Source of the DNA: Ranitomeya imitator
Taxonomy: Eukaryota
Length of the DNA stretch: 64,000 nt
NCBI RefSeq assembly: GCF_032444005.1
Contig: NC_091290.1
Coordinates: forward strand, 131,626,001 to 131,690,000
Direction: 5' to 3'
Shown here: piece by piece, positions 1 to 64,000 of the stretch
How the letters are laid out: every line of letters starts with the position of its first letter
Position numbering within the stretch: the stretch's first letter is position 1
The notes under the pieces: model-generated
What the model was told of the DNA's origin: nothing
Seen by the model: the letters and a program-made list of their open reading frames with translations, nothing else
Database searches by the model: none
Made by a program: the position numbers and the translations under genes

Positions 1-175
1 CATCCTATAAAATGATGGTGAATCACTTTATGAACATGGAGAACCCTACCAAGAAGGAAGTGGCTGTAGATCTAGGGTCTAGATTCCCACCTAAGTGTCC
101 CTTGAATGGGGGCACAGCCTGGATCCTTACCAATCCAGTGATATTCCATTACATCTTTTTTTATATTTTCTGTAG

Positions 176-343
176 GTGAAATCTATACCCTGAGTTCCTA
201 CTTAGACAGAGAGACAAAAGCCAGTTATGAAGTCATTGTGCAAGCCAAGGATTCTCCGGGACTAAGTGGTGGATTTTCGAGCTCAGCGACGGTCATCATC
301 CACTTGAGTGATATCAACGACAACTTTCCGACTTTCACAAAGA
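176..343 (+). CDS. CDH5: CDH5 exon ([13 protein letters not shown]...[11 protein letters not shown])
   Basis: tgtag acceptor, gtaagt donor, 168 nt, phase 1-1. Confidence 0.92.
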
Positions 344-3300
344 GTAAGTATCAACTTAGGGTGCCAGAAAATAGATCATCTGTGTCAGAAACGAAGACAT
401 ATTAAAATGTTGAACTTTGGAAGTCAACCTTCTCGTGGGGGACCATTCATGCTCATGGCTTTTCGAAGGTCCTCTCCATAAATCAACAAACATATATTTG
501 CACCTTGTGAACCCCTGAAACGTCCAGCAAACTTCCAGCACCAATACGATGATTGACCTGACCCTAATGTTTCCCCAAATTCACAGAACAGTACACGTTC
601 AACGTCTACGAGGATCTGAGAGTTGGAGAAGTGGTGGGAAAGATTTCGGTAGAAGATGTTGATGAACCACAGAACAGAATTGCCAAGTACACTTTTATGA
701 AAGGCATATTTGAGCAATGGTTTAAGATAAAAAGCAATCCCCAGACCAACGAAGGGATAATCATTCTCACAAAGGTATGAAAAGGGGCCTCTGCCCATCT
801 TTTCGCCCGTCTGTGCCTCTTGCTATAAACACGTCTCTCGTTTCAGCCTCTGAACTACGAGAGTAGTGATAAACAATTCAGAATGAGCATTGAAGTCACC
901 GACCCCTCCATTGACCTCCGAGTGGCAAACCAGCAAAGGCCAAGCAGCACCACTGAAGTCATCATCAACGTCTTGGATGTGGATGAACCCCCCGAGTTCA
1001 TGGACCCTTTCTACCTGTTCAAGGTGAAAGAGGATGAGAAACAGAAAAATATCGGTTTTGTATCGGCCGTAGACCCTGATTTTCCCAAAAAAGTTGTGCG
1101 GTAAGAATCGTTATTTAATTTGTTGTATCGTAACCATGCAGAAATATTTCTATTACGGTTAAAAATTAAAAATAAAAATGAATGGAGGCAGAAACACTAA
1201 CAGTGAGCCACAGGCTGTACTAGTATATATTAGACATATATATTAGACACACATTTACATCCCGTGTAGCTTTTTATAAAGGAAACTAAGAGAACATGTC
1301 CCCTACAATGGACACTGTTGGAGGGATGCCCTTATATGTTAAATTGTTATACCACTACTTCTTTTTCCTAAGTCTTTGCAACATATTGTATGGGAGGTAG
1401 AAACACTAACAGTGAGCTACATGCTGCACTAGTATATATCAGATACAAATTTACATCCTGTGTAGTTTTTATATTAAGGAAAGTAAGAGAACATTTCACG
1501 TCCACCATTGGAGGGATGCCCTTTGGTTTAATTTTTATACCACTACATCTTTTTATTAAGTATTTGCAACCTGCTGTATCGGAGGTAGAAACACTAACAG
1601 TGAGCCACATGCTTCATTATTACATATTAAACTCTTTTCTCTGAAAGAAAATTTCATTAGTTGTTTTTATCTTCTTTACGACACATACTATGTTAAGATT
1701 GATGGCAGAATTTTAAAATAAAAAAAAAATAAAAAAACTATTTTGCAAAATTGTTCAAAAGGCATATAAATCTGCACAGCATTACCAAAGCATTAGAAAA
1801 ACTACCATTTATTTCCCCAAAAAAAGTAAAAAAATAAAAATAAAAATACTGACGCGTTTCAGGCTGGTCAATAGTCTTTAGCCATAGAATTCTGTGCAGT
1901 GATTAAAAACCGTAACAATTGTACAAATTGTAATTTGGGGTTTTCTAGGACTGTGTGATCGATGACGTATTTTTTGGGTCCCACGTGGTGCAGATCTTTT
2001 TCTTCTATTATCTCATTGTAGGTATTCTGCCAAAACCAGCAAAGACGACCTAATTAGAGTGACCGACAATGGAAGTATTTATGTTGGGAAGTCGCTTGAT
2101 AGAGAGACCAGCGCTTGGCACAATTTTACTGTAATCGCTGAAGAAGTTGGTACGTATTATTTTACATTCTATTTGGTGTGCTGCAAATTTTCATCAATTT
2201 TATTTCTGGTGGAGTCAATTAAAGGAGTTGTTCACCTTTGGATCCCCTTTTTTATTTAAATTTTGGACTAAAAATCATTTTTGTAATTGGGTTTCTTTAA
2301 ATATTTTGCATCGTTTGGCTTGCACAGGCTATGTTCAACTGTAATGTGATCTGTGGTCATAAATCAGCTCAGGGGAGGGTAGAAAAAGATTTGTGAGCTC
2401 ACTGACAGATCCTCAGTTAACTCATTCTGCAGCCAGCAATAGAAAAGGCAGCACAGAGGCTGTAGAAGGCAAACGGTGCAACATTTTTAATTGCAAAAAT
2501 GATTTTTTTTTTTTTTTACAACCAATTACATGCATCTAAGTGAAAAATAAATTGTTTCTAAAGGTGGACAACCCTTTTAATATGATGGGAGAATGTGATT
2601 TTAGGATTATAAATTTAACAATAACTCCTCATTGCAGACTCTGCAACGAAGAAATCGTCGTCAGCAAATGTGTACGTACAGGTGCTGGATGTCAACGACA
2701 ATGCCCCCGAATTTGCCGAGCCCTACGCCCCAAGGGTGTGTGACAATACCGCCAATGACGAGGTAAGTGATTGCGACCCGTCTGTGCACTTATATTGCAG
2801 AGATTTCCAAAAGTAAACTAAGTTCAGTCAAACCTGTCGATATCAAAAGGTCCGGATAATAACCTAATGAGTACAGAGGGCCACAGATTCCTCCCCGACA
2901 GGCGATGAAGATCCAACATGTCTAATTTCCTACTGCCAATCCTTTTATAAGGTGTCGCTTCTGGAATAAAGAGGTCACCACTCATGCCACCACCGATCAA
3001 TACAATGTCTATGAGATTGCCAGAAATAGCTGGGCACTATCGCTTTATATAGACCCCAATCTGTTGGTCTTGGGTCTGTATCTGTGTAATGAAAAGTTAA
3101 ACTTTGTTCTCCACATTCCTGTGCTTCTCGGCTATCCACGGAGGACACCGCCAAAGACAACATACTTGAAGCCACTAGACGGTGGCACTCAGGCACACGT
3201 ACATGCAATTTAAAGCTCCCCTGAGAGTCTGGGACAATTCCCTTTCTTCCAAAACTGACAAGTATGTCCCATCATATATTTAGAGTATCTTCAGAACCAT

Positions 3301-6128
3301 TTGTCCTGATGGACACAATGTATGAAAGTCCAATTCTGGTTATAAATAATCTTTTCTATGGTTTTTGCATGAATTGATACAGTACCACATAATATAAATG
3401 GTTGGTACATAAAATTAGATAAATGGAAATAGGGGAACATATGTGTAGCTGGGTTAACTGGCTCAGGGACAGGAAACAGAGGGTGGTTAGTAATGGAAAA
3501 CGCTCAAATTGGGTCCCAGTTAACAGTGGAGAATCACAGGGGTCAGTATTGGGCCCTCTTCTTTTTAACATTTATTAATGACCCTGTATAGGGCATACGG
3601 AGCATTATTTCAATATTTGCAAATGATACTAAACCCTGCAAGGTAATTTATTATGACAGTGGGATTTATGTAAGCTGGCGGCTTGGACTGAAAAATGACA
3701 ATTGAATGTAGATAAATGTAAGGTCAGGCACTTTGGCAGAAGAAATGAAATGTATAATTACGTACTAAATGTTAAAACACTGAAAAAGGCTGGGTGTATG
3801 GGTGGACGACAAACTCAACTTTAGTGGTCAATGCCATGCAGCTGCTGCCAAGGCTAATAAAATAATGGGATGCATTAAATGAGGCAGAGACGCTCTTGAG
3901 TAATTTTGATCCAAAGTTGAAATAATTGAGCATTAACCTTTAACGTTTGCTCATCTGTCTCCTTTTAGGCCATCTTAACCATCTCAGCAACTGATAAGGA
4001 TGAAATGCTCCCGGGGACGAAGTTTACATACTATTCGGCGGAGAAAGAAAACAATTTCACAGTGGTGGATATTCGCGGTATTGTGCTGTTCTTCCCCGTT
4101 AGCCTCCAGTGCACACACACAAATACCACGCAGAAAACTCAGGATGTGGCTCTGTAAAATGTAGACATTTTGATTTAAAGACTGGTGGCTCCATCTATCG
4201 GGGTACAGCGAGCATTTCCCTCTGTAATATACGTGCCCCGTCTTCCGCTAGAACGGAACTCACCAGATGGGGAATTTGTAAACTGTCCTAAATTAGGAGA
4301 AGGAAGGAAATCAAGTGCAAGAAGTATAAGCAAAGTACAGGACTTCGCACAAGATGATTGTGCCAGCATCTCCAGATTTATAGAGAAGCAACAGGACCCT
4401 CGCAGCGGCGGTGCGGCCATAATATAGCTAGTCAAATCAATCTCCACTAAGCTGAAACGAATCGAGCGTTTGTCCAGAATAACAAAAAATATATATATTT
4501 TTTAAATAGCGCCACACCTGCCTACAGGTTGATTGTGGTATTGCAGATTAGCTATTTTATTTATGATTCTGGACAATGACATATTCCAACATCAAAATAA
4601 TTTTTACAGGATCGGAGCCCCCAATTATCACTGGAAAGGGAGTCCTTTATTTGCACGAGCATGACCAATGCAACTCTCACTGTGGTGATGTATGCGCATT
4701 ACAGCACCCGTAGATAGAGAAGGGACTAGCAGAGGTCAATGCATGCGCACTACTGCTCCTGCTCCATCCACTGGCATGCTGGGACCCCCATTACTGGGAT
4801 CAGTGCACCCCAAGTGTGATGCTGCCTCTGTACCCCAAGAGTGACTGCTGCCTCTGCACCCCAAGTGTGGCCACTGCCTCTGCACCTAAAGTGTGGCCAC
4901 TGCCTCTGCACCCCAAGTGTGATGCTGCCTCTGTAGCCCAAGTAGGATTTCTGCCTCTACACCCCAACTGTGATGCTGCCTCTGTACCCCAAGTGTGATG
5001 TTGTCTCTGCACCCCAAGTGTGATGCTGCCTCTGCACCCCATAGCTTTGTGCACTCAGTCGACATATAAATGTCTCATACACTGATGATGTCTCACGTTA
5101 CCTGTGACCTGACGTCTGGGATCATTTTCTCCTCTGCAGATAATACAGCACAAATCGTAGTGAAGAATGGAGCCTTTAATCGCGATGTGACGAAGTTCCA
5201 CTACCTGCCAATAGTGATCTCTGACAACGGAGTGCCGCCCCTGAGCAGCACCAACACTCTGACCATCACGGTTTGCAAGTGCAACGAAGAAGGCAAATTC
5301 ACTTACTGTGAGGAATACCTAAAGCAGACGGCAGTGTCGTCCTCCACCATCATCATCATCTTCTGCAGCCTAGCGCTAATCCTTCTGTGCGGTGAGTCTC
5401 CATCAGGTCTGGTGCCTCCATCAAATTACTCCTTTTTAGGCCAGTTTTACACATCCATGATTTGCGGTTCCAATATCCATTGACCCAAACCCAACATGCC
5501 GATCAGCTCCATACTTGGACCATGAAAAGTGGATGTGTGACACTGACCCTACACTAGTTTCTGTTGGACCATGGGTGTCCAGATCAATGAGCAGTTTACG
5601 GTCTTGACTTTGATCTCTGATTTTGTTTTTGCAGTGCTCGTAGCATTTCTGATACTGCGGAGGATGCGCAGTAATGGCCCCCTGATGTTAATGAAGAACC
5701 CAGCAGAAATCCACGAGCAGCTGGTGATCTACGATGAGGAAGGAGGAGGAGAAATGGACACCAATGGATATGATGTGTCCGTGCTCAACTCTGTGCGTAG
5801 AAACGTGGCGAGGTCAAAGCCTGACATGGTGGAGCCTTACCCCAACCTGTACGCCCACGTCCAGAAACCAGCCAGAAATGGAGACATGTTCTCCATGATC
5901 GAAGTGAAGAAAGACGACGCGGACAACGATGGAGACTGCCTGCCCTACGACACCCTCCACATATTCGGCTATGAAGGCTCCGAGTCGAATGTGGAATCTC
6001 TCAGCTCCTTGGAGTCCGGATCATCAGATTCTGAAATCGACTATGATGTGTTAAATGAATGGGGCCCCAGATTTAAGATGCTGGCTGACCTGTACGGCCT
6101 GGAAAACCTGGAGGAGTTTCCTTATTAA
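176..6128 (+). CDS. CDH5: Cadherin-5 (VE-cadherin), 3' part: join(176..343,587..774,847..1100,2022..2149,2638..2762,3969..4077,5140..5391,5635..6128); 5' exons lie upstream of the window
   Basis: Eight exons with ag/gt junctions and consistent phases. They encode cadherin repeats ([33 protein letters not shown]), a TM segment and a tail ([41 protein letters not shown]) that matches VE-cadherin as recalled. BEAN1/TK2 synteny agrees. Confidence 0.95.
587..774 (+). CDS. CDH5: CDH5 exon (QYTFNVYED...EDVDEPQNR...NEGIIILTK)
   Basis: cacag acceptor, gtatga donor, 188 nt. Confidence 0.92.
847..1100 (+). CDS. CDH5: CDH5 exon (PLNYES...DVDEPP...[10 protein letters not shown])
   Basis: tttcag acceptor, gtaaga donor, 254 nt; overlaps ORF 883..1104. 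Confidence 0.93.
2022..2149 (+). CDS. CDH5: CDH5 exon (YSAKTSKDD...[18 protein letters not shown])
   Basis: tgtag acceptor, gtacgt donor, 128 nt. Confidence 0.9.
2223..2576. mobile_element. TTAA-flanked non-autonomous MITE (T2/Kolobok-like). Related internal motif gagctcgctgatggtttctcagttaactcattc recurs at ~7920-8160, ~8930-9260, ~26610-26650 and ~55170-55270
   Basis: TTAA at 2219-2222 and 2577-2580; imperfect TIRs AGGAGTTGTTCACCTTT / AAAGGTGGACAACCCT; dispersed copies in the window. Confidence 0.6.
2638..2762 (+). CDS. CDH5: CDH5 exon ([35 protein letters not shown])
   Basis: ttgcag acceptor, gtaagt donor, 125 nt. Confidence 0.92.
3220..3905 (+). mobile_element. Degenerate CR1-type LINE reverse transcriptase fragment
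   Basis: Plus strand encodes [11 protein letters not shown]...SIFA(N)DTK across frameshifts; ORF 3356..3571 is its antisense shadow. Confidence 0.7.
3969..4077 (+). CDS. CDH5: CDH5 exon ([11 protein letters not shown]...[10 protein letters not shown])
   Basis: ttttag acceptor, gtattg donor, 109 nt. Confidence 0.9.
4795..5040. repeat. ~25-bp minisatellite (caccccaagtgtgatgctgcctctg)n
   Basis: About 9-10 tandem units visible. Confidence 0.85.
5140..5391 (+). CDS. CDH5: CDH5 exon (NTAQIVV...ISDNGVPP...VCKCN...start of TM)
   Basis: ctgcag acceptor, gtgagt donor, 252 nt. Confidence 0.93.
5635..6128 (+). CDS. CDH5: CDH5 last coding exon (end of TM plus catenin-binding cytoplasmic tail)
   Basis: ttgcag acceptor; in frame with ORF 5571..6128; TAA stop. 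Confidence 0.95.
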
Positions 6129-6842
6129 CCTGGCTGCCAAGTCCACACCCAACAAACACACACTTCCATCCTCTCCACCCTTTCTGATCTTCTGGATTGG
6201 TCCCACCATTGAGGTGGAGAACCAGTAGAAGGTTTGGCAACTCTTCTCGAACGTCTAGAAGGCTCCCTGAAAAAAAAAAAATGAAGACCTCCCGGCCTCC
6301 CTGAAGAGTTATGAAGTCTCCCGAGAGCCTCATACATCTGTTCTCCTCCAAAGTTTGCTTCAACGGGACTCCGAGCTACACGGGCCAAACGTGATCCTCC
6401 TGGAAAAGGATTTAGAAAAGTTGACTAACATAATCAAATGAACAAGAAAGATGATGTAGATCACATTGTGCCTTAACTGCCTCCTTTTGGGGTAATCTCC
6501 TTCTTTTTGCATTATTTCTATGACTGTGCCATTTATCTTTATAACTATGCAACTTATCTCTATGTTAAGTGGGCGGCTCCACCTCAGCGCTGTGCCGTTT
6601 GCTGCTCCCATTCCCCTCTCACAGCACATCATTTCATACCAATACTACATAGGAAATACTGCAGCTGCATCCCCCTCCTCCCCCCTTTCTAGCATTTACT
6701 CATTTATTTAAAGGGATTGTTCAGCCTAAGAAGAAAAAAAATCTGCAGACACAATCTGAGGAGAGACAGGGTGCTGGTTTGGGTTAGAAAAAAACACAAA
6801 AAGAGAAGACGTGTTTGTCTAATCCTAGTCAATCCTCTTAAG

Positions 6843-7071
6843 GCTATGTGCACACGTCAGGATTTCTTGCAGAAATTTCCTGAACAAAACTGGACATTTT
6901 CTGCAAGAAATCCACATGCGTTTATGTCATGTTTTTTCACGTTTTTTGCACTTTTTTGCATTTTTTTTTTTCGGAGGTTCCCAATGCAATAATATAGTGG
7001 GAAATCTGCAAAAAAAAACCTGCGAAACGATGCGAAAAAAAAGCGAAAAATCCAGAAAGTGTGCACACAGC
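6843..7071. mobile_element. Palindromic PIF/Harbinger-like MITE
   Basis: GGCTATGTGCACAC...GTGTGCACACAGCC termini with internal inverted symmetry. Confidence 0.65.
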
Positions 7072-7254
7072 CTTGGTGTTAACCCTTTACTAACACATTA
7101 ATAAAGGGGTTATTAGTGACACTAAATTTTGCCGCCTCTTTGAAACGCAAGTTTTAAGCGCACGATCTTAAAAAAAAAAATTTTTACAAAAAGGCAAAAA
7201 AAAATTTTAAACACCCTGAACCATCGCCAACTGGGAGGTGACTAGTACATTGCT

Positions 7255-7312
7255 GTAAAGCGCTGCGGAATATGTTGGCGCTATATAAATAAAGATTATT
7301 ATTATTATTATT
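7255..7312 (+). mobile_element. 3' tail of an L2/CR1-related LINE or SINE
   Basis: agcgctgcggaatatgttggcgctatataaataaag followed by an (ATT)n tail. Confidence 0.5.
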
Positions 7313-9699
7313 GCACCATCTGCTGGCTAGGACTCGTTACTGCACCACAATCATTTATTATGGTGCTGTGCTGTGTTTTTGGCTCTGCAGTGTATGGTTC
7401 TGCCACCATTGCAGAGGGGAGGAGTTAGTGAGACTTCAGTCCAGAGGGAAAGATCCGCCCACTGGACTCTTGTGATCAAAAGCGCACAGCCATTAATTTT
7501 TTTTTATGATTATTATTATTTTTTATTATTATTATTCATTTTTATAGCGCCATGGTGCATTACATGTGAAAAGGCGGCAAATATAGACAAATACAATTAA
7601 ACATGAGAAAAAAAATAAATAAAAAAAAATGATCATGCAATAGTTAAAAATCGTGCATTCTCAATGGGCAGAGAGGAGTAAGCGGCTATCAGATTCTGTT
7701 AATGGTGCCTTTGAAAACAAAGGATCGGGCATGTGAAATCACAACATGCCCAATCCTTCCTTTCCTTGACATCCTTCAGGGACTTCTGATGTGTATGAGC
7801 CCCCGTGTGTCCATCACTTCAGCTTTTCAGGAATCAATGAAGGATCTTAGTCAATGACAGCAAGCAGAGGTGAGATCATCAGGAGCGTCATTCGTAGGCC
7901 CCTACGGTCATAAAACAGCTGAGAGAAACTCCGAAAAAGAGGAAAGTTAGAAGCTCTCCTTTCAGACCATCCGAACGAGCTCGCTGATGGTTTCTCAGTT
8001 AACTCATACAGCACAACACGGAAGCAATGGAATCCAGCACACACAACTTTGATGTGGTATGTGATCAGAAATCAGAAAAAGAGAGAGCGGCAAGTTAAAA
8101 ACTCTCCTTTCGCGCCTTCAAAATGAGCTCGCTGACTGTTTTTCAGTTAACTCGTTCTTCCGCCAAGAGACCTCATTAAGTGCAAATCTCGTCCACTTTT
8201 CTGGTGCTTTTATTAAATCCTTTCCAAAAATTAATGACCCTCAAAGCCATATATATTTTTTTATTTTCGTTTTCCATTCTTCCTCTGCCGGAGATTATTA
8301 ACACTATATCTTCCTCTCTCCGTCCTCAGGGATACTTCTGTGATTAATTACTTGAATTTCGCCTCTGCTCGCCATGTTCCCCTGACATTTAGCCGCTGAT
8401 ATAACGAGATGAGGTGTGTTGTGCACCGCCATCACGTAACGTATAATACCGCCCGCTCAGGAACCCTCTGTAATGATTTATATGATGTGTTATTGGGACT
8501 GTATACTAACCGCCATTATACTCGTATAGGATTGCATTATGGCGCCGTTGGGTTACTGTACTATGTATCTGTATAGGGGGTGGGGGGGGCGGTATTTAGT
8601 GTTTTTTCTTTCTTTTTCTTTTTTTTTTTGCTTTTTTAATATTTTTATAAAAATTAATAAAATTATACAAAAAAAAAAATATTGGAATTTATAGGAGAGT
8701 TTGTATGTCGAGAATATGTGCGTGTGTCATCCATAACATTAAAGGGGTTGTCCATCCACCCACCCACGTCTGGGGTCATTTATTTTTTTTTTATTATAAT
8801 TAAAATGCATATAGTTGGTGCTAAAAAAAAAAAAAATCATTTTTGCAATTGGGTTTGATTAAAAATGTTGCGCCGTTCAGCCTTTACAGGCTCGTCGTTT
8901 TCAGCACATTCAACTTTGATGTGGTCTGTGGCTGAGAAGAGCTCAGAAAAATAGAGAAAAGTTTGAAACTTTCCTAAGAGACTAGCAAAACGAGCTCGCT
9001 GACGGTTCCTCAGTTGACTCATTCTGCCTCCACCCACAGACGGTGCTTTTACACGATCTTTGTTTCCATCACATACAACTTTGATGTGGTCCGCGGTCAT
9101 AAATCAGCTGACAGGGGGGTCAGAGAAAGGGAGAAAAGTTTAAAAACTCTCCTATCAGACAAGAGCTCGCTGATGGTTTCTCAGTTAACTCATTCAGCCG
9201 CCACTGATAGCACAACACAGATGCTGTATAAGGGCAAACAGTGTATTCATTGTGATAAAACCCAATTGCAAAAATGTTTTTTAGCCAAAAATACAGCCAT
9301 TACGTAAGAAACAAATGCCTCTAATGATGGAGTAAGAGTGAGAAGACAGGTTTACTCTTCGGCTAAGTACGATCACAGCGATTCCAGGTTTATATCATTT
9401 TTTTATTTTTTATGTTTTGCTACTTTTGAAACTTAAAAAACTTTTACAAAAACAATAGTTTAGTTTTGCATCACTGTATTCTTAGCGCTATAACTTTTTC
9501 ATTCTTTCTCCAACAAAGTCATATGAAGCTTTGTTTTGGGTCTTTTGACGCAAGAAAAAAATGGGGCTTTAATATGCAAGGGTGGAAGCCTGAGATGTTA
9601 CTTGGGGGGTTGGGGGGACTCACTGAGCTGCCTAAGGTCCCAGTCACTTTCTGTCCAGGTCAGTGGTTAGTACTGGTGACAATGTTCCATCCTCCTCTT

Positions 9700-10150
9700 C
9701 CAATCTTTGTTGCTACATTCACTAGGATTATAATGGAGGATTGGTGCAGATGATCCATGATCAGACCCAGATATAGACCTTAGGACAGACACCGTAAAAT
9801 CAAGCCTTAGACCCCTGCAAAAAATGTTCTGTATGCTGAAGTTTAGATGTCCCTTCACAGGAAGGAAGGGCCCAATGCCGACCCCTGATAACAGCCCATA
9901 GCATTACCTTCCTGTACAGAGGGCACAATGCAGTCAGGGGGTAACGTCCTCTTGGAATCGCCAAACCCAGACTCCTCCAGCAGAGAAGTGTGATCCGTCA
10001 CTGCACAGAACACGTCTTCTCCAGAGTCCAGTGGTGGCGGCTTTACACCACTCCATCCGACGCTCTGCATTGTGCTTGGTGATGTACGGCTGCATGAAGC
10101 TCCCGACCAGAGGAGGTCAGTTATGGGGTCAGCAGAACTTTGGTGACTTT
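9700..10150 (-). mobile_element. Highly decayed Tc1-like transposase fragment
   Basis: Minus strand gives RTLPPDCIVPSV...MGC...GIGP...VKG, resembling the CIVPTVKFGGG-VMVWGC core. Confidence 0.4.
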
Positions 10151-11829
10151 TCTCACTCAATTATAAACTTCTAATAAAAAAGCAACATCTTTTAGTATTA
10201 ATCATTTCCTAATAATCGCCCCTTTCAATAAGTGACATGAAGAATTGTTGCAAATGACAGGACTTTCTTTGTTCCTCAGAACTTCCATTTTTTTTTTTTT
10301 TTTTGCACTGACAGTCTCAGTCATGTAAGGTAAAAGCAAGTAACATCTGGTGCAGTTCTGCTGATTGACGCGTAAATCAATCCCGACTGGCGCTTGTCCG
10401 TCACCTGATAATGTCATGCCCATAAATCAACACTTGGTGGCAGTGTTCTCTGTCCGTGTCGTTGTTTAGAGGCGACAGGCGCCCCTCCAATCAATCACCG
10501 CGGCGGAGCGGCCGTTATCCGCCACACAACAATTAGCGGCTGCCGTTTTACATTTATGTTCCCTGCGTACCGACACGATGACATCGAAAGAAAATCTGCG
10601 CCAAAGTGACATTTAAAAACCAAAGCAATAAGCCGCGGTATAAATGTAACAGCTTTGTAATACACTTTTATTGATTCTTTTTTGTTTAGGTTTTTTTTCA
10701 CATTTTTGTTTTTTTTCTGACAAAGTTTTGGAATGTTCGCAAAGGAAAAAAAAAAAAAATAAATAAAAAATTTAGGTTCAGATGGAATTTTTGGGAGGAG
10801 GAAAAATCTGATGAGTTTCTCAGAAAAAATCCATTCCAAAAATCATTGCTTTTTTTTTATCGGTTTTGGAGACTTTTTTTTTTTTCTTGGAGAAGTTTTT
10901 AAACTTTTTTTTTTCCATGCAAGTGTTTTGCAATTTCTCCAAAAAGTAATTTTTTTTTTCTTGGTGACGTTTTCAAAACTTCAAAAATTATTTGAAGCAG
11001 ATTTTAAAGAGACCAATGAAGGGTCTGACAACTTGCTGACAGTTTCCAGGATTTTTTTTAAATTGTATTTATTTATTTTTTTCTTTTAGATAAATTGCAA
11101 AAAGTGAATTGCTTCACTAATAAAAGCTGCTGCCATCTGCCATGATTCTATTCTGAATTTATTAATAAGTAATATTCTAGTCTCTGCGTCCGTGCAAAAT
11201 GAGTGCAGTGCCTGTGTCTATGGCTGGTTTGACAGATTTAGCTTATAGAGTAGCAATATGATGATACAATGTAATCCGTAACCTTTTATGTTATGAAAAT
11301 ATCACTTGTCATTATTTATGTTTTATTTTTTTGTGGAAGGGTAAATAACCCTGCAGCTATTTACTGACATGCAATACTCCACAGTGACCAGCAGGTGTCG
11401 CTGCAGCCTTTGGATGGAAGATCAGGAAAGATCCAGGTTGTTCTATGGCTTGTTCTATGAGTGGTGAGTGGGGGAGGGGAGGCTGGGAAACAGAGTCTAT
11501 GGCTCCTGGATGTGGACTCTCAGGCCTCAATTCTCAGCTAAATCAAAAGAATGGGCAAAATTCACTTTCCAAGATTCTCTCCACTCAGCTGTGACATATC
11601 TCAGTTTCCTGCCTCATAATACAGTCATTTGTTCACTTTCTATCCGTCAGTATATTCTGGGAATGGATGGGCATTGTTGTTTTCCAATTAAATTAGTCAG
11701 AGGAAGTCAAGAAAAAGTGTCTGTCCAAACTTATATTTATATACGTCCCCATAATCCTATTATTTACTGTATAAGTAATGAAATCAATACTGAATCTCAG
11801 CATAAGCTTCAATGTGGATCATCAGGGAC

Positions 11830-11950
11830 AGAAACATAGATAATAGATAGATAATAGATGATAGATAATAGATCATACATAATAAATAGCTAATAGATAG
11901 ATAATAGATAATAAATAGATAAATAATAGATAGATTATACATAATAGATA
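11830..11950. repeat. (GATA)n-derived microsatellite, continuing at 13531-13715 and 13875-13945
   Basis: TAGA/GATA tandem units on both sides of the Tc1 insertion. Confidence 0.85.
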
Positions 11951-13530
11951 CAGGTCCTTCTCAAAAAATTAGCATATAGTGTTAAATTTCATTATTTACC
12001 ATAATGTAATGATTACAATTAAACTTTCATATATTATAGATTCATTATCCACCAACTGAAATTTGTCAGGTCTTTTATTGTTTTAATACTGATGATTTTG
12101 GCATACAACTCCTGATAACCCAAAAAACCTGTCTCAATAAATTAGCATATCAAGAAAAGGTTCTCTAAACGACCTATTACCCTAATCATCTGAATCAACT
12201 AATTAACTCTAAACACATGCAAAAGATACCTGAGGCTTTTATAAACTCCCTGCCTGGTTCATTACTCAAAACCCCCATCATGGGTAAGACTAGCGACCTG
12301 ACAGATGTCAAGAAGGCCATCATTGACACCCTCAAGCAAGAGGGTAAGACCCAGAAAGAAATTTCTCAACAAATAGGCTGTTCCCAGAGTGCTGTATCAA
12401 GGCACCTCAATGGTAAGTCTGTTGGAAGGAAACAATGTGGCAGAAAACGCTGTACAACGAGAAGAGGAGACCGGACCCTGAGGAAGATTGTGGAGAAGGA
12501 CCGATTCCAGACCTTGGGGAACCTGAGGAAGCAGTGGACTGAGTCTGGTGTGGAAACATCCAGAGCCACCGTGCACAGGCGTGTGCAGGAAATGGGCTAC
12601 AGGTGCCGCATTCCCCAGGTAAAGCCACTTTTGAGCTACAGAGAAGCAGCACTGGACTGTTGCTAAGTGGTCCCAAGTACTTTTTTCTGATGAAAGCAAA
12701 TTTTGCATGTCATTCGGAAATCAAGGTGCCAGAGTCTGGAGGAAGACTGGGGAGAAGGAAATGCCAAAATGCCTGAAGTCCAGTGTCAAGTACCCACAGT
12801 CAGTGATGGTGTGGGGTGCCATGTCAGCTGCTGGTGTTGGTCCACTGTGTTTCATCAAGGGCAGGGTCAATGCAGCTAGCTATCAGGAGATTTTGGAGCA
12901 CTTCATGCTTCCATCGGCTGAAATGCTTTATGGAGATGAAGATTTCATTTTTCAGCACGACCTGGCACCTGCTCACAGTGCCAAAACCACTTGTAAATGG
13001 TTTACTGACCATGGTATTACTGTGCTCAATTGGCCTGCCAACTCTCCTGACCTGAACCCCATAGAGAATCTGTGGGATATTGTGAAGAGAAAGTTGAGAG
13101 ACGCAAGACCCTACACTCTGGATGAGCTTAAGGCCGCTATTGAAGCATCCTGGGCCTCCATAACATCTCAGCAGTGTCACAGGCTGATTGCCTCCATGCC
13201 ACGCCGCATTGAAGCAGTCATTTCTGCCAAAGGATTCCCGACCAAGTATTGAGTGCATAACTGAACATTATTATTTGTTGGTTTTTTTGTTTGTTATTAA
13301 AAAACACTTTTATTTGATTGGATGGGTGAAATATGCTAATTTATTGAGACAGGTTTTTTTGGTTATCAGGAGTTGTATGCCAAAATCATCAGTATTAAAA
13401 CAATAAAAGACCTGACAAATTTCAGTTGGTGGATAATGAATCTATAATATATGAAAGTTTAATTGTAATCATTACATTATGGTAAATAATGAAATTTAAC
13501 ACTATATGCTAATTTTTTGAGAAGGACCTG
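11951..13530 (+). mobile_element. Tc1/mariner (DD34E) DNA transposon, IR-DR type, 1580 bp
   Basis: TA TSD at 11949-50 and 13531-32; ~200-bp TIRs (11951-12150, 13331-13530) with about one mismatch by eye; inner and outer direct repeat aaattagcatat. Confidence 0.95.
12280..13252 (+). pseudogene. Tc1 transposase, frameshifted by a small deletion at ~12634/12635
   Basis: MGKTSDL.. paired-like HTH region (ORF 12217..12666), then WTVAKWSQVLFSDESKF..VMVWGAM..FQHD-34aa-E..KGFPTKY* in a second frame (ORF 12707..13252). Confidence 0.92.
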
Positions 13531-13667
13531 TAGATAATAAATAGATAATAGATGGATACATGATAGATAGATAATAAATAGATAATAGATAGATGGTAGA
13601 TAATAAATAGATAATAGAAAGATAGATAATAGATGATGGATAATAGATGATAAATGATAGATAGATA

Positions 13668-13705
<38 letters not shown>

Positions 13706-14119
13706 TATAGATAGATAGGGGTGGCACTCGCACCCGGGCCCTGGAGACTAGGGGGCCCTAAAAGTCCCTTTGATCTATAGAAAAAGACTATTGCTATTAA
13801 AGATTTAAAATATTTGGGGGCCCCGTTGACGCTTTTGCATCGGGGCCCATGAGTTTCAAGTTACGCCACTGTTGGTAGATAATAGACTGATAGATAATAG
13901 ATAGATAATAGATAGAGATAGAGATAGATAATAGACTGATAGATGTTTTCCTTTCTTGCTGACATTAGTGACTATAATATAATGGCTGTTTCTCCCTGTA
14001 CAGATCATCTCTTTTCTCCTTTTTGTCCTCCCCGGTGTCTCCATCTCTTTCATCCTCCGCTTCCTATTGATGCCGGTCGGGGGGTTGTAGGAGCAGGCAG
14101 GATCCTTTGTTTCATGTGC

Positions 14120-15090
14120 CCCTTCCTTCCTTCACTCCTTCCTTCTTTCCTTCTCTCCTTCCTTCTCTCCTTCCTCCTCTCCTTCCTTCTCTCCTTCCTC
14201 CATCCTTCCTTCTCTCCTTCCTCCTCGCCTTCCTCCATCCTCTCCTTCCTTCTCTCCTTCCTCCATCCTCCCNNNNNNNNNNNNNNNNNNNNNNNNNNNN
14301 NNNNNNNNNNNNNNNNNNNNNNNNNNNNNNNNNNNNNNNNNNNNNNNNNNNNNNNNNNNNNNNNNNNNNNNNNNNNNNNNNNNNNNNNNNNNNNNNNNNN
14401 NNNNNNNNNNNNNNNNNNNNNNNNNNTCTCCTTCCTCCTCTCCTTCCTTCTCTCCTTCCTCCTCTCATTCCTTCTCTCCTTCCTCCCTTCTCTCCTTCCT
14501 CCTCTCCTTCCTCCATCCTCCCTTCTCTCCTTCCTCCATCCTCCCTTCTCTCCTTCCTCCTCTCCTTCCTTCTCTCCTTCCTTCCTTCTCTCCTTCCTTA
14601 TCTCCTCCCTTCTTTCCTTCCTTATCTCCTCCCTTCTCTCCTTCCTTCTCTCCTTCCTTCTCTCCTTCCTTCTCTCCTTCCTCCTCTCCTTCCTTCCTTC
14701 TCTCCTTCCTTCTCTCCTTCCTCCATCCTCCCTTCTCTCCTTCCTCCTCTCCTTCCTTCTCTCCTTCCTTCCTTCTCTCCTTCCTTATCTCCTCCCTTCT
14801 CTCCTTCCTTCTCTCCTTCCTTCTCTCCTTCCTCCTCTCATTCCTTCTCTCCTTCCTCCCTTCTCTCCTTCCTCCTCTCCTTCCTCCATCCTCCCTTCTT
14901 TCCTTCCTCCATCCTCCCTTCTCTCCTTCCTCCTCTCCTTCCTTCTCTCCTTCCTCCCTTCTCTCCTTCCTCCTCTCCTTCCTCCCTTCTCTCCTTCCTC
15001 CTCTCCTTCCTCCATCCTCCCTTCTCTCCTTCCTCCTCTCCTTCCTCCTTCCTCCATCCTCCCTTCTCTCCTTCCTCCATCCTCCCTTCT
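14120..15090. repeat. Polypyrimidine (CT-rich) low-complexity repeat containing an assembly gap
   Basis: (CTCCTTC/CTTCT)n; N run at 14273-14426. Confidence 0.9.
14273..14426. other. Assembly gap (154 N)
   Basis: N run. Confidence 1.
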
Positions 15091-17027
15091 CCCCCCATAC
15101 TTCCAGCCTCGGTCTCTTTGCTCCCTGCCATCCCCCTCTCCTCCATCCTTCCCACAGGTTTGCTGTGATCCAGTCTCCAGGAGGGCAGGGTCCATACTGA
15201 ATATAAGGGGGGGATTAGTCTTGTAGATTTCCGCACAGGAAACACCTTTTTGCCATCTGCTTTTGTCGTTGGCGTCTTTGGCTGATGCTGCTCCTTCCTT
15301 CTCCATCCTTGGCCTGATCTTCATGGGGACAGGACCCCTTCTGCTCGTCTCCGCTGGTGAGTAGGGAAGACGCTGATTGTTAGGACAATGGATGGTCCAT
15401 GCAGGTTTTATAGTGCGGGCCTGGATGGTGGGATGTGGTGGGTTAACCCTTACTAAGCCTGTGCAGACAGTGACGTCCTCTTCCATAGAAGCAGGGATGA
15501 CTATAGACCTGCCGAGACCCCTATATACCATGTTCTGCACATTTACCACCGGGGTGGGTGGGACTCTTTAATAAACAAGAGAACCTATTACCCTATCAGG
15601 GCGGAGGTTTATCTGCGTTTTTTATTGGGATTATAAGATCTCTGCTTGCTGTCAGTGAATGGAAACATTTATAGCCCTATAAAGATGAATTAAAGGGTAG
15701 ACATTGTGACAAGACGTGCGAAAAGCTTAGGAGGTGTAAACGGACAAGCAAGGAGCCTCCTCCCTAGCAAAAAATGTGTCTGTGATCATCACTGGGGGTC
15801 TTTCTTTACTCCCCTCCAGAGGAGACGTGACATCTCAATGTGTATCCTCAGCAACCAATCACATGGCGTCTTGTATGGTGACATTTCGGGACGATGTAAC
15901 ATGATGCTTGGGGACCCCAATGCAAAGTTTTCAACTGGTCCCCCAACTATCATGGGCCTTTAATAGTATTGGTCTTCTCATAAGCTTCAGATCCCAAATG
16001 CAACCCCCACACCCAGCATAGTAATGGCCCATAAAGAACCAGGTTACCAGATTAGGGAGCGTGGCGCTCCTGATGTACCCATGTCAGAGAATGTTCTCAT
16101 TCACTGACAGCAACAAGGGACCTTGAAATAAGACCGGGTAAAGGGATACATATGATTGTTTTTACTCCATCAATCAGGTTGCAACAAAACTGATGGTGGT
16201 TCTAGTGTCATATTCTTGTACTGATGTTGTCTCTGATTCCATATTCCGGTACTGATGGTGGTTCTGGTGACGTATTCCTATACTCAAGGTGGTTCTGATG
16301 ATATATTCACACATGATGGTGATGGCTGTTCTTAGGCTATGTTCATGTACTAATTATAATTGTGGTGATGTATTTATGTAGTGATGGTGGTTCTTTTGCT
16401 ATGTTAAACACCTGAACGATCATCGGTACATGAATATAAAACCAAAACCATAATCAGTACATAAATAGAACACCAGAGCCATGAACAGTACGTAAATACA
16501 TCACCAGAACCATAATCGGTACATAAATAGGTCACTAGAACCACCATCAGTACATGAATACATCGCCAGAACCAGCATCAGTATATTAATGAGTCACCAG
16601 AACCTCAATCAGTACATTAATACATCATGAGTAACACTGTCAGTAAATAAATGCAGTAAGGCAGCGGGGAGCCGGCTGTCAATCAGCATGACCTCAGCAA
16701 AGCGGAGAGGAAGAGAAGTCGCATCGACAGCAGAAGCCGCTGAATTTCTGGCAGAAGTGGTCTGGGGCGGCAGAGATCTGCACTGGGCAGAACAGGCAGA
16801 GAGTTAGGAATTTCCTGCCTGTTAGTTTTTAGGCCCATTGTTAAAAAAAAAATGTCCTGGATAACCCTTTTAATCAATTAAGTCTCTGATTTATGTCTTG
16901 TATTTGCTGTTTTGGTTTTGCTTAGCTCTTCACAGGAGCAGAGAAAATCAGCCGGACAGACAGGAGGAGTCTTCTATCACTGAGCAGAGGACCTCGAGTG
17001 ACCTCACTGCTCCTCCAGATAGATTAC

Positions 17028-17052
17028 ATGTCAATCAAGGTGACATGCACAA
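17028..17052 (+). CDS. BEAN1: BEAN1 first coding exon (exon probably starts at 16936 in the 5'UTR)
   Basis: cacag acceptor at 16931-35; ATG TCA ATC AAG GTG ACA TGC ACA A|gtaggt; phase 1 fits the next exon. Confidence 0.75.
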
Positions 17053-20000
17053 GTAGGTGACTCTGGAGGTGGCCGCTCGGCAGATCTGTATATGTACCAT
17101 GTATAATGCAAATCTGATGAAAACAATGCCAGTCTATATGGAAGATCCATCACATGACTAACAAAACTATTCACCCCCATTGCACAGTTTATGGTTTATT
17201 AACAAAGTTTACAAACTTTCTGCTGTTTGCAATAAAACAATGAAAAGAACAATTAAATATGTCAACACAACTAATATAACAAGTGGTTGTTCCAAATTTA
17301 GCACAAAATGTCACTTTTACTGACTGCTGAACTTTCACAATTTATTCAAATGTTTTAGTACTTAGTAAAGTCCCTCTGGCTGTTATAACCTGCTGCAGAC
17401 ATGATGCATAGCCGGACCCAGCCTTCCTGGGGAATCTGAAGTTATTTCACATGAGCTTTGGCTTCTAGGTCATCATCAAGCCACTCCCATGCTTCACACT
17501 AGACATCGCCAAGCCACTGCCATGCTTCTCTGTAGATATCACTAAGCCACCGCCATGCTTCACACTAGACATCGCGAAGCCACCACCATGCTTCACACTA
17601 GACATCGCCAAGCCACCGCCATGCTTCTCTGTAGATATCACTAAGCCACCGCCATGCTTCACACTAGACATCGCCAAGTCACCGCCATGCTTCACACTAG
17701 ACATCGCCAAGCCACCGCCATGCTTCTCTGTAGATATCACTAAGCCACCGCCATGCTTCACACTAGTCATCGCCAAGCCACCACCATGCTTCACACTAGA
17801 CATCGCCAAGCCACCGCCATGCTTCTCTGTAGATATCACTAAGCCACCGCCATGCTTCACACTAGACATCGCCAAGTCACCGCCATGCTTCACACTAGAC
17901 ATCGCCAAGCCACCGCCATGCTTCTCTGTAGATATCACTAAGCCACCGCCATGCTTCACACTAGTCATCGCCAAGCCACCACCATGCTTCACACTAGACA
18001 TCGCCAAGCCACCGCCATGCTTCTCTGTAGATATCACTAAGCCACCGCCATGCTTCACACTAGACATCGCCAAGCCACCGCCATGCTTCTCTGTAGATAT
18101 CACTAAGCCACTGCCATGCTTCACACTAGACATCGCCAAGCCACCGCCATGCTTCACACTAGACATCGCCAAGCCACCACCATGCTTCACACTAGACATC
18201 ACCAAGCCACCGCCATGCTTCTCTGTACATATCACTAAGCCACTGCCATGCTTCACACTAGACATCGCCAAGCCACCGCCATGCTTCACACTAGACATCG
18301 CCAAGTTACCACCATGCTTCACACTAGACATCACCAAGCCACCGCCATGCTTCTCTGTACATATCACTAAGCCACCGCCATGCTTCACACTAGACATCGC
18401 CAAGTCACCGCCATGCTTCACACTAGACATCACTAACCCACCGCCATGCTTCACACTAGACATCACTAAGCCACCGCCATGCTTCACACTAGACATCGCC
18501 AAGCACCGCCATGCTTCACTGTAGACATCACTAAGCCACCACCATGATTTACTGTATACATCACATGCTTCACTGTTGGGATCACTGAGCCACTGACATG
18601 CTTCACTGTAAATATCACCAAGCCACCACCATGCTTCAGTGTAGGTATCATTAAGCCACGGCTCTCTGTAGGCATCACCAAACCACCACCCTCCTTCACT
18701 GTTGTCATCACCGAGCCCTTGTCATGTTTTACTGTAGACAACATTGAGGCGCTGCTGTGCTTCACTGTATGTATCATTGAACTGCTATCATCCTTCACCG
18801 TTGTCATCACGCTTCACTATATGCATCAGTGAGTTACCGCCATGCTTCACTGTGTGCGTCATTGTTTTGTAACGGATTCAAAAGGATTGTGATGAATAAT
18901 AAATGCTCACACGAAAATTGAGTAAACTAAAATTAATTAATGATAAGATTAAACAATAAAGTAAAAACAATACATGTGCATCAAAACAAGCATTATTCAT
19001 ACATTACATTATTATGGTAGAAGTCATCAGGCTGTCTCTGTCTCTGCATGCCACATCTCCCCACCAATCTGTCCAGGAAGCAAGAGACCGACCAAAGCAT
19101 ACCCTTGTCTATTTAGGCAGAATACAGCAAGCTGGATGAGGGCGGCTCATGTGGNNNNNNNNNNNNNNNNNNNNNNNNNNNNNNNNNNNNNNNNNNNNNN
19201 NNNNNNNNNNNNNNNNNNNNNNNNNNNNNNNNNNNNNNNNNNNNNNNNNNNNNNNNNNNNNNNNNNNNNNNNNNNNNNNNNNNNNNNNNNNNNNNNTATT
19301 TAATTAAACCCTAACCATTAAGAATAACTCTTACTGTACAGTCATTGAGCCACTGCCATGCTTCACTGTAGGCAGGGTATTTTTGTTAACATATGCTTCA
19401 TTCTGCCTCTTTCAGACATAGCGCTTATCCATGGACCCAAAAAGTTTTTCATTTCTTTGCACCAAAAAAAACAGAATCCCCAAACTTATGTGACTTATTT
19501 ATAAGGTTTTGAGAATATTGGAGGCTAAGTTTCTCCTGTTTTTGTGTCAGTAGAGCTGTACATCTTGGAATCCAGGCATGGAGGACTTCAGTGTTTAGCA
19601 TGTTCCTCAATGTGCCACCACCTCTTGCTGCAGTACTTTTACAGTCAATCGAGGGTTTATGACCAGCAGTCTCCTCAGGAATCTGATAGCAGCTGGTGAC
19701 CACTTCCGCTTTCTGCCATATCCCAGTAGTGTAGTCTGTGTTCCTATGCTTCCAGCACTTTAGGAACATGCTGTACTTTAGGTCTCTTTTTCCTTGTCTA
19801 AGCAAAAAAATCATCTCTTCTCTTCACTTTTTGGACCATTCAAAAAACCCCAGTTGGCAAAGCAGTTATAGCTTAAGTGAGTTGCGCCCCCTGCAGGAGA
19901 AATGTAGTATTACATGACATCCATTTGACCACAATTTATATGGACAGGCTGAGACTTTATAAAAGGCTCTCCCCCTGCTCCTTCATCGCCTCTTTCATGT

Positions 20001-23000
20001 CCTCTCAGCATTGGGCTTCATTCTAAATCTTGTTTTTGGTGCTTAATGTGATCAATCCCAGGGTGCAGAAGACAGCAAAAACCAGCAGATGCCAACTTAT
20101 CCCTCCGAGGATTTGCAGCAACAAAAAGCTATTTTTTTACGTAATTAGCAGGGCAATTTTATAATGGAATTAATTAATGGCAGCACTTAGCAGCTGGTAT
20201 GAGAAAAAAATTACAAGTGTAAGGATTTGCGTTATCTCTGACTTGTAATGTCCAAATGGGCTTATAAAATGAGAATAAATGGCCGAGCAAGGAAAATAAT
20301 GGCAGAGACGTTCCTGTAAAAGGGAAGAGTCCCTATGAATAAAGGAGCAAAAAGGCTCAGCTTCAAATTCCGATGACATCACGTAGGCTTATGATGTCAT
20401 CGAGTCCTTATCTGCTCATTCGTTCAGCTCTTTGGCACCTTAAAATATTCCGTTTGCAGCTCCATACAACATTTTTTTAGTTATCGGGGTGCTGAGATAT
20501 GAGGAGATGTTTGAAATCGTCCTCAAATTTAGCAAAATAATGACAATAATAGCAGCTGTTGGAAAAATAACAAAGATTGGGCATATTGACATTAACATGT
20601 CCTATCATTATTTCTGTAGGGATGTAGCAGCTAATAAGGAAAGTAAGAATGGGGCATGGTCAGTTTCTATATCTCCAATCATTATTTCTGTAGGGATGTA
20701 CGGTGGCTTGCAAAAGTATTTACCCTCTTGGCATTTTTTCATGTCTTGCTACCTCCCAACCTGGAATTTTACTGTTTTTTTTGTAGGTTTACATCAGTTC
20801 ATGTAAAGAACATGCCTTCAACTGTCTTGTTTGGAGACCACCTTGTTCTTCAGGGTGTTGTTTGGAGATCTCCTTGGTCTTCATGGTGTTGTTTGGAGAT
20901 CTCCTTGGTCTTCATGGTGTTTGCTTGGAGATCTCCTTGGACTTCATGGTGTTTTGGGGGACCTCTGAGATCTTCATGGTATTGTTTGGAGATCTCCCTG
21001 GACTTCATGGTGTTGTTTGGAGATCTCCTTCATCTTCATGGTGTTAATTGGAGATCTCTGTGATCTTCATGGTGTTGTTTGGATATCTCCTTGGTCTTCA
21101 TGGGATTATTTGGAGATCTCCTCGGTATTCATTGTGTTGTTTGGAGATCTCCTTGATCTTCATGGTGTTGTATGGAAATCTCAGTGGTCTTCATGGTGCT
21201 GTTTGGAGATCTCCTCGGTATTCATTGTGTTGTTTGGAGATCTCCTTGGTCTTCATGGTGTTGTTTGGAGATCTCCTTGGTCTTCATGGTGTTTGCTTGG
21301 AGATCTCCTTGGACTTCATGGTGTTTTGGGGGACCTCTGAGATCTTCATGGTATTGTTTGGAGATCTCCCTGGACTTCATGGTGGTGTTTGGAGATCTCC
21401 TTCGTCTTCATGGTGTTAATTGGAGATCTCTGTGATCTTCATGGTGTTGTTTGGATATCTCCTTGGTCTTCATGGGATTATTTGGAGATCTCCTCGGTAT
21501 TCATTGTGTTGTTTGGAGATCTCCTTGATCTTCATGGTGTTGTATGGAAATCTCAGTGGTCTTCATGGTGCTGTTTGGAGATCTCCTTGGCTTCATGGTG
21601 TTTTGGGGGATCTCTGTAGTCTTCATGGTGTTGTTTGGAGATCTCCTTGGTCTTCACGGTGTTGTTTGGAGATCTCCTTGGTCTTCACGGTGTTTGGAGA
21701 TCTTCTTGGTCTTCACGGTGTTGTTTGGAGATCTCCTTGGTCTTCACGGTGTTGTTTGGAGATCTCCTTGGTCTTCATGGTGGAGTTTGGTTAGTGGAGC
21801 CTCTTGTTAATGGTGTTGCAGCCTCTGGACAAAAAACTATCATGATAATAAATCTGTCCAATGTGCAGGAAACATGTTATAGAGTCGGATGAGTTAAACA
21901 GATTAATATATTATTTTGTGGGTAAAAAATCATTATAACTTGTAATTTATTGCTCTAAACTTCTCTTTCTATGCTTAGGAGTCCAGTGGGTGGTACATCT
22001 CACTGAGTAGGACCACCCACTGGGCACTTTAGCATAGAAAAAACAGCTTTTTAATTAATTAAATACAAGCTCTTTTGAAAATTTAATTATAAAACTATAT
22101 ATTAATCTTCCCAGCTCCTCCTGCTCTATAGGATGGTTTGGTCGTTTCACAAAAATAGAAATGCGATAAAAAATTATTAGAAGACAGCCGGACCTTGTTA
22201 TTACGTCAGCAGCTTTATCGCAAAGGGAATCAGCCATTTATGTGATTGAGTCCGAAGAATTAAGGTTCAGCTCCATCTTTCGGACGCCGCGGTGAAGCGT
22301 AACCAATTATTATCTTTAGGAATGAATTGTTTCAAAGACGAGTGAAAGGGCTTATCACCATGCTGGAAGGGGCAATTAAAAATATTCACTTCTGGTCAGA
22401 AATGACTTCTCAAGGTTCCTTGTAATCTCGCCTCGCCTGTCACTCAGACATTTGATGGACGCATTTCTAAATCAGAAACCACAATCTTTATATAGAGCCT
22501 GAAGACGCAGCTCTGTATGGAAACGGGTCTGAAAAAAAGAAAAAGAAATGTAGACAGGTGTCATGATGTATTGAGGATAATGGAGAAAAAATATGTATAT
22601 TTTCCTGCAAAGTTTTCGGAATGGTGCATGCAAAGTAGCTCATACCAGCCAAAAGGGTTTAAAGGGTTTTTTTTGGGACAGGAATATGTAGGTCGAATAG
22701 GCTGTGGTGCTCCATACCGGCCAAACCAGAGACCCACTACCATACGGCACTGTTATGGGGCGGCCTTACCCCTCATCATTACATAACAGGATACTGGGTG
22801 GACGGATGAGATGCTTGAAAGCCAGTATCTTCTCTAGTGCCCCGTACTGTACTGATGAGGGGCAAGAACCCTGTAACATTGCTCCATACAGTTTGGCTTC
22901 TAAGGGCTACTTTCCATATTTTTTTCAATTTCCATACCAATTTGGATTTCTTTAATGAGAACCCAGTACCCATTCTCTGTTTTGTGCATGAAATTGAGGG

Positions 23001-26000
23001 ATACTGTATTTTTAAAGGGATTTCCTGGGACAGTAATATGTAGGTCGAATAGGCTGTGGTGCTCCATACCAGCCAAACCAGAGACCCACTGCTTAAACGG
23101 CCCTGTTATAGGGTTTCCTGCCCCTCGTCAGTACATAGCAGGGTACTGGGTGGCCGAATGCGATGCTCGAAAGCCAGTATCCCCTCTAGTGCCCTCTGTA
23201 CTGATGAGGAGCAAGAAACCCTGTAACATTGCTCCATACAGTTTGATGTCTAAGGGCTACTTTGCATATTTTTTGACATTTCCAAACCAATTTCTTTAAT
23301 GACAACCAGTACCCATTCTCTGATTTGTGTATGAAATTGGGGGCACTGTATTTTTAAAGGGGTTTCCTGGGACAGTAATATGTGGGTCCAATAGGCTGTG
23401 GTGCTCCAACAAGCACCTTGCACAATGCTGCCCATATGATGGTGTACAGACCTGTCAATCACCTGGAGCTGCGCTGGGAATAGTCGGCCAGGGGAGGTGC
23501 CGGACTAGTCCAGCCAAATCTTTTAACTATTAAAGCAAATGGGCCCCTTTGTGCCTTTTTTTTAATAATTTTAATTCAGGTTTTTGGGGGCTAAAAAAAA
23601 ATAATTTTAGCAATTACATTCCATTATAAATTTTGCTCTGAAATCCGAAAGGTAGTTTGGTGGTCCTTAATGTCAACCATTTTCATATATCTCTACAGAA
23701 ATTAATTTAAACCAGAGTAGCCCTCCACCGGAGTATTTTGGTTACATCCGGAGCGGCCATGACCCTGCACTTCTGGTGTCCCCGTTGGTTGTGGCTGGGA
23801 TCGTTATCGGACTGGTTCTCTTTCTCTCCTGCGTTACTATCATCATCGGAAGCCTGAGGAAAGATGGAGGAGAAAGAGACTGGCGCCTTGAAAATCCAAG
23901 CTATGGTGAGCTATGGTTTGTATATTGATGTTTTAGTCAATTTATTAAAAACTTTGGGAAAAAAAAACTAATTTCATGATACTCTGCCAGGAGATGTTTC
24001 TGTTATATATTTCTGTAATTGGTCACTCAATCATTTTTATGTGAATAGCAGCCTATCAAGGGTTTTACCTATATGTACAGCAGGTGAAGTAAGTATTGAA
24101 CACATCACCAATTTTTTTAAGTAAATCTATTTCTATAGGTGCTACTGACATGAAATTCTCACCAGACGTTAGTAACTATTCATCAAACCATAGATGTCCA
24201 TAAATTATCTTATGTGTGATAATGAGATAGGACATAGCTTTCTGAAATGTAATCGAAACTTCGTACAAAAACCTTTGTTGGAGATAAAGCTTCAAGATGC
24301 CTTCTGTCTGGAGAAACTAGTCGCAGACACTGCTCAGGTGTGATTTTGGCCCATTCTTCCACACGAATACTCTTCACATCCTGAAGGTCATGTGGGCTCC
24401 TTCTATGAACTCTGAGCTTTAGTTCCTCCCGTACATTTTCTCTTGGATTCAGGTCCTGTGATCAGCTCGGCCATTCTACCAGCTTTATTTTCTGTCTCTG
24501 AAACCAATAGAGAGTTTCCTTGACTGTGTGTTTGGGATGATTGTCTTGCTGAAATGTCCACCCCGGTTTCATCATCATTCTAGTTAATCGCAGCAGATTT
24601 TTATCAAGAATGTCTGTGTACATTTGTCCGTTCATCTTTCCTTCAATCATATGAAGTTTGCCAGTGTCGTATGCTGAAAAACAGCCTCACAACATGATGT
24701 TCCCTCCTCCAACCTTCACTGTTGGTATGGTGTTTTCAGGTGATATGCAGTGCCTTTTGTCCTCTAAACATGATGTGTATTAAGACATCCAAACAGTTCA
24801 ATTTTGGTCTCATCTGAACAGACTATATTCTTTAAGTATTTCACAGCTTGTCTAAATGTTGTTGAGCAAACTTTAAACACACTTGAACATGCTTTTAGTT
24901 CAACAATGGAGTATTGTGTGGTGAGCATGAATGAAGCCATGAAGGTTGTGTGGCGAGCAATGCATATATAAATGCCATGGAGGTTGAGGGCATTACTTAA
25001 GGTTTGCTTTGATACAATTATACCTGCTCATTCTAGATCTTTCTATAGCTCTCCACAGATGGTCCTTGTCTCTGACAACTCTTCTTTTCACTCCTCTTTG
25101 ACATCTTGTGAGGCGCACCAGGTCATGGAGGGTTTATGCTGAAACAATGTATTTTCCACTTCCAAATTATGGCCAAAACAGTGCCCACTGGAACTTTCAG
25201 TAGTTTAGAAATTCTTCTGTAACCAATGCCATCAGTATGTTTTGCAACAATAAGGTTGCAAAGGTCTTAAGACAGTTCACTGGTTTTACCCATCATGAGG
25301 TGTTACGTGTGTGGCACCTTCATAAGGAGACACCTTTTTATAGGCCATCAGTTGAACCAGCTGATATTATTTTTCACTAAGTAGAAAGATTGCTTTCTAA
25401 TAACTGATAGATTTCAGCTTCTGTCACAACTTTCCATTATTTTTGCACCACTCTTGCTTCATGTGTTAAATACTTTTTCTCTGTGTCATTTCTCATTATT
25501 ACATATAACTTAATTTATGGACATTTCTGGTTTGATGTCTTTGCCTGTGTGAATTGGATGGGTTGCTACTGACATCTGGTGAGAATTTCATGTCAATTTC
25601 ACCTTTAGAAGTACATTTACTTAAAAATGTTTAACTTATTTTCCCCGCTGTGTATATTAAATTTGCATAATGAAATTCTGTGTAATAGTCCTTAAAGGGG
25701 TGGTCCACTACTCGGACAACCCCTTCTCAATCCCTATGTCTCCGTCTTGTAAAATAATAGCACTCCTCCTCACCTCCGGTCCCGGGGATCACGTGACATT
25801 GTTATATCTCGCGATCCTTGCCGCCCCTTTAAAGCGTAACTATTCCTTTAAATTTTATTTTATAAATTAATAATATGCATGAAAATAAAATATATTTTAG
25901 CAGAGAAATCCGCTTTTCGTCCTCCTCCTAGATTGCTGTTTTAATTGGTAAAATCAGTGAAGACAAATTTTCCCATTATTCAGATAGGAGATGACAGTTG

Positions 26001-29000
26001 CAGCTCATAAGAGTCTATGAACAGGGCAGGGGGAGGAGCTACAGGCAGACAAAGACATTCTGCACCTCTAGCTCCTCCCCTCTCCATAGACTCTTATGAG
26101 CAGCAACTTTAGTTTCTTATCTCAGTAATGGAAAAATCTGTCTTCACTGAATACAGATTTTACTGCTTTTACCTGTGAATTGAGAGCAAAAGATAAGTCC
26201 GGGAGGAGAAAGAACGTGGACGACTATTTTCACCGCTTCTTGTGCCGTGTTTTACAGATGGGATCTCCTATGCAACATCTTCCTTTGGAGACTTGAGGTC
26301 GGTCTGTACCGGGGACATTTCTCCAGCCTTAGATTTTGGCTCATACCTAGAGCTGAGCGCTTCCTATCCAGATTATCCACCGTGGTAAGAAATGTTTTCC
26401 AATGTGGCGACAATCTAATAATCCAAGGTAACATCTGGTGCCAAGTCCAATGTGCGCAACTGTTAATGGTGTATGCATCATTGGTACTTAAAGGGGTTGA
26501 CCAATTCTATTTTTTTTACTTAAATGAATGTATAAGCTGAGAGGAGCTTAGAAAAAGACAGATAAGAGAGTTACAAACCCACCCATGAGACCATCAGAAT
26601 GAGCTCACTGATGGATTCTCAGTTAGCTCATTGTGCAGCCAGTAATGCAACATTGATTCTGTAGAAGACAAAAGGTACTCACAAGGGGTTAATTAACCCT
26701 CCGTCACATACAATATTCGGACTAACGAGTTCACATACAATGTGCCTGTCAGGCGCCTGCTGGAAAAATACCCATAATATCTAATGTTTGCAATTTCAGT
26801 GCTCTAAAAGTGATCAGTGACCTTCATAGGGATGTTATAAAAGAGACTACACATAATCAGTTGCAAAAAAAAACATTTACTTAACATAAAACTAATAACT
26901 ATGAAATACATACTTTTCAAAACTCCCGCCAAATAGTCCCCAGTTCGACTCTCTCAAAAAAATGTACAAAGAAAATTTTTGAACACAAACTTAATTTTAA
27001 GGTACCTTAAGTACTATTAAAAACATATTCAATCAGAAGTAGATGCTGAGGTTTCCCCAGAAAAGTCACACTTGCAGAGCAAATAGCAAGAATTACACAC
27101 CATTTTTGCATGTGTCAGGCAAATTGCTTTATGACATTTGAGACATTCATAATTTGAAAGCCTTCTGGTTCCGCTTTCCGTTTGGCAGGTGGTGCATCTC
27201 CTTCTTTTGTGAGGTGGTGCAGATGGTGACTTTTCACCATCATCTTCTGGGCGGAACCTTTTGAGCTGAACTTGAAGGCGAGAGGGGATACCGATTGTTT
27301 TCACGCTTCTCCTGCGTAGCTCTCCAAGTACTAGTTCATGGGCCAATTTTTTCAGATACAATCGTCTACGGAGTGGTTCAAGCTTGTTTTCAAGATAAAT
27401 TACTTGTGAATTTATACCACCCAAATTCAACATAGCAAAAAATATGACCATTGGCCAGCGTTTGATGTTTCTGCTGACGTTGAAAGTGGAGCACATCTGA
27501 TCTGCTGTATCCACACCCCCTTTGGTGGCATTGTAAAATGTAATTATCTCCGGTTTTTTTTCTGCCCCAGTCCCAGGATCGATGGCAGCATCATCATGAA
27601 GTGTTGATAGAAGAAGTACGATTTTTTTGGCATGTGGTACATAGGAAACTAAAGCCTTTCCATTATGGAATGCAAACATACTGCTGTACTGTTGTCTCTC
27701 TTTCACACTTACAAACTGTGGCGGCAATTCCCTTTTGTTTTTTCTTACAGTTCCCACATATGACAGCTTCTGAATTTTCAGATAATCAATCAGATCACAA
27801 CTTGTAAACCAATTGTCAGCTGTAATATTGCGACCCGATCCAAATAAGGGTTCAGCCAGTCTTTTTACAACATCAATGGGTTTGTTGCTCACACAGTAAG
27901 GACCTTCTGGTTGTTTTCCTGCATAAACTTCCAGGTTGTAAGTGTAGGTCTTACTGGCATCAACAAGGGCATACATTTTTATTCCATATTTGTTTGGCTT
28001 TGATGGAATATATTGACGAAAGGCACATCTACCACGAAAACCAGGGAGCATTTCGTCAATAGTGAGATTCTCTCCAGGGTAATAACTTTGTTTACAGTTT
28101 ACAACAAATCTTTGAAATATATCACGAATTGGAGCAAGTCGGTCATGTGTTTTGCGTTCGGTTCGGGTAGTTCTGTCGTCAAACCGAAGGCAACGAATTA
28201 GAATCTTGAATCTGTTTATGGACATAACAAGGCTAAATTTTTCAACTCCATCCCCATCTTTACCCCAAAGTTCCTCCAAACTTTGTCTATTTGCCCTATA
28301 AGCTCCTGCAAGGTACAGTAATCCAAAAAAAGCACGCAGTTCTATTTCATCTGTGGGCTTGATGGTTCTGTTGCAGATGTACTTGTCCTTTATAATGTCT
28401 ATATATTGGTTGGTATATGTGACAATAGAGTCCAGAATGTCATCTGTAAATACACTGTTCCAGCATTCAACTGCAGTTTTTGCATTACGTGCAGTTCCTA
28501 TTACTGCAGGAAGGTGAGTAATAATGTTTAAAGGTTCCCTACGTTTTTTCTGGAATGACTTCTTGTTCCATTTAGTATTTTTATCTTTTCTAATATAATA
28601 TGATCCAACTTCTTCATCCTCACCACTGTCACCATCTTGCTCTGTTTCAGAATCCAGGACACATTCTTCCACCTCATCATGAGAATCAATCTCACTTTCC
28701 TCTCCTAAATCCTCATTCAGTGTGAGGTCTCTATCATCTAACAGCATGTTTGTTACTTCCTCAACATCAAGTTGTTTGGATAAATTGTACATTTTCCTCT
28801 CCATTTCAGCAGATAATCTGAAGCAAGAGAAGGAATATGTTAGGGAACTACTGTATATGCCTGAGCAGCACACTTTCTTTTATAAAATCTCCCTTATTTC
28901 TATGAAATATCCTCACATTTTGTGCTATACATTCATAAAACAAGCTAAATAAACTATTGTGATGAATAAAAACATAAAATGCCAACCTTACTGAATGTGA

Positions 29001-32000
29001 CGTATTCACATACAATGAGCCTGAGAGATCTGTGCAGCTATATCCTCTCCCCTGAAGCTCTGAAATCCAACTGTGATATCAGGTTTCACAGACCTTCAAG
29101 AGACAGGAGACTACCTGGAGGGAGGGGGTTTCCTCACAATCTGGTGAGGAAGGAGAAATGAAAGTAAAAGAGAAGCGCCTGTCAGATCAGTTGTATGTGA
29201 CGGAGGGTTAAGGGTAGGGGTTCCATAATTTAGGGTTTATAAGTGGCAGCTGGTTGGGGGTTTCAGTCCTTTGGAAGTGCACTGAGCTGCTGGTTGAGTT
29301 GGTGCTGAAGGAAAAAAAAAATCTTCTTCGTTACCGAGTGCGACCGGAAGTAAGTGTGTGACTTGTGTTTGTGACTTTGCATTCAGGGAGTTTGCAAGGG
29401 AGGAATTGCCGAATTGCTGTTTGCATTTTATTAATACTCTACATTTCTTTTTACTAAACCTTTCTGTCTGGTGCAATCCCCATTAGGAAATGAGCGCCAT
29501 ATCTGACAATACCATCCAGTGTACGTCTTGCCACATGTATGCAATCCTTGATGTGAGCACGTTGAGCATTTGGAAGCCCAGGTTCTGGATCTAATGATCA
29601 TTTTTATAATTGGTCATTATTATTTTTACTACTATTATAGCAAAAAAAATATTGTTCACCTCAGTATACAGGGACCATAGAAATACACTGTTATATATCC
29701 AGTGTATCTCTATGGATATGTCTATTGTGTTACTGGGTGCAGTGACTGACCAAATTCTCACCTGGCTCTTAATGTAAGCTGTGGCTCAGTGGTAGAGCAA
29801 CTGCCTATGACCGTGGAGACATGAGTCCTGATCACAGGAGAGAAAGCAAATCTATAAATACAATTATATTTTTCTAAATTGGTCATTATTTTTACTACTA
29901 TTATAGGGGAAACAAATATTTTTCTTCACCTCAGTATACAGGGACCCTAGAAATACATTGTTATATATCCAATGTATCTCTATGGATATTGTTTTGCTGG
30001 GTTCAGCGCCTATGACCGTGGAAACATGGGTTCGAGTCTTGAGGATTGCTGATCAGAAGTTTGTATATAAACTTGCAGAATGATGGTACATATGCAGGGG
30101 AACATATGTTCCCCCTATGTGGGTATGTGGGTACATATGGGATTTGCAGGGCTATGTGGGTACATATGCAGAGGTTGCAGGGCACATATGCAGGGGTACA
30201 TATGCAGGGCTATGTGGGAACATTTGGGGGGGGTTGCAGGGCTATGTGGGGGTACATATGGGGTCCCAGGGTTATATATGGGGGTTGCAGTACTATGTGA
30301 GAACATATGGGGGGGCAGGGCTATGTTGGGGGTATATATGCAGAGCTATATGGGGTGTGTTAGGGGTACATATGAGGGTTGCTGGGCTATGTGGGGTGTC
30401 GGGACTATGTGGAGGTAGCTTTATGGGGGTACATATGGGGGGTTGCTGTACATATGTGAGAGGAATATATGGGGGGTTGCAGGGCTATGTGGGGTATCTG
30501 GGCTATGTGGGGGTACATATGCATATGGGGGTTGCTGGGCTATGTGGGGTGTCAGGACTATGTGGAGGTAGCTATATGGGGGTACAGTACATATGTACAG
30601 TACATATGTGAGAGGAACATATGGGGGGTTGCAGGTCCATGGGGGGTTGCAGGACTATGTGGGGTATCTGGGCTATGTGGGGGTACATATGCATATGGGG
30701 GTTGCTGGGCTATGTGGGGTGTCAGGACTATGTGGAGGTAGCTATATGGGGGTACAGTACATATGTACAGTACATATGTGAGAGGAACATATGGGGGGTT
30801 GCAGGTCCATGGGGGGTTGCAGGGCTATGTGGGGGAACATATGGGGTGTTGCAGGACTATGTGGGGTATCAGGGCTATGTGGGGTACATATGCAGGGCAT
30901 GAAAGGTGTATAGAAAATATGCTCAGGTGGGGGTACATATGCAGGGATACACATGGGGGGTTGCAGGGCTATGTGGGGTATCAGGGCTATGTGGGGTACA
31001 CATGCAGGGCAATGACAGGAGTATAGAAAATACGCTCAGGACAGGAGAGCCGCCATATTTCTCATTCATTTTACATTGTGTTTTTGTTGTGTAAAATACT
31101 CAGCGTTTTACAGCTTTTTTAAAAATCTCATGCACACCTTCCTTATTTTTTTGTTTTGCTTGCAGATTCAGTTCTGTATCATGTCAATTGTTGCAGTGTT
31201 TTTTTGCAGTCTATTTCACCCATACTATTAAGTTAGTTAAAATATGCAACAAAAACGCATGTAATGTTATTCCTGCCAACACATCTGGTTTTGCAGCAGA
31301 TTTTTTTTTGCTGCAAATCCTGAATATGTGCCAATAGCCTTAGTCCCTGTCCTGTGTCACCTTCCACAATCTACTATATAATTGTCTAAGGGTCACTTCC
31401 GTCTGTCCTTCTGTCTGTCTGTCTGTAACGGTTATTCGTTCGCTGATTGGTCTCGGCAGCTGCCTGTCATGACTGCCGCGACCAATCAGCGACGCGCACA
31501 GTCCGGAAGAAAATGGCCGCTCCTTACTCCTCGCACTCACTGCCCGGCGCCCGCATACTCCCCTCCAGTCTGCCCTCACACAGGGTTAATGGCAGCGGTA
31601 ACGGACCGCGTTATGCCGCGGTGTAATGCAGTCCGTTACCACCGCTATTAACCCTGTGTGACCAAGTTTTTTACTATGGACGCAGCCTATGCAGCGCCAA
31701 TAGTAAAAACATCGAATGTTAAAAATAATTAAAAAAAATAAAAAGTGATTATATACTCACCTACGCCGCCTTTTCCGCTCCTCGCGATGCAACCGGCACG
31801 TTCCGGTCGCACGGATGGTCCGGCAGAAGGACCTGCCATGACGTCACGGTCATGTGACCGCGACGTCATCACAATGCCTGCGCGGAAAGGACCTGCCGTG
31901 ACGTCACGGTCATGTGACCGCTACACGGTCATGTGACCGCGACGTTATGACAGGTCCTGCACGACAAGGACCTGCCGTGATGTCACGGTCATGTGACCAC

Positions 32001-35000
32001 GTCACGGTCATGTGACCACAACACGGTCACGTGACCGCGACGTCAGCACACCCTGGGACCGGAAGATGCCGCCTGCATCCCACACAGGCGACAGTGCTAC
32101 AACGCGCCTGCGGAAGGTGAGTATATGTTTATTTTTTATTTTTTTAACCTGTGTCATACGTGGCTGGGCAATATACTACATAGCTGGGCAATATACTACA
32201 TGGGCTGTGCAATAAGCTACGTGGCTCTGTGCTGTATACTACGTCACTGGGCAATATACTACGTCACTGGGCAATATACTACGTCACTGGGCAATATACT
32301 ACGTGGCTGGGCAATATACTATGTGGCTCTGTGCTGTATACTACGTCACTGGGCAATATACTACGTCACTGGGCAATATACTATGTGACTGGGCAATATA
32401 CTACGTGGCTGGGCAATATACTATGTGGCTCTGTGCTGTATACTACGTCACTGGGCAATATACTACGTCACTGGGCAATATACTACGTAACTGGGCAATA
32501 TACTATGTGGCTCTGCTGTATACTATGTCACTGGGCTATATACAATGTAACTGGGCAATCTACTACGTGACTGGGCAATATACTACGTGGCTGCGCAATA
32601 TACTACATGACTGGGCAATCTACTACGTGGCTGTGCAATTTACTACGTGGACATACATATTCTAGAATACCCGATGCGTTAGAATCGGGCCACCATCTAG
32701 TTTATTATAAGCACCTGATAGTGTCATAATGAATTTGCGGGTGGGAGAAGACATTATTAGGGTCTTATAATGAATTGGGGGTGGGGGAATGCATTAGCCG
32801 CCACATCCTAATTCATTACAAGTTCCTGATAGCATTATAATGAATTGGGGTGGGTGGGGGATGATATTATCAGAGCTCTATAATGAAATGTTGGGTGGGG
32901 GAGGATGCGATCAGGGCCTTATAATGAATTGTGGGATCTAGGAGGAAGCTCTCAGGGACTTAACATCCTCCCCACCATCCAATTAATCATAAATCCATAT
33001 TTAATGTCCTCCTCCCACCTCCCCCTGTTCATTGTCAGCCCTGAAGTCCCTCTTCCCCCCCCCCCTTAGTCCCATCCCAACCCTTCCCCAAGCCTCCCCT
33101 GACCTCTCTTCCTTGCCATCTCCCCAGTATACTAAAGCAAAATAGAAAATCCCTTACCTATCTATACATTCCCACATGGCATTACTTCTTTCTTCTTCTG
33201 GCAGGGAACTTTCTAAATGACACAGCTGTGTGCAGAGTGCTAATGTCAGTAAGCCACGTGCACCTGTGTTACAGGAAAAGTGCTGGCTGGAAGCGGAAGA
33301 CAAATTCCTATAGCTCTGTAGGCAGTGTACAGGTAATACCCTGATTACCAGTGACATTATACACAGGAGCTCTGTATATAGTGTATGTGCACAGGTAATA
33401 CAGTGATCATCAGAGACATTATACACAGGAGCTCTGTATATAGTGTAGAGTGTGCAGGTAATACAGTGATCACCAGTGACATTATACACTGTGTATAGTG
33501 TACAGGTAATACAGTGCTCACCAGAGACATTATACACAGGAGCTCTGTATATAGTGTATAGTGTACAGGTTATACAGTGATCACCAGTGACATTATACAC
33601 AGTAGCTCGGTATATAGTGTATAGTGTACAGATAATACAGTGATCACCAGTCATTATACACAGGAGCTCAGTATATAGTGTATAGTGTACAGGTAATACA
33701 CTGATAACCAGAGACATTATACACAGGAGCTCTGTATATAGTGTATAGTGTGCAGGTAATACAGTGACCACCAGTGACATTATACACACGAGCTCAGTAT
33801 ATAGTGTATAGTGTACATGTAATACAGTGATCACCAGTGACATTATACACAGTAGCTCAGTATATAGTGTATAGTGTACAGGTAATAGTGATCACCAGTC
33901 ATTATACACAGGAGCTCTGTATATAGTGTATAGTGTACATGTAATACAGTGATCACCAGTGACATTATACACAGGAGCTCTGCATATAGTGTATAGTGTG
34001 CTGGTAATAGTGACCACCAGTGACATTATACACAGGAGCTCAGTGTATAGAGTACAGGTAATACACTGATAACCAGTGACATTATATACAGGAGCTCTTG
34101 ATATAGTGTATAGTGTACAGGTAATAGTGATCACCAGTGACATTATACACTGGAGCTCAGTATATAGTGTATAGTGTACAAGTAATACAGTGATCACCAG
34201 TGACATTATACACTGGAGCTCAGTATATAGTGTATAGTGTACAAGTAATACAGTGATCACCAGTGACATTATACACTGGAGCTCAGTATATAGTGTATAG
34301 TGTACAAGTAATACAGTGATCACCAGAGACATTATACACAGGAGCTCAGTATATAGTGTATAGTGTACAGATAATACACTGATAACCAGTGATATTATAC
34401 ACAGGAGCTCTGTATATAGTGTATAGTGTACAGGTAATATAGTGATCACCAAATACATTATACACATGAGATCTGTATATAGTGTATAGTGTACAGGTAA
34501 TACAGTGATCACCAATGACATTATAAACAAGAGCTCAGTATATAGTGTACAGGTAATACAGTGATCACCAGAGACATTATACACAGGAGCTTGGTGTATC
34601 GTGTACAGGTAGTACACTGATAACCAGTGACATTACACACAGGAGCTCTGTATATAGTGTATAGTGTACAGGTAATACAGTGACCACCAGAGACATTATA
34701 CACAGGAGCTCTGTATATAGTGTATAGTGTGCAGGTAATACAATGACCACCAGTGACATTATACACAGGAGCTCAGTATATAGTGTATAGTGTACAGGTA
34801 ATACAGTGATCACCAGAGACATTATACACATTAGATCTGTAATACAGTGATCACCAGTGACATTACACACAGGAGCTCAGTGTATAGTGTATAGGTAATA
34901 CAGTGATCACCAGAGACATTATACACAGGAGCTCAGTATATAGTGTATAGTGCACAGGTAATACAGTGATCACCAGAGACATTATACACAGGAGCTCAGT

Positions 35001-36974
35001 ATATAGTGTATAGTGTAGATGTAATACAGTGATCACCAGTGACATTATACACAGGAGCTCAGTGTATAGTGTACAGGTAATACACTGATAACCAGTGACA
35101 TTATATACAGGAGCTCTTGATATAGTGTATAGTGTACAGGTAATAGTGATCACCAGTGACATTATACACAGGAGCTCAGTATATAGTGTATAGTGTACAG
35201 GTAATACAGTGATTACCAGAGACATTATACACATGAGCTCAGTATATAGTGTATAGTGTACAGGTAATACAGTGATCACCAGAGACATTATACACATGAG
35301 ATCTGTATATAGTGTATAGTGTACAAGTAATACGGTGATCACCAGTGACATTATACACAGGAGCTCAGTATATAGTGTATAGTGTACAGGTAATACAGTG
35401 ATCACCAGATACATTATACACATGAGATCTGTATATAGTGTACAAGTAATACGGTGATCACCAGTGACATTATACACAGGAGCTCAGTATATAGTGTACA
35501 GTGTACAAGTGTACAGGTAATAAAGTGATCAGCAGAGACATTATACACAGGAAATCAGTGTATAATGTACAGGTAAGTGATCGCTAGTGACATTATACAC
35601 AAGAGCTCAGTATATAGTGTATAGTTTACAGGTAATGGTGATCACCAGTGACATTATACACAGGAGCTCTGTATTCTTTCTGGTGCAATCCCCATTAGGA
35701 AATGAGCTCCATATCTGACAATGCCGTCCAGTGTACATCTTGCCACATGTATGTGGGGTTGCAGGGCTATGTGGGGGTACATATGTGAGGTTACTGGGCT
35801 ATGTGGGGGTACATATGCAGGGGTATATATGGGGGTTGCAGGGCTATGTGGGGGTACATATGGGGTTGCAGGGCTACGTGGGAGGTATGCAGGGCTATAT
35901 GGGGGTACATATGTGGGGTTGCAGGGCTATGTGAGGGGTACATATGTGAGGTTGCGGAGCTATGTGGGGGTACATATGTGAGGTTGCGGGGGTAGCTGTG
36001 GGGGTACATATGTGGGGTTGCAGGGCTATGTGGCGGTACATATGTGAGGGGTGCAAATGGGGGTAGCTGGGCTATGTGGAGGTACATATGTGGGGTGGCA
36101 GGGCTATGTGGGGGTACATATGTGGGATGTCAGGGCTATGTGGGGGTACATACGGGGGGTACATATGGGGGTTGCTCTCATTACAAGCGGTTGTCCTATG
36201 AAGTGGTAGCAGGGCTATATATGGGGGGTTGCAGGACTATGTGGGGGTACATATGGAGTTGCACGGGGTACATATATGGGGGTTGCAGGGCTATGTGAGG
36301 GTACATATGGGGGGATTGCAGGGCTATGTAGGCTCACTTTGTGCTGTGGACCCTCAAAGCCCAAGGTCCAGGTGGACACGATGCAGACGATTCAGAGGTA
36401 GCAGAGATTCAGGAAACCGCCGACTGGCCGCAGACGTACTGGAAGCCACAGGCAGGCTGGAGATGTCCAGCTGGACTGGACAGCAGACAAAATTCTGACA
36501 GAAAGACATACTAGAAAGGTGTCTTGGTAGGCCCGAATCTATGGGTTTCTGGCATCATCTGACATTGTTAGGGCAGCTACTTCCAATAGGTGACATCAGC
36601 GATATTGTTTTCTTTCCTTCTGGGAGAGCGCTAACAATAATAATTAATAATTCAATGTATTAATCTTGTCCTCCAGCTATGAAGACTGCGTTGGGCCAGG
36701 AACATTGGAAGTGTATCTCCCAGCAGATGATCCTCCACCTTACTCCTTAGAAGATCCACATCTCGGTCCCAGCTCTGCGGAGATGCCACTGTGTTCACAA
36801 ACTGATACAGAACATTTCCAGGTCTCCTCGCCTTTATGTACTGTTAACTTACACGTTGTCACACCGGTCCAGACTACGGCCAAGAGGAGTCTTCACCTCC
36901 CTATAATACCGATGGACATGTTAAAAAACGTTGCCTCCCCGGCCGTTGGGAGGTCAGAGGAAAATATGAGTTAG
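17028..36974 (+). CDS. BEAN1: BEAN1 (brain-expressed, NEDD4-associated), 218 aa: join(17028..17052,23699..23905,26258..26384,36677..36974)
   Basis: MSIKVTCT (cf. human MSFKRPCP), TM segment [33 protein letters not shown] motifs [15 protein letters not shown] and DDPPPYSL. Total 657 nt, in frame across all junctions; lies between CDH5 and TK2. Confidence 0.92.
17478..18860 (-). repeat. 33-bp minisatellite encoding ([11 protein letters not shown] / [11 protein letters not shown])n; homogeneous 17478-18500, degenerate to ~18860
   Basis: About 31 near-identical units plus about 10 diverged units; open frame 17465..18502. Confidence 0.95.
19155..19296. other. Assembly gap (142 N)
   Basis: N run. 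Confidence 1.
20701..21840 (-). mobile_element. Internally deleted Tc1 derivative carrying a 31-bp minisatellite (20829-21785)
   Basis: TA followed by TIR-like CGGTGGCTTGCAAAAGTATTTACCC at 20701; minus-strand unit ccATGAAGACCAAGGAGATCTCCAAACAACA; 372-bp higher-order duplication. Confidence 0.7.
22650..23420. repeat. ~345-bp tandem array with inverted internal symmetry and decayed hammerhead-like cores (possibly Penelope-like pLTR derived)
   Basis: Blocks restart at ~22670, ~23020 and ~23360; CTGA(T/C)GA cores on both strands. Confidence 0.55.
23699..23905 (+). CDS. BEAN1: BEAN1 TM exon
   Basis: ctacag acceptor, gtgagc donor, 207 nt. Confidence 0.92.
24078..25650 (-). mobile_element. Old Tc1-like transposon (~1.57 kb) with degenerate transposase
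   Basis: Diverged TIRs (CAGCAGGTGAAGTAAG / CAGCGGGGAAAATAAG, shared tgacatgaaattctcaccaga); ORF 24462..24650 has [22 protein letters not shown]. Confidence 0.85.
26258..26384 (+). CDS. BEAN1: BEAN1 exon (GISYATSS...SYPDYPP)
   Basis: ttacag acceptor, gtaaga donor, 127 nt, phase 1-2. Confidence 0.88.
26697..29207 (-). mobile_element. Full-length piggyBac DNA transposon (2511 bp) in BEAN1 intron 3
   Basis: Perfect 17-bp TIR CCCTCCGTCACATACAA (26697-26713 and 29191-29207); TTAA TSD at 26693-96 and 29208-11. Confidence 0.97.
27029..28804 (-). CDS. piggyBac transposase, uninterrupted, 591 aa from ATG 28804
   Basis: DDD triad ([31 protein letters not shown]), acidic N-terminus, C-terminal Cys-rich domain CxxC..CxxC..CxxH..CxxC; no stops or frameshifts. 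Confidence 0.95.
   Translation of the reverse strand: MERKMYNLSKQLDVEEVTNMLLDDRDLTLNEDLGEESEIDSHDEVEECVLDSETEQDGDSGEDEEVGSYYIRKDKNTKWNKKSFQKKRREPLNIITHLPAVIGTARNAKTAVECWNSVFTDDILDSIVTYTNQYIDIIKDKYICNRTIKPTDEIELRAFFGLLYLAGAYRANRQSLEELWGKDGDGVEKFSLVMSINRFKILIRCLRFDDRTTRTERKTHDRLAPIRDIFQRFVVNCKQSYYPGENLTIDEMLPGFRGRCAFRQYIPSKPNKYGIKMYALVDASKTYTYNLEVYAGKQPEGPYCVSNKPIDVVKRLAEPLFGSGRNITADNWFTSCDLIDYLKIQKLSYVGTVRKNKRELPPQFVSVKERQQYSSMFAFHNGKALVSYVPHAKKIVLLLSTLHDDAAIDPGTGAEKKPEIITFYNATKGGVDTADQMCSTFNVSRNIKRWPMVIFFAMLNLGGINSQVIYLENKLEPLRRRLYLKKLAHELVLGELRRRSVKTIGIPSRLQVQLKRFRPEDDGEKSPSAPPHKRRRCTTCQTESGTRRLSNYECLKCHKAICLTHAKMVCNSCYLLCKCDFSGETSASTSD
29776..30042 (+). repeat. Two tRNA-derived (SINE-head-like) fragments within a local duplication
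   Basis: A-box TGGCTCAGTGG (~29782), B-box GGTTCGAGTC (~30029), shared gcctatgaccgtgga(g/a)acatg. Confidence 0.4.
30085..31030. repeat. G-rich minisatellite (gcagggctatgtgggggtacatat)n
   Basis: Degenerate tandem units; same family at 35750-36330. Confidence 0.85.
31370..32700 (+). mobile_element. Non-autonomous Helitron with a nested palindromic segment and a 21-bp internal tandem array
   Basis: A|TC start, 3' hairpin cccgat-gcgttaga-atcggg then CTAG|T, no TSD; (ctgggcaatatactacgtca)n at 32160-32650. Confidence 0.8.
33335..35672. repeat. ~60-bp minisatellite (acattatacacaggagctc..tatagtgtacaggtaatacagtgatcaccag)n
   Basis: Roughly 40 tandem units. Confidence 0.95.
35750..36330. repeat. G-rich minisatellite, same family as 30085-31030
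   Basis: gggctatgtgggggtacat units. Confidence 0.85.
36677..36974 (+). CDS. BEAN1: BEAN1 last coding exon
   Basis: ctccag acceptor; [12 protein letters not shown]; TAG stop; ORF 36666..36974. Confidence 0.92.
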
Positions 36975-37586
36975 CAATATTCTTAGTGGCGTTTTATCCT
37001 ATCTGTTCCTTGTCATGTGGTATCGATACGTTTGTGTGTTTAATTGGAGAAGTGCAATTAGTTTCTAACTAGCAATAAGAAAGCGCAATAGTTTTATAAG
37101 AAATGTAATTGCACCTTACTAAGGGCTATAAAGAACCATAACTGTCTCACACTGCACCTACTGCATAGTCCTCATCTTATAGAGATACGGTCATCCTACA
37201 TAAAGATACTGACATGTTATACAGTTATGGCCGACAGTGTTGGCACCCTTTAAATTGTTCCAGAAAATGAAGTATTTCTAACAGAAATTATTGACATTAC
37301 AGTTGCTTTGTTATACACATGTTAATTTCCTTTGTGTGTATTGGAACAACACAGAAAATACAGAAAAAAAATTTGGCAACTTGGACATAATTTCACACAC
37401 AACTCCAAAAATGGGAGGACGAAATTAGCATCGTTCCAAAATTGTGGGTAAACCAACTGTTTCAAGTATGTGATGCTTGTTTAAACTCGCCTATGGCAAG
37501 TAACAGGTGTGGGCAGTATGAAAAGTCCATCTCCAGAGATCTTGCTGTTCCTTTGTCCACAGTGTGCAACATACTTAAGAAGTTTA

Positions 37587-40500
37587 TGGAGCGCCCACCG
37601 GAGCCGTGGGGTGCTCAGGCCAGGTCAGACAGTTCTTAAAGGGAATGTGTCACTGCAGCGGTGACCCGGTACGTGGCCCTGGGCATCCAATAAAAGGCAA
37701 ATTGAAATTGAAGGAGGAAATAAAGTTTATGGAGGTTTAGTTCGTGACGCCACCTGTGGGGTTCGGTCAATATGGCCGACGCTGCAGTTCAGATCCATTC
37801 GGGCAGTTGGTGATGCAGCAAAGATGTTTCAGCTCTCCACGGGCAGAGCTAGTCTCCAGGGCAGATACAGGTTTTATTTGTGATGATTGTAGTTGTGGTA
37901 GTTGTAGTGCAGGGCAAGTGGCGCAGAAATAATTCAGAGGACACAGCTGGGTGCAGTTTTCAAAGCTTTGCTCACAGTTCTGCAGATTACTGTCTCCAGC
38001 CGTGTGCTGTGTCCTCCGCGTCTGTGATCCAGCCAACCCCCAGATGATTTGGGGTACACTTTTCCAGGCCTCCTCTCTTGTGTTCCTTTCCTGGCCGTCT
38101 CGCTGCGCTGGTTCCCTCCTCTCCTGCCCTGTGCCTTCGCACAAAGACCTTGTCGGGCGACGTCCTCTGAGTCCCCTTGCTCCTATGTGGCTGCATTTTC
38201 AGCGAATGTGTGTGGATGTGGCTGTGGCACATACAGGTACCACAGCCTCTGGCTAGCTAGCTGAGCCTTGCAGTTCTCCACTAGTCTTGGGGGCTGGTTC
38301 CCTACTGCGATCTGGTCCTTCCACCTGGCGATGGTCAGCGTGGATGTGGGCCCCACAGGTGGATTTCTCACTATCCGTGCCCCTAGGACCCCTTCTTTCT
38401 CTCTCACTTTCTGCAACTTCTATGTCTTCTGGTGCTGGGACGAGCTCCTCACTGCCTCACTGTCTAACCCTCTAACTCCTCCCTCTTGTTTCCATGACAT
38501 CTCTACTCTCTCCACCAGCACCCTCTACCTAGTAACCCTCTCCAGACTGGCCATCCTTCCATAGGGTACGCCCAGGTGCCCTGACTGGAGTGGTGAGGTG
38601 TTGGATGCTGCTGTTAGAGTCCTGGGTAGTGCCCCCTTCTTACCCGAGAGTGGGATACCACACCTCTGGCTGAGGTGCAATACCTCTGTGGCCACTGGAC
38701 CCTCAGGGGTGCCACATATCCCCCCGTTAAACACAGCGCGTCCGCAGGCTGGAACAGCGTAAACCATGTTACAGAAAACATACAATTAATTCTTAGAAAC
38801 ACGTTTCAACAGGTTAAACTGTTAAGCTGGTAACTTCTTCTTCCCTTTATGGGAGGCACTTTGTACTTGAGCGTTACTTACAAATAACTCAAACATGAAC
38901 TAAGGCATTACTCTAAGCAGAATATTGGCATGTCTCTCAATAAAATTATTAGCATTTACTTCCAATAAAACATTTTCTTTCACGTTCAATAAGACATTCT
39001 TAAGTAAAGACAGTAAAACATTCTCCATTATGTGCAATTTAACAATTTCTATCAAGTTCTATAAAACTTTCTCTATCGAGTTCAGTAGGTTTCAATGGGA
39101 TCCCAAACCGGGGAATCCCTCTCTTTAGTGCGTCTCAAACCCCCCAACGTATTCCCTGGGCGTGGCTACAGGGCATAGCTGGTCACCGCGTTGGACCACT
39201 TTTTTGACCACACCAGACAGTTTTTGTTCTTTGGCCTTTTATTAAAGGGATAGAGTGTCCTACTCGCACTCTGAAAGAGGTGATGTAAAAGCAACAAGGA
39301 GCACATTAAGATGTGCTAACTATTCAGGGTGTCCCTCCAGGAGGTGTGATTCCATGTCCCGCCGGGTGACGAATACCTCCGTCAACATTCCGGTGTCCTT
39401 AATGAAACCCCAGCCCTTCTTAAGCTGGAAGGCCACCACGGTGCCCTGCCTCCATGCTTGTTTGGCCTTGCTGGCCTGGGCCTTGGCCTGCCACTTCCGT
39501 TCCTCCATGGCCTTATGCTGGGCATTGAGCTCCTCTTCCTCCTTCTACCACTTAAGCACAAGCTGCTGATTGTATTCCTCTGAGCTAAAGACTTCTATGT
39601 CGGACCCCTCTGGTTGAGCCTCCCCAGGGAATTCGATCATATCTGTCCCCTGCCCCTCCCAGCGGAACACCAAGTTCTCCGTGCTCACCTCCAGTGGTGT
39701 ACCCGTGGGCTCCAGCAGAACCTCCAGGCGATCTTCCATGCCTGATGTCTGGTCCCAGGAGGGATTATAGTAAACCCAGACAGGTTTAGGGGCTGTCGGG
39801 GTTGGAAGTGGGCTCACTAAAGTCCCTCCGATCACTGGAGCAGGGTCGGTCACCGGGGCAGGGTCGGTCACAGTACCAGCTATTGCGGTCTCACCGGTGC
39901 CAGTCTCCTCCTCCGCTGGGGTTGGAGACTTTGGCCGCAGAACGGGACTCTGCTCCTCCAGCTTGATCTTCCTCCGCAGGGCGGACTTCCACCTGCTCAC
40001 CGCGGTGAGCTCCGTGCCCAGAAGCTGGCGGCCCAGCTCCTCCACCTGAGTTCCCAGGAACCCCAGATTCACGGCTGTCGGTTGGTTCAGGTCCTCATCT
40101 CGTCAACCGGGAAAGTCTTTTGCTGCTTCCCCACTCTCCGGGTCACCACCGCTCGCCTTCTTGGGTTCTGGGTTCTCTGCAACACCCACATGTTGTTCCC
40201 GCTCCTTCCTTCGTGGGTGGGCCTTCTTTTCTTTCCTGTCCCCACCATACCAAATCAGGAGGCGGATCTCTCTTGCTGATGGACATGTCGTTGTTGTATA
40301 GTAGTTTTTGTAGTGGGTGGGCATAGCCTTCGCGCCTCACAGTCACATCCTGCCCACGACGACACACGTTTCTCTTCTCTTTGCATGCCGTGTGGTGTGA
40401 CAATGGCGGCTATTAAATAGTTCAACACAGTCTATTGCGCACAAGACCCGATTTATCGGTTCGGTCCATCCTGTTCGTGACTCCAAAAATGGAGCACCCG

Positions 40501-41419
40501 CCAGGGCCGTGGGGAAACTCTGTACCGGGCCGGTTCTTAAAGGGATGTATCACGGCAGCAGTGACCTGGTCTGTGGCCTTGGGCGTCCAATGAAAATGAT
40601 GATAAAAGAGGGAAATAAAGTTTATGGGGGATAGTTCGTGACGCCACCCGTGGTGTTCGGTCAATATGGCCGACGCTGCAGTTCAGATCCACTGGGGCAG
40701 TTGGTGACGCAGCAAAGATGTTTCAGCTCTCCACGGGCAGAGCTAGTCCCCAGGGCAGATATTGGTGTTGAGATGATTGTAGTTGTAGTGCAGGGCAAGT
40801 GGCGCAAGCCAGCTGCCGCAGACCTTGTCGAGCGATGTCCTCTGAGTCCCCTTGCTCCTATGTGGCTGCCTTTTCAGCAAATGTGTGTGGATGTGGCTGT
40901 GGCACATACAGGTACCACAGCCGCCAGCTGGCTAGCTGAGTCTTGTAGTTCTCCATTAGTCTTGTGGGTCAGTTCCCCACTGCGACCTGGTCCCTTCACC
41001 TGGGGATGGCCAGCGTGGATGAGTGCCCCACAGGTGGATTTCTCACTACACGTGCCCCTAGGACCCCTTCTTTCTCTCTCACTTTCTGCAAGTTCTCTCT
41101 CTCTCTCTGTCTTCTGGTGCTAGGATGAGCTCCTCACTGCTCAAGTCTCAGCTCCAACCAACCCTCTAACTAATTCCTCCCTCTTGTTTCCATGACATCT
41201 CTACTCTCTCCACCCACACCCTCTACCTAGTAACCCTCTCCAGACTGGGATGAGGCCATCCTCCCATAGGGTACGCCCAGGTGCCCTGACTGGAGCGGTG
41301 AGGTGTTGGATGCTGGTGTTAGAGTCCTGGGTAGTGCTGCTTCCTTACCTGAGTGGGATACCACACCTCTGGCTGACCTGCAATACCTCTGTGGTGACTG
41401 GACCCTCAGGAGCGCCACA
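37587..41419 (-). mobile_element. Non-autonomous LTR retrotransposon (Gypsy-like termini), 3833 bp
   Basis: TG..CA LTRs at 40490-41419 (5') and 37587-38716 (3'); 4-bp TSD TTTA at 37583-86 and 41420-23; PBS at 40468-40485 matching the tRNA-Ser 3' end at 17/18 (from memory); PPT at ~38717-38725; no pol. Confidence 0.88.
39320..40324 (-). pseudogene. Internal LTR-element ORF (~335 codons, two in-frame stops) ending in a cold-shock-domain-like motif
   Basis: ORFs 40103..40324, 39545..40072 and 39320..39508 share one frame; TGA at 40103-05 and TAG at 39545-47; GTVVAFQLKKGWGFI..EVFVTRRD. Confidence 0.7.
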
Positions 41420-41744
41420 TTTACAACCCGTGATACTGTAGATAATCTCCCTGGACTTGGATGGAAGAGAAAAAATTATGAAAGGTTACGACACAGAATA
41501 ATCCAGATGGTGGATAAGTGGCCCCAACCAAGGTCCAAAGAAATTCAAGCTGTCCTACAGGCTCGGGGTGCATCAGTGTCAGCGTGAACTATCCGTCGAC
41601 ATTTGAATTAAATGGAACGCTATGGCAGGAGTCCCAGGAGGACCCCACTGGTGACAGAGACATCAAAAGCTAGACTGCAGTTTGCCAAAATGTTCGTAAG
41701 CCAAAATCTTTCTGGGAAAGTGTCTAGTGGACTGATGAGACTAA

Positions 41745-42139
41745 GGCTACTTTCACACTAGCGTTGTTTGCTGTACATCGCAATTCGTCGTTTTGGAGAA
41801 AAAACGCATCCTGCAAAGTTGCCCGCAGGATGCGTTTTTTCTCCGTAGACTTTCATTAGCGACGCATTGCCACACATCGCATCCGTCGTGCGACAGATGC
41901 GTCGTGTTTTGGCGCACCGTTGCCACAAAAAAGTTACATGACTTTTTTTGTGCGCCGAGTCCGCAATTTCCGACAGCGCGGAACTCCACCCCCTCCTCCC
42001 CGGACCTTACAATGGGGCAGCAGATGCGTTGTAAAACTGCATCCGCTGTCCCCGTTGATCTATTTTTTCGCAGTTTGCGTCGGTACGTCGGGCCGACGCA
42101 TGGCGACGGCCCCGTACCGACGCAAGTGTGAAAGTAGCC
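41745..42139. mobile_element. PIF/Harbinger-like MITE
   Basis: TIR GGCTACTTTCACACT / AGTGTGAAAGTAGCC; TAA TSD at 41742-44 and 42140-42; removing it restores the Tc1 WTDETKIEL reading. Confidence 0.85.
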
Positions 42140-42147
42140 TAAGATAG

Positions 42148-42378
<231 letters not shown>

Positions 42379-43015
42379 TGACCTAGGTTTTGGGACCTTT
42401 TGAGGTTTTTGAGACTGTGCCTTCGAATATGAGACCTGGAGCAGTTTGCAAAAGTAGACTTGTCCAACATTCCATCTGAGAGGTGTAAGAAGCTTGTTAA
42501 CTGTTATAGGAAGTGATTGATTGCAGTTATTTATTCCAAATGGTGTTCAACCAAATATTATGTGGACGGTGCCAACAATTTTGTATGGCCCAATTTTGGG
42601 GTTTTGTGTGAAATTGTGTCCAATTTGCCTTTTTTTATCCGTTTTTTTGTGTTTTCCCAATACACACAAATGAAAACAAACGTGTATAACAAAACATGTG
42701 TAAGTGCAATAATTTTTTGGGAGAACTATTTCATTTTCTGGAACAATTTCAAGGGCGCCAACACTTTTGGCCTTGACTGTATAGAGATATTGACATCTTA
42801 TATAGAGATAGTTATGTCCATGTTCTGTGTCTCATACACTTATTGGTCTCACCTGTACAGTCGTCTTCTTTGCATATACACTAGCACTGATCGCACACAC
42901 CTCCACATAACAGTGTATATACGTACTCATGATCCTATACACCTATATCACCATTGTATATAAGTATTGATGGCTTATGCACAGTCATCTTATACGTCCA
43001 TGCAGTCTGATGCGC

Positions 43016-43046
<31 letters not shown>

Positions 43047-44459
43047 GTATGTTCTCTTATACACTTGTAGACATTTTTTTGGCAACCAAAGCAACGCAGA
43101 GTATAAAATAAAGGATTTATTAATAAATCATGATCTTCTTGGAGAGTTATGCAATGATGGGGGTAGTGGCACCAAATCTGAGAGCACCTTGATGTAGAGG
43201 CAGAGACCCCGATTCCAGTGATATCACTTACTAGGCTCTGTGTTGCTGTTTCAGTAAAATCAGTGTTTTAACAGCAGTAGATTATCACTACAGGACTAGG
43301 TGTCTCGTGCCTTCTAGTCCAACCACACCCCCAACACTGATTGGCTGCTTTCTATGTACACTGACAGAAAGCTTCCAATCAGTGGTGTGGGCGGGGTTAT
43401 ACACACCTCAGCATTCCGAGATCTGCAGAGAAAACAGTGACTGTATCAAAATGACAGCAAGCGGCCTACTAAGTGATATATCGTTGGAATCAGGGTCTCA
43501 GCTCCTACATTATGCTACTCTCAGATTACATCTTACATCAGATTAAATCTTTTGTTTTTGGTTACTTCCAGATGATTTAGCTGAAGGCTGGGATAATGCC
43601 AGTGTATTTCATGGCTACAATACGGACTGTAATGGCCGCCTCCCGAATTGAACTAACAGTCTCCTCTGCTACCGGGCCGGTCTGTATACAGATCATGAAA
43701 TATGCTCATGTAAACTCGGCTTAATTCATCATTTGTGACTTTTCAAAATGAGGCAAAGTTTTTTTGCACAAATGTTTTCCGTGACCCGAGTGTAATAAAA
43801 ATTCTGCTGAACTTTGTTTTGGTGGCAGTTTAAGACTAATGTGTGATATTTTAAGGAAACAAGACTTTTGGGTCTAAAAAAAAGTACAAAAAAATAGGTC
43901 AAAGACAAAAATTTTTTTTAAATTTTGTGCAAAATTCAACATTTTGTAGAATTTGAAACGCAAAAATGGAATCAAAGATCGCACGATAAAGGAGAAAACC
44001 AGATGATGGTTCGGCCAATTAAAGGGGTTGTCTATTGATGGTCTGTCCTTACGGCTCAATCTTACACGCCGGCCAGTCCGTGCACCGATTTATTAATCCA
44101 AATAAGAGTGCACCTACTTGGATGAATTTGACGCAAAATTCACCAGTGTGAAAAGAAAGATAAAAGAAAAAAAAATTACTTAAAAAAATGCAAAGTGTAA
44201 TGTAAATTAAGAATTCTATGCAGCCCCGGAGGAGAAGGAGCGGCCCGGCTCTGCTACATCTGTGTCTATTCCAGAGCTGACTTTCGCTTTTGCTTCTTCC
44301 TTTCCTCCAGTGATCTGATTGACACACAACACATCCTATGTGGTCGGGCACAATGCACACACCCAGCCAATGTTTTGGAGGGAGCTGGAGGCAGAGCCTG
44401 AGTAACTTCCTCAATGCAGAACTTAGCAGGAAGGAAAAGCCACAAAGTGAGGGCTAAGA

Positions 44460-44789
44460 ATGAAGAGCAATGCAGACAGGCAGCGGCTTTACCAGGACTA
44501 CATCGCCCACTATGAGTCCACGAGCCACGAAGGCAATGTGGCATTGTGTGACCCTCCGCTGCGGTGCAGGGGCGACGCTCACCAGTGCAAGGGCGACGCT
44601 CACCAGTGCAACTGCCCTGCAGCCCTGGGGGAAAACTACTCCCAGCTCATTAGACAGAACTTACAGAGCAAAAAGCTGGAGCATAAGGTGGAAGCGCTGA
44701 AGCAGATGATGAAGGGGTTCGCAATCCTGGAGCTTATCTGTGTCAACTTATTTCTCTTTCCATGGAGGAAAGAGATCAGGACACTGAAG
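44460..44789 (+). CDS. SPATA2-like coding exon 1
   Basis: ATG 44460; AAG|gtagga donor; 330 nt. Confidence 0.85.
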
Positions 44790-47700
44790 GTAGGAAAAGC
44801 GTGGAAGAGGAGGCGAAACCAAGGGGAAGCGCAGGGGAGGCGGAAAAAAAGGGAATGCGCAGGGGAGGAGAAACAAGAGGAAGCGCAGGGGAGGAGAAAC
44901 AAGGGGAAGCGCAGGAGAGGAGAAACAAGGGGAAGCGCAGGGGAGGAGAAACAAGGGGAAGCGCAGGGGAGGAGAAACAAGGGGAATCGCAGGGGAGGAG
45001 AAACAAGGGGAAGCGCAGGGGAGGAGAAACAAGGGGAAGCGCAGGGGAGGAGAAACAAGGGGAATGCGCAGGGGAGGAGAAACAAGAGGAAGCGCAGGGG
45101 AGGAGAAACAAGGGGAAGCGCAGGGGAGGAGAAACAAGGGGAAGCGCAGGGGAGGAGAAACAAGGGGAAGCGCAGGGGAGGAGAAACAAGGGGAATCGCA
45201 GGGGAGGAGAAACAAGGGGAAGCGCAGGGGAGGCAAAAAAAAGGGAAAGCGCAGGGGAGGCGTAACACAGGGGGCAGCAATGAGAAGGGGAGGGAAAGAG
45301 TAAGGGAGGGAAAGCACAGGGGGAGGCAATGAGCAGGGAAGGAAAGAGCAGGAGAAGCAAAGTGCATTGGAGGCAAAGCATAGGGGAGGTGAAGCGCAGG
45401 GGGAAGGAAAGAGCAGGGTGAGGTGCAGCACAGGGGGAGGGGAAGAGTACTGGAGGTAAAGCACAGGGGGAGGAAAGAGCAGGGGGGATGGCAAAGCACA
45501 GGGGGGAGGGAAAGCTGTAGGGATAGAGATCCTTTGTAAGTCGAGTTTACAAAACACTGAATACAGGAAGAGGTGATGACCTCACAGGAGGAAGGAAAGC
45601 TGCAGATTTATCATAGAAACTAAAGGTCACCTGTGTTACAATGCAAAATAAAAGATGTCAGTGAATTATCATATTTTAGAGGGCTGGTAACATTAAAAAA
45701 ATGCACTGCATTATTTTTTTGCCTTTTTTTATTGCCTTTATGTCTTTACCTATTGGTTGACTTTACTTGCAGACTCTTTCTCTGCATTGTCTCTTTTTCT
45801 CTGTAGTGGTTTATATTTGCAGTGGCTCTTTTTTTCTGCAGCTGTTCTCTTTGCAGTGGCTCTTTTTCTCTGCAGTGGTTCTTTCACTGCAGTTGCTCTT
45901 TTTCTCTGTAGTGGCTGATTTCTGCAGCGGCTCTTTTTCTCTACGGAGACTCTTTCTCTGCAGCGGCTTTTTGTCTGTAGTGGCTTATTTTCTGCAGTGT
46001 CCCATTTTCTCTGCAGTGCCTCCTTTTCTCAGCAGTGGCTTTCTTTCTCAGCAGTGGCTTTCTTTGTCAGTAGTGACTCTTTTTCTTTGCAGTGGCTTTC
46101 TTTCTCAGTAGTGACTCTTTCTTAGCAGTGACTCTTTTTCTCAGCAGTGGCTTTTTCTCAGCAGTGGCTTTCTTTCTCAGTAGTGGCTCTTTTTCTCAGC
46201 AGTGGCTTTCTTTCTCAGTAGTGGCTTTCTTTCTCAGTAGTGGCTCTTTTTGTTTGCAGTGGCTCTTTTTCTCAGCAGTGGCTTTCTTTCTCAGTAGTGG
46301 CTCTTTTTGTTTGCAGTGGATCTTTTTCTCTGCAGTGGCTTTCTTTCTCAGTAGTGGCTCTTTTTGTTTGCAGTGGATCTTTTTCTCTGCAGTGGCTTTC
46401 TTTCTCAGTAGTGGCTCTTTTTGTTTGCAGTGGCTTTTTCTCTGCAGTGGGCTTTTTGTTTGCAGTGGCTCGTTTTCTCTGCAGTGGTCTCTTTTTCCCT
46501 GTAGTAGGAGTAGAAACAAGCATACATGGTGCAAGTCCATTCAATGTTGATAGGGCTGGCGAACAGACGAGTGATGGCGTTGAAGGGACCTGCATCATGT
46601 GGCATGAACAGAATAATTGGGACCCTCCACTTCTACACCCCAAGCAATCAGGCATTTCCCATCATGCCTAGGTGGCCATTATAGCTCCCAAATAGGTGGT
46701 CGCCTAGCTTTCCCTAGTTGTGCACATGTGATACATCCAGTTGGTTTCCTTTTATGTTTATTTTTTGCTATAATATTTTATGTTTTTGTTTTTACAGAAA
46801 TTTACTGGAACTTTTGTCTATTTTATTCAACCTGCCATCCCAGAAGATGCCATCAGGCAGATCCTCCAACGAGTGGGTTACTCGATAGTGTCCAAAACGG
46901 AATATACGATCAGAGGCAAGATAAATAGTGAAGAAGCCAAGCAGACGGCCTTTGACTTGTATCTGTCGAGAATTCAATGTGACGATATGCTTTGGCGCCT
47001 CAATGAAGATAAATCTGTCTCCATAAGTCTTTTGGTTCATGGGCCTGGCCATGAAGCAAAACATGGAAGTGATCCTACTGGCCAAACTGGTAAAGATACC
47101 AGAGAACCTGAAGAAATACAAAATTTAGATCTTAAAAGCAACCACTCCAGTAATGAAGACCCTATAAAAGCCGTGGAGATGACCATAACCAGTACAAGCA
47201 GCCAAGACGACGTCTCTGATCTTTCCGAGGAGAAGCCACGTTATTATACCAAGCGCATGGACAGCGATGAGTTCCTCTACAACTACAGTGACCTCAACTT
47301 GGCCCAACAGCCAATTTTCCCATTATATATCAAGCCAAAAAAGTGGGTAGCTCCAGTCTCCGAAGAACCAAACTTTGCCAAACCTGATGGATCAGCCAAA
47401 AACGAGGGCAGAGACCTTGCCGAGAAGATCACTTATGACCTACAAGGTGACAACATTGACATAACGACGTTTACGGAACAGCTAGACCCTCCGAAATCTC
47501 TGGTGTCTAATGAATCCCCGGCTGAAGTCATCGTGCCGACTAAGCAAGAGCGCGTGGTGTCCAAACTAAAGATGCTGAACATATCCGGAGAGTCGTTGAC
47601 TTACCCTATCGAGGAAACTGTGCCGCCCGATTTGGCAAAATTTTCTGAAAGCAGCGATTTTGGCAAAATTGAGGTCAAGTGGGCATTCCTGACTACTAAG

Positions 47701-48006
47701 GAGGGCACGGAGAGCTTTGCCAGTCCGATGTCCCCATCTTCTGATTTCTCAATGTTGAATATTTCTGGCAATCCACCGATTTGGACTCCAGGTACCGATA
47801 ATAGGCTCCGAGAGCCACCCAACTCCACATACATTCCACCACGAGCGCCGGGAAACGAGGGTATGAGACTGCCAAATATCAAAGCAGAGGAAAATCACTT
47901 CCAGGTCTCTTCTCCAACCGGAGATGCCCTTCTGGTTAATGAGTATAACATACATGAAGATACCAAGGAGGACTACGTGATGATCACCAAAAAGGACCAA
48001 CACTGA
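44460..48006 (+). CDS. SPATA2-family PUB-domain protein, 512 aa: join(44460..44789,46798..48006)
   Basis: ILELICVNLFLFPWRKEIRTLK|KFTGTFVYF..ILQRVGY..AFDLYLSRIQC matches the SPATA2/SPATA2L PUB domain, with the same phase-0 intron position as recalled; upstream in-frame stop at 44403; acceptor at 44309-10. Confidence 0.88.
44818..45500. repeat. Purine-rich tandem repeat (ggggaagcgcaggggaggagaaacaa)n in the intron
   Basis: Tandem units directly after the splice donor. Confidence 0.9.
45780..46490. repeat. Degenerate tandem repeat (gcagtggctctttttct)n
   Basis: Short tandem units with higher-order ~63-bp copies. Confidence 0.85.
46798..48006 (+). CDS. SPATA2-like coding exon 2
   Basis: ttacag acceptor; ORF 46780..48006; TGA stop. 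Confidence 0.9.
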   Translation, partial: KFTGTFVYFIQPAIPEDAIRQILQRVGYSIVSKTEYTIRGKINSEEAKQTAFDLYLSRIQCDDMLWRLNEDKSVSISLLVHGPGHEAKHGSDPTGQTGKDTREPEEIQNLDLKSNHSSNEDPIKAVEMTITSTSSQDDVSDLSEEKPRYYTKRMDSDEFLYNYSDLNLAQQPIFPLYIKPKKWVAPVSEEPNFAKPDGSAKNEGRDLAEKITYDLQGDNIDITTFTEQLDPPKSLVSNESPAEVIVPTKQERVVSKLKMLNISGESLTYPIEETVPPDLAKFSESSDFGKIEVKWAFLTTKEGTESFASPMSPSSDFSMLNISGNPPIWTPGTDNRLREPPNSTYIPPRAPGNEGMRLPNIKAEENHFQVSSPTGDALLVNEYNIHEDTKEDYVMITKKDQH

Positions 48007-50228
48007 GTCTGATGGACGGGGCTGCGTACTGTGTATACAGGGAGGTCACTAATGCTATTCAGTAGCGCCGCCTAGTGGTGGGTGAAGAAAGTCAGACTTT
48101 TTTTTTTTTTTACTTTTAATTCTTTGCCTGTCGGAGCGAATTCCTGTTCTGAATCAGACTATTGGTAGAAATTTTAGCCAAAGCCAAAACTCAGGGTTTT
48201 TCTGAAGAACTCATCATGAGCAGTCAGACATTCTCAACTTTTGAGGTTTTCTTTTTTTTTAAACTTTGTCCAGAATGGAAAGTTATAAAACTTTGCAAAT
48301 CACCCCAACTTTTCCCCCAGTTAATTTAGATGCATTGATATTGAATCGGACTGATTTGGAGTACAGATGATGGCAGTGATGGGTCAGCTCTTGTCTCCTC
48401 CTCTGAAGGTTCTGCTTTTCAGACGTTTCCTACACTTGGGTCACGTTTACACGCTCAGTATTTGGTCAGTATTTTACATCAGTATTTGTAAGCCAAGACC
48501 AGTGATACAGGAGCTGAGGTGACCCATCACTGCCATCATCTGTGCTCCATAGGAGAACGTCCTGATATCAGAGCAGCTGTGGGCAGAAAATAGTCTGGAG
48601 AAAAGCAGAGGTTTGGAAGCTACTTACATGCTATTTTTTTTTTCTACGGTAATGAAGACCAATCTCCTAATAAAGTGATTTGCAACGTTTCCCTGCTAGA
48701 CAAAATTATGAAAAATAAAATAAAAAGTTTACTTTTTCAGGTGGATATTTAGATAATCATAACGATATATTATTGACTGTGAAGCATCCTCATTATGTAT
48801 GTAGCACAATAAATGATCCTTTTCTATGTATATTTGTTTCTTATCAAATCCTGCCAGCTAAAAAAAAACAAAAAAAAAAGTACTAGAAATTCACTAGTAT
48901 TCTACTCCAGAGCTGCATTCATAATTCTGCTTCTTTGGAAACAAACACATCCCTAACAGTTCATCTGAGCTCCTCCTATATTAATGACTGATAAGTGGCA
49001 AAGCTTCCCAGATTTAGGCAGCAATGACAGATTTCAGCTCTGAAGCCAGTAGAATTACGATTTCAGCTCTGCAGGAGTATAATGCATTTACTTTTTTTTT
49101 AAGTGGAATATTTCACCATGTAAACTCTATAACTGAAGACTCGTCATATATAACCTTCTACCCTCAGCCGTGTAACTTCATGGTTTGTGGAGGGAGAACC
49201 TACATCGGGGGGAATTTAGTTTTTACAGAACTGGGTGAACCGGTTAGTATTTTTTACTGTCCTTTGCTAGGTTTTCATCTTTGGGGTCTTTTTTTGGGGG
49301 GGTTGACTCCTAGAGAGGATAGAAGGTCAAAACTAGTGATGAAAAGTTGTCAGAGAGGTCCAAGTTCTACGTAGTTCCTTCGTATCAATGAGTATGAAAC
49401 TTTTTCAACTTCTTATTAACATACCTAATGGGCTGTATAAGAGACAGATAAGTGACCCTGATGCTGCTGGTCCTAAAGGGAAAATAAGGATGAGTAAATA
49501 TCCCTTTAAAAGAAAAAAGGGACATTTTCGTTAAATAATACAAAAAGGAAGGGAGAGGAGGGGTGTGCAGCTGCAGATTCCCTCTATCTGCCAGACTGCA
49601 CAGGGAGATTAGGGGACATATCTGAAAAAATATATATCAATCTGCTCAGCGGACGCAGCTCTACAACATGCTGCCTGCGGATTAATAACGGGACAGGTTC
49701 CCTTTAAGGCCGTAGGTCTGAGACATAACCCAATAACACCCTATTACACCCAGTTTTGCTTTATGCTTCTGCTGTAAACTGGCCATCATCACAATGCACT
49801 TGCAACAAAAATTTAGAGCACTTTATTATTATTTTTTAATACGGCAACATTGTACAACACAGAAAGGAAAAAATAATGGCTGGACTAAAACAAGGAATAA
49901 ATAAAAAGATAAAGAAATTACGTTTTACCAAAATGACATATCACTATATTCTCTGTACGCTCAGAAGATGCTGAAGCCAAAGAGATCGACCCTTGGTCCG
50001 CGATAGCACTTCCGAGAGAAAGTAGCTGGTCCCCCAAAAATGGTCCGATCCGGGGATCGAGTTAGGTCAACCGTCATGGATAGTCGGCGGCTGTACTGGT
50101 GCACCAAGCTGGCAGCTGTGATTGGCTCAGGGATTAGCAGCGCAAAGGTCAGAAAAATAGCTGCCTCCATAATGTGTCCGCAAGAGGAATACGGACAGTG
50201 TGTGCACGAGAGAGACGACGTTCTAATG

Positions 50229-50306
50229 TCAAGCGGCAAGGATCTTCCCGCGATTCTCTTCATAGTGCTGGATCATCTCCTCCATGCTCTTATCTGCGTC
50301 AATCAC
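50229..50306 (-). CDS. TK2: TK2 exon 10
   Basis: [25 protein letters not shown]. Confidence 0.93.
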   Translation of the reverse strand: MIDADKSMEEMIQHYEENRGKILAA

Positions 50307-53300
50307 CTAAAAAAAAATCAGAAAAGGGAAAATGACACAAGTACGGAGAATGTGAACCCAGATACCGCAGGAGGAGGTGAGCTGTGATATCACCTATTGT
50401 GAATGGTGGATCCTGTGTTATCTACTGTATATAGAGGTGTTATCAGTCATTGTACAGGAGGAGGAGGTGAGCTGTGACATCACCTATTGTGAATGGTGGA
50501 TCCTGTGTTATCTACTGTATATAGAGGTGTTATCAATCATTGTACAGGAGGAGGAGGAGGTGAGCTGTGACATCACCTATTGTGAATGGTGGATCCTGTG
50601 TTATCTACTGTAGATCGAGGTGTTATCAGTCATTGTACAGGAGGAGGAGGTGAGCTGTGACATCACCTATTGTGAATGGTGGATCATGTGTTATCTACTG
50701 TATATAGAGGTGTTATCAGTCATTGTACAGGAGGAGGAGGAGGTGAACTGTGACATCACCTATTGTGAATGGTGGATCCTGTGTTATCTACTGTGTATAG
50801 AGGTGTTATCAGTCACTGTACAGGAGGAGGAGGTGAGCTGTGACATCACCTATTGTGAATGGTGGATCCTGTGTTATCTACTGTGTATAGAGGTGTTATC
50901 AGTCATTGTAGAGGAAGAGGTGAGCTGTGACCACCTATTGTGAACAGTGGATCCTGTGTTATCTACTGTAGATCGAGGTGTTATCAGTCATTGTACAGGA
51001 GGAGGAGGTGAGCTGTGACATCACCTATTGTGAACGGTGGATCCTGTGTTATCTACTGTAGATCGAGGTGTTATCAGTCATTGTACAGGAGGAGGAGGTG
51101 AGCTGTGACATCACCTATTGTGAACGGTGGATCCTGTGTTATCTACTGTAGATCGAGGTGTTATTAGTCATTGTACAGGAGGAGGAGGTGAGCTGTGACA
51201 TCACCTATTGTGAATGATGGATCCTGTGTTATCTACTGCATATACGCAAATATGTTTCTGACCCGACTGCGCGTTCCGGAACAAATGCTATCTAATACGT
51301 TGTGAACTGAATATAATTGTACCAAACCCTCAGCCGTGAGAAGTACCAGGTTTAAGACTACTTTCAGCCATCTGAATTTGAGCCTGATTTCTCACATTCA
51401 CTGACAACAATTGGAGCTTTTGCAAATATGAAGGAATCAAAAGGCAACGTAAAGTGCAGAACTTCACTACACAATTAGTTAAGATGTCCCAACTTTTTAA
51501 AGGTTTGATCCCTGGGGGAGGGGGTTCAATATCTCTGCTTGCTTTCCTTCTGCCGGAACCTTCATTCGGAGCGTAATAAGCAGAAACACTTACGAGAACC
51601 GGCGCTGGCACTGGGAATGAGCTTCGGTCAATCAGCCACTCTTCATAGAGGCCGTGGATGGCGCTCAGATACTCCTGCAAGAGAAAGGCATGCCCGGGCC
51701 GGGACTTGTACTCACATCCATGTTTAATAAGAAGCATCTAACACATGAGCACATGGGTCCCCGCGGAGGGGCACAACCTGATCCCCGGCCGACTTCTCCC
51801 CTGATCCCCGGCCGACTTCTCCCCTGATCCCCGGCCGACTTCTCCCCTGACCCCCGGCCGACTTCTCCCCTGACCCCCGGCCGACTTCTCCCCTGATCCC
51901 CGGCCGACTTCTCCCCTGACCCCCGGCCGACTTCTCCCCTGATCCCCGGCCGACTTCTCCCCTGATCCCCGGCCGACTTCTCCCCTGATCCCCGGCCGAC
52001 TTCTCCCCTGATCCCCGGCCGACTTCTCCCCTGATGCCCGGCCTACTTCTCCCCTGATGCCCGGCCAACTTCTCCCCTGATCCCCGGCCGACTTCTCCCC
52101 TGATTTATGTGCTGACTAAACTGACAGCCCTGCTGGGGACTTTTCTAGGTTCCCAAGAGTGACTGTCCGGAGGTCACACAACCCAGAGATGTGTCGTATC
52201 ACCGAGAAATTCCAAGTCTTTGAATCCCTTTGATCTTGACAGTGACGATCAAAGGGTTAAATGACCAGGATCAGAGCCATCCCCCGATCCTGGACGCTGG
52301 ATAAGAAGCCGAGCTTGCAATATAAGCTCCACACTGGGGTCGCCTTCATAGCTGCCGTAAAAAGTTGTGCTTGTGGCTATTAAGGGGTTAAATGGACCTT
52401 AAAAGGGTTGTCCATGTAAATGATAGTTGATAACTTATTGATAGTTCGGGTCCGACCTCTCGGGCCTGCATCAGTCGGCAGCGCACCTGCCCGACCGCCG
52501 CTCCATTCATTCTCTAAGAAGCTGCCAAGCGCTGGGCTATTCACAGGAGTCACATAGAGAATGAATGGAGCAGCGGTCAGGCATAAAAGTGCCACGTTCT
52601 GCTGATCAGTGAGGGTCCTAGCAGTCGGACCCCCACCGTTCAATAAGTTGTCGCTTATCCGCTGAATAGATGATTACTGTACAGCCCCTTTAAACAATGT
52701 GCATGCAATTAGGATAAGGCTCTTACCAGTGGGATCACCCTCTCTTCCTCTCTGCACCTCATCTTTAGTCTCTGGTAGCACGTTTCAGGGGATGTGCGCA
52801 GATAAACTGTGAAAAAACAAGTTCACATGACGGCATTATTATGCCAAATAGGTGCTGGATTATCAGATATTCCGAATTATCCACTTGTAAGAATAGGAAA
52901 AACAAAACAGTATTTCTATTCCTAATTAATTCTCATTTTTCTTTTTTGGGAAAAGGTGTTCCAAAGTGGCCGCCATGACGCTTTACTTACCTATCAGATC
53001 AACAGAGAGGTCAATATTCTTTGTGATCCAATTAAACCACTCGGTTAACACCACGTAATCCACTTCAGGCATCTTCCCACTACAAAACAGAGGTGGACGG
53101 AGGCGTAAAGGAGGCGTAACAGGTCAGGACCCAATCCATTACTGCTTTTATGCCAGTAATTTAGACAATAAAAAAAGTCTGATAAATCGAGGATTAAACT
53201 CTTATGTAAAAAAAGACAAAACCTAAGATAAAAACAAAGTAAATTAATAAAAAATATCAATAGTGCATGAAAATAACAGAGGATTTAGTTAATTCTAATA

Positions 53301-56300
53301 AAAAAAAAAAGTAAAAGCCATCCAACCACGTCATGGTGACCCTATTCGGGATGGTCCTAACCTACAGGATTAAAACCTTACCATGTATCTAATAACGTAA
53401 ATGTGAAGAAGGGCCGAGCAGGACCAAAACAGCCGTGCCCCCCGCATACTTTTTAAAAAGTTACCAAACTGTTCTAAAACTTTTTACACCAGTTTAGTAA
53501 CTTTCTAAAAAGTTGTAATATAACCTTATTGACTAGATGTAAAGATAAGAAGAAGAAAAAAAAAGTGCCAAATTTGTCAAAGCAGATTGTTTTAACTTTT
53601 CCGTATAGAGCGAATATGTTAAAGGCCGACTACCCCTTTAAGAAAGAGTTGTTTGGGGTTTTTTTTTGTCTTCTTTTTGAGCCTACCTTTTATAAAGGTT
53701 TTCCACAAATATGTACTTTGCGCTATGGATGGACCTCTCCATCATTTTCACCGGAGAGAGCTGCAAAGGAAGACACAGGTAAGAGTCGGGGTGAGGGCGC
53801 ACAGGTGGGGATCCCCAGGAACGGCAATGTGTATCAGATCGTAGGGGGGTCCGGCCGCTCGGATATCCACTGATCATGAAAACGGGAAACTATTGAGATG
53901 ATCGGTGAATGTCCCATTGGTGAGACCCCCTCGTAGTGTAACGAGACCTGTTTTCTCGTGCTTCTGGCAACTGAGGGGATCTCTTCGGTCGTAGGATACC
54001 GGCAGCCTTACCGAGGGCTTGGTGTGGACATCCAGCATTGTGAGCTGCACGTAGGTCTGCAGCGTTAACCCCCATCTTGTCGGATCCGTGTACATGAGAC
54101 CCTGAAAAAAGTATAAAGAATACGAACATGGCGGTAATGTAACCGGCACAGGGTATACGACGGCGGTAATATAACCGGCACAGGGTACACAACGGCGGTA
54201 ATATAACCGGCACAGGGTACACGACGGCGGTAATATAACCGGCACAGGGTATACGACGGCGGTAATATAACCGGCACAGGGTACACGACGGCGGTAATAT
54301 AACCGGCACAGGGTATACGACGGCGGTAATATAACCGGCACAGGTATAAGAACCTGAGATTGTACGATAACTCACCAGTGGATTGTGGCCTTGGACATCT
54401 CTCCATTTTGCAACAGGCTCCGTCATAACCTGAAAAATAAATCAATATATTAAAAAACCGATCGCTAAGCAGAACGACTGCGATTCTCAACGGTACAGAA
54501 GACGTCTTCTCCATCTACCTCCTTCTCGGGAGGAGGACAGGGATTCTGTAACCTATCTGCGCCCTGAGTCACAGGGAAAAGAAAGTGGAAAATGGGCAGC
54601 GTCACGTGGGCAAATGGCAAGTTAACCATCTACATGCTGCTGACAGTGATTGACAGCAGCGTCTAAACGCTTGATCATCCGTGATCGGAGTTAGCTCTGA
54701 TCGCTGCTGTCAGGAGGCAGGTGCTGGATGTACAACACACCCTTATGGAGACATACTTTTACATCAGGGTGGGTGAAGGGGTTAATAAACCCGCCCTATA
54801 GTACACGAATATATAGGGTGATTACCTCCAGGTTGGCAGTATTGGAGAAATATTCCAGACAGCTGGTTTTTCCACTCGCTATGTTTCCCTCCACACAGAT
54901 CTGAAAAGGAAGGATCGAAAGGAGACGGACTTTTCTGCAAATTCTGCGATCGCGCTGCGGCATATATACGTATAATATTACAATGGGCGACACTTACCGT
55001 GCTTTTGCCTTTGTTTTTCAAACCGTTAACTAGAAAGAAGGAAGAAAAAATAGGATCAAATTAATATCCAATTACAAGAGATTTATTTTTATTTGTATTA
55101 TTTATTTAGTATTTAATTTTTATTTATCAACTTTGATGTGGCCGTAAAGCAGTTGAGAAGAACTCAGAAAAAGAACTCTCCCTAATTAGTGAGCTCACCG
55201 ACGGGCCCTCGGTTAACTCATTCTGCAGCCAGCAATATACACAGAGGCTACACAAGGCGAAGGGTCCAACATTTTTAATGACGCTCAATAGTGAAAATCA
55301 TTTTTTGCACAAAATATATGCATTTAACCCCTTTACGACCTTGGATAGATATGTCCAAGCTAGTCTCCCACACTTTGACGCGGGTTCTGGCCCTGAGCCC
55401 GCATCTTTCCCAACGCTTGACAGCTGTCACGTGCCTCTGTAACAGCCGCGGGTGGAGGTGCGCCATTCTACATATGCGGTACAATGAAATCATTGTTATT
55501 AAAGGGTTAATGTAAACTACAGCGAGCAGGTCGGCCTCCTGTGACAGGATGTTCGGCTCCTGACCGCAAGGCGAGATTAACCGTCGCTGTGGGGGAGGCG
55601 GTACATGCAGATATAAAAGGGGCACCGCGGTATAACAACATGGCGCGGAAACAGACAACCCCTTTAAATAGTCATTTTCCATATGCTTTGTTTTGTTACA
55701 TCCTTTTAAAGGGGAAGTTGGGTGACAACCAATATGTCAACCATAACATCATCCACAGAGGTTGTCACCCAAATCTTCATACTGTACAGTGATAGGTCTG
55801 CGACAGGGTACCAATGTATATATATATATATATATACTAGATTGTGGCCCGATTCTAACGCATCGGGTATTCTAGAATATGCATGTCCCTGTAATATATG
55901 GATAATGATGATTCCAGAATTCGCGGCAGACTGTGCCCGTTGCTGATTGGTCGAGGCAACCTTTATGACATCGTCGCCATGGCAACCATTATGACATCAT
56001 CTTCGCTGTGCCCGTTGCTGATTGGTCGAGGCCGAATCAGAGACGCGGGATGTCTACGTCCTTTATGACATCATCGTCGCTGTGCCCGTTGCTGATTGGT
56101 CGAGGCCTGGCGGCCTCGACCAATCAGAGACACGGGATTTCTACTTCGATGCTGTGCCGGTCTCTGATTGGTCGGCCTCGACCAATCAGAGACACGGGAT
56201 TTCTACTTCGATGCTGTGCCGGTCTCTGATTGGTCGGCCTCGACCAATCAGAGACACGGGATTTCTACTTCGATGCTGTGCCGGTCTCTGATTGGTCGAG

Positions 56301-56379
56301 GCCTAGCGGCCTCGACCAATCAGAGAGCAGGGATTTCCAGGACAGACAGACGGACAGACAGATGGAAAAACCCTTAGAC

Positions 56380-56446
<67 letters not shown>

Positions 56447-57062
56447 AAAGAAACCAATCAGAATTCTGCTTTCATTTTTGGAAAAGCCTTAGAAAAATGA
56501 GAGATAGAATCTGATTGGTTGCTATGGCCAACTGCAGCAAAGCCCATAGCAACCAATGAGCGGCCCTTCTGCTTTCATTTTCCAAAAGGCTTTCACTAAA
56601 TGAGAGCTGGAATCTGATTGGTTGCTATTGGATAACTGCAGCAAGGCCAATAGTAACCAATGAGCCTTCTGCTTTGATTTTAATTAAAAGGCTTTTGGTA
56701 AATGTGACTTGGAACCTGATTGGTTGCGATAGGCAACTACAGCGCTGTCTCTAGTAACCAATCAGATTCCAGTTCTTATTTAGCAAACGTTTTTTGGTGA
56801 ATGATAGCAGCATTATTATTGGTTGTTATGAGTAATCACGGCGGCTTTACCAGAAGCCATTCCCACTCGTTCTCCTCAGCGGTCAGGATATGCTGGGAGT
56901 TGTAGTCCGAGCACAGCCGTATCTGTACATGGCGTGTAGCCGGGATTTACCTTGTCCGTCGCTGTGTAGTAACCGGCTCATGATGGAGCTGCTACCGACT
57001 GGCGGACAACGTATCACGGTGAGCAGCCTGCAGCACGCCCGCGCCGCTGCAGAGAGTGACAT
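50229..57062 (-). CDS. TK2: Mitochondrial thymidine kinase 2, 254 aa: complement(join 56951..57062, 54998..55029, 54826..54900, 54376..54429, 54012..54101, 53687..53760, 52991..53079, 52727..52806, 51594..51674, 50229..50306)
   Basis: P-loop [51 protein letters not shown]; Arg/Ser/Leu-rich N-terminal targeting peptide; 10 exons totalling 765 nt, in frame. Confidence 0.96.
50368..51243. repeat. ~88-bp satellite-like tandem repeat (~10 units)
   Basis: gaggaggtgagctgtgacatcacctattgtgaat..tcattgtacag units. Confidence 0.95.
51594..51674 (-). CDS. TK2: TK2 exon 9
   Basis: [27 protein letters not shown]. Confidence 0.95.
51777..52105. repeat. 23-bp minisatellite (ctgatccccggccgacttctccc)n
   Basis: About 14 near-perfect units. 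Confidence 0.95.
52727..52806 (-). CDS. TK2: TK2 exon 8
   Basis: [26 protein letters not shown]. Confidence 0.95.
52991..53079 (-). CDS. TK2: TK2 exon 7
   Basis: [29 protein letters not shown]. Confidence 0.95.
53687..53760 (-). CDS. TK2: TK2 exon 6
   Basis: [24 protein letters not shown]. Confidence 0.95.
54012..54101 (-). CDS. TK2: TK2 exon 5
   Basis: [30 protein letters not shown]. Confidence 0.95.
54130..54345. repeat. ~32-bp minisatellite filling TK2 intron 4
   Basis: cggcggtaatataaccggcacagggtatacga units, about 6-7 copies. Confidence 0.9.
54376..54429 (-). CDS. TK2: TK2 exon 4
   Basis: [18 protein letters not shown]. Confidence 0.95.
54826..54900 (-). CDS. TK2: TK2 exon 3 (P-loop)
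   Basis: [25 protein letters not shown]. Confidence 0.95.
54998..55029 (-). CDS. TK2: TK2 exon 2 (32 nt)
   Basis: ttctag acceptor, gtaagt donor. Confidence 0.85.
55837..56390 (-). mobile_element. Second, shorter copy of the same Helitron family, inserted in a (TA)n tract
   Basis: CTAG at 55837-40 plus hairpin, near-identical to the 32660-32700 end (reverse); 5' end cccttagacaattatata; (TA)n on both sides. Confidence 0.8.
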
Positions 57063-57210
57063 GCCCGGCGAGGAGGCCTACACATGGCTGCACACATCCG
57101 GCTTCTCCATAGACCTCGTCACAGCCGGCGGGGAGGAGACGGGACAGCCCGGCCCAGAGTCACTGCCGGTGCATAGTGTGAGGGGGACGGGAGGCCGCCA
57201 TGTGCAATGT
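56850..57210. promoter_or_regulatory. CpG-rich TK2 promoter / first-exon region
   Basis: High CpG density around TK2 exon 1. Confidence 0.6.
56951..57062 (-). CDS. TK2: TK2 exon 1 (targeting peptide [14 protein letters not shown]...)
   Basis: ATG 57062; CAAG|gtaaat donor; phase 1. Confidence 0.85.
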
Positions 57211-58315
57211 GAGACCCCGCTCCATCCACCTCTATGGGGGCAGTAATGTGAGACCCCGCTCCATCCACCTCTATGGGGGCAGTAATGTGTGTGACCCCGC
57301 TCCATCCACCTCTATGGGGGCAGTAATGTGTGACCCCGCTCCGTCCACCTGTATGGGGGCAGTAATGTGTGTGACCCCGCTCCATCCACCTCTATGGGGG
57401 CAGTAATGTGTGACCCCGCTCCATCCACCTCTATGGGGGCAGTAATGTGTGACCCCGCTCCATCCACCTCTATGGGGGCAGTAATGTGAGACCCCGCTCC
57501 ATCCACCTGTATGGGGGCAGTAATGTGTGTGACCCCGCTCCATCCACCTCTATGGGGGCAGTAATGTGTGACCCCACTCCATCCACCTCTATGGGGGCAG
57601 TAATGTGTGACCCCACTCCATCCACCTCTATGGGGGCAGTAATGTGTGACCCCGCTCCATCCACCTCTATGGGGGCAGTAATGTGAGACCCCGCTCCATC
57701 CACCTGTATGGGGGCAGTAATGTGTGTGACCCCGCTCCATCCACCTCTATGGGGGCAGTAATGTGTGACCCCACTCCATCCACCTCTATGGGGGCAGTAA
57801 TGTGTGACCCCACTCCATCCACCTCTATGGGGGCAGTAATGTGTGACCCCGCTCCATCCACCTGTATGGGAGCAGTAATGTGTGACCCCACTCCATCCAC
57901 CTCTATGGGGGCAGTAATGTGTGACCCCGCTCCATCCACCTGTATGGGAGCAGTAATGTGTGACCCCACTCCATCCACCTCTATGGGGGCAGTAATGTGT
58001 GACCCCCACTCCATCCACCTCTATGGGCGCAGTAATGTGTGACCCCGCTCCGTCCACCTCTATGGGCGCAGTAATGTGTGACCCCGCTCCGTCCACCTCT
58101 ATGGTGGCAGTAATGTGTGACTCTGCTCCGTCCACCTCTATGGGGGCAGTAATGTGTGACTCTGCTCCGTCCACCTCTATGGGGGCAGTAATGTGTGACC
58201 CCGCTCTGTCCACATCTATGGGAGCAGTGATGTAATGTGTAACCCCGCTCTGTCCACTTCTATGTGAGCTGTGGTGTAATATGTGACCTCGCTCCATCCA
58301 CTTCTATGGGAGCAC
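57205..58315. repeat. 39-41-bp minisatellite (gtgaccccgctccatccacctctatgggggcagtaatgt)n
   Basis: About 27 tandem units. Confidence 0.95.
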
Positions 58316-58573
58316 ACACAAGTATGCATGCAGCTTTACATAGCAAGGATACAGAATGGTAACAGCCAGAACCAGAGTCCCTTCTTCTTCACATGTAATT
58401 CATAGTTTCGCCACTAGATGTCTCAATAACCAAAAGAATAGTAATCCGGATAACGGTTCTTATTACCAGGCCTGGACACAGTCTCCCTCTACAGGTCAGG
58501 GCTGGGACTGCTGCTCGGAATCTGCAATCTCCTGCACTAAGGCCTGGTGTGCTGCCAGATGGTGCACGCTTAG

Positions 58574-58916
58574 GGTACTTTTACACTAGCGTTTTTTTAA
58601 ATCCGTCACAATGCGTCGTTTTGCAGAAAAAACGCATCCTGCAAAAGTGCTTGCAGGATGCGTTTTTTCACCATAGACTTCTATTGACGACGCATTTGCG
58701 ACGGATTGGCACACTTCGCATTCGTCTTGCGACGGATGCGTCGTGCTTTGGCGGACCGTCGGGAGAAAAAAAACCCTACATGTAACGTTTTTTTCTCCCG
58801 ACGGACCGCTTTTTCCGACTGCGCATGTGCGGCCGGAACTCCGCCCCCACCTCCCCGCACCTCACAATGGGGCAGCGGATTCGCCGGAGAATCCGACGCT
58901 AGTGTGAAAGAAGCCT
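58574..58916. mobile_element. PIF/Harbinger-like MITE, same family as 41745-42139
   Basis: GGGTACTTTTACACTAGCG..GCTAGTGTGAAAGAAGCC termini, TTA flanks, shared internal aaaaaacgcatcctgcaaa. Confidence 0.75.
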
Positions 58917-59299
58917 TAGTGTCCCATAAAAAGCAGGGACCTGTGATTAACACTTCAGGAACCATTCAATGGCATCATTGCTCCTGTAGCCGATGTGCCG
59001 CAGTGACCCATCCTGTAATAATCTAGAACGATCCTCTTCACCCACAACCCTTGTCAGGAAGCTCCTGCTAGAAGCCTCCACAGCCCCGGAGATGAATATT
59101 CCGGGCCCCTCCTCGCCCTCTGTCTGTTCCTCTTTTCTTATTGGCAGCGAAATGAAGTTCGGCTGCAAAATGCTGAGTCCACAACAACGTCAGGAACCAG
59201 AAGTGTGGGCGCTGCTCTCCGGCTTATACGGACTGGTCCGGCCGGGTCACATTGGACCCATGTGGTTCAGATGTTTCTTTTTTCTGGAATGGAATCTTA

Positions 59300-59992
59300 G
59301 GGCTTGTTTCCACTTGCGAGGAAAATGGATGAGTGCAATCCGATAAAAAATCGGATTGCACTCGGACCAATGTTATTCAATAGGTGACATTCCATTTGCG
59401 ATTTTTTTTCTCATCCGAAATCGGACTGAGAAAAATCTGTGTCGGCTGAGAAAAAAATCGCAGCATGCTGCGTATTGCTGCGATTCTCGGACGAGACTCG
59501 CCAATGCAAGTCAATGGGTGCGAGAAGAAAAACGCACAGCACTCGCACCATCCATACTCCATCCGTTTTTTATGGATACCTTACCATTCTGTGGCACAGA
59601 ACACTGTAAATAGTCCTGTAAATGACTGTATAGAAATAGTTGCAGAGAAAAAAAACGGATTGCATACGGATGTAAAACGGATGGTGCGATTAAAAAATCG
59701 CATTGAACTCGCATCACAAACGCATACTTTTCATCCGTTTTTTCGGTCCAGATTACAGACCGATTTGTCTATCACAAGTGGAAATGAGCCCTAAGGACTT
59801 GTTTTCACTTGCGAGGAACACGTCCGTGTCTCTCATGTGGAAACGAAGCTCTGGCGCCGGCACTGTGGAGCGGAGCGTGCGGCTCCATGTGTTCCTATGC
59901 GGCCGCACGCTCCGCTCCGGAGTGCCGGCGCCAGAGCTTTGTTTCCACATGAGAGACACGGACGTGTTCCTCGCAAGTGAAAACAAGCCCTT
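59300..59992. mobile_element. Two adjacent palindromic Harbinger-like MITEs (~59300-59790 and ~59794-59990)
   Basis: GGGCTTGTTTCCACTTGCG..CAAGTGGAAATGAGCCC, then TAA, then GGACTTGTTTTCACTTGCGAGG..CCTCGCAAGTGAAAACAAGCCC. Confidence 0.75.
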
Positions 59993-60488
59993 ATACGGAT
60001 CATCGTCCGATCTTTACGGACACCTAAGAAGCCGCGTCCGGTTTTCTCCGTCTGATGTTCCGTCAATGTAGAAATCCAGGTGGACGTCACATATTTTTTT
60101 TCCAGTAATCATCTCTTCAATTCTTCAAGCTTTTGTGTTTGGGGGAAAAAAATGTTCCCTGGATGGAAGGAGAGCAGAATAGTGAAGTGTCACCGAACAG
60201 CAGATATCTGTCTATTTATTGCCATAAATCCCCCCAGTGACTGAACAGAGGGCTCCAGTCCTGCAATGCTAGCTGGTACTGTCCCCCCCAGCTTTCCCAG
60301 ACTCCTGCACGGCAGCTGTAGGGCCCCTGTGTGACCGGGGTGCGCACAGGATGTGGCTCCGGCAGTGCGGGGGTTAAGGCCGCTCACACTCAGGCACTTC
60401 TTTCTTTTGCACATTTCCGCATTGTCAGTTTCCGCTCCCCCCCCCTCTCCCCTTCCCAAAAAGACAAAACTCCTGCCCCGCACACAGC

Positions 60489-60596
60489 ATGGACGAGCCG
60501 GAGCGTGCAGAGCCCCCCGCAGCCGCCCGGAGCCCCCTCATCCCCGGCAGGGAGTTCCTGGCATCACGGAAGGGACAACTGCTGCTGGGGGAGTGG
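60489..60596 (+). CDS. CMTM3: First coding exon of a CMTM3-like MARVEL-domain protein (rest of gene beyond or not found in the window)
   Basis: MDEPERAEPPAAARSPLIPGREFLASRKGQLLLGEW|gtgagt resembles human CMTM3 LLPARAFLCSLKGRLLLAES|; CpG-rich context; synteny with TK2. Confidence 0.8.
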
Positions 60597-60614
60597 GTGA
60601 GTGCAGGACCCCCA

Positions 60615-61465
60615 GCATCATCCATCATAATAATCACCCCATTATCATCATCCATCATGATAACCACCCCCATCATCATCATCCATCATCACCCCCCTCA
60701 TCATCATTATCATCCTCTCTCATCATCATCATTCCCCATCATCATCATCCACCCTCAGCATCATCATCCATCATAATAATCACCCCCATCATCTCCCTTA
60801 TCATCATCATCCTCTCTCATCATCATTCCCCATCATCATCATCCACCCTCAGCATCACCCCTCATCATCATCATCCATCATAATAATCACCCCCATCATC
60901 CCCCTTATCATCATCATCCTCTCTCATCATCATCCTCCCTCATTATCATCATCATCCACCCTCATCACCCCTCATCATCATCATTCCCCATCATCATCCA
61001 CCCTCATCATGCATCATCACCCCCTCATCATCATCCTCTTTCATCATCATCATTCCCCATCATCATCATCCACCCTCAGCATCACCCCTCATCATCATCA
61101 TCCATCATAATAATCACCCCCATCTTCCATCATCATCCCCCTTATCATCATCAACCCCCTCATCATCATCATTCCCCATCATCATCCACCCTCATCATCA
61201 TCATCATAATCATCCACCCTCAGCATCACCCCTCATCATCATCCATCATAATAATCACCCCCATCTTCCATCATCATCCCCCTTATCATCATCAACCCCC
61301 TCATCATCATCATCCTCCCTCATTATCATCATCCACCCTCATCATCCACCCTCAGCATCACCCCTCATCATTATGATTATCATTCCCCTCATCATCATCT
61401 CCCTCATTATAATTATCATCACCCCTCTCATCACCATCATCATTCTCCCTCATCACATCATCATC
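60615..61465. repeat. (CAT)n-derived low-complexity repeat
   Basis: CATCATC/CACCC units. Confidence 0.9.
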
Positions 61466-62069
61466 CTGCCACCTCTGCGCACTGCCACCTACCCCTGTTG
61501 CCCAGTGCAGGCTGCTGCAGTTATGGATGATGATGGGTGATGAAGCTTCCATTACTTTATGTGTATTTTGCCCCAACCTGAGGCCTTTCCCACAGTCTCC
61601 TAATGATGTGTTACTTATTGCTGCCCATCATTCATATTGTGCCTTGCGGCCTCCTGGATCTGTGTGTGCGGACCCCTAATGTGGCATCTTGTGTTCTCAT
61701 TGTACAGGGGGCACTGGTACAGGGTCCGCGTGGCTTCAGGGGGAGTATTTTTTTTTATGTTTTGATCCACTTGCCTCCAAAAGCAAAAAAAAAAAAACCC
61801 TCAGTGTGAACCTGTCCTAATTGGGAATTGAGAGCGATTTTGTGAATAACTGCAGGAAAATAAGCAGCTCCTGCTTCACGAAAACCAGCCACACCAAGAA
61901 ACATCGAGAAACATTGCTCCATGGGAAATCCAATTCTAACACAGACGGCATATGTACCCAAAATCCGCTCATCAGCCTCTTTACACGGCCATTTCTCACA
62001 TTTGTTTTCTGTGTTTTTCCTGCTTGGCTTTTTTTTTTTTTTCGCTGTCCGATTCTCCTCCCAAAAATG

Positions 62070-64000
62070 GGGACTCATCCTGCATATAGGAGGCTATGTG
62101 GGGGCTCATCCTGCATATAGGAGGCTATGTGGGGGCTCATCCTGCATATTGGAGGCTATGTGGGGGCTGATCCTGCATATTGGAGGCTATGTGGGGGCTC
62201 ATCCTGTGTATAGGAGGCTATGTGGGGGCTCATCCTGTATATTGGAGGCTATGTGGGGGCACATCCTGTATATAAGAGGCTATGTGGGGGCTCATCCTGC
62301 ATATTGGAGGCTATGTGGGGGCTCATCCTGTGTATAGGAGGCTATGTGGGGGCTCATACTGTATATTGGAGGCTATGTGGAGGCTCATCCTGTGTATAGG
62401 AGGCTATGTGGGGGCTCATCCTGTATATTGGAGGCTATGTGGGGGCTCATGCTGTATATTGGAGGCTATGTGGGGGCTTATCCTGTATATTGGAGGCTAT
62501 GTGGGGGCTCATGCTGTATATTGGAGGCTATGTGGGGGCTCATGCTGTATATTGGAGGCTATGTGGGGGCTCATGCTGTATATTGAAGGCTATGTGGGGG
62601 CTCATGTTGTATATAGGAGGCTATGTGGGAACTAACACTGTGTATAGGAGGCTATGTGGGGGCTCATCCTGTGTATAGGAGGCTATGTGGGGGCTCATAC
62701 TGTATATTGGAGGCTATGTGGGGGCTCATGCTGTATATTGAAGGCTATGTGGGGGCACATGCTGTATATAGGAGGCTATGTGGGGGCTCATCCTGTATAT
62801 TGGAGGCTATGTGGGGGCTCATGCTGTATATTGGAGGCTATCTGGGGGCTCATGTTGTATATAGGAGGCTATGTGGGGCTCATCCTGTGTATAGGAGGCT
62901 ATGTGGGGGCTCATACTGTATATTGGAGGCTATGTGGGGGCTTGTCCTGTGTATGGGAGGCTATGTGGGGGCTCATCCTGTATATTGGAGGCTATGTGGG
63001 GGCTCATACTGTATATTGGAGGCTATGTGGGGGCTCATGCTGTATATTGGAGGCTATGTGGGGGCTCATCCTGTATATTGGAGGCAATGTGGGGGCTCAT
63101 GCTGTATATTGAAGGCTATGTGGGGGCTCATGCTGTATATTGAAGGCTATGTAGGGGTTAAAACTGTATATTGGAGGCTATGTGGAGGCTCATGCTGTAT
63201 ATAGGAGGATATGTGGGGGCACATGCTGTATATAGGAGGCTATGTGGGGGCTAAAACTGCATATTGGAGGCTATGTGGAGGCTCATGCTGTATATAGGAG
63301 GCTATGTGGGGGCACATGCTGTATATAGGAGGCTATGTGGGGGCTCATCCTGTATATTGGAGGCTATGTGGGGGCTCATGCTGTATATTGAAGGCTATGT
63401 GGGGGCTCATGCTGTATATTGAAGGCTATGTGGGGGCTAAAACTGTATATTGGAGGCTATATGGGGGCTCATCCTTTATATTGGAGGCTATGTGGGGGCT
63501 CATGCTGTATATAGGAGGCTATGTGGGGGCTCATCCTGTATATTGAAGGCTATGTGGGGGTTCATGCTGTATATTGGAGGCTATGTGGGGGCTCATGCTG
63601 TATATTGGAGGCTATGTGGGGGCTTATCCTGTATATTGGAGGCTATGTGGGGGCTCATGCTGTATATTGGAGGCTATGTGGGGGCTCATGCTGTATATTG
63701 GAGGCTATGTGGGGGCTTATCCTGTATATTGGAGGCTATGTGGGGGCTCATGCTGTATATTGAAGGCTATGTGGGGGCTCATGTTGTATATAGGAGGCTA
63801 TGTGGGAACTAACACTGTGTATAGGAGGCTATGTGGGGGCTCATCCTGTGTATAGGAGGCTATGTGGGGGCTCATACTGTATATTGGAGGCTATGTGGGG
63901 GCTCATGCTGTATATTGAAGGCTATGTGGGGGCACATGCTGTATATAGGAGGCTATGTGGGGGCTCATCCTGTATATTGGAGGCTATGTGGGGGCTCATG
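62070..64000. repeat. ~31-bp minisatellite (ggaggctatgtgggggctcatcctgtatatt)n running to the window end
   Basis: More than 60 tandem units. Confidence 0.95.

Follow-up and report, generated by a model that had tools for sequence, protein, structure and literature searches.

The 64,000-nucleotide stretch of the Ranitomeya imitator genome analysed here (the window) carries a piggyBac element that looks structurally whole. This locus raises the question of what kind of piggyBac it is, how it came to reside in a poison frog, and whether it could still move. A sequence-only reading had described an intact element with an insect-type transposase, lying inside the gene BEAN1 and representing a recent invasion, perhaps from an arthropod. 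Our analysis makes us confident that this is a single copy of a class II, cut-and-paste piggyBac of the autonomous kind, a young insertion from an invertebrate-type clade whose frog branch would have been long resident in dendrobatoids, any cross-phylum transfer probably being old.

Element ends, target site and transposase

The element occupies positions 26697-29207 of the window (2,511 bp), and its features are as follows, with the 5' and 3' ends named in the orientation of the transposase.

26693-26696, no strand: left TTAA target-site duplication; contigs of other copies stop exactly there
26697-26713, plus strand: 17-bp TIR at the 3' end, including the motif copy TCACATACAA at 26704-26713
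26714-27028, minus strand: 3' untranslated region
26731-26740, plus strand: subterminal motif copy, in direct orientation to the motif of the inner TIR and at a distance of 27 bp from it
27029-28804, minus strand: transposase ORF, 591 aa plus stop, with DDE_Tnp_1_7, D250/D330/D432 and a C-terminal Cys-rich domain
28805-29190, minus strand: 5' non-coding region, presumed promoter and 5' UTR, aligning with the 5' ends of relatives L001-L003
29006-29015, plus strand: motif copy within the element, in opposite orientation to the 5' TIR and 185 bp from the 5' end (185-186 bp in relatives)
29191-29207, minus strand: 17-bp TIR at the 5' end
29208-29211, no strand: right TTAA target-site duplication; contigs of other copies break exactly there

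The perfect 17-bp TIRs with TTAA on both sides, as first described, are borne out. Both TIRs are exact copies of CCCTCCGTCACATACAA, a terminus of the CCC...GGG type; with up to three mismatches allowed, this pattern occurs twice in the window against a chance expectation of 0.07, and none of 100 shuffles reached two occurrences. The 27-bp spacing between the TIR motif and the subterminal motif is also found in relatives L002 and L003. On the coding strand of 26714-27028, no polyadenylation signal (AATAAA or ATTAAA) was found. Among the contigs from other runs, a joint from 26696 to 29217 gave a weak signal as a paralogous empty site; a search of the window itself found no such site, the flanks of the element recurring there just as short repeat fragments.

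The transposase reading frame runs from an ATG at 28804 to a stop at 27029-27031, with no internal stop or frameshift. Its match to the Pfam family DDE_Tnp_1_7 (PF13843) has E=7.8e-78 and 262.7 bits (cutoff 22.4), covering residues 110-466 and profile positions 1-348 of 349, and HMMER aligns residues 71-574 with the Trichoplusia ni piggyBac transposase structure 6x67 at E=1e-96. In this alignment the catalytic residues D250, D330 and D432 correspond to T. ni D268, D346 and D447, and the Cys-rich domain, C-x2-C...C-x2-C-x4-C-x2-H-x4-C-x2-C, aligns with its T. ni counterpart. All eight zinc ligands (seven Cys and one His) are present and are unchanged across nine relatives; a separate Pfam zinc-ribbon match was not found at E<=0.001. 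The claim of an undisrupted 591-aa frame with a full DDD triad and a Cys-rich domain is upheld, and the four motifs quoted as following the T. ni pattern do align to the T. ni motifs.

By homology to the T. ni transpososome, the 591-aa transposase would bind both ends of the element at repeated motifs: each TIR contributes one, another lies 27 bp in from the 3' end, and the last, in inverted orientation, lies 185 bp in from the 5' end. The RNase-H-like DDD site would then excise the element, which would reinsert at TTAA, this target being duplicated upon insertion.

The proposed position inside BEAN1 was not confirmed. Motif searches of the window found one PPxY-containing ORF, at 36651-36971 on the plus strand, which we took to resemble a BEAN1 exon; an Atlas look-alike search with this ORF returned TMEM51 at 0.85 as a weak lead and did not support BEAN1, and the window yielded no BEAN1 exon upstream.

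Relatives of the transposase and the age of any transfer

The placement of the transposase as insect or T. ni type, and not piggyBat type (piggyBat being the vertebrate comparator), is supported by HMMER scores of 328 bits for T. ni piggyBac versus 104 bits for Myotis piggyBat (E=5.5e-29, 9c0f). Among the best 120 matches, the named ones come from dendrobatoid frogs, insects and Hydra only, and no vertebrate protein from outside the dendrobatoids, Xenopus included, is present. In a careful ML tree, all nine frog rows form one clade with weak support (86/41); this clade groups with Schistocerca and Hydra at 92/91, and the group nests in an insect-dominated clade, so the transposase phylogeny agrees with the insect-type assignment. 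We place the family in an invertebrate-type piggyBac clade common to insects and Hydra.

The frog sequences comprise at least four lineages in three genera, Ranitomeya, Phyllobates and Anomaloglossus, at 99, 88-90, 78, 67 and 66% identity, and the depth of their clade equals the split between frog and grasshopper. The dendrobatoid lineages beyond the family of the window copy (R. imitator P0003, P0005 and P0008, the Phyllobates terribilis P0013 cluster and Anomaloglossus baeobatrachus P0131) are 66-90% identical to its transposase, and like it they have ORFs of about 585-602 aa with the Cys-rich ligands kept. Outside the frogs, the transposases of a Hydra vulgaris, insect and Logan-contig clade (L003/P0017, L001/P0004, L002/P0009 and Schistocerca P0010) are 61-67% identical. 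The L002 and L003 elements measure 2,477-2,485 bp compared with 2,511 bp in the frog, and L001-L003 share the first nine TIR bases with the frog element and conserve the subterminal sequence beside them.

The element also has much in common with T. ni piggyBac (IFP2; 6x67/6x68): the TTAA target, CCC...GGG ends, one ORF of about 590-600 aa in an element of about 2.5 kb, the DDD triad, a cross-brace Cys-rich domain at the C terminus, and ends that are asymmetric and contain additional internal repeats. The two are nevertheless distant, representatives of about that length being approximately 38% identical. T. ni piggyBac has a 13-bp TIR and 19-bp internal repeats, whereas the frog TIR is 17 bp long and the frog motifs are laid out differently, with the 27-bp spacing at one end and the inverted copy deep inside the other; the frog transposase has 17 extra C-terminal residues, and its host is a vertebrate. 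Myotis piggyBat and Xenopus TxpB/Uribo2 are likewise autonomous or recently active vertebrate piggyBacs inserting at TTAA, but piggyBat is far from the frog transposase by score.

CpG content bears on how long the lineage has been in its host. The CpG o/e of the transposase coding sequence is 0.44, within the host background of 0.37-0.48, whereas relatives L001, L002 and L003, three comparators of unknown or Hydra-like origin, have 0.93, 0.76 and 0.82. At sites common to two relatives, CpG retention does not differ between the frog (11 of 24) and L003 (12 of 24), with a GpC control of 17 of 26 versus 15 of 26, and the low frog value may also reflect a CpG-poor donor. Judged from these sequences, the lineage seems to have lived and diversified in dendrobatoid poison frogs for a long time.

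Could the element instead have come recently from an arthropod, with prey as one conceivable route, and still be near its donor? Dendrobatids feed on arthropods, the transposase is plainly of the insect type, its nearest named non-frog proteins are those of a grasshopper, beetles and Hydra, and its occurrence among annotated vertebrates is patchy. Against this, the closest arthropod protein, from Schistocerca, is only 65% identical at the amino acid level, and the frogs have a deep clade of their own. A k-mer search of sequencing runs for near-identical DNA found no non-frog-looking run, save one metatranscriptome with a share of 0.07; two of the runs with near-identical element DNA also carry copies of a repeat found beside the element in the window. 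A scan of viral and metagenome contigs for the TIR pattern, leaving its 5-nt core free, gave 117 matches, none with a GGGCG core, an ACATA core or a piggyBac-like continuation, so these matches are chance or prokaryotic, and the scanned viral contigs showed no sign of a vector. The moderate arthropod identity, the single deep frog clade, the host-level CpG and a TIR core that has diverged from the relatives at all four sites mean that a cross-phylum transfer, if there was any, is probably old. A recent arrival from an arthropod is thus very unlikely, and of the proposed recent invasion it is the recent amplification of the family that stands.

Copies, age and prospects of mobility

That the element is a structurally complete autonomous piggyBac of a recently amplified family is supported by its other copies. 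A contig of run X13 (2,550 nt) extends from TTAA to TTAA with eight differences and then continues into different flanks, and a contig of run X6 (2,509 nt) has seven differences. Over about 2,510 bases, the window copy itself shows 7-8 departures (about 0.3%) from the majority sequence, and two further intact 591-aa transposases, P0001 and P0123, are encoded on other chromosomes. Nine annotated copies (aligned part 246-591 aa) each differ from the majority residue at 2-11 amino acids, mostly privately, the figure being 3-11 for annotated copies other than the one in the window; the copies sampled are those overlapped by gene models, and younger ones may exist. The retracted R. imitator genome paper counted 10,239 piggyBac fragments, or 0.12% of the genome, and no description of this element turned up in our searches of the literature. 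At an assumed neutral rate of 1-2e-9 per site per year, the window copy would have inserted in a transposition burst from a near-identical master no more than a few million years ago, and would have drifted neutrally since.

These copies leave little room for a domesticated, PGBD-like host gene derived from piggyBac in place of a transposon. Such a gene would fit two facts about the copies: their RefSeq label is 'piggyBac transposable element-derived protein 4-like', and several are fused to host gene models. Yet the TIRs are still perfect, the TTAA duplication persists, the private changes are nonsynonymous, and many near-identical copies lie in different flanks on several chromosomes. A multi-copy family with intact TIRs and differing flanks is no fixed domesticated single-copy gene, and we give this reading almost no weight. 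A far more serious alternative, which we rate at a little under an even chance, is that the family has died out: its burst would have ended a few million years ago, and the window copy would be intact for lack of time but immobile through silencing or inactivating substitutions. Indeed, every sampled copy has several private amino acid changes, and none of the nine matches the majority sequence. The window copy has three private coding changes (positions 72, 83 and 118), all nonsynonymous, which fits the expectation of neutral decay after insertion, and these substitutions might impair it. Intactness is no proof of function, since an open 591-aa frame is expected by chance at 0.3% divergence, and neither insertion polymorphism nor clear RNA was seen in the runs holding the element. 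On the other side, at least three full-length ORFs remain with perfect ends, the sampling through gene models could miss younger copies, and runs that are RNA by guess contain high-depth full-length contigs.

Binding-motif core and implications

The four putative transposase-binding motifs occupy the same positions in Hydra-like relatives (the 185-186 bp and 27 bp architecture), but their core is TATGT in the frog versus CGCCC in L001-L003 at four of four sites. Three of the five changes from CGCCC to TATGT are of the methyl-CpG decay type. We propose, as a tentative reading about which we remain more doubtful than hopeful, that dendrobatoids may host a long-lived radiation of invertebrate-type piggyBac, and that in the Ranitomeya lineage the four motifs may have been rewritten in concert from CGCCC to a CpG-free TATGT, the transposase presumably co-evolving. 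If this were true, the rewrite would be an adaptation of the recognition site to a CpG-methylating vertebrate genome, and a still-active element would have a DNA specificity orthogonal to that of its invertebrate relatives. The same architecture with a different core at four sites would make a natural experiment in the co-evolution of a transposase and its binding site.

As a fresh arthropod-to-frog jump does not hold, the element is less surprising than it first appeared. Complete young piggyBacs are nonetheless raw material for gene-transfer tools, vertebrate examples are few, and this element brings in a further family, its clade being known otherwise from insects and Hydra. The presence of several deep lineages of this clade in poison-frog genomes is relevant to the frequency and the age of piggyBac crossings between invertebrates and vertebrates.

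Structure and surroundings of the element

The element is a real, structurally complete piggyBac transposon of an invertebrate-type clade, recently amplified in a poison frog. It spans 2,511 bp between two TTAA sites, and both of its ends consist of the perfect 17-bp inverted repeat CCCTCCGTCACATACAA. With up to three mismatches allowed, this terminal inverted repeat (TIR) pattern occurs at exactly two places in the 64-kb window, compared with 0.07 expected by chance; none of 100 shuffled windows held two occurrences. The main features, all present as the sequence-only reading had described them, are:

26693-26696, TTAA target-site duplication, left flank of the element
28804 (ATG) to 27029-27031 (stop), minus strand, transposase ORF, 591 aa, uninterrupted
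29208-29211, TTAA target-site duplication, right flank of the element

The 591-aa protein contains a full-length DDE_Tnp_1_7 domain (Pfam, E=7.8e-78). Among solved structures, the piggyBac transposase of Trichoplusia ni (T. ni; 6x67) matches residues 71-574 with E=1e-96 and 328 bits, and the alignment with piggyBat (9c0f) is much weaker (104 bits). Counted along the 6x67 alignment and checked in the translation, D250, D330 and D432 correspond to T. ni D268, D346 and D447; the motifs singled out beforehand likewise correspond to those of T. ni. The C-terminal Cys-rich domain keeps all of its seven Cys and one His, which are invariant across the alignment with eight relatives.

The element had also been placed inside BEAN1. 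The only BEAN1-like candidate found is a plus-strand ORF with a PPxY motif at 36651-36971, ~7.4 kb from the element (YEDCVGPG...PPPYSLEDP), which we take to resemble the BEAN1 C-terminal exon; the best match in an Atlas look-alike search was TMEM51 at 0.85, and BEAN1 was not confirmed. The insertion flanks (26434-26667 and 29359-29592) are themselves repetitive, with many loose-ended contigs at both (in three of four runs compared, at depths of 20-107), and a second copy of 29462-29541, 94% identical, lies at 35674-35753; thus, piggyBac inserted in or beside older repeats. There are 296 N in the window, and an ORF beginning at 15089 enters an X-translated stretch at ~15.1-15.4 kb, which we interpret as a masked stretch or an assembly gap.

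Copies in the host and age of the insertion

The top database matches are RefSeq proteins of Ranitomeya imitator. Two other 591-aa copies lie on different chromosome-sized records: P0001, with 8 residues unlike those of the window protein, and P0123, with 6. When nine family members were compared, each was 2-11 positions off the majority residue (aligned part 246-591 aa), and the changes were mostly private to a single copy, giving a star-like pattern. About 0.92 of the 31-mers of the element are present in 19 public runs from seven organism codes, and two further codes hold 0.66 and 0.50; the 20 rows with any part of the stretch represent nine studies, and the RNA nature of the element-containing runs is a guess only.

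Contigs of four runs were aligned onto the element and its flanks. Run X13 yielded a 2,550-nt contig extending from TTAA to TTAA with 8 differences and continuing into unrelated flanks, and run X6 one of 2,509 nt, with 7 differences; pieces from organism L are ~99% identical and those from organism M ~98% (2,665 bases aligned, 55 of them different). Given these full-length contigs with other flanks, the family is multi-copy, and the TTAA sites mark its exact boundaries. A joint from 26696 to 29217 in two runs has the look of an empty paralogous site in which TTAA occurs once; as its sides are only 18-21 nt, it is weak evidence for such a site.

The window copy is ~0.3% off the majority sequence, and all three of the coding differences, at residues 72, 83 and 118, are nonsynonymous, as expected of neutral drift after insertion. 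With a neutral rate of 1-2e-9 per site per year, which is assumed and not measured, the window insertion would be between about one and a few million years old.

Transposase pieces also occur within RefSeq/GenBank gene models (P0121, P0002, P0106, P0013, P0125 and P0129), the host proteins including ASB1, an ankyrin protein, MFSD1, SUGCT, HSD17B7 and C1QTNF7; these models are either exonised insertions or annotation artefacts.

Placement among piggyBacs and residence in frogs

Dendrobatoid frogs aside, the named proteins among the best 120 matches are all from insects or Hydra, with no other vertebrate among them; the insects are Schistocerca (65%), Harmonia, Diabrotica, Ctenocephalides, Anabrus, Onthophagus, Zophobas, Photinus, Periplaneta and Ephemera. 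In a careful maximum-likelihood tree of 41 rows, the window copy groups with P0001 and P0123 (support 100/100). The next branch is a lineage of Phyllobates terribilis and Anomaloglossus baeobatrachus at 88-90% identity, outside which lies an R. imitator lineage at 78%; R. imitator has two further lineages, at 67% and 66%. The nine frog rows form a single clade with weak support (86/41), beside Schistocerca and Hydra (92/91) and nested among insect and unnamed rows. This placement, together with the best matches, bears out the description of the transposase as insect-type.

The proposal of a recent transfer from an arthropod is not supported, as the best arthropod match is 65% identical and the frog clade is roughly as deep within itself as it is distant from the grasshopper sequence. 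Such depth fits an element that has long been present and has diversified, or one that entered several times long ago, and is at odds with a fresh invasion. CpG observed/expected is 0.42 in the element and 0.44 in its CDS, level with the frog DNA around it (0.37-0.48), and there is an excess of TpG/CpA (1.3-1.36); the CDS of the three relatives used as comparators give 0.93 (L001), 0.76 (L002) and 0.82 (Hydra-like L003). At sites common to two relatives, CpG is kept at 11 of 24 in the frog and 12 of 24 in L003, and with retention thus equal the frog depletion sits at unconstrained sites. Host-level CpG may point to long residence, which is suggestive, not decisive. Contamination is ruled out by the frog-embedded sequence, the multiple copies and the host-like CpG; a domesticated gene is ruled out by the retained TIRs and target-site duplication, the many copies with different flanks and the neutral private changes. 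A TIR scan of viral and metagenome contigs gave chance matches only, hence no vector is indicated, and our literature search found no paper describing the element.

P0131 from Anomaloglossus, an aromobatid, shares 97-98% protein identity with P0013, P0125, P0127 and P0129 from Phyllobates, a dendrobatid; the Phyllobates copies are just as close among themselves (94-98%), and both are 88-90% identical to the Ranitomeya lineage. This sister-lineage pattern is off the host tree, as Aromobatidae lie outside Dendrobatidae. Any of three processes may explain this closeness: old subfamilies may have undergone lineage sorting, purifying selection may have been strong, or the element may have passed from frog to frog.

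Terminal motifs and their core

The non-coding termini of the frog element can be aligned with those of L001-L003.

Terminal motifs of the frog element and its relatives
First nine TIR bases: frog CCCTCCGTC; identical in L001 and L003 (also at the 3' end of L003), one change per L002 end
Motif sites: frog, 5' TIR, inverted copy inside the 5' end, subterminal copy at the 3' end, 3' TIR; relatives, four in common with the frog (L001 cut off at the 3' end)
Distance of the inverted copy inside the 5' end: frog 185 bp; relatives 185-186 bp
Subterminal copy to 3' TIR copy: frog 27 bp; L002 and L003 27 bp
5-nt motif core: frog TATGT; relatives CGCCC
10-nt motif, opposite strand: frog TCACATACAA; relatives TCGGGCGCAA

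The complete Hydra-like relative (L003:1156-3648, on an 86-kb ENA contig) measures 2,485 bp from TTAA to TTAA, has an ORF of 604 aa and shares the four-motif architecture of the frog element. Its transposase groups with near-identical proteins in a 15-member cluster that includes Hydra vulgaris RefSeq entries, and this looks like another young, intact piggyBac family.

Within the element, the frog version of the 10-nt motif is found four times, against a chance expectation of 0.31 for the full window. In the T. ni structure, internal repeats are bound by the Cys-rich domain; this analogy and the conserved layout argue that the four motif sites may be transposase-binding sites. The core is altered at all four, and three of its five changes are of the CpG-decay type. 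That it changed in concert at every site argues that the core may have co-evolved with the transposase, and we consider this rewritten, putative binding-site core to be the most interesting detail of the element.

What the first reader, a model, noticed from the sequence alone, without database searches (positions are those of the whole stretch)
44460..48006. An additional SPATA2-family PUB gene between BEAN1 and TK2
Seen: an intact two-exon gene with a PUB-like N-terminus and a long acidic Ser/Pro-rich tail, with no Cys/His PHD finger. Known: SPATA2 and SPATA2L use the non-canonical PUB domain to bind CYLD, and SPATA2 bridges CYLD to HOIP/LUBAC. Human SPATA2 (20q13) and SPATA2L (16q24) lie elsewhere, and I recall no such protein-coding gene between human BEAN1 and TK2. 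Inference: a third, uncharacterised paralog retained in non-mammalian vertebrates, possibly an alternative CYLD adaptor in TNF/NF-kB or necroptosis signalling.
Basis: partly seen in the sequence, partly recalled or inferred. Interest (0 to 1): 0.7.

Follow-up and report, generated by a model that had tools for sequence, protein, structure and literature searches.

The report
Third SPATA2-family gene beside TK2
This is a real, spliced and transcribed frog gene for a third, unstudied relative of the CYLD adaptors SPATA2 and SPATA2L; it has sat between BEAN1 and TK2 since before sharks and bony vertebrates split, and mammals have it too, in a worn-down form in placentals.

Summary
The gene has two exons, 44460-44789 and 46798-48006 on the + strand, and encodes 512 aa. 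Both exons hit the SPATA2 PUB-like domain. The tail is acidic, rich in Ser and Pro, and has no Cys. RNA contigs from three studies join the exons at the predicted GT..AG intron.

The genome is Ranitomeya imitator. NCBI already lists the identical protein as "uncharacterized protein". I found no paper on it or on its zebrafish namesake, si:ch211-189a15.5.

A maximum-likelihood tree separates three clades: this gene's group, SPATA2 and SPATA2L (support 100/97 to 100/99). This gene's clade follows the species tree from sharks to mammals. The order BEAN1 > gene > TK2 is the same in frog, quail, a teleost and armadillo, and a shark has TK2 next door. So the gene is a true third paralogue, not a moved SPATA2 or SPATA2L.

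Monotremes, marsupials and some placentals keep it.

Function is inferred only. The wall of the PUB pocket that binds CYLD in SPATA2 is conserved. The frog protein lacks SPATA2's HOIP-binding motif and zinc finger. Instead it has four short tail motifs conserved across about 450 My. My best guess is a CYLD adaptor that does not dock on LUBAC.

The parts
44345..44459 (+). 5' untranslated region; transcript contigs begin here
   Evidence: RNA contigs start at 44345, 44361 and 44422 with no loose ends upstream. This argues for the gene's own promoter, not read-through from BEAN1.
44460..44789 (+). Exon 1 coding part (residues 1-110): N-terminal half of the PUB-like domain, ending ...PWRKEIRTLK
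   Evidence: ORF and GT donor. PF21388 hit at 33 bits. 5ljm residues 76-108 align. Identical to P0001:1-110.
44564..44611 (+). In-frame 21-bp tandem duplication (2.3 copies) inside exon 1, encoding the repeated GDAHQC stretch
   Evidence: TRF. It lies in a low-confidence loop of the model, residues 23-57. Copy number differs among dendrobatids.
44790..46797 (+). Single phase-0 intron (2008 bp, GT..AG), mostly minisatellite: 26-bp unit at 44809-45273 and 19-bp unit at 45777-46505
   Evidence: TRF. Spliced contigs from three studies skip exactly this stretch. Quail has an intron at the same place, LK|TFTG.
46798..47037 (+). Exon 2, C-terminal half of the PUB-like domain (residues 111-190), including F112-T113-G114
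   Evidence: PF21388 hit at 49 bits. 5ljm alignment. AF2 pLDDT about 90. Z 14.7 to 5ljm.
47260..47319 (+). Tail motif A (residues 265-284), DSDEFLYNYSDLNLAQQPIF; Y273 and D275 are near-invariant across gnathostomes
   Evidence: Alignments, per-clade table, conservation island. Short helix 266-272 in the model.
47551..47628 (+). Tail motif B (residues 362-387), ...KLKM...LTYPIEETVPP
   Evidence: Bony vertebrates have YP[IV]EET and cartilaginous fish have YPIAET. The motif is absent in monotremes, placentals and spiny-rayed teleosts.
47806..47841 (+). Tail motif C (residues 447-458), LREPPNSTYIPP
   Evidence: It is the most conserved island in the tail. It is present from sharks to armadillo.
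47953..47985 (+). Tail motif D (residues 496-506), acidic run followed by YVMI, near the C-terminus
   Evidence: The model shows a beta-hairpin at 493-508 with pLDDT about 80. In several ray-finned fish the motif forms the very C-terminus. It is lost in mammals.
47038..48006 (+). Rest of exon 2: disordered acidic tail and TGA stop
   Evidence: pLDDT is mostly below 50. pI 4.7 and no Cys.
48007..48300 (+). 3' untranslated region (it runs on past 48300)
   Evidence: Spliced contigs continue about 86 bases beyond 48300. I found no AATAAA or ATTAAA within 600 bases of the stop.
34460..36974 (+). 3' part of the upstream neighbour BEAN1
   Evidence: Gene call with PF28336 BEAN1_helical, converted from locus coordinates 1-2515.
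50229..57062 (-). Downstream neighbour TK2 (deoxynucleoside kinase family), convergent with this gene
   Evidence: Gene call with PF01712 dNK. The P-loop exon at 54796-54993 hits dNK. The exon ORFs read as TK2 (that reading rests on my own knowledge of TK2).

Best explanation
This is an intact, transcribed, two-exon gene of Ranitomeya imitator. It is the frog orthologue of an ancient third member of the SPATA2 family, which NCBI names after the zebrafish gene si:ch211-189a15.5. The gene has stayed between BEAN1 and TK2 since before cartilaginous and bony vertebrates split. All of that is shown. The mechanism is inferred. [quoted passage not shown] The pocket wall that SPATA2 uses for CYLD is kept: N96 for N98, F112 for Y114 and T113 for T115. 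SPATA2L, a known CYLD partner, also has Phe at the Y114 position. The 320-residue acidic, disordered tail carries four short linear motifs under long-term constraint and acts as the docking part. In the frog, the Asp-Leu-Tyr HOIP-binding motif that sharks, coelacanth, bichir and sturgeon still show in front of motif A reads Glu-Phe-Leu, and the C-terminal zinc finger is gone. The protein therefore probably does not bring CYLD to LUBAC the way SPATA2 does. It probably brings CYLD to other partners instead. Candidates are TRAF proteins, because motif B (PIEET) fits the TRAF2 consensus P/S/A/T-x-Q/E-E, and ATG8/LC3 proteins, because motif D is an acidic run plus Y/F-V-x-I/L, which is LIR-like.
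For: Gene model and expression. Domain: PF21388 at 100 bits for the whole protein against a cutoff of 27. The AF2 PUB domain has pLDDT about 90. Its best structural matches are 5ljm (Foldseek E 4.8e-7; VIA Z 14.7 over 172 residues), then the HOIP PUB domain at Z about 12.8. Separate paralogue: IQ-TREE gives this gene's clade 100/97, SPATA2 100/99 and SPATA2L 100/99, and the clade's internal order follows the species tree. R. imitator has its own SPATA2 on another chromosome. Opossum and coelacanth have SPATA2L as well as this gene, and chimaera has SPATA2 as well as this gene. Synteny BEAN1 > gene > dNK/TK2 holds in frog, quail, the teleost Hoplias and armadillo, and a shark has the gene next to dNK. 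CYLD wall: Elliott et al. 2016 (PMC5031558) report that Y114A, T115A and T115N weaken CYLD binding. Across 43 sequences of this clade that position is F in 40 and Y in 3, followed by T in 42. SPATA2L has F and S there. The stretch NLFLxPW[RK]KE..K.[FY][TS]G.F is the most conserved part in all three clades. Tail motifs: conservation islands at 265-284, 367-387, 448-458 and 502-506 stand out from a background of 0.2-0.3, and the per-clade table shows their spread.
Against: Y114 is Phe here, and only an Ala substitution has been tested in SPATA2. T94 is Leu. Motifs this short match consensus patterns by chance, so conservation shows function but not which partner. Motif B reads PIAET in cartilaginous fish, which does not fit the TRAF2 pattern. 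hhalign aligns only the PUB domain between this clade and SPATA2, so homology between motif A and the SPATA2 PIM rests on inspection. Mammals have lost motif D, and placentals have lost most of the tail motifs, so the tail's role is dispensable in some lineages.
Confidence: 0.6

Rival explanations
1. The PUB-like domain has a ligand other than CYLD, for example another B-box or USP protein, or one of the protein's own tail motifs folding back. On this reading the gene is a scaffold in a pathway unrelated to CYLD, TNF or NF-kB.
For: This clade's PUB domains are only about 22-26% identical to SPATA2. The upper-wall residue T94 is Leu and Y114 is Phe. The C-terminal hairpin is modelled with pLDDT about 80, which could reflect intramolecular docking. 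The tail shares no alignable motif with SPATA2.
Against: The segment that carries the CYLD-binding wall is the most conserved part across all three clades. SPATA2L has the same Leu and Phe and still co-purifies with CYLD (PMC5031558).
Confidence: 0.3
2. It is not an independent gene. Its exons are alternative 3' exons of BEAN1, as NCBI's 'BEAN1 isoform' models in R. variabilis, Ficedula and Pterocles suggest.
For: P0002 joins BEAN1 residues 1-167 to exon 2 at the same acceptor. Two bird models are named BEAN1.
Against: Exon 1 has its own ATG and encodes the first half of the PUB domain. The chimeric model would encode only half a domain. R. imitator contigs from three studies start 38-115 bases upstream of the ATG, carry the exon 1-exon 2 junction and have no loose ends. 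In most genomes the gene is called separately from BEAN1.
Confidence: 0.06
3. It is the frog orthologue of SPATA2L or SPATA2, simply moved to a new place.
For: Automatic names such as 'spermatogenesis-associated protein 2-like' are attached to some orthologues.
Against: Three clades are fully supported. Other genomes carry SPATA2L or SPATA2 together with this gene. The same position is kept from teleost to armadillo.
Confidence: 0.01
4. It is a decaying or non-functional copy in frogs.
For: The intron is full of minisatellites and exon 1 holds an in-frame tandem duplication. Placental copies have lost motifs.
Against: The 512-codon frame is intact. There are 27 or more anuran orthologues with invariant motif residues. 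The spliced transcript is seen in three studies.
Confidence: 0.02

Closest known systems
SPATA2 (human; PUB domain structure 5ljm; R. imitator copy P0307)
   Same: Both have the N-terminal non-canonical PUB-like domain (PF21388) with the same fold (Z 14.7). Both keep the PW[RK]KE...[FY]TG wall that binds CYLD in SPATA2. Both have a long disordered tail with short motifs. An intron interrupts the coding region in both. The intron appears to sit at the same place, but that point is inferred from read-through ORF fragments and gene spans.
   Different: It belongs to a separate clade. The frog protein has no Asp-Leu-Tyr-Thr PIM and no C-terminal Cys-rich zinc finger, whereas R. imitator SPATA2 has both. 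It has four other tail motifs instead. It lies at a different locus.
SPATA2L
   Same: It has a PUB-like domain with Leu at the T94 position and Phe at the Y114 position. It lies on the same chromosome as this gene in coelacanth and opossum.
   Different: It belongs to a separate clade. SPATA2L has Ser, not Thr, after the aromatic residue and His in place of Y118. Fish SPATA2L proteins have Cys-rich tails. None of motifs A-D was seen in it.
HOIP (RNF31) PUB domain
   Same: It has the extended PUB fold, at Z about 12.8 over about 160 residues.
   Different: Sequence identity is only about 15%. HOIP's pocket binds Asp-Leu/Met-Tyr peptides, whereas the SPATA2-type pocket does not (PMC5031558). HOIP is an E3 ligase, not an adaptor.

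Membership tests
SPATA2 family (PUB-like adaptors, Pfam PF21388) | PUB-like domain scoring above Pfam's gathering cutoff | tested here: met
   The whole protein scores 100 bits against a cutoff of 27. Each exon alone scores 33 and 49 bits.
SPATA2 family (PUB-like adaptors, Pfam PF21388) | Extended PUB fold like 5ljm | tested here: met
   AF2 model residues 1-190 have pLDDT about 90. 5ljm is the top hit by Foldseek (E 4.8e-7) and by VIA (Z 14.7, rmsd 4.0, 172 aligned).
SPATA2 family (PUB-like adaptors, Pfam PF21388) | Binds the CYLD USP domain through the lower wall of the pocket (Y114/T115 in SPATA2) | not testable with these tools
   The residues are conserved as F112/T113. No binding or complex prediction could be run.
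SPATA2 orthologue group | Groups with SPATA2 in a tree | tested here: not met
   The SPATA2 clade (100/99) excludes it. R. imitator's own SPATA2 (P0307) sits in that clade.
SPATA2 orthologue group | Internal PIM Asp-Leu-Tyr-Thr that docks on the HOIP PUB domain | tested here: not met
   The frog sequence reads D-E-F-L-Y-N-Y there, and other frogs read E-F-L-N-K-Y. Asp-Leu/Ile-Tyr survives only in the cartilaginous fish, coelacanth, bichir and sturgeon orthologues.
SPATA2 orthologue group | C-terminal Cys-rich zinc finger | tested here: not met
   There is no Cys after residue 171. SPATA2 shows invariant Cys columns.
SPATA2L orthologue group | Groups with SPATA2L in a tree | tested here: not met
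   The SPATA2L clade (100/99) excludes it. Opossum and coelacanth carry SPATA2L as well as this gene.
Third SPATA2-family group (si:ch211-189a15.5-like) | Lies between BEAN1 and TK2, same strand as BEAN1 and convergent with TK2 | tested here: met
   and partly 65.
Third SPATA2-family group (si:ch211-189a15.5-like) | Tail motifs A (Y-S/P-D-L/I ... P-I-F), B (Y-P-I/V-E-E-T), C (E-P-P-x-S-x-Y-I-P-P) and D (acidic run plus F/Y-V-x-I/L) | tested here: met
   All four are present in the window protein at residues 265-284, 362-387, 447-458 and 496-506.
Third SPATA2-family group (si:ch211-189a15.5-like) | Two coding exons split in phase 0 between ...LK and [KT]FTG | tested here: met
   Frog and quail.

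The most novel reading that the evidence does not exclude
The third paralogue is a LUBAC-independent CYLD adaptor. On this reading it keeps the CYLD-binding PUB wall. In bony vertebrates it has swapped the ancestral HOIP-binding motif and zinc finger for a TRAF-type P-x-E-E-T site, a phosphorylatable E-P-P-x-S-x-Y-I-P-P site and an LIR-like C-terminus. It would then send CYLD to TRAF complexes or autophagic membranes, or hold CYLD away from LUBAC. That layer of TNF/NF-kB and cell-death control would have decayed in placental mammals, which would explain why it was never found in human or mouse work.
Probability: 0.17. Interest if true: 0.75.

Novelty: new member of a known kind. Interest (0 to 1): 0.5.

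Why it matters
SPATA2 is the adaptor that activates CYLD and brings it to LUBAC, and it controls TNF-induced NF-kB signalling and necroptosis. SPATA2L is its only recognised relative. A third paralogue was found here in every jawed-vertebrate group sampled. It has a conserved CYLD-type pocket but a different set of docking motifs. It is missing or worn down in the mammals used for almost all ubiquitin-signalling work. CYLD regulation in fish, frogs, birds and marsupials may therefore have a branch that human and mouse studies cannot see. Zebrafish, Xenopus and chicken each offer a direct genetic test. The gene is also a clean example of microsynteny (BEAN1-gene-TK2) held for over 400 million years.

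Tried and rejected
- **Tail homology to SPATA2.** A profile-profile comparison of this clade against SPATA2 aligned only the PUB domain, so I could not establish tail homology formally.
- **Literature.** Paper searches found nothing usable for the zebrafish name, for invented paralogue names, for LOC and Xenbase ids, or for SPATA2L phylogeny. The search failed on syntax.
- **Synteny look-ups that gave little.** The paddlefish P0039 look-up found no record. The opossum and platypus look-ups showed no neighbour within 10 kb. Mammalian synteny therefore rests on armadillo.
- **BEAN1 exon.** A Pfam scan of the last BEAN1 coding ORF gave no hit. BEAN1's identity rests on the gene call.
- **Earlier findings.** A word search of the scan's earlier findings found nothing.
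- **A possible frog PIM.** I considered the dendrobatid F-L-Y-N-Y as a regained PIM. I rejected it because other frogs read F-L-N-K-Y.
- **The 290-aa ORF 44460-45332.** It reads through the splice donor into the 26-bp minisatellite. I rejected it because spliced RNA skips that stretch.
- **TRAF6-type reading of motif B.** I considered it and rejected it, because there is no aromatic or acidic residue at +3.
Full report
**1. What is in the sequence**

The + strand between 44460 and 48006 holds a two-exon gene. Exon 1 starts at the ATG at 44460 and ends at 44789 with AAG|GTAGGA. That is 110 codons, so the intron is in phase 0. Exon 2 begins at 46798 after a pyrimidine tract and TTTTACAG, and runs 402 codons to a TGA at 48004-48006.

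The mechanical ORF list also shows a 290-aa frame (44460-45332) that reads through the donor into a 26-bp minisatellite. This is an artefact. The 2008-bp intron is mostly two minisatellites, a 26-bp unit repeated 17.7 times at 44809-45273 and a 19-bp unit repeated 39.6 times at 45777-46505.

Pfam PF21388 (SPATA2_PUB-like) hits exon 1 at profile positions 64-98 and exon 2 at positions 100-163. The solved human SPATA2 PUB domain (5ljm) aligns to the two exons at residues 76-108 and 110-177. The domain is therefore contiguous across the splice.

The tail (residues 191-512) has pI 4.7, 9.9% Ser, 9.3% Pro and no cysteine.

**2. Expression**

Logan contigs from four studies were laid on 44300-48300. 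Three of them (X1, X5, X15) contain a single contig that joins 44789 to 46798, skipping 2008 bases with GT..AG ends. All coding bases match. The one difference, G>A at 48041, lies in the 3' untranslated region.

- The contigs begin at 44345-44422, which is 38-115 bases upstream of the ATG.
- They run on past 48300.
- No loose ends point to upstream exons.

The runs are only guessed to be RNA, but a spliced contig is itself evidence of RNA. Contigs cannot give expression level, strand or tissue.

**3. Identity of the genome and the protein**

The word search returns a 512-aa NCBI protein, "uncharacterized protein [Ranitomeya imitator]" (P0001). It is 100% identical to exon 2 and to exon 1.

P0001 served as the reference for the whole protein.

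**4. Relatives**

- Orthologues in 27 anurans, down to Xenopus, Spea, Pelodytes and Bombina, turned up first.
- Profile word searches then reached caecilians, salamanders, tuatara, turtles, alligator, about 60 birds, squamates, platypus, echidna, eight marsupials, paddlefish, sturgeon and characiform teleosts.
- The exhaustive HMMER search gave 259 hits at 50% clustering. It added coelacanth, bichir, bowfin, many teleosts, sharks, chimaera and divergent placental copies. The named placentals are armadillo XP_058135877.1 (misnamed WIPF1-like), meerkat LOC115280921, tenrec LOC142431436 and a horse UniProt entry.
- NCBI names several orthologues after the zebrafish gene si:ch211-189a15.5.
- No paper in the library mentions that name, the LOC ids, the Xenbase id XB5732280 or any proposed third SPATA2 paralogue.

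**5. Is it SPATA2 or SPATA2L moved elsewhere?**

No. I built a careful IQ-TREE tree of the PUB domain with 64 sequences and 183 columns under LG+C20. It gives three groups:

| Group | Sequences | Support |
|---|---|---|
| This gene's group | 44 | 100/97 |
| SPATA2 | 8 | 100/99 |
| SPATA2L | 10 | 100/99 |

Hagfish sequences form a fourth branch.

Inside this gene's group the order follows the species tree. Cartilaginous fish branch first. Ray-finned fish come next, then coelacanth, amphibians, sauropsids and mammals. Within mammals the order is monotremes, marsupials, then placentals on a long branch of 0.58.

Single genomes hold several members together:

- R. imitator has its own SPATA2 (P0307) on another chromosome.
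- Opossum has SPATA2L (P0274) and this gene (P0115).
- Coelacanth has SPATA2L (P0292) and this gene (P0162).
- Chimaera has SPATA2 (P0206) and this gene (P0284).

**6. Synteny**

Gene calls around the exact proteins give BEAN1 (+) > this gene (+) > a dNK-family gene (-) in four species: R. imitator, quail, the teleost Hoplias and armadillo. In the shark Heptranchias the dNK gene lies 9 kb downstream in the same orientation.

In the window, BEAN1's coding part ends at 36974. TK2 spans 50229-57062 on the minus strand. Its exon ORFs read as TK2, and its P-loop exon hits PF01712.

The intron sits at the same codon boundary (LK|TFTG) in quail. The gene has therefore held both its position and its structure since the common ancestor of jawed vertebrates.

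I did not examine the human interval.

**7. Anatomy of the protein**

An AlphaFold2 model built on a 108-sequence alignment gives a confident PUB domain (residues 1-190, pLDDT about 90). Within it, a disordered loop at residues 23-57 holds the dendrobatid in-frame 21-bp duplication. The tail is disordered, except for a short helix at 266-272 and a C-terminal beta-hairpin at 493-508 with pLDDT about 80.

The best structural matches are the SPATA2 PUB domain 5ljm (Foldseek E 4.8e-7; VIA Z 14.7, 172 residues aligned), then the HOIP PUB domain (Z about 12.8) and the PNGase PUB domain (Z about 8).

Across 36 orthologues from shark to frog, the tail has a conservation background of 0.2-0.3 with four islands:

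| Motif | Residues | Sequence in the window protein | Spread |
|---|---|---|---|
| A | 265-284 | DSDEFLYNYSDLNLAQQPIF | Y273 and D275 near-invariant across gnathostomes |
| B | 362-387 | KLKM...YPIEET | YPIAET in cartilaginous fish; absent in monotremes, placentals and spiny-rayed teleosts |
| C | 447-458 | LREPPNSTYIPP | Most conserved tail island; sharks to armadillo |
| D | 496-506 | acidic run, then YVMI | Very C-terminus in several ray-finned fish; lost in all mammals |

Placental copies keep motif A, sometimes keep C, and have lost B and D.

**8. How it most likely works**

Shown: the domain is a SPATA2-type PUB domain.

From the literature: Elliott et al. 2016 (PMC5031558) found that SPATA2 binds the CYLD USP domain through the lower wall of the PUB pocket. 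Y114A, T115A and T115N weaken binding, while N98A and T94K have little effect. They also found that an Asp-Leu-Tyr-Thr PIM at residues 336-339 docks on the HOIP PUB domain.

Measured here, across 43 sequences of this clade:

| SPATA2 position | This clade | SPATA2L |
|---|---|---|
| Y114 | F in 40, Y in 3 | F |
| T115 | T in 42 | S |
| N98 | N in 39 | N |
| T94 | mostly L | L |

SPATA2L co-purifies with CYLD. This stretch is the most conserved part in all three clades.

Inference: CYLD is the likeliest ligand of the PUB domain. I put this at about 55-60%.

The PIM looks different. Sharks, chimaera, coelacanth, bichir and sturgeon have Asp-Leu/Ile-Tyr-Ser/Thr immediately before the invariant Tyr of motif A. 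Tetrapods have Glu-Phe-Leu there, and teleosts have Glu-Met-Gln or Arg. The ancestral protein may therefore have docked on HOIP, but the frog protein lacks the canonical motif.

Sharks also keep a Cys-rich C-terminus with a faint B-box hit. Frogs have no Cys in the tail.

Two partner guesses rest on my own knowledge of motif consensus patterns and are only leads:

- Motif B fits the TRAF2 pattern P/S/A/T-x-Q/E-E.
- Motif D fits an LC3-interacting region, an acidic run followed by F/Y-x-x-I/L/V.

The shark form of motif B does not fit the TRAF2 pattern.

**9. Rivals**

- **A non-CYLD ligand** for the PUB domain remains a serious alternative (about 0.3).
- **Alternative BEAN1 3' exons.** NCBI's R. 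variabilis "BEAN1 isoform X1" joins BEAN1 residues 1-167 to exon 2 at the same acceptor. Two bird models are also named BEAN1. That chimera would carry only half a PUB domain, and R. imitator contigs start just upstream of exon 1. Read-through may exist as a minor form.
- **A relocated SPATA2 or SPATA2L, or a decaying gene**, is effectively excluded.

**10. Novelty and verdict**

The gene is in public annotation as an uncharacterized protein. InterPro-style names already call it a "SPATA2 PUB-like domain-containing protein". Its existence is therefore not new, but its status has not been described in any paper I could find. That status has four parts:

- it is a distinct, gnathostome-wide third paralogue;
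- it has a fixed position between BEAN1 and TK2;
- its tail has its own set of conserved motifs;
- it has decayed in placental mammals.

I class it as a new member of a known kind and rate the interest as moderate.

**Limits**

- No binding was tested.
- The tree has no invertebrate outgroup, so the order of the duplications is open.
- Contigs give no expression level or tissue.
- Only the best 150 of the 259 representatives were seen.
- The human locus was not examined.

Noticed in passing
window 44564-44611: An in-frame 21-bp tandem duplication in exon 1 repeats GDAHQC. Related dendrobatids have different copy numbers (Dendrobates tinctorius has about four GDVH units) and other frogs have none. 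It lies in a disordered loop of the PUB domain, so it is a coding minisatellite that the fold tolerates.
   Followed up: partly
window 44809-45273 and 45777-46505: Two large minisatellites (a 26-bp unit x17.7 and a 19-bp unit x39.6) fill most of the single intron. They cause strong purine skew and several long spurious ORFs on both strands.
   Followed up: partly
P0002/P0003 (R. variabilis), P0127, P0138 (birds): NCBI models named 'BEAN1' fuse BEAN1's N-terminal 167 residues (transmembrane segment and PPxY region) to exon 2 of this gene at the normal acceptor. This may be read-through splicing between the neighbours. No such contig was seen in the four R. imitator runs laid.
   Followed up: partly
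P0162 and P0292 (coelacanth); P0115 and P0274 (opossum): This gene and SPATA2L lie on the same chromosome-scale contig in coelacanth (188 Mb) and in opossum (761 Mb). From my memory of human map positions, BEAN1/TK2 at 16q21 and SPATA2L at 16q24 are likewise on one chromosome. This hints that the two arose by an old duplication within a chromosome, not by whole-genome duplication.
   Followed up: no
P0179, P0181 (sharks): Shark orthologues end in a Cys-rich stretch (C-x2-C pairs, faint B-box hit at E 0.05), and ray-finned fish keep a C-x4-C-x2-C remnant before motif C. The ancestral protein probably had a SPATA2-like zinc finger that tetrapods lost.
   Followed up: partly
P0084, P0099 (salamanders): Salamander orthologues are about 830 aa because of an insertion of about 250 residues between the PUB domain and motif A.
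   Followed up: no
window 50377-50943 and 53874-54514: The TK2 introns hold tandem arrays that create long repetitive ORFs (units reading ...[22 protein letters not shown]... and ...[19 protein letters not shown]...). They are probably further minisatellites or transposon remnants.
   Followed up: no
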